Source: Vicinamibacteria bacterium (GTDB lineage Bacteria > Acidobacteriota > Vicinamibacteria > Fen-336). From it: a stretch of DNA of 64,000 nucleotides. The position numbers and the translations under genes were made by a program. The stretch lies in contig DATMML010000037.1 in NCBI GenBank assembly GCA_035570235.1, positions 152,426-216,425 on the forward strand. The letters are read 5' to 3'. Below the pieces are notes generated by a model, which saw nothing but the letters and a program-made list of their open reading frames with translations, ran no database searches and had not been told where the DNA came from. Positions within the stretch are counted from its first letter, which is position 1; every line of letters begins with the position of its first letter. Shown here one piece after another: positions 1-64,000 of the stretch.

Positions 1-85
1 TCACCACCCCTGGTGGGGCCCCCCCAATAGCTGATAGTATGGCCTCAAGTCTGCTCCGGAAAAGCTGGTTCTTCCCTCGCGGGAG

Positions 86-556
86 GTGCTGATGCGTCGG
101 ACCTTGATCACGCTCGTCCTCGTGGCTCTCCTCGGGGCCTGCGGCAACAACACGAAAACACCGACCGGCCCTTCGAGTGCGTTGGGCCCCATCGCCGTGG
201 TCACGATCACCGCCGTGCCCGTCCTGGTTCCCGGCGTGAGCTCCGCCGACCCCAACTTCCAATATCAGATCTCCTGGGTGCTGACCCTCCAGGAGACGGC
301 AGGGGTCGCGGCCACTCTGACCGAAGTGGACGCTGTCATCGACAGCGCCATCATCAAGTTCGGGCCGGGCGCGCTCGACGCCCAGTCCACGAGCGGGAGC
401 AACCAGGTGGCGGCCAAGGGGACCCTGCAGCTCAACCAGACCATCGCTTACAGCTTCGGGAACGGGTCCCGGCTGGCCACCGTCGTCATCACCGGCTACC
501 TGACCGACGCAAACGGCAACCGCATCATCAAGAGCACGCAGATCCGGATCGTTTGA
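86..556 (+). CDS. hypothetical lipoprotein (signal peptide with LLGAC lipobox)
   Basis: N-terminal signal peptide ending in LLGAC; Thr/Gly-rich β-like mature region; no recognised family. Confidence 0.45.
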   Translation: MLMRRTLITLVLVALLGACGNNTKTPTGPSSALGPIAVVTITAVPVLVPGVSSADPNFQYQISWVLTLQETAGVAATLTEVDAVIDSAIIKFGPGALDAQSTSGSNQVAAKGTLQLNQTIAYSFGNGSRLATVVITGYLTDANGNRIIKSTQIRIV

Positions 557-563
557 GGGAGGG

Positions 564-1304
564 GTGGCTCCTCCCCCCGCCCGGTTCCGTCTTGACGGAG
601 GGACCTGGCTCCTCGTCCTGACGGGGGCGGGCGTCTCGGCGGAGAGCGGGATCCCCACCTTTCGGGCAGCGGGCGGGCTCTGGGAGTCGCACCGCGTGGA
701 GCAGGTGGCCTCCCCGGAGGGCTTCGCCGCCGACCCCGCCCTGGTCTGGCGCTTTTACTCGGAGCGCCGGCGGAAGGCCCGGGCCTGCGAGCCCAACCCC
801 GGCCACCGGGCCCTGGTCGCGATGGAGGAGCGGCTGGGGGACCGCTTCCTTCTGGCTACGCAGAATGTGGACGGGCTCCATGGTCGGGCGGGCAGCCGCC
901 GCCTGCTGGAGCTGCACGGGAACCTCTTCCTCTCCCGCTGCGCCCGCTGCGACCGGGCGCCCTTCCCCGACGAGGGGGCACACGATTCCGTTCCGCGCTG
1001 CGAGGTCTGCGGGACGGGCCTCCTGCGGCCGCACATCGTCTGGTTCGGGGAGTGGCTGGACCCGGCCCATCTGCAGCGGATCGAGGCCTTCATGCAGGAG
1101 GCGCGCTCCGGTCGCTTCGTGTTCCTGGCCGTGGGCACCTCCGGTCTCGTCTATCCCGCGGCGGGCCTCGTCTCCGCCGCCCGCCGCGCGGGCGCGGAGA
1201 CCTGGCTCGTCAACGCGGAGCCCCCGGAGAACCGGCTCCTCTTCGAGCACGTGGTGGAGGGCCAGAGCGGGCGGGTCCTGCCCGAGTTCTTGACCTGGGC
1301 CTAA
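564..1304 (+). CDS. cobB: NAD-dependent protein deacylase, Sir2/CobB family
   Basis: GAGVSAESGIPTFR Rossmann motif, QNVDGLH motif and a four-Cys zinc ribbon (CxxC..CxxC), all typical of sirtuins. Confidence 0.85.
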   Translation: MAPPPARFRLDGGTWLLVLTGAGVSAESGIPTFRAAGGLWESHRVEQVASPEGFAADPALVWRFYSERRRKARACEPNPGHRALVAMEERLGDRFLLATQNVDGLHGRAGSRRLLELHGNLFLSRCARCDRAPFPDEGAHDSVPRCEVCGTGLLRPHIVWFGEWLDPAHLQRIEAFMQEARSGRFVFLAVGTSGLVYPAAGLVSAARRAGAETWLVNAEPPENRLLFEHVVEGQSGRVLPEFLTWA

Positions 1305-1468
1305 GGCTGGCCCTCCCGCCCCCCGCGGCCGGCCGCGAAGCGCCCGCCGGAGGCTGGACGATCCCATCCCAACACGCGCCGCCAACGCCGGGCTAGACTT
1401 GGCGGGCGGACACGCCTCAAGAACACAGCCGCCCGCCCGGTCGGCGCTCGTGCGCCCTTGGAGGATCG

Positions 1469-3469
1469 ATGGACGCTCAGGGGTCCAAGTCGCTTCCCGC
1501 CAACGCCCACACCCTCCTTTCCCCGGGCGAGGTCTACCGGCCGGCGGTGCCCGCCTCCGCTCCGCTCCCGGAGACCACCGCCCGCTCCGTGGGCTGGGGC
1601 CTCTTGCTCTGCGTGATCTTCACCATCGCCTCCGCCTACTCCGGATTGAAGGTGGGGCAGGTGATGGAGGCCGCCATCCCCATCTCCATCCTGGCCATCG
1701 GACTCGCCCGCGCCTACTCACGACGTTCGAGCATGCTCGAGAACGTGATCATCACCGGCATCGGGGGGGTGGCGGGGGGGGTAGTGGCGGGCGCCATCTT
1801 CACCCTCCCCGCCCTCTACATGCTGAACCTGGACCCCCACCCCGCGCAGACCATCTTCATCTGTATGGCCGGGGGTTGCCTGGGCGTGCTCTTCCTGATC
1901 CCCCTCCGCCGCTACTTCGTCCGGGAAATGCACGGGCAGCTGCCCTACCCCGAGGCCACCGCGATCACCGAGGTCCTGGTCACGGGGGAGAAGGGGGGAT
2001 CGCAGGCGCGGCTGCTCCTCGAGGCCACCGCCATCGCCGGGGTTTATGACTTCTTCGTGGGCACCTTCCAGGTGTGGCGGGAGTTCGTGGACTTCCAGTT
2101 CATCCCCGCGGTGAGAGCGCTGGCGGAGCGCGCCCGCGTGGTCTTCAACTTCGACGCCGTGGCCTTCATCCTCGGGCTCGGCTACGTCATGGGCCTCCGC
2201 TCCTCGATGGTCCTCTGCGCGGGCGGCTTTCTCTCCAACTTCGTGCTCGTCCCCCTCATCTGGATGATGGGCCGCTCCTTCCCCGCGGTCGCGGTCTACC
2301 CGGCCACGCTCCCGATCGCGAGCATGACCGCGGCCCAGATCTTCCGCGCCTACGTCCGCTACATGGGCGTGGGCGCCATCGCCACGGCCGGGATCTTCGG
2401 CATCCTCAAGTCCTTGCGGGTCGTGATCGGGTCTTTCGCCATCGCCGGACGCGCCTTCCGCCACGGCGAGGGGGAGGTCCGGGAGCGCACCGACCGCGAC
2501 ATCCCGGTGACCTCGCTCCTGGTGGGCGTGATCCTGAGCGCGCTCGCGGCGGGGGTCTTCTACCTGAGCCTGGGGGTGGCCTTGGGGGTGGTGGCCCTGG
2601 GCCTCGCCCTGACCCTTGTGTTCTGTTTCTTCTTCACCTCCGTGGCCGCCAACGCCATCGCCACCACCGCCCGCAACCCCGTCTCCGGCATGACCATGCT
2701 CACGATCATCGTGTCCTCGGTGGTGCTGCTCCGCTTCGGACTCTCGGGAACCACGGGCATGTTCTTCGTCATGGCCCTGGCGGGCATCGTCTGCACCGCC
2801 CTCTCCGTGTCCGGCCAGGCCATCACCGACCTCAAGACGGGCTACTGGCTGGGCTCTACGCCCGCGGCCCAGGAGAAGCTCAAGTTCCTGGGGGTGGTGG
2901 CCTCCGCGATCGCGGTCGGGCTCACGATCGTGCTCCTGGCCCGGGCCTTCCAGTTCGGCGAGGCCATCCCTGGGGACGCGCGCGTGGTCCTCCCCTCCCC
3001 GCAGGCCGCGATCATGAAGTCGCTCGTGGAGGGGTTCATGAGCCGCCAGCCGGTGGCCTACCTTCTCTTCGGCAGCGGGGCCATGATCGCGCTGGTGATG
3101 GAGATGCTGGGGGCGCCCGCCCTCATCTTCGCGCTGGGCATGTACCTCCCCCTGGAGCTGAACACCCCCGCCCTGGTGGGGGGGTTCCTGGCCCATTTCC
3201 TGAACCGGCGGGCGGAGGCGACGCCGGGCCCGCACGGCCAGAGCATCCGCGAGCGGGGCGTGGTCATCGCCTCCGGACTCATGGCGGGGGGAGCGCTGGG
3301 GGGCGTGTTCGGGGCCGCGTTGCGGCTCTTCCCGTGGTACGCGGAGGACGGCATCAAGACCCCCTTCTACGACCATGTGGCCGTGGCCCAGAGCCTCTCC
3401 GCCCTGATGTTCGCGGCCTTGTGCGCCTACATCTGGTTTAATTCGCTGCGCGAGCCCAAGGACGCCTAA
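1469..3469 (+). CDS. OPT family oligopeptide transporter
   Basis: About 16 predicted TM segments; composition and length typical of the OPT superfamily. Confidence 0.7.
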   Translation: MDAQGSKSLPANAHTLLSPGEVYRPAVPASAPLPETTARSVGWGLLLCVIFTIASAYSGLKVGQVMEAAIPISILAIGLARAYSRRSSMLENVIITGIGGVAGGVVAGAIFTLPALYMLNLDPHPAQTIFICMAGGCLGVLFLIPLRRYFVREMHGQLPYPEATAITEVLVTGEKGGSQARLLLEATAIAGVYDFFVGTFQVWREFVDFQFIPAVRALAERARVVFNFDAVAFILGLGYVMGLRSSMVLCAGGFLSNFVLVPLIWMMGRSFPAVAVYPATLPIASMTAAQIFRAYVRYMGVGAIATAGIFGILKSLRVVIGSFAIAGRAFRHGEGEVRERTDRDIPVTSLLVGVILSALAAGVFYLSLGVALGVVALGLALTLVFCFFFTSVAANAIATTARNPVSGMTMLTIIVSSVVLLRFGLSGTTGMFFVMALAGIVCTALSVSGQAITDLKTGYWLGSTPAAQEKLKFLGVVASAIAVGLTIVLLARAFQFGEAIPGDARVVLPSPQAAIMKSLVEGFMSRQPVAYLLFGSGAMIALVMEMLGAPALIFALGMYLPLELNTPALVGGFLAHFLNRRAEATPGPHGQSIRERGVVIASGLMAGGALGGVFGAALRLFPWYAEDGIKTPFYDHVAVAQSLSALMFAALCAYIWFNSLREPKDA

Positions 3470-3471
3470 GC

Positions 3472-4830
3472 ATGGAGCGCCTCGACCGCATCCTGGCCGA
3501 TTCCATACTCGGCATCGACACCCTCTGGGGAGGCGACGTCATGTGCCCCTCGGGCACCGGTCGCTTCATCGCCGACACCTGGTTCTCCGACGAGCCGCCC
3601 ACGCTCGCCTACACCCACGAGGCGGCGGGCCGGGTGCGTCGGGCGGGGGGCGTCGGGGCCACTCCACCGGATCGGGCGGCCATCTCCGCCTACTTGGCGG
3701 CGGTGGACGTGCGCGGTGCCCTCCACGGCCTGGCCGAGGAGAGCCGGGCCATGGCCGGCTTGCGGGGTGCTTATCTCCGCGGTCTCGTGGTCTCCCTGGA
3801 GGTCATGTGGGACCTCGCCCGGGAGCTGAGGGGAGAGGGCGACCCCGTCCCCTACGAGCGCTGCGTGCGCGCCTCCTCCGGCATCGGCCCCGAAGCCTCG
3901 GACCCGACCTCCAAGAGGCGGCGCTTGGCGGACCTGCTCGCGCGGGCCGGCCACCCCGGGGAGGGCGCGGAGGCCCTCTTGGCCGCGGTGGATGCGTGGC
4001 GGCGGGAGCGGATGGTCCCCCGGAAGTCGATCCCCGCCCTCGCCGCCGCCTTCATCGCGGAGTTCGACGCCCTCGCCGTCCGCCACCTGGTCCCCCACCT
4101 TCCCCCCACCCTCCACGCCGTGCCCCGCGCGAACATCCGGTTCCTGCCCATCGAGGACGCCTGGTTCTCGGGCTCCATGAACTACCTGGGCCGTTCCCGA
4201 AACCCCGACGGCAGCCCCCGCTACGACGCCACCTACGAGATCAACGCTTCCTTGGAGATCTCGGTCCCCGAGTTCGAGCAGCTTGTGACCCACGAGGTGG
4301 TGCCCGGCCACGTGACCAATGCCGCCCTCCTCCAGCACCTCTACGTGCGCGGGGAGGTGGGATTCGAGGCCTCCGTCCAGACCATGAACAGCCGGGCCGC
4401 CGCTCTCGCGGAGGGAATCGCCAACAATGCCATCCTCATGGCTCACGGCGTGGCGGGGGTGGACGAACTGCCCGACGAGGACCTCCAGATCGGCGTGCTC
4501 CTGGCCCTCCTCCAGGACGACGCCAAGAATCAGTCCTCCTTTCTGACCTGGAAGGAGGCCTGGCCGCAGAAAGACGTAGCGGCTGTGCTCCGTCGTGACT
4601 TCCTCTGCTCTAAGGAGCGGGCGGACAAGCTCTCCGGGGCCTGGGGACGCCATCCCCTGCTGGGCCGCATGTATCTGCCCGCCTATCGCGCGGGCACGGA
4701 GGAGGTGGCGCGGCTCAGGGCGAAGCACCCCCCCCAGGCGGTGCTCCCCGCCCTCTATGGCTGCCGCGGCCTGGTGGACGTGGTGACCGTGCGGACGGCC
4801 CTGGGTGAGGCCGCGGCCCCCGGCGCTTAG
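3472..4830 (+). CDS. hypothetical protein with HExxPGH motif (DUF885-like putative metallopeptidase)
   Basis: HEVVPGHVTNAALLQ resembles the DUF885 HExxPGHhxQ motif; otherwise unrecognised. Confidence 0.4.
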   Translation: MERLDRILADSILGIDTLWGGDVMCPSGTGRFIADTWFSDEPPTLAYTHEAAGRVRRAGGVGATPPDRAAISAYLAAVDVRGALHGLAEESRAMAGLRGAYLRGLVVSLEVMWDLARELRGEGDPVPYERCVRASSGIGPEASDPTSKRRRLADLLARAGHPGEGAEALLAAVDAWRRERMVPRKSIPALAAAFIAEFDALAVRHLVPHLPPTLHAVPRANIRFLPIEDAWFSGSMNYLGRSRNPDGSPRYDATYEINASLEISVPEFEQLVTHEVVPGHVTNAALLQHLYVRGEVGFEASVQTMNSRAAALAEGIANNAILMAHGVAGVDELPDEDLQIGVLLALLQDDAKNQSSFLTWKEAWPQKDVAAVLRRDFLCSKERADKLSGAWGRHPLLGRMYLPAYRAGTEEVARLRAKHPPQAVLPALYGCRGLVDVVTVRTALGEAAAPGA

Positions 4831-5912
4831 CGATAGCGCTCGCGGATCGTGGGCACCAGGTACTCCGCGAAGGCTCTCTCCTCGTCGTAGCGCGGGGCGT
4901 AGCCCCAGTCGCGTCGGGCGCTAGAGTCGTCCACGTCCTCGGGCCAGGAGTCCAGGATCCGCTGCCGCTTCAGGTGCGGCTCGAAAGTGAGCCGGCTGCC
5001 CGGGAAGGCCTGCGCCACCCGCCTCCGGATCGCCTCTGCGGAAGGGTTGAATGCCCCCACGTTGTAGACGGTGCGGGTGAGTCGCTCCTTGGGGGCCTGG
5101 GCCAGACTCAAGAGCGCGTCCACGCCGTCGGGCATGGCCATGAAAGGGATCCGGGTGTCCGGCCGCACGAAGCAGGCGTAGGGCGCGCCCGCGGCGGCGG
5201 CGTGGAGCATTTCGGGGGCGTAGTCGGAGGTCCCTCCGGAGGGGACGGTGACGGCGGAGATCAGGCCCGGGAAGCGGACGCAGCGGAAGTCCACCTTGCC
5301 GGAAAGGGTCTCGGCCGCCAGCTGCTTGTAGTGCTCGGCGTAATAACGGCCCAAGTGCTCGCAGTAGAGCTTGTTGCACCCGTACATGGTGGTGGGCCGG
5401 TTCCAATCATCCTCCCCCACCCGGCCCACCCGGTTTTTGGTCTCGAGGTCGGGCAGCCCATAGGCGGCGATGGAGCTCGGGTACATGAAGACCACCGGCC
5501 GGCCGTGCGACTCCCCCTCCTTCTGGGCGAATTCCAGGAGGCGCAGCGTCCCCTCGACGTTCACCTGGTGGGCGGCGGTGGGGGTGAACTCCGCACGGGT
5601 GGAGAGGAGGGCCGCCAGATGGAAGACCAGCTCGACCTCGTACTCGGAGAGGATCCGCTCCAAGAGGTCCACGTCCAGGATCGAGCCCAGATACTGATGC
5701 TGGACCCGGCGGGCCGGCTGGGCCTCGAGGGCCCGCAAGTCGAGGGTGATGATGGCGTGGGCCCCGGCCCCGGCCAGCCTCTCGATGAGGCCGTGGCCGA
5801 TCTCGCCACTGGCGCCCGTCACGAGCACGACCGGTTTCCTCAGCACGCTGACCTCCGGGGGGTTACCGGGCGGCCCGATTGTAGCGTCAAGCGGGGGGCG
5901 GCGGTGCTCCAA
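4827..5912 (-). CDS. NAD-dependent epimerase/dehydratase family protein (L-threonine 3-dehydrogenase-like extended SDR)
   Basis: VLVTGASGEIGHGL Rossmann motif, YxxxK (MYGCNK) catalytic motif, length about 350 aa. Confidence 0.7.
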   Translation of the reverse strand: MEHRRPPLDATIGPPGNPPEVSVLRKPVVLVTGASGEIGHGLIERLAGAGAHAIITLDLRALEAQPARRVQHQYLGSILDVDLLERILSEYEVELVFHLAALLSTRAEFTPTAAHQVNVEGTLRLLEFAQKEGESHGRPVVFMYPSSIAAYGLPDLETKNRVGRVGEDDWNRPTTMYGCNKLYCEHLGRYYAEHYKQLAAETLSGKVDFRCVRFPGLISAVTVPSGGTSDYAPEMLHAAAAGAPYACFVRPDTRIPFMAMPDGVDALLSLAQAPKERLTRTVYNVGAFNPSAEAIRRRVAQAFPGSRLTFEPHLKRQRILDSWPEDVDDSSARRDWGYAPRYDEERAFAEYLVPTIRERYR

Positions 5913-6113
5913 GGACCGCAGGGCGCGTACGCGCCCGGAGGACGAGGATCCCGTTCACCCCTGCCGGGGGACATTTCTACTTGGCACGAAAGGGGCCACT
6001 TCTACGTGGCGTTGACACGAGGGGCCCGACGTTTGACACCTCTCCGCGGGGGGGCTTAGACTCCGCCTGCGCGGCGTCGGCTCAAGGGCCGCGCGCGGCC
6101 GAAAAGCCCCTGC

Positions 6114-6758
6114 ATGCTGTCGGAGAGGATCGGAGCGACCTTCGCGCGCCCGGTGGAGGGCGTGGTGCGGGCCTTCGCCTGGGTGAGCCCGGATGTGCTC
6201 ACCATCACGGGGCTGGCCCTAAACGGGGTGGCTTGCGCCTGCTTCGCCTTTGCGGGGGGAAAGGAGTACACGACCCCCGCCCTGCTGCGCACGGGGGGGC
6301 TGGTGGCCCTCCTGGCCAGCATCTTCGACATGATCGACGGGCGGGTGGCCCGCCGCCGCGGCCGGGGAACCAAGTTCGGGGCCTACCTCGACTCCACCAT
6401 GGACCGCTACTCCGACATGGTGCTCTACATGGGCCTCATGATCCTCTACGCCCGCTTGAACCGGACGCCGTTCATGGTGCTCGTCTGGGTGGCCGCCTTC
6501 GGGAGCTTCATGACCTCCTACGCGCGGGCGCGCGCGGAGAGCCTGATCCCGCGCTGCACGGTGGGTTTCCTCGAGCGTCCGGAGCGGATCGTGCTCCTGA
6601 TCATCGGCGCCCTCACCAACCGCATCGCGGCCGTCCTCTGGGTCATCGCCATCCTCTCCAACCTGACCGCGGTGCAACGCGTGGTCTACACCTATGTGGA
6701 GCTGAAGAGGGGCTGGGGGGGCGCGGGCCCGGAGCGGGGTCCGGGAAAGGACGCGTGA
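6114..6758 (+). CDS. CDP-alcohol phosphatidyltransferase family protein
   Basis: DMIDGRVARRRG...GAYLDSTMDRYSD matches the DG(x2)AR...G(x3)D(x3)D signature; multi-TM. Confidence 0.75.
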   Translation: MLSERIGATFARPVEGVVRAFAWVSPDVLTITGLALNGVACACFAFAGGKEYTTPALLRTGGLVALLASIFDMIDGRVARRRGRGTKFGAYLDSTMDRYSDMVLYMGLMILYARLNRTPFMVLVWVAAFGSFMTSYARARAESLIPRCTVGFLERPERIVLLIIGALTNRIAAVLWVIAILSNLTAVQRVVYTYVELKRGWGGAGPERGPGKDA

Positions 6759-7246
6759 GCTTCAACCCGAAGTCGGAGGCCCTGCGTCGCCGAATGCTCA
6801 CGCCCTGGCGCTTCCGCTTCTACCTCTGGACGACCCTCCCCCTGGCCGCGGGGGCGGGGCTGCGCCTGCGCGAGCTGGACGGATCCTCCTGCACGGTCTT
6901 TCTGCCCGGGGGCTGGCGGACCCAAAACCCGTTCCGGTCCACATATTTCGCCGCCCAGGCCATGGCCGCGGAGTTGTCCACGGGCGCCCCCGCCGCCGTC
7001 CTGGTCGCGGGGGCGTCCGCGTCGGTCTCCATGCTCGTGCGCGGGATCTCCGCCGTTTTCACCCAGAAGATCGTAGGGGGATCGCTCTTCACGTTCTCGG
7101 ACGTGGCCGGCATGGGAACGGCGATCGAACGGTCGGCCGGGGGGGGCGCGGGCGAGACCTACGTGGCCCGCGCCACCGGCCGCACCCCGGAGGGGACCTT
7201 GGCGGCGGAGTTCGAGATCACGTGGTCCTTCAAGCGCCGGGGCTAG
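6755..7246 (+). CDS. hotdog-fold thioesterase-like protein (DUF4442-like)
   Basis: GTG start overlapping the upstream stop (GTGA); sequence resembles DUF4442/PaaI-like hotdog proteins. The 5' part of the long ORF 5981..7246 is judged spurious. Confidence 0.45.
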   Translation: MSFNPKSEALRRRMLTPWRFRFYLWTTLPLAAGAGLRLRELDGSSCTVFLPGGWRTQNPFRSTYFAAQAMAAELSTGAPAAVLVAGASASVSMLVRGISAVFTQKIVGGSLFTFSDVAGMGTAIERSAGGGAGETYVARATGRTPEGTLAAEFEITWSFKRRG

Positions 7247-7836
7247 AGGGCGCCATCGGCTTCGTGGTGGCCGGCGGCCAGAGCCGCCGGATGGGCAGGG
7301 ACAAGGCCCTGCTCGCCTGGGGACCAGGGACGCTCCTGGACGACGCCCTGGCCCGTCTCGGTCAGGTCGTGGTCGACGTGCGCATTCTCGCCGGGTCGCA
7401 GCCCGCCTACCTCGACCGCGGCCGGCCCGTGCTCGCGGACGCCCTCGAAGGGGGGGGCTCCCTGGGCGGCATCTACACCGGCCTGCTGCAGCTGGAGCGC
7501 ACCCCCGGCCTCTTCCTCGGGGTGGACCTGCCCTTCGTCCCCGTCCTCCTGCTGGCCCGGCTGCTGGAACTGGCCCCCGGCTGGGATGCCGTCGTCCCCG
7601 TCTCCCCCGGCGGACCGGAGCCCCTGTGCGCGGCCTACGCGCCGGCCTGCCGGGAGCCGATCCTCCGTCGGCTCCAGCAAGGGCAGCTCAAGATGACCGC
7701 CTTCTGGCCGGACGTCCGCGTGCGGGAGGTGGGCCCCTCCGAGCTCCAGGCTTACGGAGATCCCGGCCTCATGTTCCGGAACTTGAATACGCCCGAGGAC
7801 TACGAGGAGGCGGCCCGCCGCTTCAGGGCACCGTGA
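7222..7836 (+). CDS. mobA: molybdenum cofactor guanylyltransferase MobA
   Basis: GFVVAGGQSRRMGRDKALL N-terminal nucleotide-binding motif typical of MobA. Confidence 0.8.
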   Translation: MVLQAPGLEGAIGFVVAGGQSRRMGRDKALLAWGPGTLLDDALARLGQVVVDVRILAGSQPAYLDRGRPVLADALEGGGSLGGIYTGLLQLERTPGLFLGVDLPFVPVLLLARLLELAPGWDAVVPVSPGGPEPLCAAYAPACREPILRRLQQGQLKMTAFWPDVRVREVGPSELQAYGDPGLMFRNLNTPEDYEEAARRFRAP

Positions 7837-8254
7837 CCGGGACCTCCACCTCCAGGCTGCCCCGGCGGCACCAGCCCTCGCGCCGCGAGCAGTAGAAGAA
7901 GGTGATGGTCGCCCCCACGCTCTGGGCCCCCTTGGGAGCGGTAGGGGCGAACCCGACCGGGAACTTGAGCGGCCGCGACAGGTCCAGGTAACGGGCGGCG
8001 GAGGGATCGTAGGGGGTCGTGCGCACACGGAGGGGCAGCTGCTTATCCACGAGCACGGATTGAGCCACGTCCAACTTGAGGCGCGGCGCCGGCTCCTCGT
8101 TGATGTGCACCTCCGGGTCCTTGGACACGAACGTCACCTCTATCGATGGCGTGGTCCCGGCCTTGGTCGGGGCCACGAAGGTGGCCCTTAGGTCGAAGAA
8201 CTGGTTCCCGGGGGCCAGGGTCAAGAGGAAGAGGAGAGAGGCGGAGCTCGCCAT
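7823..8254 (-). CDS. secreted DsbD N-terminal-domain-like protein (thiol:disulfide interchange domain)
   Basis: Signal peptide; C-terminal FFYCSRREGWC cysteine pair resembles the nDsbD/DsbC-N redox-active motif. Confidence 0.45.
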   Translation of the reverse strand: MASSASLLFLLTLAPGNQFFDLRATFVAPTKAGTTPSIEVTFVSKDPEVHINEEPAPRLKLDVAQSVLVDKQLPLRVRTTPYDPSAARYLDLSRPLKFPVGFAPTAPKGAQSVGATITFFYCSRREGWCRRGSLEVEVPVTVP

Positions 8255-8329
8255 GCACCCACGATCTTACCAGAGGCGGCAGGCAAGGGCCCCCGGGTCT
8301 CCCGGCCGTCGGCGGGTTAAAATCGGGCT

Positions 8330-10345
8330 TTGCCCATGATCCTTGACCTCCAGTCCCGGCTGGCCCAGCTCGTCCGCGCGGCGGCCCGGAAGGCCTTTGG
8401 CGTCGACCTGGATGAGATCACCTTCCAATACCCTCCCCAGATCGAGCTGGGCGACCTCGCCCTGACCTCGCCCTTCGACCTAGCCAAGAAGCTGAGGCGG
8501 AAGCCACGCGACATCGCGGAGCGCTTGGCCGCAGCGCTCTCCTCCGCCCCCGGCGTGCGCCGGGCGGAGGTGGCGGGGGGGGGCTATGTCAACGTCTTCC
8601 TCGAGCGGGGGGCCTTCGCGGCCGGGTTCTACGCCGCCCTCCGCGCTCCCCGGCCTGCCGCCGTCCGGCCGGGGACGGTGATCGTGGAGCACACCAGCAT
8701 CAACCCCAACAAGGCCGCCCATGTCGGCCACCTCCGGAACGCCACCCTGGGCGACACCTTCGTGCGGGTCTTGCGGCACCGTGGCCACACAGTGGGGGTC
8801 CAGAACTACATCGACGACACCGGCGTGCAGGTGGCGGACGTGGTGGTGGGGCTCATCCACCTCGAGCAGAGGAACCTGGCCGGACTCGAGACGGTTCCCG
8901 GGAGGTTCGACTACTACTGCTGGGATCTCTACGCGCGGGTGGGGGACTTCTACGCCGCCGATCCCCGGCGCAAGGCCCTGCAGGTGGAGACCCTCCACGC
9001 GGTGGAGGCCGGCGACAACGACACCGCGCGCCTGGCCGCGGCCGTGGCCGCGCGCATCGTGGACTGCCACCTGGCCACCATGGAGAGGCTGGGCATCCGC
9101 TACGACCTCCTCGCCCACGAGAGCGACATCCTGCGCCTCCATTTCTGGGATCGGGCCTTCGCCCTCCTCAAGGAGGCGGGGGCGATCCGCTTCGAGAGCG
9201 AGGGCAAGAACAAGGGCTGCTGGGTGCTGACCATGGGCGGGGGCGAAGCCGACGAGAGCGCGGGGGGAACGCCCCCCCGGGGGGGCCCTGCCTCCCCCGA
9301 GGCGCGCCGGGTGAGCGATGAGGACAAGATCATCGTCCGCTCCAACGGAACCGTGACCTACACCGGAAAGGACATCGCCTACCAGCTCTGGAAGCTGGGC
9401 CGCCTGGACCAGGACTTCCATTACCGACGCCACCGCACCTACCCCGACGGCCAGGTGCTCTGGACTACGACCAGCGGGCCCGGCGAGCCGGGGGCGCCCG
9501 TGTTCGGCCACGCGCGCGCGGTCTACAACGTGATCGACGTGGGCCAGTCGTACCCCCAGCGGGTGGTGAAGGCGGGGGTGGCGGCCCTCGGCCACGCCCA
9601 GGACGCGGAGGAGAGCCACCACCTGGCCTACGAGAAGGTCGTGCTCTCCCCCGCCACCGCGAAGGCCCTCGGCTACGCGGTGTCGGAGGAGGAGGCGGCG
9701 GTGAAGGTCTCCGGGCGCAAAGGGCTCGGGGTCAAGGCCGACGACCTCCTGGACGCCCTCCTGGGCAAGGCCCGGAGCGAGATCGACGCCCGGGATCCCG
9801 CCCGGGAGGCGGCGGCCCGGGAGCGCACCGCCACCGCCATCGCCATCGGCGCCCTCCGCTACTTCTTGCTCAAGTTCGGGCGGACCCGAATCATCACCTT
9901 CGACATGGAGGAGGCGCTGGCCTTCGCGGGTGAGACCGGGCCCTACCTCCAGAACGCACTGGTGCGGGCGCGGAACATCTTTGCCAAGATGGAGGGCGAG
10001 GGGCACCCGGTGGCGGCGCTCCTGGAGCGGGCCTCCGGTTCCGATCTCGGGGCCCTCCTGGAGGGCGAGGAAGGAGACGAGGTGTGGTCCCTTCTCCTGC
10101 TCATGGCCCGCAGCGAGGAAGTCGCCGAGCAGGCGGTGCGGGCGGAGGAGGTGGCCCTCCTGGCCAAGCACACCTTCGCCGTGGCCCAGGCCTTTCACTC
10201 CTACTACCAGAACCCCAACTACTCCGTGCTCTACGCGGCGAGCGAGGAGCGGCGCGCCTTCCGGACCCTGGTCGTCGACTGCTTCCTCCGGCAGATGGAC
10301 CTGCTCCTGGACCTCTTGGGGATCCCGGTGCCGGAGCGGATGTGA
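8330..10345 (+). CDS. argS: arginine--tRNA ligase
   Basis: HTSINPNKAAHVGHLRN HIGH-class motif and C-terminal DALR anticodon-binding region; length 671 aa with an insertion. Confidence 0.9.
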   Translation: MPMILDLQSRLAQLVRAAARKAFGVDLDEITFQYPPQIELGDLALTSPFDLAKKLRRKPRDIAERLAAALSSAPGVRRAEVAGGGYVNVFLERGAFAAGFYAALRAPRPAAVRPGTVIVEHTSINPNKAAHVGHLRNATLGDTFVRVLRHRGHTVGVQNYIDDTGVQVADVVVGLIHLEQRNLAGLETVPGRFDYYCWDLYARVGDFYAADPRRKALQVETLHAVEAGDNDTARLAAAVAARIVDCHLATMERLGIRYDLLAHESDILRLHFWDRAFALLKEAGAIRFESEGKNKGCWVLTMGGGEADESAGGTPPRGGPASPEARRVSDEDKIIVRSNGTVTYTGKDIAYQLWKLGRLDQDFHYRRHRTYPDGQVLWTTTSGPGEPGAPVFGHARAVYNVIDVGQSYPQRVVKAGVAALGHAQDAEESHHLAYEKVVLSPATAKALGYAVSEEEAAVKVSGRKGLGVKADDLLDALLGKARSEIDARDPAREAAARERTATAIAIGALRYFLLKFGRTRIITFDMEEALAFAGETGPYLQNALVRARNIFAKMEGEGHPVAALLERASGSDLGALLEGEEGDEVWSLLLLMARSEEVAEQAVRAEEVALLAKHTFAVAQAFHSYYQNPNYSVLYAASEERRAFRTLVVDCFLRQMDLLLDLLGIPVPERM

Positions 10346-11055
10346 GCCGCCCGGCCGTGGGCGTCACCATCGGCTACGACGAGCGGCGCTCGGGCTTGTA
10401 CCTGCTGCGGCAGGACTACCTGCGATCGGTGGAGGCGGCGGGGGGGCTGCCCCTGGTCCTGGCCCCCGGCCGGCCGGAGGACGCCTCCGAGTTGCTCCAC
10501 CGCGTAGACGCCCTGATCCTGACCGGGGGGAGTGACGTGGATCCTGCCCTTTACGGGCAGGCCCCCCACCCCAAGCTCGGGCGCGTCATCCGCGAGCGGG
10601 ACGACTTCGAGCTGGCCCTGTGTCGGGAGGCCCTCCGCCGCGACCTGCCCCTCCTCGCTATCTGTCGGGGACACCAGGTGTTAAACGTTGCCACGGGCGG
10701 AACACTGATCCAGGACATCCCGTCTGAGCTGACAGGAGGGCTCGACCACGACCCGCGCTGCGAGCGCTGGGAGCGGGCCCACGATGTGCGGATCCACAAC
10801 GGGACCCGGCTTCGTGAGATCCTGGGCAGGGAGACGATTTCGGTGAACAGCTTCCACCATCAAGCCGTCGACCAGCTGGGACAGGGCCTTACGGTCTCCG
10901 CCTTCACGAGCGACGAGAGGATAGTGGAGGGCATCGAAAGCCCCGGCCACCGCTTTGTCCTCGGGGTCCAGTGGCACCCCGAGGCCTTCTGGAACCGGGA
11001 CGACGGGTTCCAGACCCTCTTCGGGGCCCTGGTGAGGACGGCCGCGGCGGCATGA
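10342..11055 (+). CDS. class I glutamine amidotransferase / gamma-glutamyl-GABA hydrolase-like (peptidase C26)
   Basis: GVTIGYD...LILTGGSDVDPALYG...LAICRGHQVLNVATGG...WHPE motifs (Cys-His triad); GTG start overlaps the argS stop. Confidence 0.75.
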   Translation: MSRPAVGVTIGYDERRSGLYLLRQDYLRSVEAAGGLPLVLAPGRPEDASELLHRVDALILTGGSDVDPALYGQAPHPKLGRVIRERDDFELALCREALRRDLPLLAICRGHQVLNVATGGTLIQDIPSELTGGLDHDPRCERWERAHDVRIHNGTRLREILGRETISVNSFHHQAVDQLGQGLTVSAFTSDERIVEGIESPGHRFVLGVQWHPEAFWNRDDGFQTLFGALVRTAAAA

Positions 11056-11882
11056 TTTCCTCTCTGGCCCTGAGCCTCTTCCTCGCGGGCGCCGGCTCCC
11101 CCGCCGGCATCAAGTGGGAGCGCCAGTTCGACGAGGCCCTCAAGAAGGCCAAGGCCGCGCGCAAGCCAGTCATCGTGAACTTCTGGGCGGAGTGGTGCGG
11201 ATGGTGCCGCCGGCTCGACAGGACCACCTACGCGGACCCCGTGGTCGCCCGCATCGCGGAGGACTTCGTGGCCGTGCGGGTGAACACCGAAGGCAGCAAG
11301 AAGGAGGTCGCGGTCGCCCTGCACTACGACGTCTCCTCTCTGCCCACCGTCGTCTTTCTCACTCCCGCCGGACGCCAGCTCTCCCGCGTCAACGGCTTCC
11401 AGGGACCGGGGGAGTTCCCCCACACGCTCTCTCGGGTCCTTCAGGAAGCCCAGAAGGTGATGGCCTGGGAGGCCGCCCTCGAGGAGAACCCCAAGGACGC
11501 GGCCACCCTCGCCAGCCTGGGCATCCACCTGTTCGACCAGGAGTTCTACGACGAGGGCGGGGACCTTCTGGAGCGGGCCCGATGGGCGGACGCGGAGCAG
11601 CCGGTCGCCAACCGCCGGAAGATCCGCCTGCTTCTGGCCATGCTCCAGAACAACCGGCACCACTACGCCGAGGCCGAGACTCTTCTCAAGGAAGCCCTCG
11701 CCTTCCGGCCCCCGGGAGAGGACGGCGCCAAGCTGCTCTTCGTTCTCGGCCGGACCTATGTGGCCTGGGGACGCGCCGCGGATGCGCGCGTGACCCTGCA
11801 GCAGATCATCAACGACTACGCCCAGAACCCTCTGGCCCAGAAAGCCCGAGACACCTTAGTCGCCCTCGACCACACCAAGTAG
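11052..11882 (+). CDS. thioredoxin-fold protein with TPR-like C-terminal region
   Basis: Signal peptide; WAEWCGWC CxxC active-site motif (DUF255/thioredoxin-like); helical TPR-like tail. Confidence 0.6.
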   Translation: MISSLALSLFLAGAGSPAGIKWERQFDEALKKAKAARKPVIVNFWAEWCGWCRRLDRTTYADPVVARIAEDFVAVRVNTEGSKKEVAVALHYDVSSLPTVVFLTPAGRQLSRVNGFQGPGEFPHTLSRVLQEAQKVMAWEAALEENPKDAATLASLGIHLFDQEFYDEGGDLLERARWADAEQPVANRRKIRLLLAMLQNNRHHYAEAETLLKEALAFRPPGEDGAKLLFVLGRTYVAWGRAADARVTLQQIINDYAQNPLAQKARDTLVALDHTK

Positions 11883-11888
11883 ACCGGT

Positions 11889-12839
11889 CTATTCTCCGGG
11901 TGCCAGAGGAGGGGAGCGGCCCAGGAACTCCACCAGGAGGCGCGCTACCTCCGCCGGACGCTCCTCCTGGGGAAGATGCCCACAGTCCTCAAGGAGCACC
12001 ACACGCGAGCCGGAGATGGCCCGCGCGAACCGATCGGCGTCCGGGGGTGGGATCCAGGCGTCGTACCGGCCCCACAGAATGAGGGTCGGGGCCTGGACCC
12101 GGGGGGCGAGCTCGGCCACCGCCCCCGGATGGAGGCGAAGCGTGGCTAAGAGGGACCGGGTGGCGGCGGGGGCCCCCGGCCGCAGCATGGGGGCCGCGTA
12201 CTCCTCCAGCCGCTCCGGGGTCACGAGGGCGCGGTCGTGGAAAACCTGGCGGAGGGCCGCCCCTACCAGGAGCCGCCGCACCGGGAGGTGGTCGATGAGC
12301 GCCGCCATCGGCCGGAAGCCCGCGACCCGGATCAGGAAGGGCCGGTCCCGCGCGGCCAGGTTGAAGCCCGCGGCGTCGATGAGGACGAGGCGGCCCACCC
12401 GCGAGGGATCGGTGGCCGCGAGCACCACCGCCAGCGCCCCCCCCATGCTGTTGCCCACGAGGTCGGCCCGGGCAATCCCCAGACGGTCGAGGAGGGCCCG
12501 GACCACGCGGGGGTACAACTCGAACGAGAGGTCGGCGGGCAGGTCGGAACCGCCGAAGCCGGGCAGGTCGAGGGCCACCACGTCATGGCCCTCACTAAGG
12601 GTGGGAAGGACATCCTTCCAGGTGTAGATCGAGGAGGCAAAGCCGTGCAGGAGCACGACCGCGGGGCCCCGGCCCGCACGCACGTAGCGGACGCGCAAAC
12701 CCTCCACCGTCTCGTAGCGCGGGGTGAGGCCGGAGTTCTGCAGCCAGGCCCCGGTCGGCCCCGGCGGAGCTTCGCCCCGCAGCACGAGGCCGATGAGGGC
12801 GGCCGTCACGACCCCGATCACGAAGAGGGCGCGACGCAC
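11889..12839 (-). CDS. alpha/beta hydrolase fold protein
   Basis: VVLLHGF...GNSMGG nucleophile elbow; GTG start chosen after a GGAGAG RBS (ORF track extends further 5'). Confidence 0.7.
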   Translation of the reverse strand: MRRALFVIGVVTAALIGLVLRGEAPPGPTGAWLQNSGLTPRYETVEGLRVRYVRAGRGPAVVLLHGFASSIYTWKDVLPTLSEGHDVVALDLPGFGGSDLPADLSFELYPRVVRALLDRLGIARADLVGNSMGGALAVVLAATDPSRVGRLVLIDAAGFNLAARDRPFLIRVAGFRPMAALIDHLPVRRLLVGAALRQVFHDRALVTPERLEEYAAPMLRPGAPAATRSLLATLRLHPGAVAELAPRVQAPTLILWGRYDAWIPPPDADRFARAISGSRVVLLEDCGHLPQEERPAEVARLLVEFLGRSPPLAPGE

Positions 12840-12891
12840 GCTTCTCTCCTCACCACCAGAGCCGCCCCATCCACCGCCTTGGCGTCGGCCG

Positions 12892-13455
12892 CTATTCGAA
12901 GCAGGCCACGAGGAGCGCTTTGCCCCTCCCGGTCTTGTTCTCCGGGCGGCATGACTTGCCCGATTCGGCGCAGCACCAGCAGGCATCCATCGCCTCGCCC
13001 GTGCCGCCGCTCGGGATCACCGAGTCCGTGACGGGACCGGCGTCGGGCTTGCCGCAGGCGCCACCCACCTCGGGAGCGGTCCGCAGCACCACCCGCGAGT
13101 CCGTCATGTTCAGGTAGAGGGGGGTCGAGGCGCTGCCCGGGAAAGCGACCGCGGTGACCCTCTTATCGTTGGCGTCGATCGGACGGTAGATGACGACCAT
13201 GGAGCTGCCCGGCTTGAAGCGCGCCACCTCGGCCACGACCGCAGGCTCGAAGCTCCAGGCCAACTTCTCGCCACTGTTGGACTTCATCACCACGCGGTTC
13301 AGAGCGGGGTCGACGCTCTCCAGCGTCCCGTAGACACTCTTGTGGGGTCGGGGCGGGCCGGCGGTCATCTGCGCCCAAGACCGAGGCGCCATGGCCACGA
13401 GCGCGAGCGGCAGAACGGCTAGCCCCCGAGCGCGAGCGGACCCTAATGAGCCCAT
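12892..13455 (-). CDS. secreted hypothetical protein with C-terminal Cys-rich motif
   Basis: Signal peptide (…SWAQ); C-terminal ACGKP...DACWCCAESGKSC...ACFE cysteine cluster. Confidence 0.45.
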   Translation of the reverse strand: MGSLGSARARGLAVLPLALVAMAPRSWAQMTAGPPRPHKSVYGTLESVDPALNRVVMKSNSGEKLAWSFEPAVVAEVARFKPGSSMVVIYRPIDANDKRVTAVAFPGSASTPLYLNMTDSRVVLRTAPEVGGACGKPDAGPVTDSVIPSGGTGEAMDACWCCAESGKSCRPENKTGRGKALLVACFE

Positions 13456-13599
13456 CTTGTCCTCCCTGGTGAGTCACCGTCCGGGCGCCCACCGACACGA
13501 GACGGTACCATCGAACCAACCTGGGGCAGAACGCCCCCCGACTCGGCCACCCCGCCAGACGATCTCCCGACCGCGGTCACCCCGGAATCTCGTGGAGCC

Positions 13600-14364
13600 T
13601 CAACCCCCGAGCAAGCGCCTGAGCTCGGGCAGGGCCTTGGTGACGGCCTCCTCCCCCGCCGCGAAGAAGCTCGGGATCTTCCGCGGGCGCATCCAGCCCG
13701 AGTCGCCCATGGCGGGGGCGATCACGAGGTCCGCGCCCTGCAGCTCGCTGCGCGTCCGGCCCCGCAGGAGGGTGAGGCCCGCCCGGAGGGCCAGGGCCAC
13801 GAAGGAGTCGGCGGCCGGCCAGCGGGTCCCGCTGTTCACGTCCACCGCCACCACCACCCCCGTCTCCTCCGCCATCTCCCGGGCCAGGCGGACGGGGACC
13901 ACCTCCGAGATGCCGCCGTCGTAGAGCCGGCGGCCATTCAGGACCATGGGCGGGAAGACGCCGGGGAAGCTGCACGACGCTCGCACCGCGTCGCGCAGGT
14001 CGCCCTCGCGCAGCACCACCGGCTCGCCGGTGTCGACGTCGGTGGCGAGAACGCGCACGGGCACCCGCAGGCCCTCGAAGGTGGGGACGGGCAGGAACTC
14101 GTCGATCAAGACCCCGAGCTTGGTGCCGGAAAGCAGCCCGCCCCCCCAGCCCCGCACCCACATCCAGGGATGAAGCCGGGAGGCCTGCTCCACGAGCTTC
14201 TCGAGGTCGGCCCCTCCCGCCCAGGCGGCCGCCACCAGGGCCCCCCCGCTCACGCCGGCAATGCCCGCCGCCGGCATTCCCTCGCGGTCGAGGGCGTGCA
14301 GCACTCCGGCATGGGCCGCCCCGTGGGCGCCCCCGCCCGAGAGCGCGAGATAAAGAGGCTTCAT
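13600..14364 (-). CDS. patatin-like phospholipase
   Basis: GGGAHGAAHAG oxyanion motif, GVSGG nucleophile elbow and DGG catalytic Asp. Confidence 0.75.
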   Translation of the reverse strand: MKPLYLALSGGGAHGAAHAGVLHALDREGMPAAGIAGVSGGALVAAAWAGGADLEKLVEQASRLHPWMWVRGWGGGLLSGTKLGVLIDEFLPVPTFEGLRVPVRVLATDVDTGEPVVLREGDLRDAVRASCSFPGVFPPMVLNGRRLYDGGISEVVPVRLAREMAEETGVVVAVDVNSGTRWPAADSFVALALRAGLTLLRGRTRSELQGADLVIAPAMGDSGWMRPRKIPSFFAAGEEAVTKALPELRRLLGG

Positions 14365-14498
14365 GGCGTCAACCCCGGCCCCCGCCCGCCTCGTCCCCGT
14401 CCCCCACTCTTCTCGTCATTGAAGATGCCCTGCCCTCGGGAGTCAAGACCGGCGGGGGTGGGCTTGGCCCGGACCGCGGACGCTCCCAGTCTTCGAGC

Positions 14499-17400
14499 CT
14501 AGGCGCGGGCCAGGGCGTGGATCTCCTGCAGGCTGACGAGGTCCGTGGCCCGTTCCCGGAGGGCGTGGATGGCGTGGACGGTGGCGGCGGTGGCGGTCAA
14601 GGTGGTCACGACCAGCACCCCGTGCAGGGTGGCGCTCTTGCGGATGGCCCCGTCGTCATAGAAGGACTCGCGGCCGAGGGGGGTATTGAACACGATGGCG
14701 ATTTTCCGGCTCTTGATCAGATCCACCACGTTGGGCCGACCCTCGTTGACCTTGTAGACCATCTGCGCCGCCACCCCGTGCGCGTTCAGGTATTCCGCAG
14801 TGCCCCGGGTGGCCAGGATCGCAAACCCCATCTCCGCGAGGTCCCGCGCGTGGGGCAGGACCCCGGCTTTGTCGTGGTTGTTCACGCTGATGAAGACGGT
14901 GCCGGAGGTGGGGATCTGGAAGCCGGAGGCCATCTGGGCCTTCGCGAAGGCGATGCCGAAGTCCTCGGAGATGCCCATGACCTCCCCCGTGGATTTCATC
15001 TCCGGCCCCAAGATGATGTCGGTGCCGGGGAGCTTGAGGAAGGGGAAGACGGACTCCTTGACGAAGATGCGGGAGACGGTCAGGTCTTCGGTGACGCCTT
15101 GGGCGGCCAGGCTCTTGCCGGCCATGATCCGCGCCGCCACCTTGGCCAGTGGCACCCCGGTGGCCTTGCTCACGAAGGGGGTGGTGCGCGAGGCGCGGGG
15201 GTTCACCTCCAGGACATAGACCACGTCGTTCTTGATGGCGTACTGCACGTTCATGAGCCCGCGCACCCCCAGGGCAAGCCCGAGCTGGCGGGTATAGCGG
15301 CGGATGGTCTCCAGGTGGGGGGCGCTGATGCGGTAGGTGGGCAGAACCATGGCGGAGTCGCCGCTGTGGATCCCCGCCTCCTCGATGTGCTGGAGGATGC
15401 CCCCGATCACCACCCGCTCGCCGTCCCCCAGCGCGTCCACGTCCACCTCGAAGGCGTCCTCCAGGAAGCGGTCCACCAGGATGGGGTGCTCGGGAGAGGC
15501 TTTCACCGCCTCCCGCACGTAGCCCTCCAGGCTCCCCTCGTCGTAGACGATGGCCATGGCCCGGCCTCCCAGGACGTAGGAGGGCCGCACGAGCACGGGG
15601 TAGCCGATGTGGCGGGCGATGACCTTGGCCTCCTCGAGCGAGGTCGCGCTCCCGTTGTCGGGCTGGGGGATCTTGAGCTGGCTCAGGAGGGCGCTGAATC
15701 GCTGGCGGTCCTCGGCGAGGTCTACCGCGTCCGGGCTGGTGCCCAGGATGCGCACCCCCGCCTGGTGCAGGGGCACGGCCAGCCGGAGGGGGGTCTGGCC
15801 CCCGAACTGGATCACCACCCCCGCCGGCTTCTCCAGCTCCAGGACGTTCATCACGTCCTCGAAGGTCAGGGGCTCGAAGTAGAGGCGGTCGGAGGTATCG
15901 TAGTCGGTGGAGACCGTCTCCGGGTTGCAGTTGATCATGATGGTCTCGTACCCCTCCTCCTTGAAGGCGAAGGAGGCGTGGCAGCAGCAGTAGTCGAACT
16001 CGATCCCCTGCCCGATGCGGTTGGGCCCGCTGCCCAGAATCACCACCTTCTTGCGGTCCGTGGGCTCGGCTTCGCACTCCCGCTCGTAGGTCGAGTAGAG
16101 GTAGGGGGTATGCGACTCGAATTCCGCCGCGCAGGTGTCCACGCGCTTGTAGACGGGGACGATACCGGCCCCGATCCGCCGTGCCCGCACCCCCGCTTCG
16201 CTCGCGCCCGTGAGCTGGGCCAGGTGGAGGTCAGAGAACCCCATGCGCTTGGCCTGGCGGAGGGTCCTGTCGTCGACCCCGGGGAGGCCGGGGCCGGGGG
16301 GCGCGGGGGCAGGAGGGGGCGCCCCCCCCGGGGCCGAGTCGGGGGGGAGGGCCTGGCCGCCCGCCCGCGCCACGACCTCTCTCTGCATGTCCACGATCTG
16401 CTGAACCTGGTCCAGGAACCAGGGATCGATCCCGGTCATGCGGTGGATCTCCGCGTGCGGCCAGCCCAGCTCGAGGGCCCGCTTCACGTAGAAGATCCGG
16501 TCGGGGTCGGGAGAGAGGATCTTCTCCTTGATCCGGCGGTCGTCGAGGTCGGCGCGGTTGAAGCCGGAGCTGCTGATCTCCAGCCCCCGCAGCCCCTTCT
16601 GGAGGGCCTCCTTGAAGGTGCGGCCGATGGCCATCACCTCCCCCACCGACTTCATTTGCGTGCCCAGGGTGGGGTTCGCGTCCGGGAACTTCTCGAAGGC
16701 CCAGCGGGGGATCTTCACCACCACGTAGTCCAGCACGGGCTCGAAGCAGGCGGGGGTCACGCGCGTGATGTCGTTTCGGATCTCGTCCAGGTGATAGCCG
16801 ATGGCGAGGAGGGCGGCGATCTTGGCGATGGGAAAGCCGGTGGCCTTGCTGGCCAGGGCGGACGAGCGCGAGACCCGGGGATTCATCTCGATCACGACCA
16901 TGCGGCCGGTGCGGGGGTCGACCGCGAACTGGATGTTGGAGCCCCCCGTCTCCACCCCCACCTCGCGGATGATGGCGCGGGACGCGTTGCGCATGGCCTG
17001 GTACTCGCGGTCGGTCAGGGTCTGGGCGGGGGCCACGGTCACGGAGTCGCCGGTGTGGATCCCCATGGGATCGAAGTTCTCGATCGAGCAGATGACCACG
17101 AAGTTGTCCGCGCGGTCCCGCATGACCTCCAGCTCGTACTCCTTCCACCCGATCACGGACTCCTCGATGAGGATCTCGTGCACGGGGGAGAGATCGAGGC
17201 CCCGCTCGACCAGGTCCTCGAACTCCTCCATGTTGTAGACGATCCCGCCCCCCGTTCCCCCCAGGGTGAAGGAGGGCCGGATCACCGCGGGTAGGCCCGT
17301 GTACTCCAGGACGGAGCGGGCCTCCCCCACCCGGCGGGCAAAGCCGCTCCGGGGCACCTCCAGGCCGATGCGGCCCATGGCCTCCTTGAAAAGCCGCCGG

Positions 17401-17783
17401 TCCTCCCCCACCTCTACCGCCCGCCGGCTGGCCCCGATCAGGCGGGTGCCCAGCCGGTCCAGGACCCCGCGCTTCGACAGCTCCACGGCCAGGTTGAGGG
17501 CGGTCTGGCCGCCCACGGTGGGGAGGAGCGCGTCCGGCCGTTCCCGCTCCAGGATGGCGGTCAAGACCTCGGGGGTCAGGGGCTCCACATAGGTGCGATC
17601 CGCGTACTCCGGGTCGGTCATGATCGTGGCCGGGTTGGAGTTCACGAGCGAGACCCTGAGCCCCTCCTTGCGCAGGACCTTGATGGCCTGGGTGCCGGAG
17701 TAGTCGAACTCGCAGGCCTGGCCGATCACGATCGGTCCGGAGCCAATTACGAGGACGGAGTGGAGAGTGGGGTCCTTGGGCAT
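14499..17783 (-). CDS. carB: carbamoyl-phosphate synthase large subunit
   Basis: 1094 aa, duplicated ATP-grasp halves, highly conserved CarB N-terminus ([24 protein letters not shown]), MGS-like C-terminus. Confidence 0.95.
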
Positions 17784-17859
17784 CGACCCATCAGTATCTC
17801 ACGGTGGAGTCGCCCCCGCAGACGGACGCGGGGAGCGCGGCCGCCTGGCCCTTCCGGCC

Positions 17860-18969
17860 TCAGGCCGGCCGGTGGGCCGCCATGAGCGCGATGAACTCCT
17901 GAAAGAGGTAGTGGCTGTCGTGGGGGCCGGGGCTGGCCTCGGGATGGTACTGGACGGAAATCACGGGCAGGTCCCGGTGGCGGAAGCCCTCCACAGTGCC
18001 GTCGTTCAGGTTCACGTGGGTCTGGATGAACTCGGGTCGGGCGAAGAGGGACGGATCCACGGCGAAGCCGTGGTTCTGGGATGTGATCTCGACCTGCCCG
18101 CTCTTGAGGTTCTTGACCGGATGGTTGGCCCCGCGGTGGCCGAACTTGAGCTTGAAGGTCTTCCCCCCGCAGGCCAAGCCCAGGATCTGGTGCCCGAGGC
18201 AAATCCCGAACACCGGCACCTTCTCCATGAGGACCCGGGTCGCCTCCACCGCGTAGGTGCACGGCTCGGGGTCTCCGGGGCCGTTGGAGAGGAAGATGCC
18301 GTCGGGTTTGAGGGCCAAGGCATCCCGCGCGGAGGTCGTGGCCGGCACCACCGTCACCTGGCAGCCGCCGGCGGCCAGGCTGCGCAGGATGTTCCGCTTC
18401 ATGCCGAAGTCGTAGGCCACCACCCGGTAAGGCAGGCTCTTCGGCCCCGACCCCGCCTCCAATCGATAGGGTTCCGGGCAGGTGACCTCCCGGGCCAGGT
18501 CCAGGCCGATCATGGAGCGGGAGCCCCGCGCGCGCTCCACGAGCGCGGCCCCGTCCCGGGAGAGGGTGGAGATGATGCCCCGCTTGGCCCCGTGGGTGCG
18601 CAGGTGGCGGGTGAGGGCGCGGGTGTCGATCTCGCTGATGCCCACCACCCCCGCCTCGTCCAGGTAGCGGTGCAGCTCCCCCGACGCCCGCCAGGAGGAG
18701 GCCATGGTCGAGACCTCCCGGACCACGAAACCCGCGACCTGGGGGCGCGCTGACTCCACGTCCTCGCGGTTGATGCCGTAGTTGCCGATGTGGGGGTAGG
18801 TCATGGTCACGATCTGCCCCGCGTAGGAGGGATCGGTCAGGACTTCCTGGTAGCCACAGAGGGCGGTGTTGAACACCACCTCTCCCGTGACCTCTCCGGC
18901 GCGCCCGAAGGACTGTCCCTCGAAGAGGGTGCCGTCCTCCAAGGCTAGCGTCGCCGATCGGTGCTCCAC
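17860..18969 (-). CDS. carA: carbamoyl-phosphate synthase small subunit (glutamine amidotransferase)
   Basis: CarA N-domain plus GATase with GICLGHQ and HGFAV motifs; GTG start after a [14 protein letters not shown] (ORF track extends further 5'). Confidence 0.9.
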
Positions 18970-19295
18970 TCTTCCCGTCCCTCTCCTCCGCGGGGCCCGC
19001 GCCCACGGTCGCACTAAGGATATCCGGCCTCGGCTTCTCGTCCAAGGACCGAACCGCTCAACTTCACGCTTGCCTTTTGCGCCCCCCTCTGGAAGGATTC
19101 GCAGCGCATGCCTCACCTCCGCTTGCTGGCCCTGGCGATGGCCTTCGCCCCCGGCGAAGCCCTGGTCCAGCAGGAGGGGTGCCGCCCTCATCGACGCCGG
19201 CGCGCACCCCGGAGCCGCCCAGGCCTGTCCTGGGCGAATGCGTCGAGGTCTCCTTCGGCTACACCTGCAACCATCCCTCGAGAGGCGTGGAACTC

Positions 19296-20540
19296 CCCCA
19301 CGCAATGAGAAGCATGACGACCAAATGGCCCTGGGTACTAGCGATAACCCTGCTCGCCACGTCTTCCCGTGGGGTGAGTCAGGCCGGCGAGCCCGCCGAC
19401 CCTCCGACGCCGGCCGTCGAGGCTCAGCCGCCGCCCCCAGAAAGACCGCCAGAACCGCCCTCTTCCCCGTCGAATCCCGAATGGCAATATGGCGGCTTTG
19501 CAGATGTCGGTTACCTCCACGATTTCAACGATCCCTCCAACCACCTGTTCCGGAGCCGTGGCACCACGTTTCACGTCAACGAAGTGGACTTGAACATGGC
19601 CGGGCTCTATTTGAGGAAATCGACGTCGGAGACCTCGCGCTGGGGAACGGAGCTGACGCTGCAGGCCGGCAAAGATTCGGAGGTCTTCGGATTTTCCGCA
19701 ACCGCACCCAATCTCGCCGGTTCCAATTGGCTCCGGCATCTGGGCCCAACGAACGTCTCCTACCTTGTGCCGGTCGGGAAGGGACTCACCCTTCAGGGCG
19801 GAATCTTCGGCAGCTTTATCGGGTACGACTCCCTCTACGCCAAGGACAATCTCAACTACACGCGCCCGTGGGGTGCAGATTTCACGCCCTACTTCATGTT
19901 GGGCGTGAACGCTCAATACCCGTTCTCTGCAAAACTGACCGCAACTCTGCTCCTGCTCAACGGCTATTGGCACCTGGCCCACGCCAACAACGTTCCCAGT
20001 GCAGGTGGCCAGCTTGCGTACAAGGCGACCGAACATCTGACCTTGAAGGAAACGGTTCTTTACGGGCCGCACCAGTCCGACACCTCGCTCGCGCTCTGGC
20101 GTTTCCTATCCGACAGCATCGCCGAATGGAAGGGGGAGCGACTCACCGTGGCCTTCGACTATTTCGTCGGAACGGAGAGAATCGCCGCTCCCGGAAATCC
20201 CCGAGCGCTCTGGATGTCCGCCCAACTGCCGCTGCACCGCGTGATCAACCCTCGACTCAGCCTCACGATCCGCCCTGAGGTCTACTGGGACCGCGACGGC
20301 CGCACCACGGGATTCCAACAGACGGTGAAGGCGAATACGACGACGCTCGAGTACCGAATTCCGCTCCGCCGCGCCAGCGCCATCCTGCGGCTAGAGCACC
20401 GCATCGACGATTCACGCGGACCCGGCGGAGGCTTCTTCAATGACGGAGAGCTGTCGCCGGGAGTCGTCGGCCTCACGCCAACCCAGAATCTCCTGGGCCT
20501 AGGGGTGATACTGACTTTCGACTCGAGCTCCCATCCTTGA
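19296..20540 (+). CDS. putative outer-membrane beta-barrel protein / porin
   Basis: Signal peptide, Pro-rich linker, alternating amphipathic β-strand pattern, aromatic C-terminus; GC content visibly lower than flanks. Confidence 0.45.
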
Positions 20541-20629
20541 GAACCGGATCTTGCCGAGAAGAGATACGGCAAGGGTCGGCCATCGCCCTCCGGGGGGCGC
20601 GCCCTTACGTGGTTGGCCCTCGCGTCCCC

Positions 20630-21928
20630 TTATGTCCCCGCGGAGGACGCGGGGACGGGACCCGGCTTGGTGATTACGAGGTGGTTCTCCCCGGTGGAGT
20701 CCGGATAGCCGTAGCGGAAGGGCAGATCCCGGTGGGGCTGCGAGCTCCAGAGCTGGAGGAACTCGTCCAAGCAGGCCGGGCTGACAGCTAACGGCCCCTT
20801 GGATGTCACCATCGGCCCCTTGAAGGTCCCGTAGGTCTCGAGGCGAAAGCCCGCCTTGGTGGCGTAGCTGGGGAGGATGCCCGTGGAGTCCGAGATCATG
20901 AAGGCCATGTGCGAGAGGAGGTAGCTCCGGATGCGGCTGAAGCCCTCCCCGCACAGGAGGTAGCTGGCGGCCTTGGTCATGGCCGCCACCTTGCCCTTGG
21001 CTTCGAGGTGCCGGAGCACGGACGGATCCGCCTTCAAGTGGGCGTCGGCAAGGTTGGCCGCGATGTGCCGGTGCACGCGCAGGCCCCCCTCCGGGCCGCC
21101 CTCCCGGGAGCGGAAAGCGATCTCCGCGTTCGAGAACACCTCCGAGAAGTCCGGGGAGACCCAGACCCGGTTGAGGCGCGGGGCCATCTTCCCCTCCTCG
21201 GCCGCGATCTCCTGCCTATCGAAGTACTGTAGGGTCCCGTCCTCCTGCACGCGGAAATAGCGCAGCCCCACCGGTTCGTAGCCGTGCGCGGAGAGGCCCA
21301 CCAGGAAGAAGGAGAGCTGCCCGGGGAGGTCCCCCCTCTGCATCTGCATCAGGTTCTCGCTCGTGCTCTCCGCGTAGGCGAAGAGGCCCCGGATCCGCCG
21401 GCGTAGCTGGTCCAGGCTTCGGGCCAGCCGGACCTTGTCCAGGTCCCGGATGCGCCGGGGATCGCCGGCGTGCTCCAGAGACAAGGTTGTGAACTCGAGA
21501 CCGTCGGGATAGGTGGTGAGGGCCGATAGCAGGTCGCCGCCCCCGAAGGGATAGACCACGGCGAAGGGAAGGTCGGGAGGGCGGCGCGCGGCCAGGAAGG
21601 GCGTGACCACCTTCAGGTACGTCTGGCGGTAGGTCTGGAGCCGGGGCAGGAGCCAGGCACAGTGCTCGTCCACGGTGGCTTTGTCCAGGGAGGGGGGCAG
21701 GGGCTCGTCGCTCCCGCAAGCCGCCACCCGGTGGAGCAGGCGGACCTCGGCCGCGAAATCCTCGCCCCCGGGAGGGAGGGGGGGAAGCCGCGGTCGCTCC
21801 GGGGCCTGCGCCTGGGCCACGGGCAGGGCCGCCCGCGCGGGCGTCGTCTCGTGCGAGCAACCCGCGCCCAGCACGAGCAGGGTCAACGCCGGGGGGAGGT
21901 TCCATCCCCTTTTGGTCAGGCTCCTCAT
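20630..21928 (-). CDS. hypothetical lipoprotein
   Basis: LVLGAGCS lipobox; 432 aa, no recognised domain. Confidence 0.45.
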   Translation of the reverse strand: MRSLTKRGWNLPPALTLLVLGAGCSHETTPARAALPVAQAQAPERPRLPPLPPGGEDFAAEVRLLHRVAACGSDEPLPPSLDKATVDEHCAWLLPRLQTYRQTYLKVVTPFLAARRPPDLPFAVVYPFGGGDLLSALTTYPDGLEFTTLSLEHAGDPRRIRDLDKVRLARSLDQLRRRIRGLFAYAESTSENLMQMQRGDLPGQLSFFLVGLSAHGYEPVGLRYFRVQEDGTLQYFDRQEIAAEEGKMAPRLNRVWVSPDFSEVFSNAEIAFRSREGGPEGGLRVHRHIAANLADAHLKADPSVLRHLEAKGKVAAMTKAASYLLCGEGFSRIRSYLLSHMAFMISDSTGILPSYATKAGFRLETYGTFKGPMVTSKGPLAVSPACLDEFLQLWSSQPHRDLPFRYGYPDSTGENHLVITKPGPVPASSAGT

Positions 21929-21992
21929 CGCTTCCCTACCTCATTGGCGGACTCAGCCGCAGGACACGCTCGGACGACCGCGGGGGAGTCGG

Positions 21993-22559
21993 TCAGTGGA
22001 TGGCGCCCATCTTGGCGAGGGGCCAGAAACGAAAGACGGCGCGGCCGTAGATGTACTTCTCGGGGACTTCACCCCAACTCCGACTGTCGTTGCTGCTGTT
22101 CCGGTGGTCGCCCATCACATAGTAGTAGCCCTTCTTGACCTCCACGGGCGCGAAGCTCTCGTCGTCCCGGAAGCGGGGAGGGATGTAGTCCTCCCGGACC
22201 GCGTGTCCGCTGATGTAGACGTCGCCCCCTTTCACCTCCACCGTGTCCCCGGGCAGGCCCACCACCCTCTTGATGAAGGAGACGGTGGGGTCCCGGGGGT
22301 ACCAGAACACCACTACGTCGCCCCGCTCGATGGGATGAAAACGGTAGCCGAACTTGTTGACGATGATCCGCTCCCCGTCCTCCAGGAGGGGGAGCATGCT
22401 CGTCCCCTGAACCCGGAAGGCCTGGGCCACGAAGGTAATCAGGAAGAAGCAGAAGAGCACGGCCACGGAGAGGTCGTGAAGGAGTTCCCAGACCGCGCGC
22501 CAGACGCGCGTCCGGCTCTCCCCCGCCGAGGCGGAGAGGGCAATGGGCTCCCCGGCCAG
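21993..22559 (-). CDS. lepB: signal peptidase I
   Basis: GTSMLPLL (catalytic Ser box), VFWYPRDPTVSFIKRVVGLPGD, YYVMGDHRNSSNDSR boxes; exact start uncertain (no in-frame ATG/GTG near the expected N-terminus). Confidence 0.8.
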   Translation of the reverse strand: MAGEPIALSASAGESRTRVWRAVWELLHDLSVAVLFCFFLITFVAQAFRVQGTSMLPLLEDGERIIVNKFGYRFHPIERGDVVVFWYPRDPTVSFIKRVVGLPGDTVEVKGGDVYISGHAVREDYIPPRFRDDESFAPVEVKKGYYYVMGDHRNSSNDSRSWGEVPEKYIYGRAVFRFWPLAKMGAIH

Positions 22560-22585
22560 AGGCTCGATCCCCGTGGGCTCCAGGC

Positions 22586-23932
22586 TCAGACCCCCCGCCG
22601 CCGGCGCACCACCCGGGTACCCGCGATGCGGTCGTGCAGGCCATGTCCCCGAAAGGCGATCATCAGGAAGCCGAGCCCCAGAACGGTGCCGGAGAGCAGG
22701 TAGCCGAAGACTCGCAGCGCGGCCCGGGGCATCCCGATGGGGAAGGCCCCGCCCTCTCCCTCGACGCGGAGGTCCAAGAACTCCTTGCCGGGCGTGGCCC
22801 CTTTGATCCCCCAGAAGTAGATGTAGTAGGCGAGGCCGAAAAGGGCGGAGACCAGGGCGAGGCTCACGGAGACCAGGATGGGGAGGAACGACACGTCGGC
22901 CGACGCTCGCGTGTCGCGGGTCCACCAGTAGTAGCCGATGGGAGTAACCAGGACGGCCTGCAGCGCGGTCACCAGGATGGCATCGATGAGACCCGCCCCC
23001 AGGCGGGGCCCGAATCCGGCCGCTTCCTTGCCCGCCGCCATTCCGGCCCGGCGCTCGGCCGTGCGCAACGGCTTCCCCACGGGGCCGGGCCGCGGCGGGA
23101 AAGACCGGGCGGGGGCGGCCAAGGGGACGAGGGAAGCGGCGGGAGAGGGAGCCAGCGAGCTTACCCGGGGCGCCTCCGCCCGCGGCACTCGGGGCAGGGG
23201 GTCCCCCGCGGCGACCTGACCGGGGAGGGGGGCGGCGGGGGCGGGCTCGCGGGTCGCCTCCGGAGAGGAATCCCCCCGCGGCTCCTTGTCCGGGGCCACT
23301 CGGGAGCCGGGGTCGGTGGGAGGCTGCCCCGGCGCTCCTTCCGGGCTTGGCGCCACCTCGGCCCGCAGGGCTTCGGGGATCGGCTGGTGTCCGGTGGTCG
23401 AATCGAGGCGCTGCCCGTCCGTGGAGAGGGGGCTCCCGCAGGCGTTGCAGAAGCGGGCGGGAAGGGCGACGGCGGTGCCGCAGGATGCGCAGACCGCCTT
23501 GGGGGGGCCGCTGGGCTGGGCCAGCTGGACCCCGCACTCGCGGCAGAAGAGGTCCCCTTTGCGGTACGCGGTCTGGCAGGACGGACACTGCAGGTGCGGC
23601 ACCGAGGGGTGTTGGACCACCTTGGCGCCGGGGTCCTCGATCTGCAGGTCATCGCGGAAGAGCAACCGCGCGGTGCCGATGGCCAACAGGTCGCCGTCGC
23701 GGAGGCTTCGCTCGCTGACCCGATCGCCGTTGACCACGGAGCCGTTGGAGGAGTTGCAATCCCGCAGGTAGAACTGGTTTGCCCGGTACTCGATGACGGC
23801 GTGGCGACGCGACACCATGGCGTCGGGGAGGACCAGGTCGTTAGAGGGATCGCGGCCGATGGAGAGGAGGGTGCGGGGAAGGGGGATCTCCTTCCGGGAG
23901 GACGAGGTTGGGTTCACGATCAGCTTCGGCAT
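22586..23932 (-). CDS. FHA domain protein with double zinc ribbon and C-terminal RDD membrane domain
   Basis: N-terminal FHA (SIGRDPSNDLVL...SRRHA...NGSVVNG); two CxxC..CxxC pairs; Pro-rich linker; C-terminal RDD-family TM domain. Confidence 0.7.
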   Translation of the reverse strand: MPKLIVNPTSSSRKEIPLPRTLLSIGRDPSNDLVLPDAMVSRRHAVIEYRANQFYLRDCNSSNGSVVNGDRVSERSLRDGDLLAIGTARLLFRDDLQIEDPGAKVVQHPSVPHLQCPSCQTAYRKGDLFCRECGVQLAQPSGPPKAVCASCGTAVALPARFCNACGSPLSTDGQRLDSTTGHQPIPEALRAEVAPSPEGAPGQPPTDPGSRVAPDKEPRGDSSPEATREPAPAAPLPGQVAAGDPLPRVPRAEAPRVSSLAPSPAASLVPLAAPARSFPPRPGPVGKPLRTAERRAGMAAGKEAAGFGPRLGAGLIDAILVTALQAVLVTPIGYYWWTRDTRASADVSFLPILVSVSLALVSALFGLAYYIYFWGIKGATPGKEFLDLRVEGEGGAFPIGMPRAALRVFGYLLSGTVLGLGFLMIAFRGHGLHDRIAGTRVVRRRRGV

Positions 23933-23938
23933 CGCTCC

Positions 23939-26506
23939 CTAGCCGGCTCTGAACGTCTGCTTGAGCGTGACCCTCGCCTTGACCTTGATCCCTTTCTTCA
24001 TCGCGGGCGCGTATTTCCAGCTGCGGATGGCGGCCAGGACCGCTTCGTCCACCGCCCGGTTGCCCCCCGACTCTAGCACCCTGGGCTCCGTCACCTCTCC
24101 ATTTTCCGTCACCACGAAGGAAACGGAAACCGACACGGAGTCGCCCGACTTCATCTTGGGCGCGCTCTCCGGGTAGGAGACGGACAGTCCGGAGAGCTTC
24201 TTGGCCAGGGTGTCCACGTCGCTGGCCGCGTTCGCGTAGATATGGGCGGTGTCCACGACGTCGGCCGCGGGCGGGGGCGGGGCCTTGACGAGGGCCTTGA
24301 GCTGGGCATCGAGCTTGCCCCTCTTCCCCGCCTGGACGGTGAGCGTCCCCGCCCACGGCTCATATCCATCCTTGGTCATCTCGACCCGGCGGCTCCCCAC
24401 CCGGAGCTTGAGGTCGGTCTGGGGAGTGGGCCCAACCCGGGCCCCGTCGATCGAGACCAAGGCCCCGTAGGGAGTCGACAGGATGTCCGCCACACTGGTG
24501 GCAGGGGCGGAGCGGGTCAAGGGGATGACCGCCTCCGCCGCGGGCAGCTCCGGGCTCAGGACCACGGTCTGGGTCTTGGGCTCGTAGCCCTTCAACTCGA
24601 CCTTGACCTCGTAGCTTCCCAGGGGAAGATCCCGGAGATCGAGGGGGGTCTCGCCGCGCGCCTGGCCATTCACGGTGACCGCCGCCGCTCCGGGCTGGCT
24701 CACCACGCGGATCATGCCCTTCTTCTCCTCGATGGCGGGGGGCATGGGCTCCGGGGTCGGAAGGGTCTTGCGGGTCACGGCCACGCTGGGGGTGGGGACG
24801 GGCGGCGCGGGCTCGGTCCGGCCCGCGCTCCTGAAGAGCACGATGCCGACGAGGCCGAGGGCCAGCAGGAAGAGCAGGGCCGCTCCCCCCAGGATCAAGC
24901 CGACGGGAATGCGGGAACGCACCGCGGGGGGGCCAGCCACGGGGGGCGCCTCGGGCAGGGGGGGCGCCGTCGGCCGGGGCAAGGGTGGAGCGGCCGTCCT
25001 CCCCAAAGACCGGGTCTCTTCGAGGACGGGGTGCTTCTGGGTGGGGCCGCCCTTGTCCGCGGGCCCGCGCGACTTTGCCGTGGGCCCGGGGGCGGCCATT
25101 ACTACCGTGGCCCCCTCTTCGGCGGGCACGGAAGCATCCATGAGGATCGTCGACTCCGACGCCTCGGATCCCAGGGGGGGCGGGGGGGACGGCCGGGCCG
25201 CGGGCTTCTTGGGCAGGGCGCCTGCCTTCATGAGGACGGTGGCCGGCGCGTCGTCGGCGGGGGGAGCTTTTATGAGGACGGTGGCCGGCGAGTCGTCGGT
25301 CTCCGCCGGGGGAGGAGCGGGGGCCGAGGGTCTCTTCTTGGCCGGGGGCGGCGCGGTGGGCGCCTTCATGAGGACGGTGGCCGGGGCGTCGGATCCCGAG
25401 GGCTGGGCCTTTATGAGCACGGTCGCGGGAGAATCGTCCTCGGCCATCGGTAGGGGTGCGAGGGGTCGTTCGACCGGCTTCGCCTTGGGCGGCGCGGGGG
25501 CGCGGGTGGCCGCCGGCTCCTCCCGGGGGTGGGCCGGAGGCGGCGCCGGGGGCTGGATCTCGGGGAGAGGGATGTGGGCGAGCGTCGTGGTGGTCTCGAC
25601 GGTGGCGCTCGCGGTCACGATCGTCTGGTCCGCCCCCAGCCCGCCGAACCAGGAGCCGAGGCAATACTCCAAGTCCTGGACGAACGCGCCCGCGGTCTGG
25701 TAGCGGTCGTCGGGCTTCTTGGCCAGGGCCTTGCCGAACACCTCGTGCCATTTCTGGGGCACGAGGCCGTGCATCTCGAGGTTCGCGGGCTCGATGGGGT
25801 CGACATGCACCAGCTTGTAGAGGATCGAGGTCACGTTGTTCCCCGGGAACGGCTGCTCTCCGGAGAGCATCTCGAAGCAGCACACGCCCAGAGAGAAGAT
25901 GTCGCTCCGCCCGTCGAGCTTGTCGCCCATGGCCTGCTCGGGCGACATGTAGGAGGGCGTGCCGAGGAGGGTGCCCGACTGCGTCATCTCCGCATCCACC
26001 AGCTTCGCGATCCCAAAGTCGGTCACTTTCACCCGATCCTCGTCGAACAGGATCAGGTTCGAGGGCTTGATGTCGCGGTGGATCACGCCTTTGCTGTGGG
26101 CGTAGTCGACGGCGGAGGCGATCTGGCTGGCCAGGCCGATCACCTTCTCCGGCTTGAAGCGCACGCCCTTCTCGATGAGGGAGGCGAGGGTTTGGCCCTC
26201 CACGAACTCCATGGCCAGATAGGGCACCCCCCCCTCCTCGCCAATGTCGAAGAGGGTCACGATGTTCGGATGGGAGAGCGTCCCCGAGATTCGGGCCTCG
26301 TGGTAGAACCGCTCGATGAAGGACTTGTACTGCGGGCTCTGGCGCGGGATGTCCAGCCGGATGGTCTTGATGGCGAGGGTGCGCTTGATCAGGGGGTCGA
26401 AGGCCTTGTAGACGGCCCCCATGGCCCCGAAGCCGATGCTCTCCTGGACCTTGTAGCGGCCGATGCTCTGGGGCATCTGCTCGGTTGATCGGCTGTTGTC
26501 GTCCAT
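23939..26506 (-). CDS. serine/threonine protein kinase with peptide repeats, TM segment, two PEGA domains and TonB-C-like C-terminus
   Basis: Hanks kinase subdomains (GAMGAVYKA, HRDIKPSN, DFG, SPE); four (D/A)PATVL(I/M)KA repeats; PEGA-like β domains; C-terminal TonB-C-like fold. Confidence 0.85.
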   Translation of the reverse strand: MDDNSRSTEQMPQSIGRYKVQESIGFGAMGAVYKAFDPLIKRTLAIKTIRLDIPRQSPQYKSFIERFYHEARISGTLSHPNIVTLFDIGEEGGVPYLAMEFVEGQTLASLIEKGVRFKPEKVIGLASQIASAVDYAHSKGVIHRDIKPSNLILFDEDRVKVTDFGIAKLVDAEMTQSGTLLGTPSYMSPEQAMGDKLDGRSDIFSLGVCCFEMLSGEQPFPGNNVTSILYKLVHVDPIEPANLEMHGLVPQKWHEVFGKALAKKPDDRYQTAGAFVQDLEYCLGSWFGGLGADQTIVTASATVETTTTLAHIPLPEIQPPAPPPAHPREEPAATRAPAPPKAKPVERPLAPLPMAEDDSPATVLIKAQPSGSDAPATVLMKAPTAPPPAKKRPSAPAPPPAETDDSPATVLIKAPPADDAPATVLMKAGALPKKPAARPSPPPPLGSEASESTILMDASVPAEEGATVVMAAPGPTAKSRGPADKGGPTQKHPVLEETRSLGRTAAPPLPRPTAPPLPEAPPVAGPPAVRSRIPVGLILGGAALLFLLALGLVGIVLFRSAGRTEPAPPVPTPSVAVTRKTLPTPEPMPPAIEEKKGMIRVVSQPGAAAVTVNGQARGETPLDLRDLPLGSYEVKVELKGYEPKTQTVVLSPELPAAEAVIPLTRSAPATSVADILSTPYGALVSIDGARVGPTPQTDLKLRVGSRRVEMTKDGYEPWAGTLTVQAGKRGKLDAQLKALVKAPPPPAADVVDTAHIYANAASDVDTLAKKLSGLSVSYPESAPKMKSGDSVSVSVSFVVTENGEVTEPRVLESGGNRAVDEAVLAAIRSWKYAPAMKKGIKVKARVTLKQTFRAG
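25215..25445. repeat. four tandem copies of an approx. 22-nt unit (TTCATGAGGACGGTGGCCGGCG-like) inside the kinase CDS, encoding the PATVL(I/M)KA peptide repeats
   Basis: Direct inspection of the plus-strand sequence; copies at about 25223, 25268, 25363 and 25408. Confidence 0.5.
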
Positions 26507-26743
26507 ATCCCCCGAGCCCTGCCTACCCCTCTAATACGTTCTGCGAACGCGGAAAGAGCGTGGCAAAAGCGAGGCGAAGCACCGCACCCCTGGGCGTTCG
26601 GACTTTAGCACCAAGGTGAAAAGGTGTCAACGCGAGAGGCGCTCAAGTCACGGAGAGGGAAGGGGTTGCGGTGTCGGGTTCGGGAACAACCGAGCGTCCG
26701 CGGCCGTATGGACTGCCGGAGGCTCACCTATAATGGAGGCGCA

Positions 26744-28375
26744 ATGACGGAACGCCCCCCGGCCATTCTCGATTACGGGGTGTTCCAGCAGCCCATCAGT
26801 CCCCTCTTCCTCGACTACCTGGCCGGCCGCAACGGTGTCGAGCGCTTCCTGGGCAGCGCGCGCTGGGACCTCGATGCTCTCTCGGAAGCAAGCGACCGCG
26901 CGCTCACCCACGAGCGGCCCCGGGAAGCGGTGGCGGCCGCGCTCGTGCGCCAGCAGGAGTCGCGAGGAGCAGCTCACGCGGCGGCGCGGGCGGCCGAGCT
27001 CAAGGAGCCGGGCACGGTCGCGATCGTGACCGGGCAGCAGGCGGGTCTCTTCGGCGGCCCCCTCTATGTGCTCTACAAGGCCTTGGGCGCCCGCAAGGCG
27101 GCGCGGCTGCTCCAAGCGCGCCGCGGTCGTTCCGTGGTGCCCGTGTTCTGGGTGGCCTCCGATGACCACGATTTTGCGGAGGTGCGCTCCGCGACTGTTC
27201 TCGACGAGAACGGCCAGATCCGCACCCTGCGCTATAGTCCCCCCCGCGAGCCCGTGGCCCAGCCCGCCTCCCAAATCGTCCTGGACGCCACCGTGGCCGC
27301 CCTCGTGCAGGAGCTGCGGCAGTGCCTGCCCGAGGGCCTTCACCGCGACGAGGTGCTCGCGCGGCTGGGCGAGTGTTATCGGCCCGGGGAGACGCTGGCC
27401 GGGGCTTTCGCCCGCTTTCTCTCCGCTCTCCTCCCCGACCTGGTGGTGCTCGATCCCTCCGACCCCGCCCTGAAAGCCCTGATGGCCCCCCTTCTGGCCC
27501 GCGAGATCCAGGAGGGCTCCCCCACCTCCCGCCTGGCCCTCGAAACCGGCGCCGCCCTTCTGGCCGCGGGCTACCATCAGCAGGTGCCGGTGCGCCCCGG
27601 CTTCCTCAACCTGTTCGTCCTGATGGAGGGCGAGCGGCGCGCACTGGGCATCCAGAACGGCACCGTAGAGGTGCGTGGGCTGGGTCGCCGCATGCCCGTG
27701 GAGGAGGCTCTGAGGCTCCTGAATGCCGCGCCCAAGGACTGGAGCCCAGGGGTGCTCCTCCGCCCCTTGGCCCAGGACCACCTGCTGCCTACGGCCGCCT
27801 ATGTGGGGGGGCCGGCGGAGATTGCCTATCATGCGCAGATCGGCCCCGCCTACGCCCACTTCGGCATCCCCCGACCCTTGCTGCTCCCCCGCCCCAGCCT
27901 CACCCTCTTGGAGCCCGCGCAAGCCCGGGCTCTCGAAGCCGAAGGGCTACGCCTCACCGACCTCGAAGGAGACCCCGAAGGCCTGCTCACGCGCTGGGCG
28001 CGGGAGGCCCACCCGCAGGTGGAGGCCGCCTTCGCCCGCGCCCGCGAAGCCCTCCTTCAAGAGATGGCGAGTGTCGAGGAGGCCCTGGCCGCCGTCGATC
28101 CCACGCTGCGCGCGGCCGCCAACGCCGCCCGGGGGCGTGCCATCCATCAGATCGAGACCCTGCACCAGAAGTCCACCCGGGCCCTGAAAAAGCGGGACCA
28201 GAGCCGGGCCGAACGCCTGCGCCGCACGCGGGACGCCCTCTTCCCGGGGGGCTCGCTCCAGGAGCGGGGCCTGGCCCTGGTCAGCGCCCTGGCCCGCCAC
28301 GGCCAACCCCTCGTGGAGGAGACCGAGCGCGGCCTCGACCCCTGGGCACGGGGACATCAGGTGATACAACTGTGA
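26744..28375 (+). CDS. bshC: bacillithiol biosynthesis cysteine-adding enzyme BshC
   Basis: IVTGQQAGLFGGPLYVLYKALGA N-terminal signature of the BshC/YllA family; 543 aa; GGAGG RBS 5 nt upstream of ATG. Confidence 0.75.
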   Translation: MTERPPAILDYGVFQQPISPLFLDYLAGRNGVERFLGSARWDLDALSEASDRALTHERPREAVAAALVRQQESRGAAHAAARAAELKEPGTVAIVTGQQAGLFGGPLYVLYKALGARKAARLLQARRGRSVVPVFWVASDDHDFAEVRSATVLDENGQIRTLRYSPPREPVAQPASQIVLDATVAALVQELRQCLPEGLHRDEVLARLGECYRPGETLAGAFARFLSALLPDLVVLDPSDPALKALMAPLLAREIQEGSPTSRLALETGAALLAAGYHQQVPVRPGFLNLFVLMEGERRALGIQNGTVEVRGLGRRMPVEEALRLLNAAPKDWSPGVLLRPLAQDHLLPTAAYVGGPAEIAYHAQIGPAYAHFGIPRPLLLPRPSLTLLEPAQARALEAEGLRLTDLEGDPEGLLTRWAREAHPQVEAAFARAREALLQEMASVEEALAAVDPTLRAAANAARGRAIHQIETLHQKSTRALKKRDQSRAERLRRTRDALFPGGSLQERGLALVSALARHGQPLVEETERGLDPWARGHQVIQL

Positions 28376-28394
28376 TGAGAAGGGGTGCCGCGCC

Positions 28395-29516
28395 ATGAGG
28401 CTGGGAATCACGTGCTACCCGACGGTGGGGGGATCGGGAGCGGTGGCGGCGGAGCTCGGGAAGCAGCTGGCCCGCCGCGGCCACGAGATCCACTTCGTGT
28501 CCTACCGCCGCCCCTTTCGCCTGGGCGACTTCCAGCAGAACATCACCTACCACGGAGTGGACATCTCCTCCTACCCGCTCTTTGAGTATCCCCCCCACGA
28601 CCTGGCTCTGGCCGTGAAGATGGCGGAGGCCGCCCGCGAGCACCACCTGGATCTCTTCCACGTCCACTACGCGATCCCCCATGCCATCGCCGGCTTCCTG
28701 GCCCAGCAGATGCTGGGGGCGTCGGCGCCCCGAATGGTGACCACCCTCCACGGCACCGACATCACCCTCGTGGGCCAGGACCGTTCGTTCTTCGAGATCA
28801 CGCGCTTTGGCATCGAGCGCTCGGACGGCGTGACCGCGGTCTCGGAGTTCCTGAAGCGGATGACGACGGAGCTGTTCCAGGTGAAAAACCCCATAGAGGT
28901 CATCCCCAACTTCGTGGACCTCTCCCTGTACTCCCCCGAACGCAACCATCGGGACCGCTCGGCTTTCGCCGCCCCCGGCCAGAAGGTCCTGCTTCACATC
29001 TCCAACTTTCGCCCCGTCAAACGGGTGGTGGACGTGGTGCGCATCCTGGAGCGGGTGAGCCGGGAAGTGGACGCGGTGCTCCTCATGGTGGGGGAGGGCC
29101 CGGAGCGCTCTTCCGCCCAGGCTCTCGTCCGGCGCCTGGGCCTGGAGGAGCGCGTGCGCTTCCTGGGCACCCAGGAGAGCATCGAGGAGATCGCGGGCCT
29201 GGCCGACGTGTTCCTGCTTCCTTCGGAGCTGGAATCGTTCGGCCTCTCCGCCCTGGAGGCCATGGCCTGCGGCGTCCCCGTGGTGGGCTCCGACGCGGGC
29301 GGGCTGCCCGAGGTCGTGAAGCATACCGAGAGCGGCTTCCTCCTGCCCGTGGGGGACGTGGAGGGCATGGCCGCCCGCACCCTGGAGATCCTGAAGGACG
29401 AGGAGCGCCGGCGGGAGATGGGGCAAGCGGGCCGGCGCCGCGTGGAGTTCCTCTTCAACGCCGACCGGGTGGTCAGCCAGTACGAGCGCTACTATGAGCG
29501 GGTGCTGAGCCCGTGA
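28395..29516 (+). CDS. bshA: N-acetyl-alpha-D-glucosaminyl L-malate synthase BshA (GT4)
   Basis: Near-identical N-terminal block to B. subtilis BshA (LGITCYPTVGGSGAVAAELGKQLARRGHEIHF...HYAIPHA) and a GT4 C-terminal EX7E region. Confidence 0.85.
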   Translation: MRLGITCYPTVGGSGAVAAELGKQLARRGHEIHFVSYRRPFRLGDFQQNITYHGVDISSYPLFEYPPHDLALAVKMAEAAREHHLDLFHVHYAIPHAIAGFLAQQMLGASAPRMVTTLHGTDITLVGQDRSFFEITRFGIERSDGVTAVSEFLKRMTTELFQVKNPIEVIPNFVDLSLYSPERNHRDRSAFAAPGQKVLLHISNFRPVKRVVDVVRILERVSREVDAVLLMVGEGPERSSAQALVRRLGLEERVRFLGTQESIEEIAGLADVFLLPSELESFGLSALEAMACGVPVVGSDAGGLPEVVKHTESGFLLPVGDVEGMAARTLEILKDEERRREMGQAGRRRVEFLFNADRVVSQYERYYERVLSP

Positions 29517-30235
29517 GCGACTTCGATCTCGCCGCGGTGTGCGCCCACCCCGACGATGCCGAGCTGATCATGGGGGGGACGATCGCCCGCGAGGCCGCGC
29601 GTGGCCGGCGGGTGGCCCTCGTGGACCTTACCCGCGGGGAGAGCGGCAGCCGGGGCACGCCGGAGACGCGGGCCGCGGAGGCCACGGAGGCGGCCCGGAT
29701 CCTGGGCGTGGCCCACCGGGAATCCCTGGGCCTGCCCGACGCGCGCCTGGCCGCCGTGCCCGAGCAGAAGGACGCGCTGGTGGCGGCGCTGCGCCGCCTG
29801 CGCCCGCGGGTAGTGCTCCTGCAGCACTGGGAGCAGCGCCACCCGGACCACGCCGCGGCCAGCCGCATCGTCTACGACGCGTGCTTCCTGGCCGGCCTCC
29901 GGAACTACCGCTCGGACCTGGGGCCGGCCCACCGTCCCCGGAAGCTGATCTATGCCGTGACCCTGACCGAGGCGGTGGAAGTCCCGCCCAGCATTGTGGT
30001 GGACATCACGACCACCTGGGAAACCAAGCTCCGGGCCATCGCCGCCTTTGCCAGCCAGTTCTCGCCCGGCCCCGGGGAGGCCGTGGCCCTTCCCTTCGAC
30101 CGCTTCCGGGCGCACGTCGAGCTCGCGGCCCGACGCCACGGCCAGCGCATCGACGTCGAGTTCGGGGAGGGCTTCTTGACGCGCGAGCCCCTGGCCGTGG
30201 ACGACCTTCTGTCCCTGGGGGGGCGCTCGATCTGA
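29513..30235 (+). CDS. bshB: N-acetyl-alpha-D-glucosaminyl L-malate deacetylase BshB (LmbE/PIG-L family)
   Basis: AHPDDAE zinc-binding motif of the LmbE family; start overlaps the bshA stop. Confidence 0.75.
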   Translation: MSDFDLAAVCAHPDDAELIMGGTIAREAARGRRVALVDLTRGESGSRGTPETRAAEATEAARILGVAHRESLGLPDARLAAVPEQKDALVAALRRLRPRVVLLQHWEQRHPDHAAASRIVYDACFLAGLRNYRSDLGPAHRPRKLIYAVTLTEAVEVPPSIVVDITTTWETKLRAIAAFASQFSPGPGEAVALPFDRFRAHVELAARRHGQRIDVEFGEGFLTREPLAVDDLLSLGGRSI

Positions 30236-30242
30236 GCCGGGG

Positions 30243-30689
30243 TCAGGCTCGGCAGGCGCGGATCCAGTCGTGAAGCACCCGGATCGCCCCTTCGAGGTCC
30301 GGCCCCCGGAAGAGCAGGTGGTCTTTGGCGTAGGCGCACTGGGGCACGATCGGGACCCCCGCCTCCGCCAAGCGCGCCGCCACGGGGGCGAGATAGCCGC
30401 AGACGTCGAGGTCGATCTCCGCGTCGAGCGTGACCACGCGGTAGGGGCCGGCGCTGGCCCGGGCGCGCCCTTGGAGGGGGCTCCGGCCCCACACCTCCTC
30501 GGGCAGGGTCAGGGAGACCTCGTCGGAGGTGAGGACGAGGGCGGCGAAGGACCCGCCGCTCTCCGCCAGCAGGCCCGCGGCTTCGGCCAGCGCCGATTTG
30601 GGCAGGCTCACCAGGCGGTAGGTCTCGGGCCAGATCTGCAGCCTCGTCCGGGCCCAGACCAGGCGCGCCCGGCCGCTCCCCTCCGCCAC
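30243..30689 (-). CDS. ACT-domain-like small protein (ACT_7-like)
   Basis: Approx. 148 aa with two βαββαβ-like segments; weak family assignment. Confidence 0.4.
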   Translation of the reverse strand: MAEGSGRARLVWARTRLQIWPETYRLVSLPKSALAEAAGLLAESGGSFAALVLTSDEVSLTLPEEVWGRSPLQGRARASAGPYRVVTLDAEIDLDVCGYLAPVAARLAEAGVPIVPQCAYAKDHLLFRGPDLEGAIRVLHDWIRACRA

Positions 30690-30756
30690 GGGGTCATTAT
30701 CGCGCGACCGGGGCGGGAAGGCGGTGCCTTCGGGCGCGGTCTAGAATCTCGTCGGT

Positions 30757-30769
30757 TTGAGCGCAAGAT
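30757..30769 (+). promoter_or_regulatory. Ada-box-like element (TTGAGCGCAAGAT) upstream of ada
   Basis: Matches the E. coli ada promoter Ada box AAAGCGCAAGAT at 10/12 positions; about 40 nt upstream of the ada start. Confidence 0.35.
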
Positions 30770-30809
30770 CCGGATGGCCCCCGTCCGAAACGGGGCCTAG
30801 CTTCGAGGC

Positions 30810-31922
30810 GTGGTGGCGCTGAATCCAGTTCGGCCGAGCGGGGAGAAAAGCCCGCCTCTCGACGACGAGGGCCGGTGGCAAGCGGTGCTCGCTCGCGATG
30901 CCCGTCGGGACGGCACGTTCGTCTTCGGGGTGCGCTCCACCGGCATCTACTGCCGTCCGTCCTGCCCCGCGCGCCGGCCCCGCCGAGAGCGAGTGGTCTT
31001 CTTCGCCCTGCCCGAGGCCGCGGAGGGCGCCGGTTTCCGGGCCTGCCGCCGCTGCCAACCGCGGGACGCCCGCAACGGTGACCCGCGGGCGGCCTGGGTC
31101 CGCCGCCTGTGCCGGCACATCGACCGCCACCTGGACGAGCCCCTGACCCTGGCCGGCCTGAGCGGGCCGGCGGGGGTGGGCCCCCACCACCTGCAGCGAA
31201 CATTCAAGCGCCTCATGGGCATCTCGCCCCGCCAGTACGCCGAGGCCCGGCGCCTGGTGGTGTTGAAGGCGCAGCTCAAAGGAGGACGCGCCGTGACCGA
31301 GGCCACCTACGAAGCCGGATACGGTTCCAGCAGCCGCGTTTACGAGCGCGCCCGGGAGACACTGGGCATGACCCCCGCCACCTATCGCCGCGGGGGCCGC
31401 GGGATGCGCCTCCGGTACGCGATCGTCGACTGCCCGCTCGGCCGCCTCCTGGTCGCGGGAACCGAGCGCGGCGTCTCCGCCGTCTCCCTGGCCGACGACG
31501 ACGCGCGGCTCGAGAGGGCGCTGCGCGAGGAGTACCCGGCGGCGGAAATCCGCCGCGATGACGTCGGCCTCGGGCCCTGGGTCCAGGCCCTCCTGCGCCA
31601 CCTCGCGGGTGGGGAGCCCCATCTGGACCTGCCTCTGGACGTGCAGGCCACCGCCTTCCAGTGGCGGGTTTGGAGCGAGCTGCGCCGGATCCCCTTCGGC
31701 GAGACCCGCTCCTACGGTGAGGTCGCCCGCGCTTTGGGCCAGCCCTCCGCGGCTCGGGCCGTGGCCCGCGCCTGCGCGACCAATCGGGTCTCGATCCTGA
31801 TCCCCTGCCACCGTGTCATCGCCGAGGACGGACGCCTCGCCGGGTACCGCTGGGGCGTCGAGCGCAAGCGAGCCCTGCTCGCCCACGAGGAGAAGGCGGC
31901 GTCACGGCCACGCCGGGGGTAG
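30810..31922 (+). CDS. ada: bifunctional transcriptional activator / methylated-DNA-protein-cysteine methyltransferase Ada
   Basis: N-terminal Ada Zn domain (FVFGVRSTGIYCRPSCPARRP...CRRCQP), AraC-type HTH, C-terminal IPCHRVI methyltransferase active site. Confidence 0.85.
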   Translation: MVALNPVRPSGEKSPPLDDEGRWQAVLARDARRDGTFVFGVRSTGIYCRPSCPARRPRRERVVFFALPEAAEGAGFRACRRCQPRDARNGDPRAAWVRRLCRHIDRHLDEPLTLAGLSGPAGVGPHHLQRTFKRLMGISPRQYAEARRLVVLKAQLKGGRAVTEATYEAGYGSSSRVYERARETLGMTPATYRRGGRGMRLRYAIVDCPLGRLLVAGTERGVSAVSLADDDARLERALREEYPAAEIRRDDVGLGPWVQALLRHLAGGEPHLDLPLDVQATAFQWRVWSELRRIPFGETRSYGEVARALGQPSAARAVARACATNRVSILIPCHRVIAEDGRLAGYRWGVERKRALLAHEEKAASRPRRG

Positions 31923-32075
31923 GCCCGGCCGCGAGGGGGGGCGGACCACACGACACGGCCGAGCCCGCCCGGGCGGCCCGCCCCGGCAGGATCCTCGGTT
32001 AGAGGGAGGGCACCCGATCCCGATTCGCGGGGCGTAGCCCGTGTCCGGGACACGGGCCCTCGCTTGGGGAGGCGA

Positions 32076-32375
32076 TCAGGCCTCTCGGCCTTCGCGGCTC
32101 ACGACGAGTTCGGTCATGCCCGGGCGCGCGACGGCCTCCTCCGCGCTTGAGGTCTCGAGCGTGTGGGGGCGCCGTCTCAGGAGCCCGAGCCGCTTCATCT
32201 TCTCGTGCAGGGTCGTGGGCAGGATGCCGAGGCGGGCCGCAGTCCGCCGCTGATGCCCTCCGGAAGCGGCCAGGGCGTCCACGATCAAGCGCCGCTCGTA
32301 GGCTTCGAGGAGATACTTCAGATGCGTCGGGTTTCCCCCGTTTTCCGGCTGACTGGTCATCGCCATGTCTTGCAT
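32076..32375 (-). CDS. Fis-family (sigma-54 activator-type HTH_8) small DNA-binding protein
   Basis: RRTAARLGILPTTLHEKMKRLGL matches the Fis/NtrC C-terminal HTH; ATG start chosen at MQDMAMTSQ. Confidence 0.5.
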   Translation of the reverse strand: MQDMAMTSQPENGGNPTHLKYLLEAYERRLIVDALAASGGHQRRTAARLGILPTTLHEKMKRLGLLRRRPHTLETSSAEEAVARPGMTELVVSREGREA

Positions 32376-32691
32376 CCTCGCCTCAGCCTGAACCCCCAAC
32401 TCGTTCCCGCCCAGTGTATCCAGGCCGTCGCGCCGGGAAAGGGCTTTGGGACAAGGCCGCCGCCAAGCGTGGTGAGTCCATGGTTTCTTGGGATGAGTCG
32501 AACCCCGGCATGATCCCCGCTCCCCCTGGAGCCGGCCCCCCTCCACACCCCTAAGGCCCCGGCGCTCGGGAGAGAGGGAGCGAGCGCGAGCGCCTTGGTC
32601 CCGCTCGTCCCGCCCTCGGACGGGTCCGTGTCAGCCCCTGGCCGGTTGGTCCCTTTTCCGTTACCCTCCCTCAGGGATCTTTCAGAATGGC

Positions 32692-33921
32692 TTGACTCCG
32701 CTCCCATCCATGAACCTGCCCCCACCCGCCGAAGGCGCCGCTCCCGCCTCCCGCTCCTGGCCCCTCGTCTGGGCCTGGAGTCTCGCGGTCTGGTTCGTGG
32801 TCTGGGTGCTCATGTCGAGCCAGGCCTACGCCTACTACCGAGGCCGGGACCTGCCCGTGCCCTGGGTACGGTTTGTGGGATCGCTGAGCGATGCCCTGAT
32901 GTGGGGCCTCGCCTCCCCGGTCGTCTTGTGGTTTTGCTGGCGGTGGCCCCTCTCCGGCGGGCGCTGGCGAACCACCCTGCCCCTCCATCTTCTCGGTGGC
33001 CTTCTCTTCCCCGCCGCGTTAATAGCTCCCGCGAGCCTCGCGCACTACGGGCTGGGCCGCGCTCTGGCCGACCCCGGCCTCTACCAGCCCCTTTCCCCCG
33101 GCCTCCTCTTCCACAATCTGGTGGGCAATATCTTTACCTATATCGATGTCGTGGCCGTGGGCCTTGCCCTCCACTACGCCCGCGACTCGAGGGCCAAGGA
33201 CCTCCGGGCCTCCAGGCTCGAGGCGCGCCTGGCCGAGGCCCAGCTCCAGGTCCTGCGCATGCAGCTCCACCCCCACTTCCTCTTCAACACCCTGCACACC
33301 ATATCCGCCCTCATGCATAAGGACCTGAAAGCGGCCGACCGCATGCTGGCCCTGCTGGGGGATCTGCTGCGCGACTCCTTCGCCAAGATCGGAGCCCAGG
33401 AGGTGACCTTGAAGCAGGAGCTCGACTTCCTGGAGCGCTATCTCGAGATTGAGAAGACCCGCTTCCAGGACCGGCTGCGGGTGGAAACCAAGATCGACCC
33501 CGAGACCCTGGACGCCGAGGTTCCCAACCTTCTCCTGCAGCCCCTGGTCGAAAACGCGCTCCGGCACGGCATCGCCCGCCGACGGGAGGCGGGCCTGATC
33601 GAGCTCGTGGCCAGACGGGAGAACGGCCGCCTCGAGCTCAGGGTGCGCGACGACGGCCCCGGCTTGCCCTCGGAGGCCGAGATGTCCCGGCGCGGGGGGG
33701 TCGGCCTCGCAAACACCCAGGCCCGGCTGCAGCAGCTGTATGGCTCGGCCCACCGCTTCGAGCTCTTGAACCGGCCCGAGGGCGGCCTGGAAGTGGTCCT
33801 GTCCCTTCCCTTCCGCGTTCAAGGCCAGGCCCTGGAGGAAGGGAATAACCCTCACGTCTTCCGCGGGGGCGTCGCTCCCCTCTCCGAAAAAGGGCCTCCC
33901 CCGAGTTCTCCCCGCGACTAG
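32692..33921 (+). CDS. LytS/YehU-family sensor histidine kinase
   Basis: N-terminal TM region, His_kinase (PF06580-like) LHPHFLFNTLHTI H-box, HATPase_c with N-box QPLVENALRHGI and G-box. Confidence 0.8.
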   Translation: MTPLPSMNLPPPAEGAAPASRSWPLVWAWSLAVWFVVWVLMSSQAYAYYRGRDLPVPWVRFVGSLSDALMWGLASPVVLWFCWRWPLSGGRWRTTLPLHLLGGLLFPAALIAPASLAHYGLGRALADPGLYQPLSPGLLFHNLVGNIFTYIDVVAVGLALHYARDSRAKDLRASRLEARLAEAQLQVLRMQLHPHFLFNTLHTISALMHKDLKAADRMLALLGDLLRDSFAKIGAQEVTLKQELDFLERYLEIEKTRFQDRLRVETKIDPETLDAEVPNLLLQPLVENALRHGIARRREAGLIELVARRENGRLELRVRDDGPGLPSEAEMSRRGGVGLANTQARLQQLYGSAHRFELLNRPEGGLEVVLSLPFRVQGQALEEGNNPHVFRGGVAPLSEKGPPPSSPRD

Positions 33922-34042
33922 ACCCCCCGCTTCGGGCCATCGACCCGGGCCGCCCCCGGCGCACCCTGCAGCTTCTTGAACGCAAGCGGAACCTGGGGCA
34001 TGGCGGAAACGTACCTCTTTTGAACCCGTCCATCCGCAGGTC

Positions 34043-34837
34043 GTGGGGGCACCCGTCCCGAGGGGGAGCTTGAAGATCCGGACGCTGATCGTGGACGACG
34101 AGCCCCTCGCTCGCGAGCGCATGCGCTCGCTCCTCTTGAAAGAGCCCGACGTGAAGATCGTCGCGGAGTGCCGCGACGGGCAGGAGGCCATCAGCGCCAT
34201 CCGCCGCGAGAGCCCCGATCTCGTCTTCCTCGACGTCCAGATCCCGGAGCCGGACGGGTTCGCGGTCCTGGAGGAGGTGGGGGCGGACAAGGCGCCGGTG
34301 GTCGTGTTCGTGACCGCCTACGATCAGTACGCTCTCCAGGCCTTCGAGGTCCATGCCGTGGATTACCTGTTGAAGCCCTTCGACGAGGAGCGATTCCAGA
34401 AGGCGCTGGTCCGGGCCCGCTCCGCCGTGCTGACCCGGGACGGGGAGGGGGTGGACGAGAGGCTAATCTCGCTCCTGAGGGACCTGAAGGCCCCCCCCGG
34501 CTACCTCGAGCGGCTGGTGGTGAAAGCGGCCGGGCGTCTCTTCTTCCTGCGCGCGGAGGAGATCGACTGGATCGAGTCGGCCGGCAACTACGTTTCCCTG
34601 CACGCGGGCGGGGAGTCGCACTTGCTGCGGGAGACCATGACCGCTCTCGAGGGTCGGTTGAACCCGGGCCGCTTCGTGCGCATCCACCGCACCGCCATCG
34701 TCAACCTCGACCGCATCAAGGAGCTGCAGCCCCTCTTCCACGGCGAGTATCAGGTGGTGCTGCGCGACGGCACCGAGCTCACGCTCTCCCGCGGCTACCG
34801 CGAACGCTTGCAGGAGATCATTGGCCGCGAATTCTGA
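34043..34837 (+). CDS. LytTR-family response regulator
   Basis: Receiver domain (LIVDDE...FLDVQIP...D) plus C-terminal LytTR DNA-binding domain. Confidence 0.85.
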
Positions 34838-34895
34838 CCCTCCCCTCCGCGTCGCCTCTTGACAATGCGCGGGCCCGGAACCGAGAATTCGAACG

Positions 34896-35228
34896 GTGAT
34901 CACAGGGTTTAACACCGACGTGAAGTATCGGGGCCTTGTCTACCATGTCCAGACCGAGGACAAAGGCGAGGCCAACCCCCTGATCGAGACCCTGATCTAC
35001 AAAGGCGGAGAGATCCTCGCTTCCCGCCGCCTGCCCTATGCGGAGCTGATCCGCAGCCGCGACGACGAGGCCGCCATCACGAAGCTGATGGAAGATCAGC
35101 ACAAGGGCATGATCATGGAGGTCAAGCGCGGGAAGTTCGACCCCGGAGTGGACCGGACAGAAATCGAGGACCTCTCCCTGGACGAGATCGTGCTCGCCTA
35201 CCTGGCGGGGCGGGCCGCCGCCAAGTAA
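34896..35228 (+). CDS. small hypothetical protein (110 aa)
   Basis: Clean ORF with balanced composition and lower local GC; no recognised family. Confidence 0.35.
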   Translation: MITGFNTDVKYRGLVYHVQTEDKGEANPLIETLIYKGGEILASRRLPYAELIRSRDDEAAITKLMEDQHKGMIMEVKRGKFDPGVDRTEIEDLSLDEIVLAYLAGRAAAK

Positions 35229-35558
35229 GCCCGCTCGCTCCCCCGCCCCGAACAAGCGTCTTTGCGGAAGCCCTGGCTTTCGTGACCGCGGGTGGGTAGG
35301 GGGCGTGGACCCTGCGTGTTACCATCCCCGCATGAGCGCGGGCGCGCCGGCCCGAAGAGGCCGTGGGCTTCGGGGTCCACGAAGTCGCGGGCCGAGACCC
35401 CCATCGCCCTTCCCCTCCCCGTCGACCCTGCGCTCGTGACCAGGAGCCTCAAGACACGGGCGTGGCGCCGCTACCCCGGCCACGAGCGCGGCGCCGCGGA
35501 GAGGCGCCCCCGCTCTCGCGGCAGCGCGCCCCCCCAAGGCGGAGGGGCTTAGCTGCCC

Positions 35559-36851
35559 TTGCCAAGCGCGAGCGACGACCCGAGCCTGGACGCCTTGCGT
35601 CAGAGGCTCGACGCGGAAGAGGCGGCCTACGCCGAGCTGCTGGCCGCGGTCGATCGTCTGGCTTCCTTCCCCCTTCCTGCGGAGGCGCTGCCCGATCTGC
35701 CCGCCCGGGTTGGTCTCCTCAACATGCTCTGGGAGGCCCCGCCCCCGCCCCCGGGGTCGGGGTTGGGAGGGAAGGCCAGGAGGTGGGTCTGGGAGGCGCT
35801 GGCCCCCGCCCGCGCCCGTCAGACCGAGTTCAACGCCGCCCTCGTCCAAGTCCTGAACGGCTACCTGGAGGAGACGGGCCGGCTGCACGCGCGCTTGCGC
35901 GAGCTCGCCTCCGCCCTCGTCCACTATCTGCAGCGCGTCCTCCCTCTGGTCGACCTCCGCGACCGCATGGCCTCCGCCCTCGCGACCACGCGCGCGGAGC
36001 TGATTCTCGAGGCCTTCGACCGGCGACAGGAGTCCCAGGCCCGGCGGCTTCAGGGCCTGCTCGCCCTGCGCGACCGCCTGGAGACCGTGTCCGCGGAGGT
36101 GGACGCCATTCGGGGAGCGCTGGGAGCGGGGGCGCCGCCCCCGGCCCTGGCCATGTCGGCGCTGCGCGCGGCGGAGGACTCGGCCTACACCGCGTTCGAA
36201 AACCGCTTCCGCGGCAGCCGGGAAGAGATCCGGGAGCGGCTCGCCGGCTACGCCGCCCTCTTCCAGGGTCTCGCCCCCGTCGTGGACCTGGGCTGCGGCC
36301 GCGGGGAGTTCCTGGACGTGCTCCGGGAGCGGGGCATCGCCGCCCGCGGCGTGGAGGGGAACGCGAGCGCGGTCCAGCACTGCCGGGACCGGGGCTTCGA
36401 GGTGGTCTTCGGCGACCTTCTGGCCTTCCTCCACGCCGAGCCCGCGGGTGCCCTGGGGGGCGTGTTTGCGGCCCAGGTGGCCGAGCACCTCCCCCCCGCC
36501 GTCCTGGGGCAGATGCTCAAGGAGGCCCACCGCGCCCTCCGGCCGGGCGGGCTCCTCCTCCTGGAGACCGTGAATCCGCGCTCGGTGGTGGGCTTCCTCG
36601 AGGTCTACAACCGCGACCTCACGCACGAGCGGCCGCTGCATCCCGACACGCTGAGCTTCTTGGCCGCGGCCTCGGGCTTCACCGACGTGCGCGTGGAGCT
36701 GCGCTCTCCCGTGGACCCCTCCTCCCGCCTCCAAGCCATCCCCCCCGAGGGCTTGCCCGAGCGGGCGGCCACGCTCCTGAACGAAAACCTGGAGCGGCTG
36801 AACGGCCTGCTCTACGGGCCCCTGGAGTACGCGCTCATGGCGCGTCGGTAG
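35559..36851 (+). CDS. class I SAM-dependent methyltransferase with N-terminal coiled-coil region
   Basis: VVDLGCGRGEF motif I and downstream motifs; N-terminal approx. 200 aa helical/coiled-coil; TTG start uncertain. Confidence 0.65.
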   Translation: MPSASDDPSLDALRQRLDAEEAAYAELLAAVDRLASFPLPAEALPDLPARVGLLNMLWEAPPPPPGSGLGGKARRWVWEALAPARARQTEFNAALVQVLNGYLEETGRLHARLRELASALVHYLQRVLPLVDLRDRMASALATTRAELILEAFDRRQESQARRLQGLLALRDRLETVSAEVDAIRGALGAGAPPPALAMSALRAAEDSAYTAFENRFRGSREEIRERLAGYAALFQGLAPVVDLGCGRGEFLDVLRERGIAARGVEGNASAVQHCRDRGFEVVFGDLLAFLHAEPAGALGGVFAAQVAEHLPPAVLGQMLKEAHRALRPGGLLLLETVNPRSVVGFLEVYNRDLTHERPLHPDTLSFLAAASGFTDVRVELRSPVDPSSRLQAIPPEGLPERAATLLNENLERLNGLLYGPLEYALMARR

Positions 36852-36873
36852 AGGAAGGTCGGGGCCGACTCTC

Positions 36874-38184
36874 ATGCGCCTCGCCTTCCTGACCCCCCTC
36901 CCCCCCGCCTCCACCGGCGTCGCCGACTACAGCGCCGAGGTCCTGGCCCGGCTCGCGGAGCGTCACGAGATCGACGTGTTCCACGGGCAGGACCGCTTGG
37001 ACCCCTCCCGCATCCCGGGGCCGTGCCGCGTCCACCACGCGAGCGGCTTCCTGAATCGTCACGCGCAACGGCCCTTCGACCTCGCGATCTACCAGATGGG
37101 GAACGGTCTCGATCACGCTTTTCTCTACGAACCGCTGGCGAGGGTCCCGGGCCTGCTCGTCCTGCACGACCTGGTGCTGCACCACTCGCGGGCCCGGATG
37201 TTCCTGGACGCGCCGGAGGTGGTGGCCTATCGCCGCGAGCCCTCGAGCCCGGGGCGGCGCGACGCCGCCCGACCCCACCTCCAGGCCTACCGCGACGAGG
37301 TCGCCTACTCGTATCCCGGGCAGGCGGGCCGCCTGGACGAGGCCCACCTCTCCACCCTGGGCCGCCTCCTCCCCTACGCCTTTCCCCTCTTCCGCATCCC
37401 GGTGGAGGCCTCCCGCCTCACCGCCGCCCACAACGACTTCGTGCTGGAGTCGGTTCGGTCGGAGGTACCGGAGGCGGAGGTGGCCCGGATCCCCATGGCC
37501 GCGGAGAGGGCGGCGGTGGCACCCAGCGCGGTCCTTGAGCTGCGCGCGCGCCTGGGCATCCCCGCCGGAGCCTTCGTAGTGGGAACCTTCGGCCTCCTCA
37601 CCCGGGAGAAGCAGATCGAGACCCTGGCGAGGGCGGTGGCGCGGGCGGCGGTCGCGCTCCCCCATCTGTGGCTGCTGCTGGTGGGACCCGTGCCCGACCC
37701 CGGCCGTCTCACCCGCCTCCTGCTCGAGCGGGGGGTGCGGGAGCGGACGATCGTGACCGGCCCCGTCCCCTTCTGGACCCTACCCGCCCACATGGAGGCG
37801 GCCGATCTCGTCGTTCACCTGCGCTACCCCACCGCGCGGGAGACTTCGGCCGCCCTGCTGCGGGTCCTGGCCCAGGGCCGCCCCACCGTGATCTCCGACC
37901 TCGAGCATCTCGACGACGTTCCCGCGGGGGCCGCGGTTCGCGCCGACGTCACCGACGAAGAGGGCGAGGTGACGCGGGCCATCCTCCGGCTGGCCGGGAG
38001 CCCGGCGGCGCGGGGCGAGCTCTCGCGGCGCGCCCGCGCCTTCATGCGCCGCGAGCATTCCTTCGCCCGCTCTCTGGAGGGGTACGAGGCGGCGATCGAG
38101 CGCGCCCGGGCCCGCCCGGACCCCCCGCCTCGGCCGTGGCCCGCCCACTGGCCGCGTCCCCGGCGCCCCGGGGAACCCGCCTAG
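36874..38184 (+). CDS. glycosyltransferase family 4 (GT-B)
   Basis: GT4-like N-domain and C-terminal retaining-GT fold; length 436 aa. Confidence 0.75.
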   Translation: MRLAFLTPLPPASTGVADYSAEVLARLAERHEIDVFHGQDRLDPSRIPGPCRVHHASGFLNRHAQRPFDLAIYQMGNGLDHAFLYEPLARVPGLLVLHDLVLHHSRARMFLDAPEVVAYRREPSSPGRRDAARPHLQAYRDEVAYSYPGQAGRLDEAHLSTLGRLLPYAFPLFRIPVEASRLTAAHNDFVLESVRSEVPEAEVARIPMAAERAAVAPSAVLELRARLGIPAGAFVVGTFGLLTREKQIETLARAVARAAVALPHLWLLLVGPVPDPGRLTRLLLERGVRERTIVTGPVPFWTLPAHMEAADLVVHLRYPTARETSAALLRVLAQGRPTVISDLEHLDDVPAGAAVRADVTDEEGEVTRAILRLAGSPAARGELSRRARAFMRREHSFARSLEGYEAAIERARARPDPPPRPWPAHWPRPRRPGEPA

Positions 38185-38188
38185 ACGC

Positions 38189-38551
38189 TCAGGTAGAGGA
38201 GACGGCGTCCCGGGCCTCGGCCAGAACCTGGACGAGCCGCGCCCGAACCCTGGGCGCGATCCGGGTGAACTCCAGGCCCACGCCGAAGCGCCGGCGATCG
38301 CCGGTGGTGCCCAGGGCGCAGGCGGCCACGCGCGCCTCCACGTCCGCCTGCTCCCCGGCCACGATCAGGCGCAGCTTCAGGACGGAGTCCATCTCCAGGG
38401 CGAGGGGCGACTCGATCATCATTCCGTAGGAGCTCACGCGCACGAGCTCGGCCCCCACCACGGAGACGAGGGGGACCCCATCCCGGGCGGGGATGCGGAG
38501 GGCACGCCGCCTCTCCAGGCCCTCGGGTCCGAACGCTCCACGCTGCCTCAA
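38189..38551 (-). CDS. PilZ domain protein (putative c-di-GMP receptor)
   Basis: RRRALR (RxxxR) followed by a DxSxGG-like segment (VSSYGMMIES); TTG start overlaps the upstream stop by 2 nt. Confidence 0.45.
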   Translation of the reverse strand: MRQRGAFGPEGLERRRALRIPARDGVPLVSVVGAELVRVSSYGMMIESPLALEMDSVLKLRLIVAGEQADVEARVAACALGTTGDRRRFGVGLEFTRIAPRVRARLVQVLAEARDAVSST

Positions 38552-39270
38552 GAGACCTCGCGCAGCACGCGGAACCCGTAGTCCGCGTATCGCATGCTGG
38601 GAAGGAGGCTGCTGCGCGCGGCGGGGGAGGACCAGCGGACGCGGTGGCGCCACGATCCCCCCCGGCTCGACCGCCGCTCGCCCTCCGCCGGCCCCCGGAG
38701 GTTTCGCGTCGGCCCCGCCCGGTAGAAGTCGGCCCGGTACCAGTCCAGGCACCACTCGTGGACGATCGTGCCCATGTCGAAGAGGCCATAGCCGTTCGGC
38801 GTCCCCTGTCCCACCCGCCAGGGGCCGGAGAGGGCGCCCTCCGGCACCTCTCCCGGCGGCAGCGCCGCGCCCCAGGCCGTGGCCGCCGAGGCCAGGCCGC
38901 CGCGCGCGGCCCGCTCCCACTCCGCCTCGGTGGGGAGACGCCAGCGCCCTCCCACCGTCCGCGAGAGCCAGGAGCAGTAACCCGTGGCATCGAACCACGA
39001 GACGCCGACCACCGGCTGCTCGGGGGCCCAGAATGCGGGATCGGACCACCAAGGCGGGGCCTCCACCCGCCCCCCGGCCAGGAACCGGGCGTAGGCGAGC
39101 GTCGTGACCGGGGTCCGCCCGATGTGGAAAGCGGGAACCTCGACTTCGTGGACGGGGCGCTCATCGTCGCGGCCGTCGTCCGAGCCCATGCGGAAGCGTC
39201 CGGCGGGGACGAGGGCGGTCGAGGGAGCGAGCGGAGACCGACCGGGCCGGGGCAGAGAGGCAATCGCCAT
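38548..39270 (-). CDS. formylglycine-generating enzyme family protein (FGE-sulfatase domain)
   Basis: MGSDDGRDDERPVHEV...PVT...F and GGSW/RV...R motifs typical of the FGE/SUMF1 fold; 240 aa. Confidence 0.7.
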   Translation of the reverse strand: MAIASLPRPGRSPLAPSTALVPAGRFRMGSDDGRDDERPVHEVEVPAFHIGRTPVTTLAYARFLAGGRVEAPPWWSDPAFWAPEQPVVGVSWFDATGYCSWLSRTVGGRWRLPTEAEWERAARGGLASAATAWGAALPPGEVPEGALSGPWRVGQGTPNGYGLFDMGTIVHEWCLDWYRADFYRAGPTRNLRGPAEGERRSSRGGSWRHRVRWSSPAARSSLLPSMRYADYGFRVLREVS

Positions 39271-39323
39271 GGCGACCCCTTATTCTAGAAGTGTCTCGGT
39301 TGTGGGTGTCCTCGATCCGTCAT

Positions 39324-39350
39324 CATAACTAATAGTGGACGCTAGTTATG
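39324..39350. promoter_or_regulatory. inverted repeat CATAACTA-N11-TAGTTATG in an AT-rich divergent promoter region
   Basis: Perfect 8-bp inverted repeat, with a third CATAAC copy at 39364; in a 120-bp AT-rich island between the FGE-like gene and the M28 peptidase gene. Confidence 0.3.
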
Positions 39351-39408
39351 GCATATACTATAACATAACACTCTAGGTGTTTCCAGTTCTACCAAGCGAG
39401 GACCCCAG

Positions 39409-41049
39409 ATGAGACTGCTTCTGGTCTGCGCCCTGGCCACCTTGACCGCACTCGGTCTGGCCGCGTTCCGGCCGGCCGTGGTGACCCCCCTGGAGAGAGC
39501 GGCCGCCCAGTCGATCCGCGCCGAGCAGCTGCGCGCGGACGTCCGCTTCCTGGTGAGCGATCTCCTCGACGGTCGTGGTCCGGGGAGCCGCGGAGACCGG
39601 TTGGCCCAAGCCTTCATCGCCGCGCGGATGGAGGGCATCGGCCTCGAGCCCGGCGCTCCGGATGGCTCCTGGTTCCAGCCCTTCGACATCGTGGGTGTGA
39701 GCAGCCGGCCCGCGGGGCGGATCCTCCTTGCGCGGGGGGCGGTGAAGGAGGAGCTGTGGCCGCTCGAGGACGTGGTGGCCGCCGCGGGGGTTCCGTCTCC
39801 GGAAGCGCGGATCGAAGGGGCGGAGATCGTGTTCGGGGGCTACGGCATCGTGGCCCCGGAGTTCGGCGGGGACGACGACAAGGGAGCCGATCTCAGGGGC
39901 AAAGTCCTCTTGATGATGAACCGCGAGCCCGAGAGCGGCCCCTCGAGCTTCGCGGGCGGGGGGCGGCACCAATGCGGGCGCGGGGACGAGAAGTACGACC
40001 TGGCCGCGAAAATGGGGGCCGCGGGGGCGATCCTCATCCACACCGCGCGCTCTGCCGGCTGCCCCTGGTCGCTCGTCGAGTCCTCTTGGGGCGGAGAGCA
40101 GTTCAGCTTGCCGAGCGAGGGCGGCCCCCAGCTCCGCGTGAAGGCCTGGATCACCGAGGAGGCCGCGAGACGAATCGCTCGCCTCTCCGGCCAGGACCTG
40201 GACACGCTCCGGCGGGGCGCCGAGAGGAGGGACTTCCGCCCCCTGCCCCTGGGCGTAGCCTTGACCCTCGCCTTGCGGAGCGAGGTGAGGCGCGGGCAGA
40301 CGGCCAACGTGATCGGCCGGCTGCCCGGCAGCGACCTGGGCCTGTCCCGGGAGGGGGTCGTCTACACCGCCCACCACGACCACCTCGGGGCTAAGCCCGG
40401 CCCAGACGCGAGCGCGAGCGCCGCCTGCGACCACGCCTCCGGGGTGGCCGTCCTCCTGGCCATCGCCGAAGCCATGAAGGCGTTGCCGCAGACCCCGCCC
40501 CGCACCACGTTCTTCGCGGCGGTGGGAGGAGAGGAGTGGGGCCGGCTCGGCTCGCGGTACCTCGCCGGGCGGCCTCCCCTGCCCGCGGGGCGATTGGCCG
40601 CGGACATCAACGTGGAGGGCATCGCGATCGGGGGGAGAACGCGGGACGTCACGCAGATCGATCGGGGCCAGTCCTCCCTCGACGATTGGGTCGAGGCCCT
40701 GGCCGCCGTCCAGGATCGCCACGTGGTCTCTCCTCCGTCCCCGGACGCATGCTCGCTTCCCGACCCCTTCAGCTTCGCCCGCATCAGAGTTCCGGTGGCG
40801 TCCCTCGGCTCGGGCACGGAGGCCATCGGCCAGCCGGCGGGCGGGGGTCAGAAACCAGACGAGACCGGGAAGGCCGAGGCGTCTCGTCGGCTCGCAGAGG
40901 ATGGGGACTTCGCGGGAGCGGTGGAGGACGCCCAGCTCCTCTTCTACCTGGGGGTCAAGGTCGGGAGCGCCACCCCCCGACCGACCTGGCGGGGGAGCGA
41001 CGAGTTCAAGGCCACGCGGGAGGCACGGGCCGAGCCGGGGATACGCTGA
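39409..41049 (+). CDS. M28 family metallopeptidase (aminopeptidase) with PA domain
   Basis: Signal peptide; HHDHLG and DxASGVAVLLAIAEA zinc-ligand motifs; PA-domain insertion. Confidence 0.8.
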   Translation: MRLLLVCALATLTALGLAAFRPAVVTPLERAAAQSIRAEQLRADVRFLVSDLLDGRGPGSRGDRLAQAFIAARMEGIGLEPGAPDGSWFQPFDIVGVSSRPAGRILLARGAVKEELWPLEDVVAAAGVPSPEARIEGAEIVFGGYGIVAPEFGGDDDKGADLRGKVLLMMNREPESGPSSFAGGGRHQCGRGDEKYDLAAKMGAAGAILIHTARSAGCPWSLVESSWGGEQFSLPSEGGPQLRVKAWITEEAARRIARLSGQDLDTLRRGAERRDFRPLPLGVALTLALRSEVRRGQTANVIGRLPGSDLGLSREGVVYTAHHDHLGAKPGPDASASAACDHASGVAVLLAIAEAMKALPQTPPRTTFFAAVGGEEWGRLGSRYLAGRPPLPAGRLAADINVEGIAIGGRTRDVTQIDRGQSSLDDWVEALAAVQDRHVVSPPSPDACSLPDPFSFARIRVPVASLGSGTEAIGQPAGGGQKPDETGKAEASRRLAEDGDFAGAVEDAQLLFYLGVKVGSATPRPTWRGSDEFKATREARAEPGIR

Positions 41050-41100
41050 CTCCCCCGCTTCCGCCCCGCGATGGCCACACCGCCCCGCCCGCGGCGGGGA

Positions 41101-41325
41101 TCAGGGATGGGGGGCCACGCCGGCCCGTCGGTGCGCGCGGTGGGCACGGTGAGAGCGCGCTCGGGCCCCCCGGTGCTTGCTCGAGCGGTGTCGCCGCGTC
41201 GCGCGCGTGCGGTTGCTCCGGGTAGACGGGGAGCGACGCGAGGCGGCCCGGGCGGCCAGGACAAACGGCCCCCCCAGCAGTCCCAGGACCAGTCCGAGAC
41301 AGACGAGCTTGCGGATCATCAGCAC
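41101..41325 (-). CDS. possible small membrane-anchored Arg-rich protein (74 aa)
   Basis: AGAGGTG SD 3 nt upstream of ATG, AT-rich promoter-like region upstream; hydrophobic N-terminus then an extremely Arg/His-rich tail; could be a GC-driven artefact. Confidence 0.25.
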   Translation of the reverse strand: MLMIRKLVCLGLVLGLLGGPFVLAARAASRRSPSTRSNRTRATRRHRSSKHRGARARSHRAHRAHRRAGVAPHP

Positions 41326-41402
41326 CTCTTAGGAACCCCCAGATATTGACATGAAGTAACATCCTAAGCAACTGAGCCTATCTAGCTGTCACAAAATGTA
41401 AA

Positions 41403-42733
41403 TCAGGTGGAGCCCACCACGAAGATCGGGACGCTTCCCCCCCCCGCGCTGACGTTGATCACGCTGCTGCGTGACACCCGCGTGACCGCCCCCACCTCGG
41501 CCCCCGTGACGTAGAAGGGGTTGGTATTGACCTTGAGGAACTCGAACTTCAACTCGCCGCCCGTGAGCACCGGGAAGGGCTCCTCGGGGATCGTCACCCG
41601 CTCTTGCACCACCCAGGGCTCGGCCAGGCCCGCCCGGACCGCCCCTTCCCATAGGGCCGGCTCCGTGTCGTCGCCCACGAGCACGGACTGCCCTCCGTAC
41701 CCATGGGCGGGCTTCAAGACCAGGCTCCGGCGGTTCGCGAGGACATGGGGCAGCAGATCGATCTCTTGCCCGTCCTTCAGCGTGCGCCGCTCCTCCACCT
41801 TTCGAGTCCAGGGGGTGACCCGGGCCACGAACGCTCGCTCGTCCTCGCTCAGAAGGGAGGCGAAGGCCTCGTCGGTGAGGAGGGCGAGGAAGGCCTTGTC
41901 TTCGGAGAGCCGGCAACGGAAGGAGTTCACGAAGGGGACGAGGCCAAGGCGATAGGCGCTCAGGAAGGGGCGCACCTCGTCCTCGCGCTTGAGGAGCTCC
42001 GAGAGCACCACCCGGCGGTAGACGACATCCACGAGGCGGGAGCCGGCCCGGAGGCGCCCCCCGAGAACCGTCATCTCGCGGGGATCGGCGAGGAAACAGT
42101 CGACGCCGCGGGCGGCAAAGGCCTCGCGCAGGATTTCCTGGTCCGCCCTCGTCTTCACGTCCGCCCAATCCGCGATGGCCACTCCCGGCCGCCCCGCCCC
42201 GGGATCCCGCAGCGCCCCCAGCACGGCCTGGACGAGCCCCTCCTCCGAGGGCTGGTAGGCGAGGGGCGTCTCGAGGGCAAACGCCCGGAAGACCGGGAGC
42301 TCCGAGAAGACCTTGGCCATGCGGTCGCTGTAGCCAAAACCGGCGGGGGCGTCGCTGTTGATCTCGATGAAGCGGGGGCCGGTGGGGGTGAGGAAGGCGT
42401 CGAGCCGCGAGACCACCACGTCGGGCTCCCCCGGGTCCACGGCCAGCCAGCGCGCCTCCGCGGCCGGGGTGCCCAGGAACGCGCACAGCCGGCCCACATC
42501 CCCCAAGAACGCGCGCCGGGCCACTCGCGCCGCCAGCTCGAGCAGGCGCCGCCCCTCCGCCCGCAGGGCCTCCCAGGCGGTCCGCTCCACGAACTGGGGC
42601 CGAAGGAAGCTCGCCATGGGCGCCCGGTCGAAAGTGACCCCCGCCCGCGAGAGCTCCTCAGTAAGCCAAGCGGCCTGTTCGCGCGCGGCGGCGGGATCGG
42701 CTTCCAGGCGACGGTTGTAGGCGCGGGCGGCGG

Positions 42734-42756
<23 letters not shown>
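41403..42756 (-). CDS. ATP-grasp-like protein (glutathionylspermidine-synthase / circularly permuted ATP-grasp type)
   Basis: VLKPAHGYGGQSV and surrounding pre-ATP-grasp-like blocks; the N-terminal 270 codons of the track ORF are judged a spurious extension; GTG start inferred. Confidence 0.4.
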
Positions 42757-44019
<1,263 letters not shown>

Positions 44020-44023
<4 letters not shown>

Positions 44024-44955
44024 GAGGCCGCCCCCGCGCCGCCCCCGAGCAGGAGGTAGAGCACGGCCATGCGGACGGCCACCCCGTTGGTGACCTGGTC
44101 CAAGATCACGGAGTAGGGCCCGTCGGCCACCTCGCTCGCGATCTCCACCCCGCGGTTCATGGGGCCGGGGTGAAGGATCAGCACGTCCTTCTTGGCCCGC
44201 CGGACCCGCTCCTCGGTGAGGCCGAAGCGGTTGAAGAACTCCCGGGGGGAGGGGAGGTAGCCGCCCGTCATCCGCTCCCGCTGGATCCGCAGCACCATGA
44301 TCGCGTCCGCCCCCTCCACCGCCTCCTCGATCCGCCAGGTGACGGGGGCCAGCCGCTCGATCCCGGGGGGCACCAGGGTGGGAGGGGCGCACAGCACGAC
44401 CGAGGCCCCCATCTTCGAGAGCAGCCACAGGTTCGAGCGGGCCACCCGGCTGTGCAGCAGGTCCCCTACGATGGCCACCCGCAGACCCTTGAGCCGCCCC
44501 TTGCGCTGGCGGAGGGTGAGGGCGTCGAGGAGGGCCTGGGTGGGGTGCTCGTGGGCCCCGTCCCCCGCGTTCACGATCGCGGACCGGCAATGCCGGGCCA
44601 GGAAGTGCGGGGCCCCGGAGGAGGCGTGGCGGATCACGATCATGTCTGGGTTCATGGCCTCGAGGTTCTTGGCGGTGTCGAGCAGCGTCTCTCCCTTCTG
44701 GACGCTGGAGGTGGCGGTCGAGATGCTGAGGCTGTCCGCGGAGAGGACCTTCTCCGCGATCTCGAACGACGAGCGGGTGCGCGTGGAGGCCTCGTAGAAG
44801 AGGTTGACCACGGTCTTGCCCCTGAGCACGGGCACCTTTTTGATGGGGCGGTCCAGCACCTCCTTCAGCCCGTCCGCGGTGTCGAGGACCACCTGGATAT
44901 CGGCCGGCTCCAGGGGCTCGATGCCCAGGAGATGGCGGTGGGGGAACGCGCTCAC
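44020..44955 (-). CDS. pyrB: aspartate carbamoyltransferase catalytic subunit
   Basis: STRTR carbamoyl-phosphate motif, HPTQ and HPGP motifs. Confidence 0.9.
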
Positions 44956-45569
44956 TTCCCTCTCCTTCCCCGGGCCCGCCCGCGGCGGGCCCCCCCCCGC
45001 TGGGCCCGCCGGGCCCGGCGCTCCAGGAGCAGGACCCCGTCCCTTCCGTCCTCCTCCCGGAGAAGCACCTGCACGATCTCCTGCCGCGCCGTGGCCAGGC
45101 TCCGACCCGCGTAGTCGGCGCGGATGGGGAGCTCGCGGTGGCCCCGGTCCACGAGCACGGCCAGCTCGATGCGGTCGGGGCGGCCGAAGTCGATGAGCTG
45201 GTCGAGGGCGGCGCGCACCGTGCGCCCGGTGAAGAGCACGTCGTCCACCACGATCACCGTGCGGCCGTCGATGGAGAAGGGGATCTCGGTTCCCTTGGTG
45301 ATGGGCTGGCTCGCGATCATCGTGAAATCGTCGCGGTAGAGGGAGATGTCCAGGGCCCCCACCGCGGGCTCGACCCCGCTCGCCTCCCGGAGGAGACCGG
45401 CCAGCCGGCGGGCGAGGGGCACCCCGCGGCTGCGCACCCCCACCAGCACCACCCCCCGCATGTCGGGGTGGCGCTCCAGGATCTCGTGGGCCATGCGGGC
45501 CAGGGTGCGGGCCACGCGGCCCGCGTCCATGAGAACTGCCTTCTCAATCTGGGGAGAGGGGCCGGCCAT
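44952..45569 (-). CDS. pyrR: bifunctional pyrimidine operon regulator / uracil phosphoribosyltransferase PyrR
   Basis: PRTase motif [13 protein letters not shown]; conserved PyrR N-terminus; unusual Arg-rich C-terminal tail; stop overlaps the pyrB start (GTGA). Confidence 0.85.
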
Positions 45570-45746
45570 TCAAGCCACCCGGGCCCCGTCCGGCACCGGA
45601 AGCTCGGGGAGGACGGTCTTGGGGGCCCCCTTCAGGAGCCGCGCGGACACGATCGTGCCGACCCGGATCTGCAAGCTCAGGAAGTCGTCGAGGCTGGCCA
45701 AGGCGGGCGGATGGTACCGCGCCCCGCTCCCACGGACAAGCCTTGC

Positions 45747-46445
45747 TCATGCGGGCTCCCCCAGGATCGCGCGCAGCGCCACCTCGGTTTGCGAGAAGTC
45801 GTCGAGGAGCGCGTCGGGGGACTCCGCGGCCAGGCGCTCTTGGGGCGTCCGCCCCGTGGCCACCGCCACCGCCCGCACGCCCAGGCCACGCCCGCAGAGC
45901 ACGTCGTGGATGGAGTCCCCGACGACCACCACCCGCTTCCCCGCGAACTCCAGCCCGGTGAGGTCGCGCGCGCGGGCCACGGCCAGGGCGGGCAGGCGAT
46001 AGCGGTCCTCGTGGTCGGAGCCGAAGGCCCCGAAGGGGAAGTGGCGGTTGGCGCGGAGGGGCGCGAGCTTGGCCCGCGCACAGGGCTCCAGGTTGCCGGT
46101 GAGGAGGCCAAGCGTGACCCCCCTCGTCGCGGCCAGGGCCTCCAGGAGGGGGCCCACGCCCGGCTTGGCCACCACGTCCTCCGGGCGCAGGAGCTCCAGG
46201 AGCCGCGAGCGGTACCGCTCCAGGGCGGTTGAGCGAAGGGCCACGATCTCTTCGTCCAGAAAGCCGGCCCCCCGCATGAGCTCGCGCACGATCTGGGGAT
46301 CGGTCTTCCCGGAATAGTCGTATCCGGCGACGGGGCCCACGGCGCCGAACGTCTCCTGGAGCGCGTCCTCCAGAGCCCGCGAGGAGACCCCTCCCGCGGA
46401 GAGGAGCGTGCCGTCGATGTCGAAGAGCACGAGCCGTGGGGTCAG
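45747..46445 (-). CDS. HAD-superfamily hydrolase
   Basis: LVLFDIDGTL motif I, later motifs (GDSIHD); CTG start after GGAGAG inferred, directly after the upstream gene stop. Confidence 0.65.
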   Translation of the reverse strand: MTPRLVLFDIDGTLLSAGGVSSRALEDALQETFGAVGPVAGYDYSGKTDPQIVRELMRGAGFLDEEIVALRSTALERYRSRLLELLRPEDVVAKPGVGPLLEALAATRGVTLGLLTGNLEPCARAKLAPLRANRHFPFGAFGSDHEDRYRLPALAVARARDLTGLEFAGKRVVVVGDSIHDVLCGRGLGVRAVAVATGRTPQERLAAESPDALLDDFSQTEVALRAILGEPA

Positions 46446-48274
46446 GGGCTCTCCTCGGGCAGGGGCGGAAGGTCGTCGAGGCTGCCCCCGGCCGTGATGG
46501 GGGTGATGGCGAGGCTCTCGTAGCTGGGGATGAAGGTGACGGGGTGGGCCTGGGCGAAGTCCTCGTCGACGATCTCGGTCAGGACCCGCCCCTCCATGTC
46601 GCGGGCCACGGGCAACCCGATCAAGTAGAGGAGGGTGGGTGCCACGTCGAGGACGGAGGCGCTGCCCAGCACGGCGCCCGGTCGCACTCCGTCCCCCACC
46701 GCCATCAGGAACCCGTCCGGCGCGCCCGCGTGGGTCCCGCTCATGCCGGAGCCGCCGGTCGCCCCATCCAGGAGCCGCCGCCAGAGGGGGACGGGCTCCA
46801 TGCCATAGCCGGACACGACCACCAGGATCTCCCCCGGGCGCAGCTGCTTCTCCGTCTCCCCCACCCATTGGCTGAGCAGGGCCTGATAGCGGTCGAGGAC
46901 CCGCCCGTAGCGCCGCGTCTCTTGGGCACGCACGTCGCCGAAGCTCTCGGGATGGGCATAGCGCAGGAAGGCGTGGCCGACCACGTCCAGGCCGTAGAAG
47001 TAGGTGGCAAAGAAGGGGGGGTCGTAGGCGGCCCTGAGGACGGAGCCCGCCCGCCGGTAGGTGAGGTCCGGAGCCAGGGCCCGCTCCACCAGGTCCCGCC
47101 GCCAGGGAAGGTCGTCCCCCCCGGAACGCAGGGGGGGCTCGACGAACTCGGAGAGCAGGGCCTCGTCCACGTCCCCCGCGGGCACGGAGCGGGACTTGAC
47201 CTCCGCGATCAGGTCGCGGGGGTAGAGGGTGTCGGCGGCCCGGACCGGATCGTCGCGGAGCAGGTGGAAGTAGGGGGAGAGCATGAACCCCTGCACGCGC
47301 TCCGGCGGGTAGGTGCCCCAGATGCGAACGATCCCGGTGGGGATGCCGAAGGCGTTGAGCGCGTTCCACAGGGCCCGCCGCTTGCGGGCGGTGGAGGTCA
47401 CGGGCCGGGTGGAAACGAGCCCCACCCGCTCCAGGAGCCGGACCAGAGCCCCCTTGGGCAGGAGCTCGTAGGTGGTGGTGGAGCCGAGCACCCGGTAGGT
47501 GGCGAAGCTCTTCACCCCATGGTCGCGGGGCAGGCGCCCGGTGAGTATGGTGGTCCAGACGGGCGGCCCTTCCGTGGGGCGCAGGGTGGCGAGGGGCCCC
47601 CCCGCCCCTCTCTTCAGGATGCGCGCGAACGCGGGCAGGTTGCCCTTGGTCACGCCCGAAGCGACCACGTCCGGGCCGAGGCCGTCCACACCCACGAGGA
47701 GGACCCGCCGCGTGGGAGTGATGGTCTCCGTGGCCAGGGGGAGGGGGCGGGCCTCGGCCGCGGGGAGGGGACGCAGGGCCAGGGGAAGGATCACGGCCGC
47801 GGAGGGGGCGAGGACGACGAGGGCGGCGGAGAAGCCGCGGCCCCGGCGGGGGAAGAGAAACAGGTCCACGCCCACCGCGAGAAGGACCAGGAGGGCGGCG
47901 GAGACGGCCAGGCCGGACGCGAAGAGGCCACGGAGGAACTCCACCGGGATCGAGTGGCGGTAGCTGAGCAGGTTCATCCAATAGAGGGCGGCCGCGGCGG
48001 AGAGGGCCAGGAAAGCGAGCCCGGGGAAAAAGGGGAGCCCCGAGAGCAGGGGTGGGGAGGGGCGGGAACCCCCCAAGAGCGCGTGGAAAAGGAGAGCGAG
48101 GAGCGCGAGGCCCGCGGTGCCGACCACGAGGTAGGGGAGGAAGAAGGAGACCAGGAGGGCCAGGGCCTCCCCGCGCAGCCGGATCCCCGGGTTCAGGAAG
48201 AGGGTGAGCGCGACCAGGTCCGCGGCCAGGATCGCGGCCGCCGCGGCCGCGCTGCCCAGGGTTCGCCGGAACAT
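46442..48274 (-). CDS. membrane-anchored alkaline phosphatase / type I phosphodiesterase family protein
   Basis: N-terminal approx. 180 aa multi-TM region; C-terminal domain with VGVDGLGPD and HG motifs of the AlkP/NPP superfamily. Confidence 0.6.
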   Translation of the reverse strand: MFRRTLGSAAAAAAILAADLVALTLFLNPGIRLRGEALALLVSFFLPYLVVGTAGLALLALLFHALLGGSRPSPPLLSGLPFFPGLAFLALSAAAALYWMNLLSYRHSIPVEFLRGLFASGLAVSAALLVLLAVGVDLFLFPRRGRGFSAALVVLAPSAAVILPLALRPLPAAEARPLPLATETITPTRRVLLVGVDGLGPDVVASGVTKGNLPAFARILKRGAGGPLATLRPTEGPPVWTTILTGRLPRDHGVKSFATYRVLGSTTTYELLPKGALVRLLERVGLVSTRPVTSTARKRRALWNALNAFGIPTGIVRIWGTYPPERVQGFMLSPYFHLLRDDPVRAADTLYPRDLIAEVKSRSVPAGDVDEALLSEFVEPPLRSGGDDLPWRRDLVERALAPDLTYRRAGSVLRAAYDPPFFATYFYGLDVVGHAFLRYAHPESFGDVRAQETRRYGRVLDRYQALLSQWVGETEKQLRPGEILVVVSGYGMEPVPLWRRLLDGATGGSGMSGTHAGAPDGFLMAVGDGVRPGAVLGSASVLDVAPTLLYLIGLPVARDMEGRVLTEIVDEDFAQAHPVTFIPSYESLAITPITAGGSLDDLPPLPEESP

Positions 48275-48349
48275 CAGGAGAGCCTACCCGATTTGGCGCG
48301 CCCTCGCCCCCGTCGACGAACCGCGCCGCCGCCGGTTATCATCGGGGGA

Positions 48350-49192
48350 ATGCCCGCCGACGAGCCCGCTCCTCTCCTCGCCCGCGAGCCGCTGGAGGGC
48401 GCCTACGTGCTCCTCACCTTCCGGCACGCGGAGACGGCCCGCGCCGCCCGCGCTGGCCAGTTCGTGATGATCAAGGCGGGCACGAGCCCCGAGCTTCCCC
48501 TCCGCAGGCCCTTCTCGGTCATGAGCGTGGACCGCGCGCGGCAAACCTTCACCCTCTTCCTGAAGGCGGTGGGGCCGGGGAGCCGGGCCCTGGCCGGCCT
48601 GCGCGTGGGGGAGGTGGCCCAGTGCCTGGGACCCCTGGGCCGATCGTTCCCGCCCCCGGGCGCGGGGGAGGAGGCCTTGCTCGTGGCCGGCGGCTACGGG
48701 ATCGCCCCCTTCCGCCTCTTCTGCGAAGAGCTCGGCACCGGCCCCCGGGCCCGCGTGTTCTACGGCGGCCGCACCGGTCACGATCTGCAACTGCGCGACC
48801 GCTTCGCGGACCTCAAGGTGCCGCTCCTGCCCGCCACCGAGGACGGGAGCGTCGGCCACCGCGGGCGGGTCACCTCCGCGCTCGAGGCCTACCTGGACGG
48901 GCGGCCAGGCCCGGTGCGGCTCTACGCCTGCGGCCCCCCCGCGATGCTCCAGGCGGTGGCGAGCTTGGCCGGCGAGCGGGGCCTCGAGGCCTCGGTGAGC
49001 CTCGATCCCTGGATGGGCTGCGGCCTCGGCACCTGCCTGAGCTGCGTGGTCTGGACCCAGGAGCGGGAAGAGCCGCGGCCCCACTACCGCTGCGCCTGCA
49101 CCGAGGGCCCGGTCTTCGACGCCAAAACCGTGGTCTGGCCGGGAGAGGTGACGTCGCTCGCCCGGCGGCGGCCGGAGAGGTCCCCCGCGTGA
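48350..49192 (+). CDS. pyrK: dihydroorotate dehydrogenase electron transfer subunit
   Basis: FAD/NAD-binding FNR-like fold (RPFSV) and C-terminal CGxGxCxxC...C [2Fe-2S] motif (MGCGLGTCLSCVV); ATG at 48350 inside the larger track ORF. Confidence 0.85.
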   Translation: MPADEPAPLLAREPLEGAYVLLTFRHAETARAARAGQFVMIKAGTSPELPLRRPFSVMSVDRARQTFTLFLKAVGPGSRALAGLRVGEVAQCLGPLGRSFPPPGAGEEALLVAGGYGIAPFRLFCEELGTGPRARVFYGGRTGHDLQLRDRFADLKVPLLPATEDGSVGHRGRVTSALEAYLDGRPGPVRLYACGPPAMLQAVASLAGERGLEASVSLDPWMGCGLGTCLSCVVWTQEREEPRPHYRCACTEGPVFDAKTVVWPGEVTSLARRRPERSPA

Positions 49193-50130
49193 ACCTCTCC
49201 GTCGAGATCGCGGGCCTGCGTCTCAAGAACCCCTTGATCGCCGCCTCCGGCACGTTCGGGTACGGGGTCGAGTACGAGGGGATCTTGGATTTGTCCCGTC
49301 TCGGCGGCCTCGTCTCCAAGGGGCTCTACCTCGAGCCCCGCGACGGCTGCCCCCCCCCGCGCATCGTGGAGACGCCGTCGGGGCTCCTGAACGCGATCGG
49401 CCTCCAGGGGGTGGGCGTCCGGGCCTTCGTGCGAGACGTCCTGCCCCGCCTCCTCGTCCACGACACCGCAATCTTCGTGAACGTCTGCGGCGACACCGTC
49501 GAGGAATACGCGGAGGTAGCGCGTATCCTGGAAGACGCGCCGGGGGTGGCCGGGCTCGAGATCAACATCTCCTGCCCCAACGTCAAGAAGGGGGGGATGG
49601 CCTTTGGTGGCGATCCCCGCATGACCCATGAGGTGGTGGCGGCGGTGCGCAAAGCCACCCTCCGGCCCGTGATCCCGAAGCTCTCGCCCAACGTGGCCGA
49701 CATCACCGTCTTCGCGCGGGCGGCCGCGGAGGCGGGCGCGGATGCCCTCTCCTGCATCAACACCCTCCTGGGCCTGGCCATCGACGTGGAGACCGCGAGG
49801 CCCGCCCTCGCCTTCGGCACCGGGGGCCTCTCGGGTCCCGCAATCCGGCCCCTGGCCGTGCGGATGGCCTGGCAAGCGGCCCGCGCGGTCAAGATCCCCG
49901 TCATCGGCGTGGGGGGGATCGCGTCCGCCCGCGACGCGCTCGAGTTCCTGATCGCGGGCTGCCGGGCCGTTCAGGTGGGGACCGCGAACTTCGTCAACGT
50001 GGGCATCTACGATCGGATCCTCGCCGACCTCGGCCACTACCTGGAGCGGCACGGACGGACGGACATCAATGAGGTCGTGGCCACCCTCTCCTATCCCGAT
50101 TCGGCCCCGGCGCCCCCGAGAAGCGAATGA
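49189..50130 (+). CDS. pyrD: dihydroorotate dehydrogenase catalytic subunit (class 1B)
   Basis: [15 protein letters not shown], active-site Cys motif, FMN-binding GGI motif; GTG start overlaps the pyrK stop. Confidence 0.9.
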
Positions 50131-50822
50131 CGCCCCGGGAGCGCCTGATCGTGGCCCTGGACCTGCCCGGCCGCGAGGAGGCGCTCGCCCTCGTCGGCCG
50201 CCTGGCCGGCCGGGCGGGGATGTTCAAGGTCGGAAGCCGGCTCTTCACCGCGGCGGGGCCGGACCTCGTGCGCGAGCTTTTGGCCCGGGGCGAGAAGGTC
50301 TTTTTGGACCTCAAGTACCACGACATCCCCGACGTCGTGGGCGCCGCCGTGGGCGAGGCCGCCCGCTTGGGGGTGTCGCTCCTGGACGTCCACGCCCTCG
50401 GCGGCCCGGCCATGATCGAGGCGGCGGCGGGGGCTCTGCCCGCCCTCGGCACGCGCCTTCTGGCCGTGACCATCCTGACCAGCCACGACCAGCCGGACCT
50501 GGACCAGGTCGGGATCGGGGGGCCGCTCACGGAGTCGGTGCGGCGCCTCGCTCTGCTGGCCAAGGCCTCCGGAGTGGACGGTGTGGTGGCCTCGCCCCAC
50601 GAGGCCGCTCTCCTCCGCGAGGCGTGCGGTCCCCAATTCCTGATCGTGACCCCGGGCATCCGGCCGGCGGGGGCGCGGGCCGGCGACCAGGCGCGCGCCG
50701 CCACCCCCGGCGCCGCCCTGGCCGCGGGAGCGGACTACCTCGTGGTGGGCCGGCCCATCACCGAGGCCCCGGATCCGTCCGCCGCGCTCGAGGCCATCGT
50801 CCGGGAGATGGAAGCGGTTTGA
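50127..50822 (+). CDS. pyrF: orotidine 5'-phosphate decarboxylase
   Basis: LIVALD...[10 protein letters not shown] catalytic lysine motif; start overlaps the pyrD stop. Confidence 0.9.
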
Positions 50823-50856
50823 CCCCCTCCCCCCCGCTCTGGTACGCTTGGAAGTT

Positions 50857-50887
50857 GAAAATGAAATTGAAATTCAATTTCATTATG
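50857..50887. promoter_or_regulatory. Fur-box-like AT-rich palindrome (TGAAATTGAA-A-TTCAATTTCA) overlapping the start codon of the cytochrome c/FTR1 gene
   Basis: Perfect 10-1-10 palindrome of GAAAAT/GAAATT hexamers (consensus Fur hexamer GATAAT) in an otherwise 70% GC context. Confidence 0.5.
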
Positions 50888-52801
50888 TCCCTCGTCCTCC
50901 TGGCCAGCGGCCTCCTGGCCGCTTGCGCGGGGGCGCCCGCGGCCCCCCAAGCGCCCGCCGCGGACGGGGGCGACGGCCAGCGCCTGGTCGCTCTCCTCGA
51001 CTACATCAGCGGCGACTACCGGCGCGCGGTCCGCGGCCGGCAGGTCCTGGTGGTGAGCGAGTACGAGGAGCAGATCCGGTTCGCGGGCGAGGCCCGCGGA
51101 CTGGCTCGCGGCCTCCTGGGCCCCTCCTCCTCCCCGGACGATCCCCTCCTGACCGGGCTCGCCGAGGTGGAGGCCCAGGTCCGGGCGAAGGCGGAGCCGG
51201 AAGCAGTGGCGGAGGTCTGCCGGTCGGCGCGCGAGCAGGCGGTGGCGCGCTTCAGCCTCCGCACCATGCCCGTCGAGCGGCCCTCCCTCCCCCGCGCCCA
51301 GCGCCTCTACGCCGAGTCCTGCACCCCCTGCCACGGCGCGCAGGGGAACGCCGACACCGAGCGGGCCCGTTCCTTCAACCCTCCCCCCGCGCGCTTCCGC
51401 GACCCCTCCCGCCTGGGCGAGATGTCTCCCTACCGGATCTACAACGCGCTCACCTTCGGCGTCCCCGGCACGGCCATGGCCTCCTTCGACAGCCTGTCCC
51501 CCGCCGACCGCTGGAGCCTGGCCTTCTACGTCTTCCGGCTGGGGCACGAGGGCGAGAGGGCGGGAGCCCCCGTGGCCATGACCCTGGCCGACATGGCCGG
51601 CCGCTCCGACCTCGAGATCGCCGCCGGCCTTAAGGCCGAGAAGCACCCCGACCCCGACGGTGCGCTCGTCTACCTGCGGCGCGAGGCGGCCTTCACGGAG
51701 GCGCCGGCGGGGGTCGGGATCGACCGCACGCGGGAGATGGCCCGGCAGGCGGTGCGCCTGTACACCCAGGGGCGGGCGCGCGAGGCGGACCGCCTGGCCC
51801 TCGACGCCTACCTGCAGGGCTTCGAGCCGCTGGAGATGCGCCTGCGGGCCCGGGACGCCGCGGGCACGCTCCAGGTGGAGACCGGCTTCCGCGACCTTAG
51901 GGCCTCGATGGTTCAGGGGGAGACCGCCGATCGTGTGCGGGCCCGGGGCCAGGCCCTGGATGGCCGGCTGGCCTGGCTGGGGGAGGGAGGGCGGCGGCCC
52001 CTCGTCCCCCTGGCCGCGGGCTTCCTGATCTACTTCCGGGAGGGCGTCGAGGCCGCGCTCCTCGTGGGCGCTCTCCTGGCCGGCCTCAGGCGCCTCGGCC
52101 GCCCCGAGGCCGCGCGGTACCTCCACGCGGGCTGGCTTCTGGCCCTGCCCGCGGGCGTGGTCACCTGGTGGGTCTTCGACCGCGCCATCTCCCTGGGCTC
52201 GAGCCAGCGCGAGCTGATGGAGGCGCTCGTCGCCCTCCTGGCCGCGGCCGTGCTCTTCTCGGTGAGCTTCTGGATGATCTCCAAGGCGGAGTCCCGCCAC
52301 TGGATGGGCTACCTCAAGCAGAAGCTCGAGGCGGGGCTCTCCCGCCGCAGCCTCCTCGTCCTCTCCGGCCTGGCTTTCCTAGCCGTCTATCGGGAGGCCG
52401 CCGAGACCATCCTCTTCACTCAGGCCCTGCTCCTGGAGTCGGAGCTCCATCGGGCCGAGGTCTGGACGGGGGCGCTTCTGGGCCTCCTGGCGGTGGTGGT
52501 GGCGGCCGTCCTCATGAACCGCACCGTCCTGCGTCTGCCCCTCGGTCCCTTCTTCGCGGTCTCCAGCCTCCTCCTCTGCGGCCTCGCCATCTCCTTCGCG
52601 GGGACGGGCATCTACCAGCTGGTGGCGACGGGCTACCTGACCCCGCGCCCGGTGCCCTTCCCGGAGGTGCCCTGGATGGGCATCCATCCCGACCTGACCG
52701 GCCTGCTCGTTCAGCTCACGATCCTCCTCATCATCGCGGGGGCGGGGCTCCTCACCCTCCTGCGGCGGCCCCTGGCCCAGTCCGGCGGTCACGCCGCCTG
52801 A
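50861..52801 (+). CDS. cytochrome c / FTR1-family iron permease fusion (lipoprotein signal)
   Basis: MKLKF...LLAACAG lipobox; CTPCHG heme-binding CxxCH; two RExxE motifs (FREGVEA, YREAAET) in a 7-TM FTR1 permease domain. Confidence 0.8.
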   Translation: MKLKFNFIMSLVLLASGLLAACAGAPAAPQAPAADGGDGQRLVALLDYISGDYRRAVRGRQVLVVSEYEEQIRFAGEARGLARGLLGPSSSPDDPLLTGLAEVEAQVRAKAEPEAVAEVCRSAREQAVARFSLRTMPVERPSLPRAQRLYAESCTPCHGAQGNADTERARSFNPPPARFRDPSRLGEMSPYRIYNALTFGVPGTAMASFDSLSPADRWSLAFYVFRLGHEGERAGAPVAMTLADMAGRSDLEIAAGLKAEKHPDPDGALVYLRREAAFTEAPAGVGIDRTREMARQAVRLYTQGRAREADRLALDAYLQGFEPLEMRLRARDAAGTLQVETGFRDLRASMVQGETADRVRARGQALDGRLAWLGEGGRRPLVPLAAGFLIYFREGVEAALLVGALLAGLRRLGRPEAARYLHAGWLLALPAGVVTWWVFDRAISLGSSQRELMEALVALLAAAVLFSVSFWMISKAESRHWMGYLKQKLEAGLSRRSLLVLSGLAFLAVYREAAETILFTQALLLESELHRAEVWTGALLGLLAVVVAAVLMNRTVLRLPLGPFFAVSSLLLCGLAISFAGTGIYQLVATGYLTPRPVPFPEVPWMGIHPDLTGLLVQLTILLIIAGAGLLTLLRRPLAQSGGHAA

Positions 52802-52809
52802 AGCCGACG

Positions 52810-53067
52810 GTGTCCCCGCCCACCCTCACCCTGCTCGGCAGACCGGACTGCCGTCTCTGCCATGAGATGCGGGCGGTGGCGGAGCGGGTGCTCCTCGAGC
52901 CCGCCCGGGTCGTAGAGCGGGACGTCCGCGAGGACCCCGAGCTCGAGAAGCTCTACCGGCTGGAGATTCCGGTGCTGCTTTGGGGAGAGCGGGAGGTCGT
53001 CCGGCACCGCGTGACGGAGGCCGAGCTCCGCGGGCGGCTGCAGGAGCTCGGCTTCGGCCGCCCCTGA
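52810..53067 (+). CDS. glutaredoxin-like small protein (DUF836/YruB-like)
   Basis: LLGRPDCRLCHEM CxxC motif in an 85-aa thioredoxin fold; GTG start 9 nt after the upstream stop. Confidence 0.55.
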   Translation: MSPPTLTLLGRPDCRLCHEMRAVAERVLLEPARVVERDVREDPELEKLYRLEIPVLLWGEREVVRHRVTEAELRGRLQELGFGRP

Positions 53068-53070
53068 GGG

Positions 53071-53110
53071 AAAAAAGACGGCGTGCCCCAGGGGGGCACG
53101 CCGTCTTTGC
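53071..53110. terminator. bidirectional rho-independent terminator (GACGGCGTGCCCC-AGG-GGGGCACGCCGTC flanked by A6 / T3)
   Basis: 13-bp perfect GC-rich stem, 3-nt loop, A-run upstream and T-run downstream; sits between convergent genes. Confidence 0.6.
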
Positions 53111-53130
53111 CATCGCTGGCTTTTTGGTCG

Positions 53131-54642
53131 CTACTCGTCGGTGCGGAAGGTGAACACCACCCGCTCGCCGGCTCGGCCGCTCAGGCGGAAGACGACCGCC
53201 TCGCCCGAGATCTCGGCCACGCTTCCGGCCAGGACGCGCAGGCTGCCGGGAACCAGGTTGGCGGTGGCTCCGAGCTCGAAGCGCCACGTCCCGGGCTTTC
53301 CCGCCCCCTGGACGAGCTGGGCCTCGACCCGGTTCTCGCCCCGGCGGCCCGCGGCCAGCGCCGTGGACCCGCCCGGGCCCGCGAACGCCGCGGTCTCGCC
53401 GTTGACCATCACCTGACCGCTCGCTCCCTCGACGTCGAGCTGGCTCGCCCAACCGATCCGGCGGGCGAGGGCGGTCGTGGGTTGGGCGGTCGGGGAAACC
53501 GATGCCAGGCAGGGGGTGTCCTTCGAGACGCCGCTTGCGGCCACGGGGAAGAAGCAGGGCTGGAACGGCATGCGGACCTGGAAGTCCTCGTGGGCGTTGG
53601 GGGCGTTGCCGGGGGTGTTCTGCGTCTCCACCCTCATGCGCACGTCATAGACGAAGGTGATGGTGAAGACGGGCACGAGGTTTCCGCTCGCTCCGATGTT
53701 TCCGTTCGCATGCTGGCCGCCGAAGGGTGTCGTGATCCCGGTGACGGGGGTGAAGGTGATGGGAACGTCGCACTTGCCTCCCAGAGTCGTCGGAAAATTG
53801 GGCGGGGGCGGGATGGGACCGGGAAAGTTCGTCTCCACGTGCAGGTTCACGTCCACGTTGTAGGCGAGCTTGCCTGGTCCCGTGCTCTGGCACATGTCGA
53901 ACTCGACTTGCTGGGCCTGGAAGGGATTGAAGAAGGGCAGGTTGATGGGTGAGCCCTGCTCGACGCCGCCCAAGCGGACATGGAAGGAGGCGTTGAAGGG
54001 CACGGCGGGCAGGGTGGTCGTGGTGGTCGTGGGCAGCGCGGCGGGCGCGGTGGTCGGCGGCGAACCCGCGGTCTGCGTCGGCGAGGGCGAATTGCTGCTG
54101 CGGGTGGCCAGGGCGACGCCGCCCCCCACCACCGCCGCTCCCCCCACCGCCGCCAGCACCGTCGCCGTCCCGATTCCCGCCGCCGCAAACCCCGCGGGCA
54201 CGGCCGGAAACACCGCCCCCGGGGCGCTCGAGGCAAAGGGAGCCACGGGGGTGTCCTTCTGGCACTCGCTCTCGCTCTTCACTACCAGCGCCTCGTTGTC
54301 CACCGTCCGGTTCTCCAGGAACTTCTGGTCGAACGCGTCCACGTAGTACTGAATCTTCTTCCCGATAAGCTCCTTCCTGGGCTTGGGAAGAACCCCCGCG
54401 TGGCAGGGCGCATCCGCCTTCATCTCCACGTAGTACCAGTTCGGCGGTCCCTCCTCCGCCCGGAAGTAGACCCTCGCCCGGGCCACCTGGCCCGCGGGCG
54501 AAAAGCAGGCGTTCATCTTCGGATACTTTTCGGCCACGATGCACCCGATGGCTTTGTGATCGATCGTCAAGCCCTGCGCCCGCAGTGACCCCGGCAACAG
54601 CATCAAGAGCAGCGCGACTCCATTAACGGTGGCTCGCTTCAT
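53131..54642 (-). CDS. secreted paralog 1 of an uncharacterised triplicated family (Cys-containing N-domain, Gly/Ala hydrophobic segment, Thr/Pro linker, two further domains)
   Basis: Signal peptide LLPGSLRAQG; 60-75% identity by eye to the two downstream paralogs across all domains. Confidence 0.6.
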   Translation of the reverse strand: MKRATVNGVALLLMLLPGSLRAQGLTIDHKAIGCIVAEKYPKMNACFSPAGQVARARVYFRAEEGPPNWYYVEMKADAPCHAGVLPKPRKELIGKKIQYYVDAFDQKFLENRTVDNEALVVKSESECQKDTPVAPFASSAPGAVFPAVPAGFAAAGIGTATVLAAVGGAAVVGGGVALATRSSNSPSPTQTAGSPPTTAPAALPTTTTTTLPAVPFNASFHVRLGGVEQGSPINLPFFNPFQAQQVEFDMCQSTGPGKLAYNVDVNLHVETNFPGPIPPPPNFPTTLGGKCDVPITFTPVTGITTPFGGQHANGNIGASGNLVPVFTITFVYDVRMRVETQNTPGNAPNAHEDFQVRMPFQPCFFPVAASGVSKDTPCLASVSPTAQPTTALARRIGWASQLDVEGASGQVMVNGETAAFAGPGGSTALAAGRRGENRVEAQLVQGAGKPGTWRFELGATANLVPGSLRVLAGSVAEISGEAVVFRLSGRAGERVVFTFRTDE

Positions 54643-54763
54643 CGTTTAGCCTCCCCAGGCATCTCGCCGCGACCGGCCAGAGTACGGCGTGGCCGGACCG
54701 GCACGAGGGACTGTGTCTTATACGGGTGTTATAGCACAAAGGCAGGGTGGTCCCTAGGAAATA

Positions 54764-54802
54764 GGAGCGAGCGGCATGCCCCGCAGGGCACGCCGCTCGC
54801 TC
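54764..54802 (-). terminator. GC-rich hairpin (16-bp stem, 1 mismatch) downstream of paralog 2
   Basis: GGAGCGAGCGGCATGCC-CCGCAG-GGCACGCCGCTCGCTC; weak T-tract on the minus strand. Confidence 0.35.
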
Positions 54803-54817
54803 GCGGACCAGTTCTGA

Positions 54818-56248
54818 CTAGTTTGCGGTACGGAAGCTGAATACCACGCGCTCGCCCGGCCGGCCGCTCAGCCGGAAGACGACCGACTCACCCGACAGCA
54901 GGGCCACGTCGCCGGCGAGAACGCGCACGCTTCCCGGCATGACACCGGTCGTCGGCAAGTCGAAGCGCCAGGTGCCCGGCTTCCCCGCCCCCTGCACGAG
55001 CTGGGCTTCGACGCGGTTTTCTCCCACCCGGCCCGTGGCGAGAGAAGTCGACCGGCCGGGGCCCGCGAAGACCGCGGCCGCGCCGTTGATCACCACTTGG
55101 CCCGTGGCTTCCGGCACGTCTAGCTGGCTGGCCCAGACAATACGCCCCGCGGTTGAAGACTGCAGGCCCGAGTTGGACTCGAAGCCGAAGCCGCGGTCCA
55201 TCAGAATATGGACGTCCTGGTGCGCCTTCGGGCTGTTGCCGGGAGTGCCCGCCGTCTCCACCCTCATACGGACATCATAGCTGCCGATGAGGAAGAAGCC
55301 GAGGGAGCCGGAAGGTCTGAGAGCTGAGACTCCGAAGCCCCGGAAGGGTGATGAGATCCCCCGGTCAGTGAAGGTCATTGGAATGTTGCAGAGTCCTCCA
55401 AGCGTGACCGGGAAACCAGGGGGGCCAGGGAACCCCGGGACAGGGGTCTCGCCGACATCTACGTTGAAGGTGAGCGTGCCCGGCCCCGTGCTCTGGCACA
55501 TATCGAACTCGACCTGGGGAGGAACAAAGGGGTTCAGATCCAGGGACGTGCTCGTCTGCACCACCCCGCCCACCTTGACGATGAAGACGGCATTGAAGGG
55601 CACCTGGGGCTGGGTCGTGGTGGTTGTGGTCGGTATGGTCGCCGGTACCGTCGTGGGCGTCGTGACTAAGGGCTGCGTCGTTGGCGGCGGGTTGTTGTTG
55701 CTGCGGGTGGCGAGGGCGACTCCGCCCCCCACCACCGCCGCTCCCCCCACCGCCGCCACCACCGTCGCCGTCCCCACCCCCGCCGCCGCAAACCCCGCCG
55801 GCACGGCCGGGAAGACCGCGGCCGGCGCGCTCGTCGCGAAGGGCGCGACGGGCACGTCCTTCTTGCACTCGGACTCGCTTTTCACCACCAGCGCCTCGTT
55901 GTCCACGGTGCGGTTCTCCGCGAACTTCTGGTCGAAGGCGTTCACGTAGTAGAGGACCTTCTTCCCGATCAGCTGCTTCTTGGGCTTGGGAAGAACCCCT
56001 GCGTGGCAGGGGGCCTCCGACTTCATCTCCACGTAGTACCAGTTCGGCGGCCCGTCCTCCTGCCGGAAGTAGACGCGCGCCCGGGCCAGCTGGCTGGCGG
56101 GAGAAAAGCACGCGTTCAACTTGGGATACTTCTCGGCCACGATGCATCCCACCGGCTTGTGGTCGATGTTCAGCCCTTGGGCCAGAAGAGGGACCGGCAG
56201 CACCAGCAATAGCGACGCGACTCCGCGACGGACGGCTCGCTCCAACAT
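54818..56248 (-). CDS. secreted paralog 2 of the triplicated family
   Basis: ATG start 7 nt after a GGGAGG RBS; same domain order as paralog 1, including the C-terminal β-rich domain. Confidence 0.6.
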   Translation of the reverse strand: MLERAVRRGVASLLLVLPVPLLAQGLNIDHKPVGCIVAEKYPKLNACFSPASQLARARVYFRQEDGPPNWYYVEMKSEAPCHAGVLPKPKKQLIGKKVLYYVNAFDQKFAENRTVDNEALVVKSESECKKDVPVAPFATSAPAAVFPAVPAGFAAAGVGTATVVAAVGGAAVVGGGVALATRSNNNPPPTTQPLVTTPTTVPATIPTTTTTTQPQVPFNAVFIVKVGGVVQTSTSLDLNPFVPPQVEFDMCQSTGPGTLTFNVDVGETPVPGFPGPPGFPVTLGGLCNIPMTFTDRGISSPFRGFGVSALRPSGSLGFFLIGSYDVRMRVETAGTPGNSPKAHQDVHILMDRGFGFESNSGLQSSTAGRIVWASQLDVPEATGQVVINGAAAVFAGPGRSTSLATGRVGENRVEAQLVQGAGKPGTWRFDLPTTGVMPGSVRVLAGDVALLSGESVVFRLSGRPGERVVFSFRTAN

Positions 56249-56422
56249 GAATAGCCTCCCCAGGCTTTGCGCCGCGACCGGACACAAGAAAGCCTTGGCC
56301 GGACCGGCAGGAGGAATCTGTTCCCTAGTGTGCACGCCCCCGATACCACGAATGCGTTGTCGTTCCCGACAAAGAAGCGGGAGCGAACGGACCGGATTCA
56401 AGGGCACGCCGCAGGCCGACAT

Positions 56423-57475
56423 CTAACAGCAGTTCGTATTGAAGAGAATGTGGAAGTCCTGGTGGGCTTTCGGGCTGTTGCCCACCGTACCGGCCGTCTC
56501 CACCCGCATGCGGATGTCATAGCTGCCAATGACGAAGGGAGGCGGGGGAAAGGGCGGCGGGCCGGGGGGGGATGTGAACCCCCGGTCCGTGAAGGCGACG
56601 GGAATGCTGCAGGTCCCTCCCAGCGTGACCGGGAAGCCAGAAACGGGCGGGGAGAACTGAGCCGGGTTGGCCCCGATGTCGAGGTTGAAGGCGAGCTTGC
56701 CCGGGCCCGTGCTCTGGCACATGTTGAACTCGACGATGGGGGGGGTAGAGCAGGCGCACGTGTTCAGCGTGGGGCTCGTCTGAGGTGCCCCGTTCACCCG
56801 GACGATGAAGACGGCGTTGAAGGGTACGGGGGGGGTCGTGGCCGGGGTGGTGGTGGGCGTGGTGATCGGGGTCGTGACGGGCACGGTGGCGGGAATACCC
56901 TGAGTGGTAGGAGTCGGGTTGTTGTTCCCGCTCGACGCGAGCGCCACCCCGCCCCCCACCACCGCCGCTCCCCCCACCACCGCCGCCACCGTCGCCGTCC
57001 CCACTCCCGCCGCCGCAAACCCGGCCGGCATGGCGGGGAAGACGGCGGCGGGGGCGCCCGCCGCGAAGGGCGCGACGGGCAGGTCTTTCCGGCACTCGCC
57101 CTCGCTCTTCACGACCAAGGCCTCGTTGTCCACGGTGCGGTTCTCCGCGAACTTCTGGTCGAACGCGTTCACGTAGTAGAGGACCTTCTTCCCGATCAGC
57201 TGCTTCTTGGGCTTGGGAAGAACCCCTGCGTGGCAGGGGGCCTCCGACTTCATCTCCACGTAGTACCAGTTCGGCGGCCCGTCCGCCTGCCGGAAATAGA
57301 CGCGGGCCCGTGCCAGCTGGCTGGCGGGCGAAAAGCACGCGTTCAACTTGGGATACTTCTCGGCCACGATGCATCCCACCGGTTTGTGGTCGATGTTCAG
57401 CCCTTGGGCGAGAAGAGGGACGGGAAGCACCACCCACAGCAATGCGACTCCGCGACGCACGGCCCGCTCAAACAT
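56423..57475 (-). CDS. secreted paralog 3 of the triplicated family, C-terminally truncated (possible pseudogene or variant)
   Basis: Identical N-terminal half to paralog 2; ends ...HILFNTNCC, lacking the last approx. 125 aa present in paralogs 1 and 2. Confidence 0.5.
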   Translation of the reverse strand: MFERAVRRGVALLWVVLPVPLLAQGLNIDHKPVGCIVAEKYPKLNACFSPASQLARARVYFRQADGPPNWYYVEMKSEAPCHAGVLPKPKKQLIGKKVLYYVNAFDQKFAENRTVDNEALVVKSEGECRKDLPVAPFAAGAPAAVFPAMPAGFAAAGVGTATVAAVVGGAAVVGGGVALASSGNNNPTPTTQGIPATVPVTTPITTPTTTPATTPPVPFNAVFIVRVNGAPQTSPTLNTCACSTPPIVEFNMCQSTGPGKLAFNLDIGANPAQFSPPVSGFPVTLGGTCSIPVAFTDRGFTSPPGPPPFPPPPFVIGSYDIRMRVETAGTVGNSPKAHQDFHILFNTNCC

Positions 57476-57730
57476 GAATAGCCTCCCGAGGCTTTGCGTG
57501 CCGGACACAGGAAGCAGGTGGCCGGACCGGTAGGAGGGATTTCCCGGCGATATTAGCACGAAGGTCAAGCCTCGGTGGCGTGCCCGGCGGGGAAAGGGCG
57601 TCGTTTTCTGTTCTCTCCTTGTCCACTGCGAAGAGAATTTTGGGGCCGGAACCCTATCCGCGGCTCGGGAGGGCGGAGGGTGCGGGCGTGGGGGCGCGGA
57701 GCGGCTCCGGGAGAGCAACCCCCGCGTGAG

Positions 57731-60322
57731 CTAGCGCTCTTTCGCGCTCTCCTCTGCCTCCAGGCGGCGGGCCCAGGGGGTGTCGGAAAACTCCTCCCGC
57801 AAACGCTTTCGATCGGCGTCCGCGCCTTCGGCGTCACCGGCCGCCTCCCGCGCCGCCGCTCCTCCGAACAGGGCCTGGGCCACGTAGGGGCTGGTGGGGG
57901 CCTCGAGCACCAGAGCGGAGAAGGCCTCCGCCGCTTCCCGCGGGTGACCGACTCGGGCCAGGCTCTCCCCGCGCAAGCAGAGCATCTCCGCGCGCAGAGG
58001 CGACCCCCCGGGCGCGAAACTGGCGCCGTGCCGGGCGTACTCCGCAGCCTCTTCGAAATGCTCGGCGGCGTACGCTCTCGACGCGCGTTCGTAGAGGGTC
58101 GTCGGATCCCCCGCCGGATGACGGGGCCCGCTCGCAAACCGGCTGGCCACCAGGAGGAGCAAGAGGCCGCCGGGGACGAGACCGCCCCAGCGGCGGCCGG
58201 GCGAGGGCAGGGCGCACGCCTCCACCGGGTTTGGCCCCGGAGTGGGGCTTGACTCGGAGACCCGCCGCCGGCGCCGCAAGGCCGCGGCCACGACTCCGAG
58301 GGCGATCCCGGAGAGTCCGAGGCCCAGCCAGTCGGCGGCGTTGCGCGAGGGGTAAATGAGCCGCACCGTGCTCTGCCGGGGTATCACCATCATGAGAGCG
58401 GGCGAGATCAGGTAAGGGCCGTCCGCTCCCTCCGCCCGCCAGCGCGGGTGGTAGGAGATCTTCACCAGCAGGGGGTGGCCCGGATGGTCGGTGGTGATGG
58501 TGAGGCCTTCCGCCTCCACCCTCTCCTCCACCTTCACGTCCCCGGGGAGGGGCAGGAGGGGCGGGGCCAGCCACTCATCCTTCTCCACGACCCCGATGCG
58601 GGGGTCATCGGTGAAGACGAGGGGGGCAGGGCTGAGCGGCTTGCGCGTGAACCAGCGGTAGGCCTTGTCCCGCCAATGGGCGGGTGGGGAACGCACGGGC
58701 GCGAAGGGGAGCGGCTCCACGTAGGAGGAGCCGGAGGAGGCCAGATGGAAGATCCGGTAGGGGGGGATGCTGGCCACGCTCATCACGTCGGCCCGGGCGT
58801 CCAGGGCGGAGATGAGCTGGGGCGAGAGGGCCACGACCTCGTTGACGTTGAAGAGCCGCAGGCGGGGAAAGGCGTTCTCGGGATCAAAGTGCGAGTACTC
58901 ACGGCTTCGGAAGGGGTTGGGAGAGCTCGCGAAGAGCTCGGAGGCCAGGTAATAGACGGCGTGGGTCTGGAGGCTGGCCTGGTTGTAGACCCCCTCGAGG
59001 GTGGAGCGGCCGGTGAAGAAGGGCAGGGTCTCGTACATCCGGATGGATCCCGCTTTTTCGTGGGTGGCGCTGTATTCGACGGCCACCCGCGGATCGGCGA
59101 CCGTGCCCTGGAGGCGGTCGGAGAGCTCGCGGAAGGCGGGCCACAGCTCCTTGGCCTCGAGGCCGGTGTAGTTCCAGTCGATCCAGGAGCGCAGTACCTT
59201 CGATTGCCCGTCTACGTGGCAGACGGCGACGAGCACCAGGCCCAGGGCGGCCAGGTCCGGGGCGGACAGGAGGCGGAGGCCGAGGCCGAGGCTGACGCCC
59301 CCCGCCAGGCAAAGCGCGAGGTGGGTGAAGGGGACGAAGCGGACGTCGATGATGCCGAGGGCCGGCCCCGCCGCGGCCAAGGCCGCCCCCACCGCCGCCG
59401 CGTGGATGAGGAACAGCAGCCGGTGGTCGGGCCCCCCGGTACGACGGGCCCAGAGGAGCGTAGACAGGAGGCCGGCTGAGGCGACCACGAAGAGGGGCCA
59501 GAGCAGAAACGGGAAGAGCCCATGGGTGGTGACCGTGATCCAGGGGTCATCGTAGGGCGTGGTCCAGCGCCAATAGAAAAGGAGGGGCACGAGGGTGACG
59601 CCGGCAAGGGCGAAGGCCAGCCCGGCCAGGGCCAGGAGCCAGCGCAGCGTCCGCGCCGGGCGGCGGGCCGCGTAAAGGAAATAGGAAGCGGAGAGGCCGG
59701 CCCAGAGCACGGCGTACCCGTGGGCGAGGGCGGTGAGGGCAAGGAGGAGGGCCGGGACCCAGGGTCCACGGCCATCGGCAAAGCACCGATACGTGCATCC
59801 CAGGAAGAGGACGGCGAGACCGATGCCATACGTATAAGCGAACTCTCCGGTCAGGGTGCTGGCCAGGCTGCCCCCCCAGATCGCGTTCTCCTCCAGGAAG
59901 AGGAACACGAGGGCCCCCGCCGCTCCCAGAAGGGGGGCGGGAAAACCGAAACCCAGGAGCCGGAGCGCGGCGTAGGTCAGCAGAGGCAAGAGGAACACCC
60001 CGAGCACGGTGCCGAGCTTGAAGGCCACGGGCATGCCCGTCAGGGGGGCCAGGCCCGAGATGATGAGGAAGGGAAGGGGAAAGTAGTAGAGAAGGAGCGG
60101 CTGCCCAAGATAGGCCCCGGGATACCAGCCGTGGAGGCGCAGGCTCGGCAGGAGGCGCTCGTGGAACCAGACCGCGGTGGGATAGTGGCAGGGCGTATCA
60201 CCCCCCGCGGCGATGGTGGGCAGGAAGAGCAGCGAGGGTCGGAGGTAGTCCAGGAGCACCAGGAGCAGAACGAGGAGGCCGAGGGCGTCCGCGGTCCGCT
60301 CCCGCCAGCGGGGCAATGACAT
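57731..60322 (-). CDS. large polytopic membrane protein with extracytoplasmic domain and C-terminal TPR-like region (glycosyltransferase-39/ArnT-like or YfhO-like topology)
   Basis: About 12 TM helices at the N-terminus, a 300-aa soluble domain, another TM, then a TPR-like helical tail; family assignment uncertain. Confidence 0.55.
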   Translation of the reverse strand: MSLPRWRERTADALGLLVLLLVLLDYLRPSLLFLPTIAAGGDTPCHYPTAVWFHERLLPSLRLHGWYPGAYLGQPLLLYYFPLPFLIISGLAPLTGMPVAFKLGTVLGVFLLPLLTYAALRLLGFGFPAPLLGAAGALVFLFLEENAIWGGSLASTLTGEFAYTYGIGLAVLFLGCTYRCFADGRGPWVPALLLALTALAHGYAVLWAGLSASYFLYAARRPARTLRWLLALAGLAFALAGVTLVPLLFYWRWTTPYDDPWITVTTHGLFPFLLWPLFVVASAGLLSTLLWARRTGGPDHRLLFLIHAAAVGAALAAAGPALGIIDVRFVPFTHLALCLAGGVSLGLGLRLLSAPDLAALGLVLVAVCHVDGQSKVLRSWIDWNYTGLEAKELWPAFRELSDRLQGTVADPRVAVEYSATHEKAGSIRMYETLPFFTGRSTLEGVYNQASLQTHAVYYLASELFASSPNPFRSREYSHFDPENAFPRLRLFNVNEVVALSPQLISALDARADVMSVASIPPYRIFHLASSGSSYVEPLPFAPVRSPPAHWRDKAYRWFTRKPLSPAPLVFTDDPRIGVVEKDEWLAPPLLPLPGDVKVEERVEAEGLTITTDHPGHPLLVKISYHPRWRAEGADGPYLISPALMMVIPRQSTVRLIYPSRNAADWLGLGLSGIALGVVAAALRRRRRVSESSPTPGPNPVEACALPSPGRRWGGLVPGGLLLLLVASRFASGPRHPAGDPTTLYERASRAYAAEHFEEAAEYARHGASFAPGGSPLRAEMLCLRGESLARVGHPREAAEAFSALVLEAPTSPYVAQALFGGAAAREAAGDAEGADADRKRLREEFSDTPWARRLEAEESAKER

Positions 60323-60444
60323 TCGCGGGAGAGTCTAACCCATGCCCGCGCCCCGCCCCGCGGATCGGGCGGGGGCGGCGTCTTTACGCGAGCCGCGACG
60401 TCGGCTAGGATCGAAGCCCGGATCTCAACAGCCCCATAGGAGCC

Positions 60445-60807
60445 ATGAAGCAGGCGGCCCGCATCCTGATCGTCGACGACGACCCGGAGATCGGCGGGAT
60501 GCTCACGCGCTCTTTGTCCCGTCACGGGTTCCAGATCGACGCCGTGGGCTCGGCAGAAGAAGCCCTCGCGCGCACGGAGACCACCGTTTACGACGCGGCC
60601 TTGGTGGATCTGGTCATGCCCGGCCGCGACGGGGCCGACCTGGCAGCAGCCCTGCGCCGGAAGATCCCCGGCATGCCGATCGGTCTCCTGACCGGCTACA
60701 CCAATTCTCCCCTGATCCCCACCGCCGAGCGCTCCGGCGTGGCCGTCTTCACCAAGCCCGTCATCATCAAGGACCTGGTGGACTTTCTCCGGTCTGAGAT
60801 CACCTAG
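60445..60807 (+). CDS. single-domain response regulator (CheY-like receiver)
   Basis: ILIVDDD...D...LVDLVMPGRDG...FTKP receiver motifs; 120 aa. Confidence 0.8.
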   Translation: MKQAARILIVDDDPEIGGMLTRSLSRHGFQIDAVGSAEEALARTETTVYDAALVDLVMPGRDGADLAAALRRKIPGMPIGLLTGYTNSPLIPTAERSGVAVFTKPVIIKDLVDFLRSEIT

Positions 60808-62149
60808 GGGTCTCGGCCCGCCGATCGCTCCCCCGGCGATGGGCGGCCTCTTGCTTGCGCAGCAGACGCTCCCGCCGGCGCCAGAAGGCCCTGGCCAGGC
60901 GCCGCGATCGCGGGTCCTCCCGCCGTTCCAGGAGGTCGAGGGCGCGGTCCACCACCGAAAGGGCCGCCTCGGGGTCACGCCGGCGGTGCTCATGTTGCAT
61001 GGCCAGCTCGTGCATGGCCAGGGGCTCCCCCGCTTCCGCGGCCGCCGCCCAGAGGCCGGCCGCCTCCTCGAGATCGCCGGCCCGCTTGGCCCGCGCGGCC
61101 AGCCCGAGCAGGGCGGCGGTGCGCAGGGGGCCCGTCCCCTGCGCGGCCGCGCGCCGGTACTCGCTCTCCGAGCGCTCGTAGAGCCGCGCGCGCTCGAGCA
61201 CTCGGGCCAGGCTGTAGACATCGCGCGGGTCCTCGGCCAGGTCCCCCTCCACCCATTGGCAGGCCAGGATGGAGAGCGCGGCCAGGGAAACGATGTCCTG
61301 GCGGTTGTGGGCAAAGACGCGGGCCAAAGCGCGGGCGTCCCGGCGGCGCACGTAATCGAAATAAACCTGGGGAATCTCCTCCCCGGGGATGTCGTCCTCC
61401 CGGTACAGGCCCAGGAGCTCCCTCTCCAGGGACTGTAAGCGGCACGACTCTAGGCGAGCCTTCCACAGCCGGCGGGCGGGGTGCAGAAGGTCCAGGTGGG
61501 GCATCTCGGCCAGGGGGAATCGCCCCCGGTTCAGGCGATAGCGGGCGTCGAGGAGGGGGAGGTCGAACATCTTTCCGTTGAAGGTGACCAGGTGGGAGAA
61601 GCGGCGGAGGTCACTGGCCAGCGCATGCAGGAGGGAGGCTTCCTCGTGGTAGTCGCGCATGAAGTACTGGCGGACGACGAAACGGTCCCCCTCCACGTAG
61701 CCGATTCCGACCAGGAAGGCGGCCGTGCCCGCTCCCCCCGCCAGGCCCGTGGTCTCGGTGTCCAGGAACACGGCGGAGGGGAGATCGAAGGAGGTGAGCT
61801 CCGGCTCCGCGGTGAGGACGCCCACCGTGGCGGGAGCCAGGGAGCGGAAGCGGCTCAAGGGGACCTCTCCCTGTCGGGCCTCGAGGTGGACATCCGCCTC
61901 CATGAGAAAGAACTCCCCCCGCTCGTTCTCGATCCTCATCCCCTGGACCAACTCCTCGAGGGGCACCGCCACCGCCGGCGGGCGCGGACGGGCCCGGTAA
62001 GCGGTGGCCACCAGGCGCTCCAAGCGGGCCTTCAAGGAGCCCTCCCCGGCCTCTCCGAGCAGGGTCTCCTCCAGGGCCTCGAGGGGGACGGGGCCGGGGT
62101 CGCGGCGCAGGCGTCGCAGCCTGTCCTGGAGGGAGGGCGTGCTCAGCAA
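60800..62149 (-). CDS. RNase H-like / DEDD-type exonuclease with C-terminal TPR region (MrfB/YprB-like)
   Basis: VFLDTETTGL exonuclease motif I, later FNGKMFD and H-containing motifs; C-terminal TPR-like helices; located directly downstream of a DUF1998 helicase, as in mrfAB. Confidence 0.6.
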   Translation of the reverse strand: MLSTPSLQDRLRRLRRDPGPVPLEALEETLLGEAGEGSLKARLERLVATAYRARPRPPAVAVPLEELVQGMRIENERGEFFLMEADVHLEARQGEVPLSRFRSLAPATVGVLTAEPELTSFDLPSAVFLDTETTGLAGGAGTAAFLVGIGYVEGDRFVVRQYFMRDYHEEASLLHALASDLRRFSHLVTFNGKMFDLPLLDARYRLNRGRFPLAEMPHLDLLHPARRLWKARLESCRLQSLERELLGLYREDDIPGEEIPQVYFDYVRRRDARALARVFAHNRQDIVSLAALSILACQWVEGDLAEDPRDVYSLARVLERARLYERSESEYRRAAAQGTGPLRTAALLGLAARAKRAGDLEEAAGLWAAAAEAGEPLAMHELAMQHEHRRRDPEAALSVVDRALDLLERREDPRSRRLARAFWRRRERLLRKQEAAHRRGSDRRAETPR

Positions 62150-62313
62150 GCGCGCGCCTCCCCGCGGGTCCGCGCGGGATCCCGAGGCGTGCCTCTCGCG
62201 CGGAGAGACCCCACCACCGCCCTCCTCCCCGATCTCGGGGAGGATGGGCTCGACCCGAGGCGGCGCCGCGGCTTCAGGGCCTCACCTTCCCGCCCCGGGG
62301 CCGGGCTTCGCCG

Positions 62314-64000
62314 TCATCCGAGGACGGCACCGAGCAGGGCCAGAGCGACCTCCTTGCCCCGGTTGCCGACCTCCCCCGGGGGGCCCACGCAGGATGGGCA
62401 GCCGTCTTGGCAGGGGCAGGAAGCAATAAGCGATCGGCTCTCCCGAAGGAGCCGGTCGTGCAGGCGGTAGAGGGGCTCGGAGAGCCCTATGCCCCCCGGG
62501 TAGTTGTCGTAGAGAAAGACGATGGGCTCGTAGTCGTCGGGCGGGGGCGGCGCCGCGAGTCTCTCCCTCCACCCCTTCTGTATCTGGGCCTCGCCCTGGC
62601 CGTTGTCGCCCAGCGCCACCCCCAGGTCGTGGCGGTCGCACATCAGGAAGAGGGCGGCCATCTGCCCCAGCGTGTGGGAGAGGGCCACCACTCCGTCCCG
62701 CCGGTCCTCCCCCCGGAAGGGCAGCCCGATCAGGACCTCCTTGGGGATGGTCAGCCAGTACGAGGTGGTGTGCATCTCGTTCTCCGGCATCTGGAGGTCC
62801 CCCGCCCCCACGTTCTCGTTGGTGTGGAACTTGATCTTCTTGAAGCCCACTACCTGCGAGGTCACGTGCACCTCGCCGTGGCTGCGGAGGGCGCGGCCGG
62901 CCCCCTCCTCCGCGAAGCGGTCCAGGATCCGCACCTTCGTGTAGGTGATGGCGTCGGTGTAGTAGTCCACCTCCGCCCCCCGCACCTGGGCGCGCCGCTC
63001 TTGGTGGTCGTACTTCTCCACCAGGTAGGTGCGGCCTTCCAGGATGTACACCGCCTTCTCGTGCAGGGTGGCGGGGGCGCTGTCGTAGTCCACCTCCGCG
63101 ATGACCCGGGGGGCTTCCCCCGGGGTGACGTCCTGGATCACGAAGTTGTCGGAGGAGACGCTGCGCAGGCTGATCGCGTCTGCGGGATAGCTCTCGCTCG
63201 TCCAATGCCAGCGGTCCCCCGCCCGGTGCAACAGCCTCTCCTCCTCGAGGAAGCGCAGGATCTCCCCGAGGTCCTCACCCCCGAAGGTCTCCTCCGCGGA
63301 GAAAGGCAGCTCGAAGGCCGCGCACTTGACGTGGTTGACGAGGATCTGCAGGTTGTCCGGATTGATACGACCCTGCTCCACGGGCGCCCCGAAGAAGTAG
63401 TCCGGGTTCTTGGCGATGAACTGGTTGAGGGGGGTCGAGTTCGCGACCAGGACCGCCACCGAGGTGCCGGAGCGACGGCCCGCCCGCCCCGCCTGCTGCC
63501 AGGCCGAGGCCACGCTCCCCGGGTAGCCGAGAAGGACCGCGCAGTCCAGGCTGCCGATGTCGATTCCCAGCTCCAGGGCGTTGGTGGAGACCACCCCCCG
63601 CACCGACCCCTCGCGAAGGCCGCGCTCGATCTCGCGGCGCTTCAAGGGCAAATAGCCGCCCCGATAGCCGCGGATCAGGCCCTCGCTCCCGGGCCTGGTC
63701 TCTAGCGCCTCCTTCAGGTAGGTGACGAGGATCTCGGTGGCCAGGCGCGAGGGGGTGAAGACGATCGTCTGCAGGCCGCGGGACAGGAAGGAGACCGCCA
63801 CGTCGCGCGCGCTGCCCAGGGCCGAGCGGCGGATGCCGAGCTGCCGGTTCACCAGGGGAGGGTTGTAGATCGCGAAGTACTTCTCGCCCTGGGGCGCCCC
63901 GCTCTCGTCGATGAGCGTCATCTCTTGGCCGGTGAGCGCCTCCGCCAGCTCCTTGGGGTTGCCGATGGTGGCCGAGGAGCAGAGGAACTGGGGCTCGGAG
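62314..64000 (-). CDS. DEXH-box helicase with C-terminal DUF1998 zinc domain (MrfA/YprA-like), 5' end outside window
   Basis: Helicase C-terminal motifs (QQAGRAGRR), FLLCSATIGNP-type block continuing in frame through the window end, C-terminal CPCQDGCPSC 4-Cys cluster (DUF1998). Confidence 0.8.
   Translation of the reverse strand, partial: SEPQFLCSSATIGNPKELAEALTGQEMTLIDESGAPQGEKYFAIYNPPLVNRQLGIRRSALGSARDVAVSFLSRGLQTIVFTPSRLATEILVTYLKEALETRPGSEGLIRGYRGGYLPLKRREIERGLREGSVRGVVSTNALELGIDIGSLDCAVLLGYPGSVASAWQQAGRAGRRSGTSVAVLVANSTPLNQFIAKNPDYFFGAPVEQGRINPDNLQILVNHVKCAAFELPFSAEETFGGEDLGEILRFLEEERLLHRAGDRWHWTSESYPADAISLRSVSSDNFVIQDVTPGEAPRVIAEVDYDSAPATLHEKAVYILEGRTYLVEKYDHQERRAQVRGAEVDYYTDAITYTKVRILDRFAEEGAGRALRSHGEVHVTSQVVGFKKIKFHTNENVGAGDLQMPENEMHTTSYWLTIPKEVLIGLPFRGEDRRDGVVALSHTLGQMAALFLMCDRHDLGVALGDNGQGEAQIQKGWRERLAAPPPPDDYEPIVFLYDNYPGGIGLSEPLYRLHDRLLRESRSLIASCPCQDGCPSCVGPPGEVGNRGKEVALALLGAVLG

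Follow-up and report, generated by a model that had tools for sequence, protein, structure and literature searches.

Array of Three Related Genes

The window, a 64-kb stretch of DNA, comes from the genome of a soil Acidobacteria (Vicinamibacteria). ORFs and their translation reveal an array of three head-to-tail genes on the minus strand within 53131–57560, and the coordinates of genes C, B, and A (Table 1) confirm the original prediction on this point. The products of genes C and B are identical to the NCBI entries HXB54455.1 (VN461_06700, a hypothetical protein of a Vicinamibacteria MAG) and HXB54456.1 (VN461_06705). The start of gene B is Met59 of a longer ORF, 54818–56422.

Table 1. Features of the array and its surroundings (positions in the window).
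Feature	Position	Strand	Length	Description
Hairpin after gene C	53074–53108	.	16 bp	Perfect, GC-rich, then TTTTTT on the minus strand; intrinsic terminator
Gene C	53131–54642	-	503 aa	ORF, translation, alignment, AlphaFold models
Gene C, C-terminal domain	53134–53460	-	aa 395–503	Conserved beta-sandwich
Gene C, middle domain	53461–54000	-	aa 215–394	Variable beta-sandwich
Gene C, linker	54001–54105	-	aa 180–214	Thr/Pro-rich
Gene C, Gly/Ala segment	54106–54186	-	aa 153–179	Gly/Ala-rich, hydrophobic
Gene C, N-domain	54187–54576	-	aa 23–152	Ig-like
Gene C, signal peptide	54577–54642	-	aa 1–22	
Leader of gene C	54643–54727			Homologous to leader of gene A
Hairpin after gene B	54765–54802	-	17 bp	Weak T tract
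Gene B	54818–56248	-	476 aa	Five-part architecture as in gene C
Leader of gene B	56249–56333			Homologous to leader of gene A
Gene A	56423–57475	-	350 aa	All parts seen in gene C apart from the C-terminal domain
Gene A upstream region	57476–57560	-		Promoter-like extended -10 box and leader of ~75 nt
Extended -10 box of gene A	57550–57558			Promoter-like
PF10131 protein gene	57731–60322	-	863 aa	Upstream of the array, same strand; Pfam match

All three proteins have these parts of the original prediction: a signal peptide, an N-domain with four conserved cysteines, the Gly/Ala segment, the Thr/Pro linker, and a central domain that contains Cys (FDMCQSTGPG). The central domain is about 135–180 aa, shorter than the 230 aa first assigned to it. 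The expected length of 480–500 aa does not hold for all of them and is wrong for A. Nor is the domain order identical in all three, because the gene A product lacks the C-terminal domain and ends with ...HILFNTNCC*. The 174 nt ahead of gene B contain no leftover of this domain.

The amino acid identity is 70% between C and B and 62% between C and A. In aligned blocks, the DNA identity among the three copies is 77–84%. The same three-gene array, including the short gene, is present with orthologous pairing in an independent Vicinamibacteria MAG, L005 (DATMQU010000333.1). There, the ortholog of gene B is located at 6408–7823, and that of gene A encodes 349 aa with the same end. Other short-form relatives of 349–350 aa are found as metagenome clusters (P0013, P0014, P0016, and P0019). 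Between gene A and its ortholog, dN/dS is 0.10 for the N-domain and 0.34 for the middle domain. Gene A is a conserved short form under purifying selection, not a pseudogene. An assembly artefact of a single gene, or decay of copy A as a pseudogene, has practically no chance of being correct; nothing beyond the repetitive nature of the locus speaks for it. The copies differ by 16–23% at the DNA level and recur in a second MAG, indicating that they are true diverged paralogs.

Hairpins, Leaders, and Promoters

The terminator after gene C is common to gene C and the convergent Glrx-like gene. The core of the hairpin after gene B (GGCGTGCCC...GGGCAYGCC) is similar to the hairpin after gene C. No strong hairpin is present after gene A or ahead of the array. 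The array had been placed between two hairpin terminators; the strong hairpins follow genes C and B instead and do not bracket it.

The promoter-like extended -10 box of gene A is TGCTAATAT. A hairpin, GCCGGTCCGGC...GTCCGGTCGCGGC, is conserved in the leaders of A, B, and C, which also have in common a small stem (AGCCU-GGGG-AGGCU) with the ribosome-binding site in it. No Rfam family matches the leaders, and scanning the window for Rfam families and tRNAs gave no hits. With a putative promoter and a leader of its own for every family gene, an operon is not required.

Distribution and Selection

For all three proteins, Pfam gives no family at E ≤ 1, NCBIfam gives only a chance match of 12.9 bits, PADLOC gives nothing, and the PDB sequence search gives no usable match. 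The family was originally described as unrecognised, and these searches agree. It comprises 2,768 cluster representatives, with several paralogs per genome, and is found only in Vicinamibacteria/Acidobacteriota MAGs.

The dN/dS ratio is 0.06–0.30 for the N-domain, 0.15–0.29 for the C-terminal domain, and 0.34–0.77 for the middle domain. None of the domains exceeds 1, and the diversifying selection proposed before is not supported. The middle domain is hypervariable nonetheless; with its raised dS and many indels, this points to recombination or replacement as the putative source of the variability rather than demonstrated positive selection. In longer relatives, the variable middle region is filled with PKD, Big_7, and Flg_new_2 (InlB-type) repeats. 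The proposal of surface, adhesin, or receptor-like proteins is compatible with these repeats and with the three Ig-like beta-sandwiches described below.

Fold and Disulfides

AlphaFold models all three globular parts confidently as beta-sandwiches of generic Ig/FN3-like type. In gene C, the pLDDT is 95+ for the N-domain and averages 83.5 for the middle and C-terminal part. The parts are two-sheet beta-sandwiches of ~100–130 residues with structural similarity to Ig/FN3/PKD, and therefore fall into the Ig/FN3-like fold class. Structure searches give only generic beta-sandwich matches, the best of which are the Ig-like domain of PPAD and the Pycsar AGS-C domain. A function in defence or as a deiminase is not accepted from these matches, as the likeness is that of a generic beta-sandwich.

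All four cysteines of the N-domain are kept in 219 sequences (CCCC), and 16 have lost Cys46 and Cys80 as a pair (CxxC). This supports two predicted disulfides in the N-domain. A metal site is rejected by the pairwise loss and by the neighbouring His, which is not conserved: Cys80 is followed by His in only 88 of the 252 aligned sequences. The cysteine pair in the middle domain looks like another disulfide; 119 of 120 sequences have the pair, and the remaining one has neither cysteine. The correlated losses would place disulfides on either side of the Gly/Ala segment.

Export and the Gly/Ala Segment

Signal peptides of the Sec type with a consensus AxA-type site are found in all paralogs and in distant relatives. 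Together with the disulfide-type covariation of the cysteines, they agree with the export proposed originally, the location being predicted from sequence. As RR is found in A and B and is missing from C and from distant members, a Tat signal was rejected as a family feature. The signal peptides contain no lipobox Cys, and the proteins contain neither LPXTG nor a C-terminal sorting tag.

The Gly/Ala segment is uncharged, 27–46 aa long across the family, and keeps its composition (33% Ala, 33% Gly, and 14% Val). It contains ~7.6 small-xxx-small motifs and is directly preceded by the motif VFPxxPAGF, which is at least 90% conserved. In the 12 residues after the segment, Lys/Arg amount to 0.11 and Asp/Glu to 0.88. 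The next 45 residues are 35% Thr and 16% Pro, like a mucin-type stalk. AlphaFold predicts no helix for the segment (pLDDT ~36), and its unweighted sum on the Hessa scale is ~ +2.4 kcal/mol. None of the six isolated segments matched the glycine-zipper models of Pfam at E ≤ 10.

The protein could be imagined as a single-pass receptor of the inner membrane, with the N-domain in the periplasm, the Gly/Ala segment as the transmembrane helix, and the linker and the middle and C-terminal domains in the cytoplasm. This is the default topology for a protein with a signal peptide and a single hydrophobic segment further on, and the best 19-residue Kyte-Doolittle window of the segment has a mean of 1.9, above the classical threshold. 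This topology is nevertheless highly improbable. The middle domain carries the co-varying cysteine pair, the PKD, Big_7, and InlB-type repeats and the stalk come after the segment, the residues past it are acidic rather than basic, and the segment is one-third Gly, with no helix in the AlphaFold model. Periplasmic exposure of the Thr-rich region is indicated by the signal peptide, the two-sided covariation of the cysteines, and the extracellular-type repeats, against the hydropathy of the segment. Since disulfides on both sides of the segment and such repeats would lie outside the cytoplasm, the whole protein is probably extracytoplasmic and the hydrophobic segment no simple membrane span.

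A second arrangement is an outer-membrane anchor without a barrel. The N-domain would be periplasmic, oligomerised Gly/Ala helices would pass through the outer membrane or sit in it, and the surface would display the glycosylated stalk, the Ig-like modules, and the C-terminal tip. The domain order parallels that of intimin/invasin, in which a domain in the periplasm and an element in the membrane are followed by Ig-like repeats and then by a conserved tip. The N-domain is very strongly constrained, and the segment is rich in small-xxx-small motifs. In contrast, Pfam and NCBIfam find neither a beta-barrel nor a known translocator domain, the predicted structure of the segment is not helical, the short form A has no tip domain, and no precedent for such an anchor was found. 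This arrangement is improbable.

Gene Neighbourhood

The protein encoded at 57731–60322 matches PF10131 (PTPS_related) with 106 bits against a cutoff of 26.4, and TPR_2 weakly. This polytopic membrane protein carries a large loop domain and, at its C-terminal end, TPR repeats. Hydropathy gives 14 peaks of at least 1.5, some of which overlap. Its topology is based on hydropathy and an RRRRR loop, and the TPR domain is predicted to be periplasmic. Asp42 in the first loop (AGGDTPCH) is invariant across 25 orthologs. The protein thus has a polytopic N-terminal module and an acidic residue in the first extracytoplasmic loop, as GT-C enzymes have. To our knowledge, no member of PF10131 has been characterised, and the protein could therefore act on a glycan or lipid, not on a protein. 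It belongs to the GT-C clan through PF10131, which is listed in the glycosyltransferase clan CL0111 (PMC7801869). It is a candidate glycosyltransferase for the products of the array.

In ~25 loci, a family gene has the PF10131/TPR gene as its immediate upstream neighbour in the same orientation, and the identity of the N-domains falls to ~50% among them. The homolog search with the PF10131 protein gave only close orthologs among the matches listed. Family paralogs elsewhere are accompanied by other GT-C genes. A GT87 gene (38 bits) is directly upstream of a paralog in L011, a PF10131 paralog (44 bits) and Wzy_C are beside one in L034, and a neighbour in L020 gives a sub-threshold match to PMT_2. 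For the unannotated membrane proteins beside other paralogs (714 aa in L017, 512 aa in L007, and 730 aa in L020), examined as candidate GT-C enzymes, phmmer against PDB and hhalign against the PF10131 alignment are not significant; the confirmed GT87 protein likewise fails this comparison, which therefore does not discriminate. Apparent fusions of PTPS_related with the N-domain (P0338, P0375, and P0365) were rejected as Rosetta-stone evidence, being frameshifted, Arg-rich mis-translations that span two genes.

The array was described as lying immediately downstream of an iron-permease locus. It is in fact convergent with the Glrx-like and FTR1 genes, and on its own strand it is downstream of the PF10131 gene. 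Glrx-like/FTR1 are missing at the same locus in seven relatives (L009, L010, L014, L027, L041, L045, and L047), and a functional link to the iron permease is rejected on this ground. The adjacency to PF10131/TPR holds even at loci without downstream Glrx/FTR1.

Proposed Function and Its Alternative

There is slightly less than an even chance that the family consists of exported envelope or surface proteins with an O-glycosylated Thr-rich stalk, possibly modified by the adjacent PF10131 enzyme. The chain runs from the signal peptide through the strongly conserved N-terminal Ig-like beta-sandwich, the Gly/Ala/Val segment, the Thr/Pro stalk, and the fast-changing middle beta-sandwich to the conserved C-terminal one, the last missing from the short form. 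If both sides of the Gly/Ala segment are outside the cytoplasm, the segment would be a membrane-associating or self-associating, glycine-zipper-like element, no single span. The stalk, and possibly Ser/Thr in beta-strands, might be O-glycosylated in the periplasm, the likely enzyme being the neighbour, a GT-C-type membrane protein that carries TPR repeats. Such glycosylation would resemble the action of PMT, TMTC, and TMEM260 on Ser/Thr-rich regions and Ig-like domains. Docking to conserved envelope partners may be the role of the two conserved domains at the N- and C-terminal ends, and surface or ligand diversity may come from the variable middle module and from the presence of several paralogs.

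The link between enzyme and substrate is drawn from the gene neighbourhood and possibly exists. The flanks, including the housekeeping genes pyrF and pyrD, are syntenic across the class, so that the adjacency to the GT-C gene may be simply inherited. The family would then be exported Ig-like binding or structural proteins, with the linker unmodified or glycosylated by another system and the Gly/Ala segment a flexible hydrophobic spacer. The putative promoters and leaders of the family genes agree with this. A PF10131 ortholog without an adjacent family gene exists on a 4.73-Mb contig (L044), and two other conserved paralog loci, the speA/thiI type (L017 and L046) and the Gfo/Idh/MocA type (L001 and L006), are without a confirmed adjacent GT-C gene. 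On the other hand, GT-C genes of three Pfam families (PF10131, GT87, and weakly PMT_2) recur beside members at unrelated loci, and the conservation of VFPxxPAGF and of the segment composition across the family is more than a spacer needs. Inherited synteny is a somewhat unlikely explanation.

Comparison with Known Systems

Adhesins with Big/PKD/FN3 repeats and the passengers of intimin/invasin are, like this family, exported proteins with serial beta-sandwich modules, variable middle modules, and a conserved terminal domain. Unlike in these multi-Ig-like surface proteins, the N-terminal, first middle, and C-terminal domains of the family match no Pfam model, and a conserved Gly/Ala hydrophobic segment lies in mid-chain. 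In inverse autotransporters (intimin/invasin), a 12-stranded beta-barrel in the outer membrane separates the periplasmic domain from the Ig-like passenger. In the family, no barrel is found by Pfam, and only the Gly/Ala segment lies between the N-domain and the stalk.

Being uncharged, hydrophobic, very rich in Gly/Ala, and full of small-xxx-small repeats, the segment of these envelope proteins resembles the glycine-zipper segments of 2TM lipoproteins (SlyB/Rick_17kDa-type) and Gly-zipper_Omp. It differs from them in having no HMM match (E-value 10), no lipobox, and no polar breaks, and in its position between two folded exported domains, not near a lipidated N-terminus. With PGF-CTERM/PEP-CTERM, it shares a short Pro-containing motif (PAGF) followed by a hydrophobic helix-like stretch and an adjoining Thr-rich region. 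In the family, the element is internal (residues ~153–180 of 503), the Thr-rich region comes after and not before it, no basic cluster is behind it, and no NCBIfam sorting signal matches. The C-terminus is a folded beta-sandwich without an NCBIfam or Pfam match, not a sorting tag such as PEP-CTERM, PGF-CTERM, LPXTG, or T9SS CTD/Por_Secre_tail.

The PMTs of actinobacteria and fungi act on Ser/Thr-rich linkers. The eukaryotic TMEM260 and TMTCs unite a GT-C module with TPRs; the strands that they glycosylate belong to beta-sandwiches, those of IPT domains for TMEM260 and of cadherin EC domains for TMTC1-4 (PMC10214176; PMC7801869). As in such O-mannosyltransferase/substrate pairs, a GT-C-clan enzyme with C-terminal TPRs is here beside an exported protein with a Thr-rich linker and Ig-like beta-sandwiches. 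The enzyme differs in being PF10131, and glycosylation of the family is putative here, proposed from the gene neighbourhood. A full bacterial counterpart of the domain-specific O-glycosylation by TMTC/TMEM260 can be speculated. In it, the dedicated GT-C enzyme would modify the Thr-rich stalk or the beta-strands, its periplasmic TPR would recognise the invariant N-terminal Ig-like domain, and the Gly/Ala segment would be a previously undescribed tether, which tethers or oligomerises the exported protein between two folded domains. This analogy is unlikely to hold in all its parts. The literature on Vicinamibacteria and glycosylation yielded nothing relevant.

Significance

Vicinamibacteria are abundant, mostly uncultured soil bacteria, and their envelope biology is almost unknown. 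The family is large, unnamed, and lineage-restricted, and is usually beside a membrane sugar-transferase gene. Its clusters number in the thousands, each genome has several paralogs, the putative promoters are strong, and annotation is lacking, which makes the family a probable major component of the Vicinamibacteria envelope. Without a link to the glycosyltransferase, it would be a family of secreted Ig-like proteins that is new and specific to its lineage. If the PF10131/TPR protein glycosylates the family, this would be the first function for a large Pfam family. The two would form a bacterial enzyme-substrate pair analogous to the O-mannosylation of Ig-like domains by TMTC/TMEM260, and the pair could be a genetically compact model of such glycosylation.

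Organization of the Gene Array

Three genes (A, B, and C) are arranged head-to-tail on the minus strand, and their ORFs and translations bear out this part of the original prediction. The coordinates are listed in the table. Alignment reveals that A, B, and C share a signal peptide, an N-domain of 130 aa, a Gly/Ala-rich hydrophobic stretch, a Thr/Pro-rich linker, and a middle domain starting with VPFN...VEFDMCQSTGPG. The N-domain contains four cysteines, in GCIVAEKYPK.NACFSP, APCHAG, and SEC.KD. A conserved C-terminal domain of 109 aa is seen only in B and C. A ends directly after the middle domain, and no remnant of the C-terminal domain was found in the 174 nt before gene B. The size of about 480–500 aa and the complete domain order originally proposed for all three proteins need correction for A, as does the length of 230 aa given to the central domain. 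The amino acid identity is 70% between C and B and 62% between C and A. The paralogs are 77–84% identical at the DNA level in aligned blocks, in a window of ~70% G+C.

Features of the array and its neighborhood in the window
Feature	Position	Strand	Description
FTR1 iron permease	50870–52801	+	Fused N-terminal cytochrome c domain
Glrx-like (DUF836) protein	52807–53067	+	Small; after FTR1
Hairpin after C	53074–53108		Perfect 16-bp stem and T-run
Gene C	53131–54642	minus	503 aa
Leader of C	54643–54727	minus	~75 nt; promoter-like extended -10 box
Hairpin after B	54765–54802
Gene B	54818–56248	minus	476 aa; start is Met59 within longer ORF
Middle domain of B	about 55145–55600		Compared with L005 ortholog
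N-domain of B	55790–56179		Compared with N-domain of A
Leader of B	56249–56333	minus	~75 nt; promoter-like extended -10 box
Gene A	56423–57475	minus	350 aa; start is Met82 of its ORF
N-domain of A	57017–57406		Compared with N-domain of B and L005 ortholog
Leader of A	57476–57560	minus	~75 nt; promoter-like extended -10 box
PF10131 "PTPS_related" membrane protein	57731–60322	minus	863 aa; 106 bits; C-terminal TPR repeats; directly upstream of array
HRQ1-type helicase C-terminal part with MZB (MrfA Zn-binding) domain and adjoining RNase_H_2-superfamily exonuclease-like protein	60800–62149, 62314–63921	minus

The array was thought to sit between two hairpin terminators. The hairpins instead follow C and B, and no strong hairpin was found after A or ahead of the array. 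The two hairpins have the core sequence GGCGTGCCC...GGGCAYGCC in common, and the terminator was apparently duplicated along with the gene. Because gene A is not followed by a hairpin, A and B may be co-transcribed.

Most family genes are individually preceded by a sigma-70-type promoter, whose extended -10 box lies ~75–95 nt upstream, and by a structured leader. The promoter-like box and the conserved leader of the array are also present upstream of the paralogs at L005, L002, and L001, the last of which is a different locus. The leader begins with UCCCUCC, which is complementary to the ribosome-binding site, and contains a GC-rich hairpin, GCCGGTCCGGC...GTCCGGTCGCGGC, and a small stem, AGCCU-GGGG-AGGCU, holding the ribosome-binding site. 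Distant orthologs have other leader sequences, in which hairpins are suggested by visual inspection. The leader matches no Rfam family and may act in a form of translational control common to these genes.

Of the species representatives in the genome collection, the nearest is the Vicinamibacteria MAG SMAG_U12937 (locus L005). Its array has the same order, with a short copy lacking the C-terminal domain followed by two full copies, and the orthologous pairing is clear for the C-terminal and middle domains. The ortholog of A is 349 aa long and has the identical end point; between the two, dN/dS is 0.10 in the N-domain and 0.34 in the middle domain. Several further clusters of 349–350 aa are found in metagenomes. 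The short copy is genuine, and the same three-gene array in L005 refutes the possibility, raised with the original prediction, that the copies are an assembly artefact of a single gene. Proteins B and C are identical to HXB54456.1 (VN461_06705) and HXB54455.1 (VN461_06700) from a Vicinamibacteria MAG at NCBI, both annotated as "hypothetical protein". A fourth paralog, P0006 (VN461_12300), has the same locus-tag prefix and lies at a different locus.

Size and Distribution of the Family

No sequence match was found in Pfam, NCBIfam, PADLOC, or PDB, in agreement with the earlier view of an unrecognized family. A word-indexed search yielded 343 relatives, all unnamed or "hypothetical", whose named sources are Vicinamibacteria. 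Among 1.84 billion cluster representatives, a HMMER profile of the family matched 2,768 proteins at E ≤ 0.001, of which 653 reached E ≤ 1e-30. A scan in which each GTDB species was represented by one genome revealed 35 loci, all in MAGs of Vicinamibacteria/Acidobacteriota, with 2–3 family loci in each of several genomes. Tandem pairs or triplets are present in the window and at L005, L007, L013, L022, L023, L028, and L030. The family is confined to this lineage as far as the scan reaches, and the tandem arrangement is common but not obligatory, since most loci contain a single copy.

Across the family, the signal peptide, N-domain, VFPxxPAGF motif, Gly/Ala segment, Thr-rich linker, beginning of the middle domain (including a Cys pair), and C-terminal domain are constant. 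A region of variable length between them generates size classes of ~350, 450, and 575 aa; PKD, Big_7, and Flg_new_2 (InlB B-repeat) modules occupy this region in long members. Two distant members (L032, 7599–8660, and L034, 1907–2983) have an extra domain of ~140 aa ahead of the N-like domain. Three apparent fusions of PTPS_related and the N-domain among public metagenome proteins (P0338, P0375, and P0365) were rejected as frameshifted Arg-rich mis-translations across two adjacent genes.

Selection and Recombination

The dN/dS ratio is 0.06–0.30 in the N-domain, 0.15–0.29 in the C-terminal domain, 0.25–0.49 in the Gly/Ala segment plus linker, and 0.34–0.77 in the middle domain. Diversifying selection, which had been proposed from the tandem triplication with sequence drift, is not demonstrated, because the ratio is below 1 in every domain. 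The middle domain is the variable module. That of B shows 62.7% DNA identity to its L005 ortholog, and the flanking genes show ~90% protein identity in the same comparison. The dS of this domain is 0.74, versus 0.32 in the N-domain. The low identity and the raised dS suggest recombination or cassette replacement. At 93.6% nucleotide identity, the N-domains of A and B are closer to each other than A is to its L005 ortholog (89.2%), a hint of gene conversion in the 5' region.

Predicted Structure and Topology

Structures were modeled with AlphaFold2 from alignments of 119–120 sequences. The N-part is predicted as an all-beta sandwich including the VFPxxPAGF strand, with pLDDT of ~95–98 at residues ~25–130 and ~90–93 to residue 150. 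The middle and C-terminal parts are modeled as two more beta-sandwiches (mean pLDDT 83.5). As judged from the models, the likeness to known domains is one of fold class, not of family membership.

Textbook Sec signal peptides with AxA-type sites are present in close and distant members, and none of these has a lipobox. Among 237 N-domains, 219 contain all four cysteines, and exactly Cys46 and Cys80 are jointly lost in 16. This covariation implies the disulfides Cys46–Cys80 and Cys34–Cys127. In the middle domain, Cys251 and Cys291 are both present in 119 of 120 sequences and both missing in the other. A metal site in the N-domain was also considered; only 88 of 252 aligned sequences have His directly after Cys80, an argument against such a site.

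The Gly/Ala segment is 27–46 aa long and essentially uncharged (33% Ala, 33% Gly, and 14% Val). The 45 residues downstream contain 35% Thr and 16% Pro. Its Kyte-Doolittle mean, 1.9, would pass the classical transmembrane threshold, as a single-pass receptor would have it. Its unweighted biological-scale sum is ~+2.4 kcal/mol, the residues after it are acidic, not basic, and in the model it is unstructured, with pLDDT of ~36 and no helix. The predicted disulfides on both sides of the segment, the PKD/Big/InlB-type repeats, and the mucin-like stalk suggest that the mature chain probably lies outside the cytoplasm over its entire length. The segment would not cross the inner membrane once, and a single-pass receptor topology is considered a minor alternative, as is one spanning the outer membrane. 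The segment could serve for membrane association, fold into a hairpin, or mediate self-association in the manner of a glycine zipper, although it has no match to any glycine-zipper HMM.

Neighborhood and the GT-C/TPR Protein

At ~25 loci the order is RNase_H_2, response regulator (opposite strand), PF10131/TPR, family gene(s), [Glrx-like, cytochrome c-FTR1], and pyrF, with N-domain identity down to ~50%. The Glrx-like/FTR1 pair is missing at L009, L010, L014, L027, L041, L045, and L047; the association with an iron-permease locus that had been pointed out is therefore incidental. In different Vicinamibacteria, its two genes are either both present or both absent between pyrF and the family gene, and at L040 they are called as a single fused gene. 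The helicase/RNase_H_2 pair, similar to the DNA-repair pair MrfA/MrfB, is kept upstream of the locus in nearly all relatives.

To our knowledge, the PF10131 family has no characterized member. The ortholog group of the neighbor protein shows 63–91% identity across Vicinamibacteria, and Asp42 in the first loop after TM1 (AGGDTPCH) is invariant in 25 orthologs. Beyond a hydrophobic core, which extends to ~residue 370, come a highly conserved soluble domain (~375–660, ~285 aa), a transmembrane segment, an RRRRR loop, a second hydrophobic segment, and finally the TPRs. From hydropathy and the positive-inside rule, a periplasmic location would be expected for both the large domain and the TPRs. Ser/Thr-rich linkers are substrates of known protein O-mannosyltransferases of the GT-C type. 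PF10131 is assigned to the GT-C glycosyltransferase clan and ranks with the families closest to the TMTC O-mannosyltransferases (PMC7801869). Eukaryotic GT-C/TPR enzymes glycosylate Ig-like beta-sandwiches: TMEM260 acts on IPT and TMTCs on cadherin EC domains (PMC10214176). The PF10131 protein likewise combines GT-C and TPR and is encoded beside Ig-like beta-sandwich proteins.

Somewhat unlikely is a reading in which the proteins are of the same class but functionally unconnected to the GT-C gene. Such independence would fit the main locus, which is syntenic as a whole, housekeeping genes included, and the separate promoters and leaders of most family genes. It would also fit a 4.73-Mb Vicinamibacteria contig (L044), where the PF10131 ortholog is followed by unrelated genes, and two conserved types of paralog locus without a confirmed GT-C neighbor, speA...thiI (L017, L020, and L046) and Gfo/Idh/MocA plus response regulator (L001 and L006). 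However, paralogs at other loci are also beside GT-C or glycan genes. A GT87 protein of 902 aa (38 bits) is encoded directly upstream on the same strand at L011. At L034, a PF10131 paralog (44 bits) is downstream and Wzy_C upstream. L032 contains Wzy_C, a Polysacc_synt_3 flippase-family protein (Pfam), and two neighbor ORFs that are GT2-like by eye only. The surroundings of L032 and L034 are a polysaccharide or glycosylation gene cluster. The PMT_2 match at L020 is below threshold.

The slot after the PF10131 gene is a variable chromosome region. In L044 (10594–14176) it holds a secreted protein of 159 aa, an FG-GAP protein, and an ankyrin-repeat protein, and no family member. Near the paralog, the speA...thiI locus, between the arginine decarboxylase gene and thiI, also encodes a DsbA-like thioredoxin and a membrane protein of ~715–730 aa that has no annotation and whose C-terminus is weakly TPR-like, at a non-significant level.

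Possible Role of the Family

The best-supported reading, at somewhat below even odds, takes these as exported proteins of the envelope or surface, from an abundant and lineage-specific family, whose Thr-rich stalk may be O-glycosylated, possibly by the adjacent GT-C/TPR protein. Export signals, fold class, cysteine covariation, composition, synteny, and selection are observed, and the topology of the segment, the glycosylation, the pairing of enzyme and substrate, and the biological role are inferred from them. The conserved N- and C-terminal Ig-like domains would probably dock to conserved partners, with the middle module as the variable part of the exported protein. Stalks of this kind carry O-glycans in other systems, and the periplasm-facing GT-C/TPR protein is a plausible candidate for a dedicated glycosyltransferase. 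The unusual features are the conserved mid-chain Gly/Ala hydrophobic element and the recurrent GT-C neighbor. The family is large and undescribed, and is made from the commonest extracellular fold; the likely role, at the surface or in the envelope, is an ordinary one.

Follow-up and report, generated by a model that had tools for sequence, protein, structure and literature searches.

Stem-loops that stabilise mRNAs from within the 5' UTR, such as that of E. coli ompA, and 5'-terminal pairing that hinders RNase E are covered in a review (PMC3997798) whose reference list includes Arnold, Yu & Belasco 1998 and Bouvet & Belasco 1992. Other hairpins occlude the Shine-Dalgarno sequence (SD), as in the ROSE and fourU thermometers and in translational operators. 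A third kind of precedent, concerted evolution by gene conversion, keeps the promoter, leader and 5' coding sequence similar among neighbouring gene copies while their 3' parts diverge.

Vicinamibacteria are an abundant class of soil Acidobacteriota made up mostly of uncultured lineages, and to our knowledge almost nothing is known about their gene regulation. The window, meaning the whole 64 kb stretch of Vicinamibacteria DNA that was analysed, contains three minus-strand paralogs with start codons at 54642 (A), 56248 (B) and 57475 (C). The features of the locus are collected in Table 1. Paralog A has a signal peptide, an Ig-like N-terminal domain, an Ala/Gly-rich hydrophobic segment, a Thr/Pro-rich linker and C-terminal domains. 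Pfam gave no domain in any of the three paralog proteins, and matches to the AlphaFold model of the N-terminal domain were limited to generic Ig-like beta-sandwiches; the family is one of secreted Ig-like surface proteins that are probably glycosylated. The syntenic locus in relatives holds one to four gene copies.

Table 1. Positions of genes, predicted transcription signals and leader hairpins within the 64 kb window.
Feature	Position	Strand	Details
Paralog A CDS	53131..54642	-	503 aa; ORF listing; identical to P0002
Paralog B CDS	54818..56248	-	476 aa; ORF listing; 100% identical to P0001
Paralog C CDS	56423..57475	-	350 aa, short form; orthologues 349-350 aa
Bidirectional intrinsic terminator after paralog A	53062..53108	.	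fold z -5.0; common to convergent Glrx-like gene
Intrinsic terminator after paralog B	54765..54802	-	17-bp stem, then U-rich tail; fold z -6.6
Extended -10 promoter box, A	54728..54736	-	TGCTATAAC; predicted from sequence
Decayed -10 box, B	56340..56348	-	TGGTATCGG; homologous to TGCTATAAG in relatives
Extended -10 promoter box, C	57550..57558	-	TGCTAATAT; predicted from sequence
Predicted 5' UTR of A	54643..54721	-	~79 nt; putative start 7 nt downstream of -10 hexamer
Hairpin P1, A	54665..54703	-	UGCCGGUCCGGCCA-loop-UGGCCGGUCGCGGCG; -22.2 kcal/mol, z -2.15
Hairpin P1, B	56270..56309	-	-19.7 kcal/mol, z -2.79; loop contains AGGCUUU
Degenerate P1, C	57497..57532	-	-10.0 kcal/mol, z -0.57
SD hairpin, A	54647..54661	-	UGCCU-GGGG-AGGCU(A); overlaps GGGAGG
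SD hairpin, B	56252..56266	-	AGCCU-GGGG-AGGCU
SD hairpin, C	57479..57493	-	AGCCU-CGGG-AGGCU

A homologous non-coding leader of ~70-80 nt lies ahead of each of the three paralogs. An earlier note on this DNA had placed such leaders at 54643-54720, 56249-56330 and 57476-57560. Alignment of the three upstream regions, which extended from about -75 to the start codon and thus well beyond the SD and ATG, bore this out together with a covariance model, and the coordinates were correct within a few bases. On the minus strand of the window the leader covariance model found exactly three sites (89.4 bits at 56246-56318, 76.8 bits at 54641-54712 and 55.4 bits at 57473-57541), the next-best score in the 64 kb being 12.8 bits. 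The blocks common to the three leaders were TCCCTCC, TGCCGGTCCGGCC, CCGGTCGCGGC and AGCCTGGGGAGGCTA; allowing up to two mismatches, the last occurred three times in the window versus 0.27 expected by chance. The leaders were judged to be non-coding because copy A has an in-frame TAA at -6 to -4, the indels between copies are of 1, 2 and 4 nt, and GGGAGG sits 8 nt ahead of each ATG. A leader peptide or N-terminal extension was excluded by the same TAA and by the indels, which are not multiples of three.

Upstream of the leaders of A and C, an extended -10 feature (TGn followed by a TAnnnT hexamer, suitably placed relative to the gene) was present, and the relatives have boxes of this kind reading TGCTATAAG, TGCTAGAAT and TGCTACACT. 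The A and C boxes are predicted to be sigma-70-type extended -10 promoters. A sigma-70 consensus scan of 52800-58000 returned no full -35/-10 promoter, so the call is made from the extended -10 box only; TTGACC at 57563-57568 lies just 7 nt upstream of the C box, too close to be its -35 element. The same type of box is found in a canonical promoter at 26602-26640 (TTGACA-N17-TGCTAAAGT), ~95 nt upstream of another long ORF. On by-eye inspection, the spacings of the conserved boxes were unsuitable for sigma-54 or ECF-type promoters. The predicted promoter of A has the terminator after paralog B directly upstream of it. Paralog B has no upstream terminator and its box does not match the extended -10 pattern, and for these two reasons it is probably read through from C. 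The leader was nevertheless kept in B, and also in a related locus (L120a), despite a decayed -10 box.

Homology among the paralogs began in the remnant of the previous gene's terminator, covered the -10 box and the leader, and reached into the coding sequence. As judged from this arrangement, the locus is a tandem duplication of one unit consisting of terminator, putative extended -10 promoter, 5' UTR and gene. Orthologues in ~10 related Vicinamibacteria populations have this leader too, but it was missing in more distant family members, syntenic ones included. Covariance model R1, searched against the window and 126 related loci (about 650 kb), matched only sites ending at the ATG of close-clade family genes: full-length matches scored 55-90 bits, two matches at contig ends scored 32-35 bits, and all else scored 16 bits or less. 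A dispersed repeat (REP or MITE-like) was excluded, since R1 matched only directly upstream of family genes.

The similarity of the paralog leaders is by itself no evidence of selection. Among paralogs, identity is higher in the neighbouring N-terminal coding DNA than in the leader (80-98% versus 70-78%), the leaders of close orthologues diverge about as four-fold sites do (0.71 versus 0.65-0.70; 0.87 versus 0.81-0.84), and leader types have been swapped. Paralog B of the window carries a C-type leader, and in L001/L114/L115 the leader of the middle gene is A-type and matches that of its neighbour at 95% identity, with identity of only 0.64 at four-fold sites of the coding sequences. These cases are clear evidence that leader types were exchanged among paralogs by gene conversion. 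All of this, together with the 4-nt hairpin deletion tolerated in copy C, is what neutral hitch-hiking would predict, in which recent duplication and gene conversion explain the likeness and only the ribosome-binding site and -10 box are functional. We consider this unlikely in view of how the conservation is distributed. Among nine subclade representatives, block identity was 0.86 and 0.96 in the two arms of a leader hairpin but 0.49 in its loop (14-19 nt), 0.31 in the 5' segment and 0.45 in the linker; the leaders compared are related, and these statistics are thus not independent. In deep comparisons, leader identity was 0.68-0.78 versus 0.49-0.61 at four-fold sites, and the arms stayed intact across genomes in which four-fold sites approach saturation (0.52-0.59). 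Gene conversion within a genome offers no explanation for conservation between genomes, and the hairpin is both stabler than shuffled sequence and strand-asymmetric, as described below.

The arms of this hairpin, P1, are UGCCGGUCCGG and CCGGUCGCGGC, which pair over 12-16 bp as a GC-rich imperfect helix. In isolation the hairpin had a stability of -18 to -30 kcal/mol and a mean z of -2.2 against dinucleotide shuffles, and the same hairpin was folded by 17 of the 19 sequences. Folding of whole leaders showed no extra stability compared to shuffled sequence (z -0.36, +0.35 and +0.84). For 18 of the 19, the sense strand folded more stably than the antisense (mean -3.5 kcal/mol; Wilcoxon p = 0.0003, for sequences that are not independent). 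G·U pairs account for the greater stability on the mRNA strand: substitutions in the stem were mostly C-to-U opposite G, and the divergent members L032, L109 and L033 have 3-5 G·U pairs in the hairpin, L109 retaining a 9-bp helix in a shifted register. In copy C, a 4-nt deletion takes part of the 3' arm, with GGCACG replacing GGUCGCGGCG, and the gene shows no obvious loss. Across the leader, the stems were nearly invariant, and a single pair had a double change, probably from one event. As to the covariation-supported structure that the earlier note had set as a check, there is a stable and conserved hairpin, but the covariation is thin. P1 is followed by (G)CAAAGCC, and an intrinsic terminator or attenuator was excluded because the hairpin has no U run after it; the terminator scan listed only the small SD hairpins and the true terminator at 54765-54802.

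Conservation of the arms as sequence and not merely as pairing, with almost no compensatory changes, is also what would be expected of a DNA operator, in which a transcription factor would bind the palindrome GCCGGTCCGGC together with the related box CCGGTCGCGGC downstream of it, and so either block or activate transcription just past the start site. The 5' arm is an 11-bp palindrome, and the two boxes additionally form a direct repeat. Such an operator seems quite unlikely, because the spacing of the boxes varies by up to 5 nt (14-19 nt of loop and distal stem) and helical phasing is therefore not preserved, and because the divergent members pair through G·U, a mismatch in DNA, with poorer folding of the antisense strand in all but one sequence. 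The element was also retained where the promoter box has decayed, and no DNA-binding regulator was conserved beside the locus, the neighbouring response regulator being a 120-aa receiver domain only.

Between P1 and the start codon, a second, small hairpin of 4-5 bp half-covers the SD, burying its 3' half. In it, one pair changed from AU to GC in a compensatory manner, and there were five wobble changes. The earlier note had instead proposed an AGGCTTT/AAAGCCT stem just 5' of the SD. This is a 7-bp match in B, where the duplex reaches -9.3 kcal/mol, but not in C (-4.1 kcal/mol) or A (-4.6 kcal/mol), and it is absent from A-type relatives; as a stem common to all three paralogs it was rejected, being strong in copy B alone among the three. 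It could still take part in a translational switch, with the hairpin and a covered SD as the OFF state. In the ON state the AGGCUUU of the P1 loop would pair with AAAGCCU, the strand otherwise covering the SD, and so free the SD in response to a protein, small RNA or ligand. The duplex is indeed stronger in L121 (-10.8 kcal/mol) and L034 (-13.9 kcal/mol) than in B, it ranks in the best 0.6-3.6% of shuffled loops, and a double change in L034 (U-to-G with A-to-C) preserves the pairing. Such a switch is nonetheless a long shot: A and C, every A-type leader, L001c and the L002/L032/L109 group have the duplex only in weak form or not at all, the competing hairpin is ~10 kcal/mol more stable, and no unpaired nucleotides are conserved in the manner of a ligand pocket.

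Masking of the ribosome-binding site by long-range pairing of the 5' UCCCUCC with GGGGAGG, closing the whole leader, is highly improbable. Copy A does adopt this pairing in its minimum-energy fold, most close-clade leaders contain UCCCUC (identity 0.61-0.69), and CCCUCC near GGAGGG is found in leaders of several distant clades as well. However, it showed no covariation, the 82% of cells that were paired were no better than shuffled columns, and L002, L032 and L109 have UUUCCUG or UUGGUGG in place of the motif. The SD was also predicted to be no less accessible than when the leader upstream of it was shuffled (median percentile 0.36 for the clade and 0.57 for the 88 other family leaders).

The best explanation overall, to which we give a probability of about 55%, is a duplicated promoter and 5' UTR module with hairpins selected at the RNA level and acting in cis. 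The unit of terminator, extended -10 sigma-70-type promoter, ~70-80 nt 5' UTR and gene would have been tandemly duplicated in one Vicinamibacteria lineage, and its upstream parts would later have been exchanged between copies via gene conversion. Within the 5' UTR, P1 and the SD hairpin would both be under purifying selection at the RNA level. P1, beginning ~17 nt after the predicted transcription start and so preceded by about that many unpaired nucleotides, may act in cis, either by hindering decay of the mRNA from its 5' end or by serving as a site for protein binding or processing, and the small AGCCU-GGGG-AGGCU hairpin may dampen translation initiation. The function judged most likely is an effect on mRNA stability or translation, exerted in cis by a stem-loop in the 5' UTR.

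To call the leaders a shared cis-regulatory region, in line with the RNA element or promoter suggested earlier, is fair in view of the homologous non-coding sequence, the promoter-like box, the conserved hairpin and their retention in other genomes; the similarity of the paralogs did not hold up as evidence of selection. Copies with an intact leader may be expressed alike, but uniform, co-ordinated regulation of the three genes, as had also been suggested, is unlikely, given the decayed -10 box of B with no terminator upstream and the hairpin of C weakened by deletion. We likewise think it quite unlikely that the leader is an undescribed class of cis-regulatory RNA serving as a co-ordinate translation switch of the tandem family, its hairpin being recognised by an RNA-binding protein or small RNA, or toggling against the loop or anti-SD pairing. 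The leader is probably a real but fairly ordinary regulatory feature, with a hairpin that tunes mRNA stability or translation.

What the locus adds for Vicinamibacteria is a predicted promoter type of defined sequence (extended -10 box TGCTAnnnT), along with a structured 5' UTR that is specific to one lineage and precedes genes of a large, uncharacterised family of exported Ig-like proteins. It also illustrates cleanly how a promoter and its leader can be duplicated and exchanged as one module between tandem paralogs. Should the hairpin bind a factor, post-transcriptional control in Vicinamibacteria could be approached through it; if it binds none, it would be an ordinary leader hairpin.

Comparison with Rfam 15, whose families include riboswitches, leaders, thermometers and the Acido-1 and Acido-Lenti-1 motifs, gave no match in region 54600-57600 at E ≤ 1 with permissive filters and no match at gathering score in 16 related loci. 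In the literature, no leader motif of such a kind was found described for Vicinamibacteria or Acidobacteria. A riboswitch was excluded, as the leader has one hairpin and the small SD hairpin only and no multi-helix aptamer, its stems being conserved and its loop and linkers 45-50% identical; riboswitch-type alternative pairing was present in a subset of leaders only. The small hairpin resembles the SD-occluding hairpins in that AGCCU-GGGG-AGGCU, just ahead of the start codon, pairs the 3' half of the SD and has one covarying base pair. It differs from ROSE and fourU in its stem of only 4-5 bp and in a predicted SD accessibility that is not unusual, and the paralogs are not heat-shock or virulence genes. 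An RNA thermometer of either type was excluded: the SD is paired to AGCCU, a strand that lacks any UUUU or ROSE motif, and there was no Rfam match.

Concerted evolution by gene conversion fits the 5' similarity and 3' divergence of the neighbouring copies and the swapping of leader types between copies in different genomes, but gene conversion alone leaves the block-wise conservation of the arms between genomes unexplained. With ompA, P1 has no sequence similarity, and an ompA-type hairpin lies at most a few nt (about 2-4) from the mRNA 5' end, compared to ~17 nt from the predicted start here. Like ompA, the leader has a stable, conserved hairpin on the sense strand of a long 5' UTR, ahead of an exported-protein gene with a strong ribosome-binding site; the two also share a conserved structure with a variable loop, the lack of a terminator tail and, as we infer for this leader, action in cis.

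The start methionines of the tandem paralogs A, B and C are the same in the public gene calls, and their upstream regions could be aligned from the start codon back to about -75. The blocks TCCCTCC, TGCCGGTCCGGCC, CCGGTCGCGGC and AGCCTGGGGAGGCTA are common to the three leaders, and a weaker conserved island, cCTTcGTGCTAtaA, lies farther upstream. At ≤2 mismatches, AGCCTGGGGAGGCTA occurred only at the three leader sites (chance expectation 0.27), where the leader covariance model scored 89, 77 and 55 bits; the runner-up in the 64 kb scored 12.8 bits. The alignment, motif count and model scores thus bore out an earlier note, which had placed a shared leader at these positions upstream of all three paralogs. 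Its length of ~70 nt also agrees with predicted 5' UTRs of ~79 nt for A and ~68 nt for C, with the transcription start placed 7 nt past the -10 hexamer. The leader does not code for protein: an in-frame TAA occupies -6..-4 in copy A, and indels of 1, 2 and 4 nt separate the copies. GGGAGG stands 8 nt ahead of the ATG in all three.

Coordinates of the paralogs, -10 boxes and terminators in the window.
Feature	Position	Strand	Detail
Paralog A	53131-54642	minus	ATG at 54642
Paralog B	54818-56248	minus	ATG at 56248
Paralog C	56423-57475	minus	ATG at 57475
Good extended -10 box of A	54728-54736		TGCTATAAC
Good extended -10 box of C	57550-57558		TGCTAATAT
Decayed -10 box of B	56340-56348		TGGTATCGG
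Strong terminator after B	54765-54802		fold z -6.6
Strong bidirectional intrinsic terminator after A, common to the convergent Glrx-like gene	about 53062-53108		fold z -5.0

No Pfam domain was found in proteins A, B and C, which belong to a large group of hypothetical exported proteins of Vicinamibacteria (Acidobacteriota; 457 matches in the search). Each consists of a signal peptide, a conserved ~125-aa N-terminal domain predicted to be an Ig-like beta-sandwich (model pLDDT 84.6), an Ala/Gly-rich hydrophobic segment, a Thr/Pro-rich linker (e.g. about 55600-55700) and variable C-terminal domains. Synteny is kept across many contigs, in the order RNase H-like gene, 120-aa receiver-only response regulator, 864-aa PTPS_related membrane protein and 1-4 family genes, followed by the convergent Glrx-like gene, FTR1-cytochrome c, pyrF and pyrD. 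Because the syntenic site holds from one copy (loci L110, L111) up to four (L115), the tandem array is lineage-specific. In every syntenic locus, the direct upstream neighbour of the array is the PTPS_related gene (PF10131; 57731-60322, minus strand, in the window), encoding a multi-pass protein with C-terminal TPR repeats; with the Thr/Pro-linker paralogs it may form a glycosyltransferase-substrate pairing.

Across a comparison set of 126 related genomic and metagenomic loci, covariance-model matches to the leader were confined to the close clade, with N-terminal identity to B of about 78% or more (L001, L002, L030-L034, L109-L121, L125, L126). Every match ended at a family-gene ATG and scored 55-90 bits, except two cut by contig ends (32-35 bits); no other match across the 126 loci exceeded 16 bits. 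A dispersed repeat and a regulon-wide motif were both rejected on these grounds, and the confinement to close-clade family-gene starts marks the element as of recent origin, specific to the lineage and linked to this gene. The leaders of the syntenic L122-L124 are unrelated to it, and other family clades have conserved leader types of their own. One clade (L003, L072-L074, L077, L080, L085-L088, L104) carries GGGAGCC, a variable GC-rich hairpin and then GGCGGCUCAGUGUAGG, ~30 nt ahead of the start codon; another (L078, L089, L090, L094, L096) carries GGUGUC...GCCCUCC...GGAGGC..GACACC. Each appears to be a structured leader in its own right, and Rfam gave no match for either. More distant clades (L054/L057/L059, L062, L068, L024, L006, L075, L045, L007) have an inverted repeat, GTGAC-N5-6-GTCAC/TCACG, like the CRP/FNR-type GTGA-N6-TCAC. 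Its position is given both as about 60-75 nt ahead of the -10 box region and as ~20 nt upstream of a TGCTACACT extended -10 box; the latter centres it near -41.5 and suggests activator-dependent (class II) promoters for these family members. This repeat is absent upstream of A, B and C.

Identity among A, B and C is lower in the leader (70-78%) than in the adjoining N-terminal coding DNA (80-98%). Between near orthologues, the leader and four-fold degenerate sites changed at about equal rates, with identities of 0.71 versus 0.65-0.70 for C and L001c, and 0.87 versus 0.81-0.84 for A and L001b (b and c denote gene copies within the locus). Window B has a leader (56249-56340) of the type found in C, 0.86 identical to L001c. 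The middle gene of L001, L114 and L115, orthologous to B, has a promoter and leader of the A type (3871-4000 in L001), 95% identical to those of the next gene, with coding four-fold sites only 0.64 identical. The paralogs have exchanged promoter-leader modules through gene conversion confined to the upstream region. Together, the lower leader identity, the four-fold-like rates and the swaps mean that duplication and gene conversion explain much of the similarity described in the earlier note. In deep comparisons, the leader held at 0.68-0.78 while four-fold sites dropped to 0.49-0.61. Block-wise identities among nine subclade representatives were 0.31 for the 5' segment, 0.69 for UCCCUCC, 0.86 for the 5' arm, 0.49 for the loop (14-19 nt), 0.96 for the 3' arm, 0.45 for the linker and 0.77 for the Shine-Dalgarno hairpin. 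This pattern of sequence conservation indicates selection on the two hairpin arms and the ribosome-binding region.

The arms, UGCCGGUCCGG and CCGGUCGCGGC, form an imperfect 12-16 bp hairpin with a bulged G and a U·U mismatch. This large hairpin was recovered by RNAalifold, and by RNAfold in 17 of 19 unique sequences (-18 to -30 kcal/mol); against dinucleotide shuffles its mean z was -2.2, with 13/19 in the best 4%. Stability of the whole leader showed no excess over shuffled sequence. The distal stem varies in sequence and keeps its pairing (CCA/UGG, CAAG/CUUG, CACA/UGUG, CAUAG/CUUGUG), L109 retains a 9-bp helix in shifted register, and by eye the L125 3'-arm variant (CCGG to CCCG) can pair with an extra G in its own 5' arm. 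Formal covariation is thin: core pairs are nearly invariant, one-sided changes are mostly C-to-U opposite G, and clear compensation is limited to the basal pair of the small AGCCU-GGGG-AGGCU hairpin over the Shine-Dalgarno, where AU becomes GC in four sequences from a single clade. In copy C, 4 nt are deleted from the 3' arm and the fold is weak (-10 kcal/mol, z -0.57); the orthologues of C have the 3' arm intact. The loop of the B hairpin (56270-56309, minus strand), AAGGCUUUCUUG, resembles the true ribosome-binding region GGAGGCUAUUCAUG, with AGG, a spacer and UUG in frame with the ORF, and the hairpin may have been born from an internal duplication of that site.

The stem proposed earlier for all three leaders, between the loop sequence AGGCUUU and AAAGCCU, is strong in B (-9.3 kcal/mol), in L121 and in L034, whose double change keeps the pairing. 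C (-4.1) and A (-4.6) form it weakly, A-type leaders and those typified by L002 lack it, and it competes with the much stronger large hairpin, so that it could not be upheld as a general feature. Long-range UCCCUCC / Shine-Dalgarno pairing was rejected, having no covariation, and predicted Shine-Dalgarno accessibility was no lower than with shuffled upstream leaders. An attenuator was ruled out, as the hairpin has no U tail. The leader matched no Rfam family.

The intergenic homology of A, B and C reaches past the leader to a -10-like box and a terminator remnant of the preceding gene (GCGGCGTGCCC...CGCTCGCTCC...TTTCCT). Relatives have TGCTATAAG, TGCTAGAAT, TGCTACACT or TGCTAAGAT at the place of the box. 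Elsewhere in the window, a textbook promoter sequence, TTGACA-N17-TGCTAAAGT (26602-26640, minus strand), with a perfect TTGACA and the same extended -10 type as in A and C, lies ~95 nt upstream of an 855-aa ORF (23939-26506); judged by sequence, it supports the extended -10 box as this organism's housekeeping promoter form, and suggests that long 5' UTRs and such boxes are common in this genome. No convincing terminator was found between C and B (fold z -1.1). Given this, the decayed box of B and the strong terminators after B and A, C and B are probably co-transcribed and A has its own promoter. The terminator stem after A (GACGGCGUGCCCC) resembles that after B (GCGGCGUGCCC), so the terminators are also part of the duplicated unit. 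First-in-array copies have a conserved TTGACC just 7 nt upstream of the -10 hexamer (57563-57568, minus strand, in the window; L034, L110, L111, L120, L121). The syntenic orthologues L122-L124 (about 72-74% identity) have a canonical TTGACC-N16-TGCTACCAT promoter, and the 7 versus 16 nt suggest a ~9-bp spacer deletion along the lineage that gained the hairpin leader.

The near-invariant arm sequences leave room for sequence-specific recognition. An RNA-binding protein would be the likelier partner, a DNA-binding protein using the arms as an operator the less likely one. Against an operator stand the variable spacing between the arms, the survival of the leader at copies with a decayed promoter box, and the G·U asymmetry of the strands. 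The sense fold was more stable than the antisense fold in 18/19 sequences (mean -3.5 kcal/mol) owing to the 3-5 G·U pairs of divergent members; this favours an RNA hairpin of the mRNA strand over a palindrome in the DNA.

The leader is a genuine 5' UTR element, not described before but familiar in kind, and restricted to one lineage. It was inherited via tandem duplication and gene conversion, with its hairpin arms under selection. It is not surprising, though of interest to specialists in Acidobacteria gene expression or RNA motif discovery. In the best-supported reading, an extended -10 promoter would drive each unit, giving an mRNA whose 5' UTR runs from an A/C-rich single-stranded start through the conserved GC-rich hairpin and a short linker to the small hairpin that half-covers a strong Shine-Dalgarno. 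Of the two hairpins, the small one would tune the initiation of translation; the large one most probably influences how long the mRNA persists, or is a site for protein binding or processing. A part in processing would matter if C and B share a transcript. The proposed effect on lifetime is drawn by analogy with ompA-like 5' UTR stem-loops, which hinder 5'-end-dependent decay (reviewed in PMC3997798, citing the ompA work).
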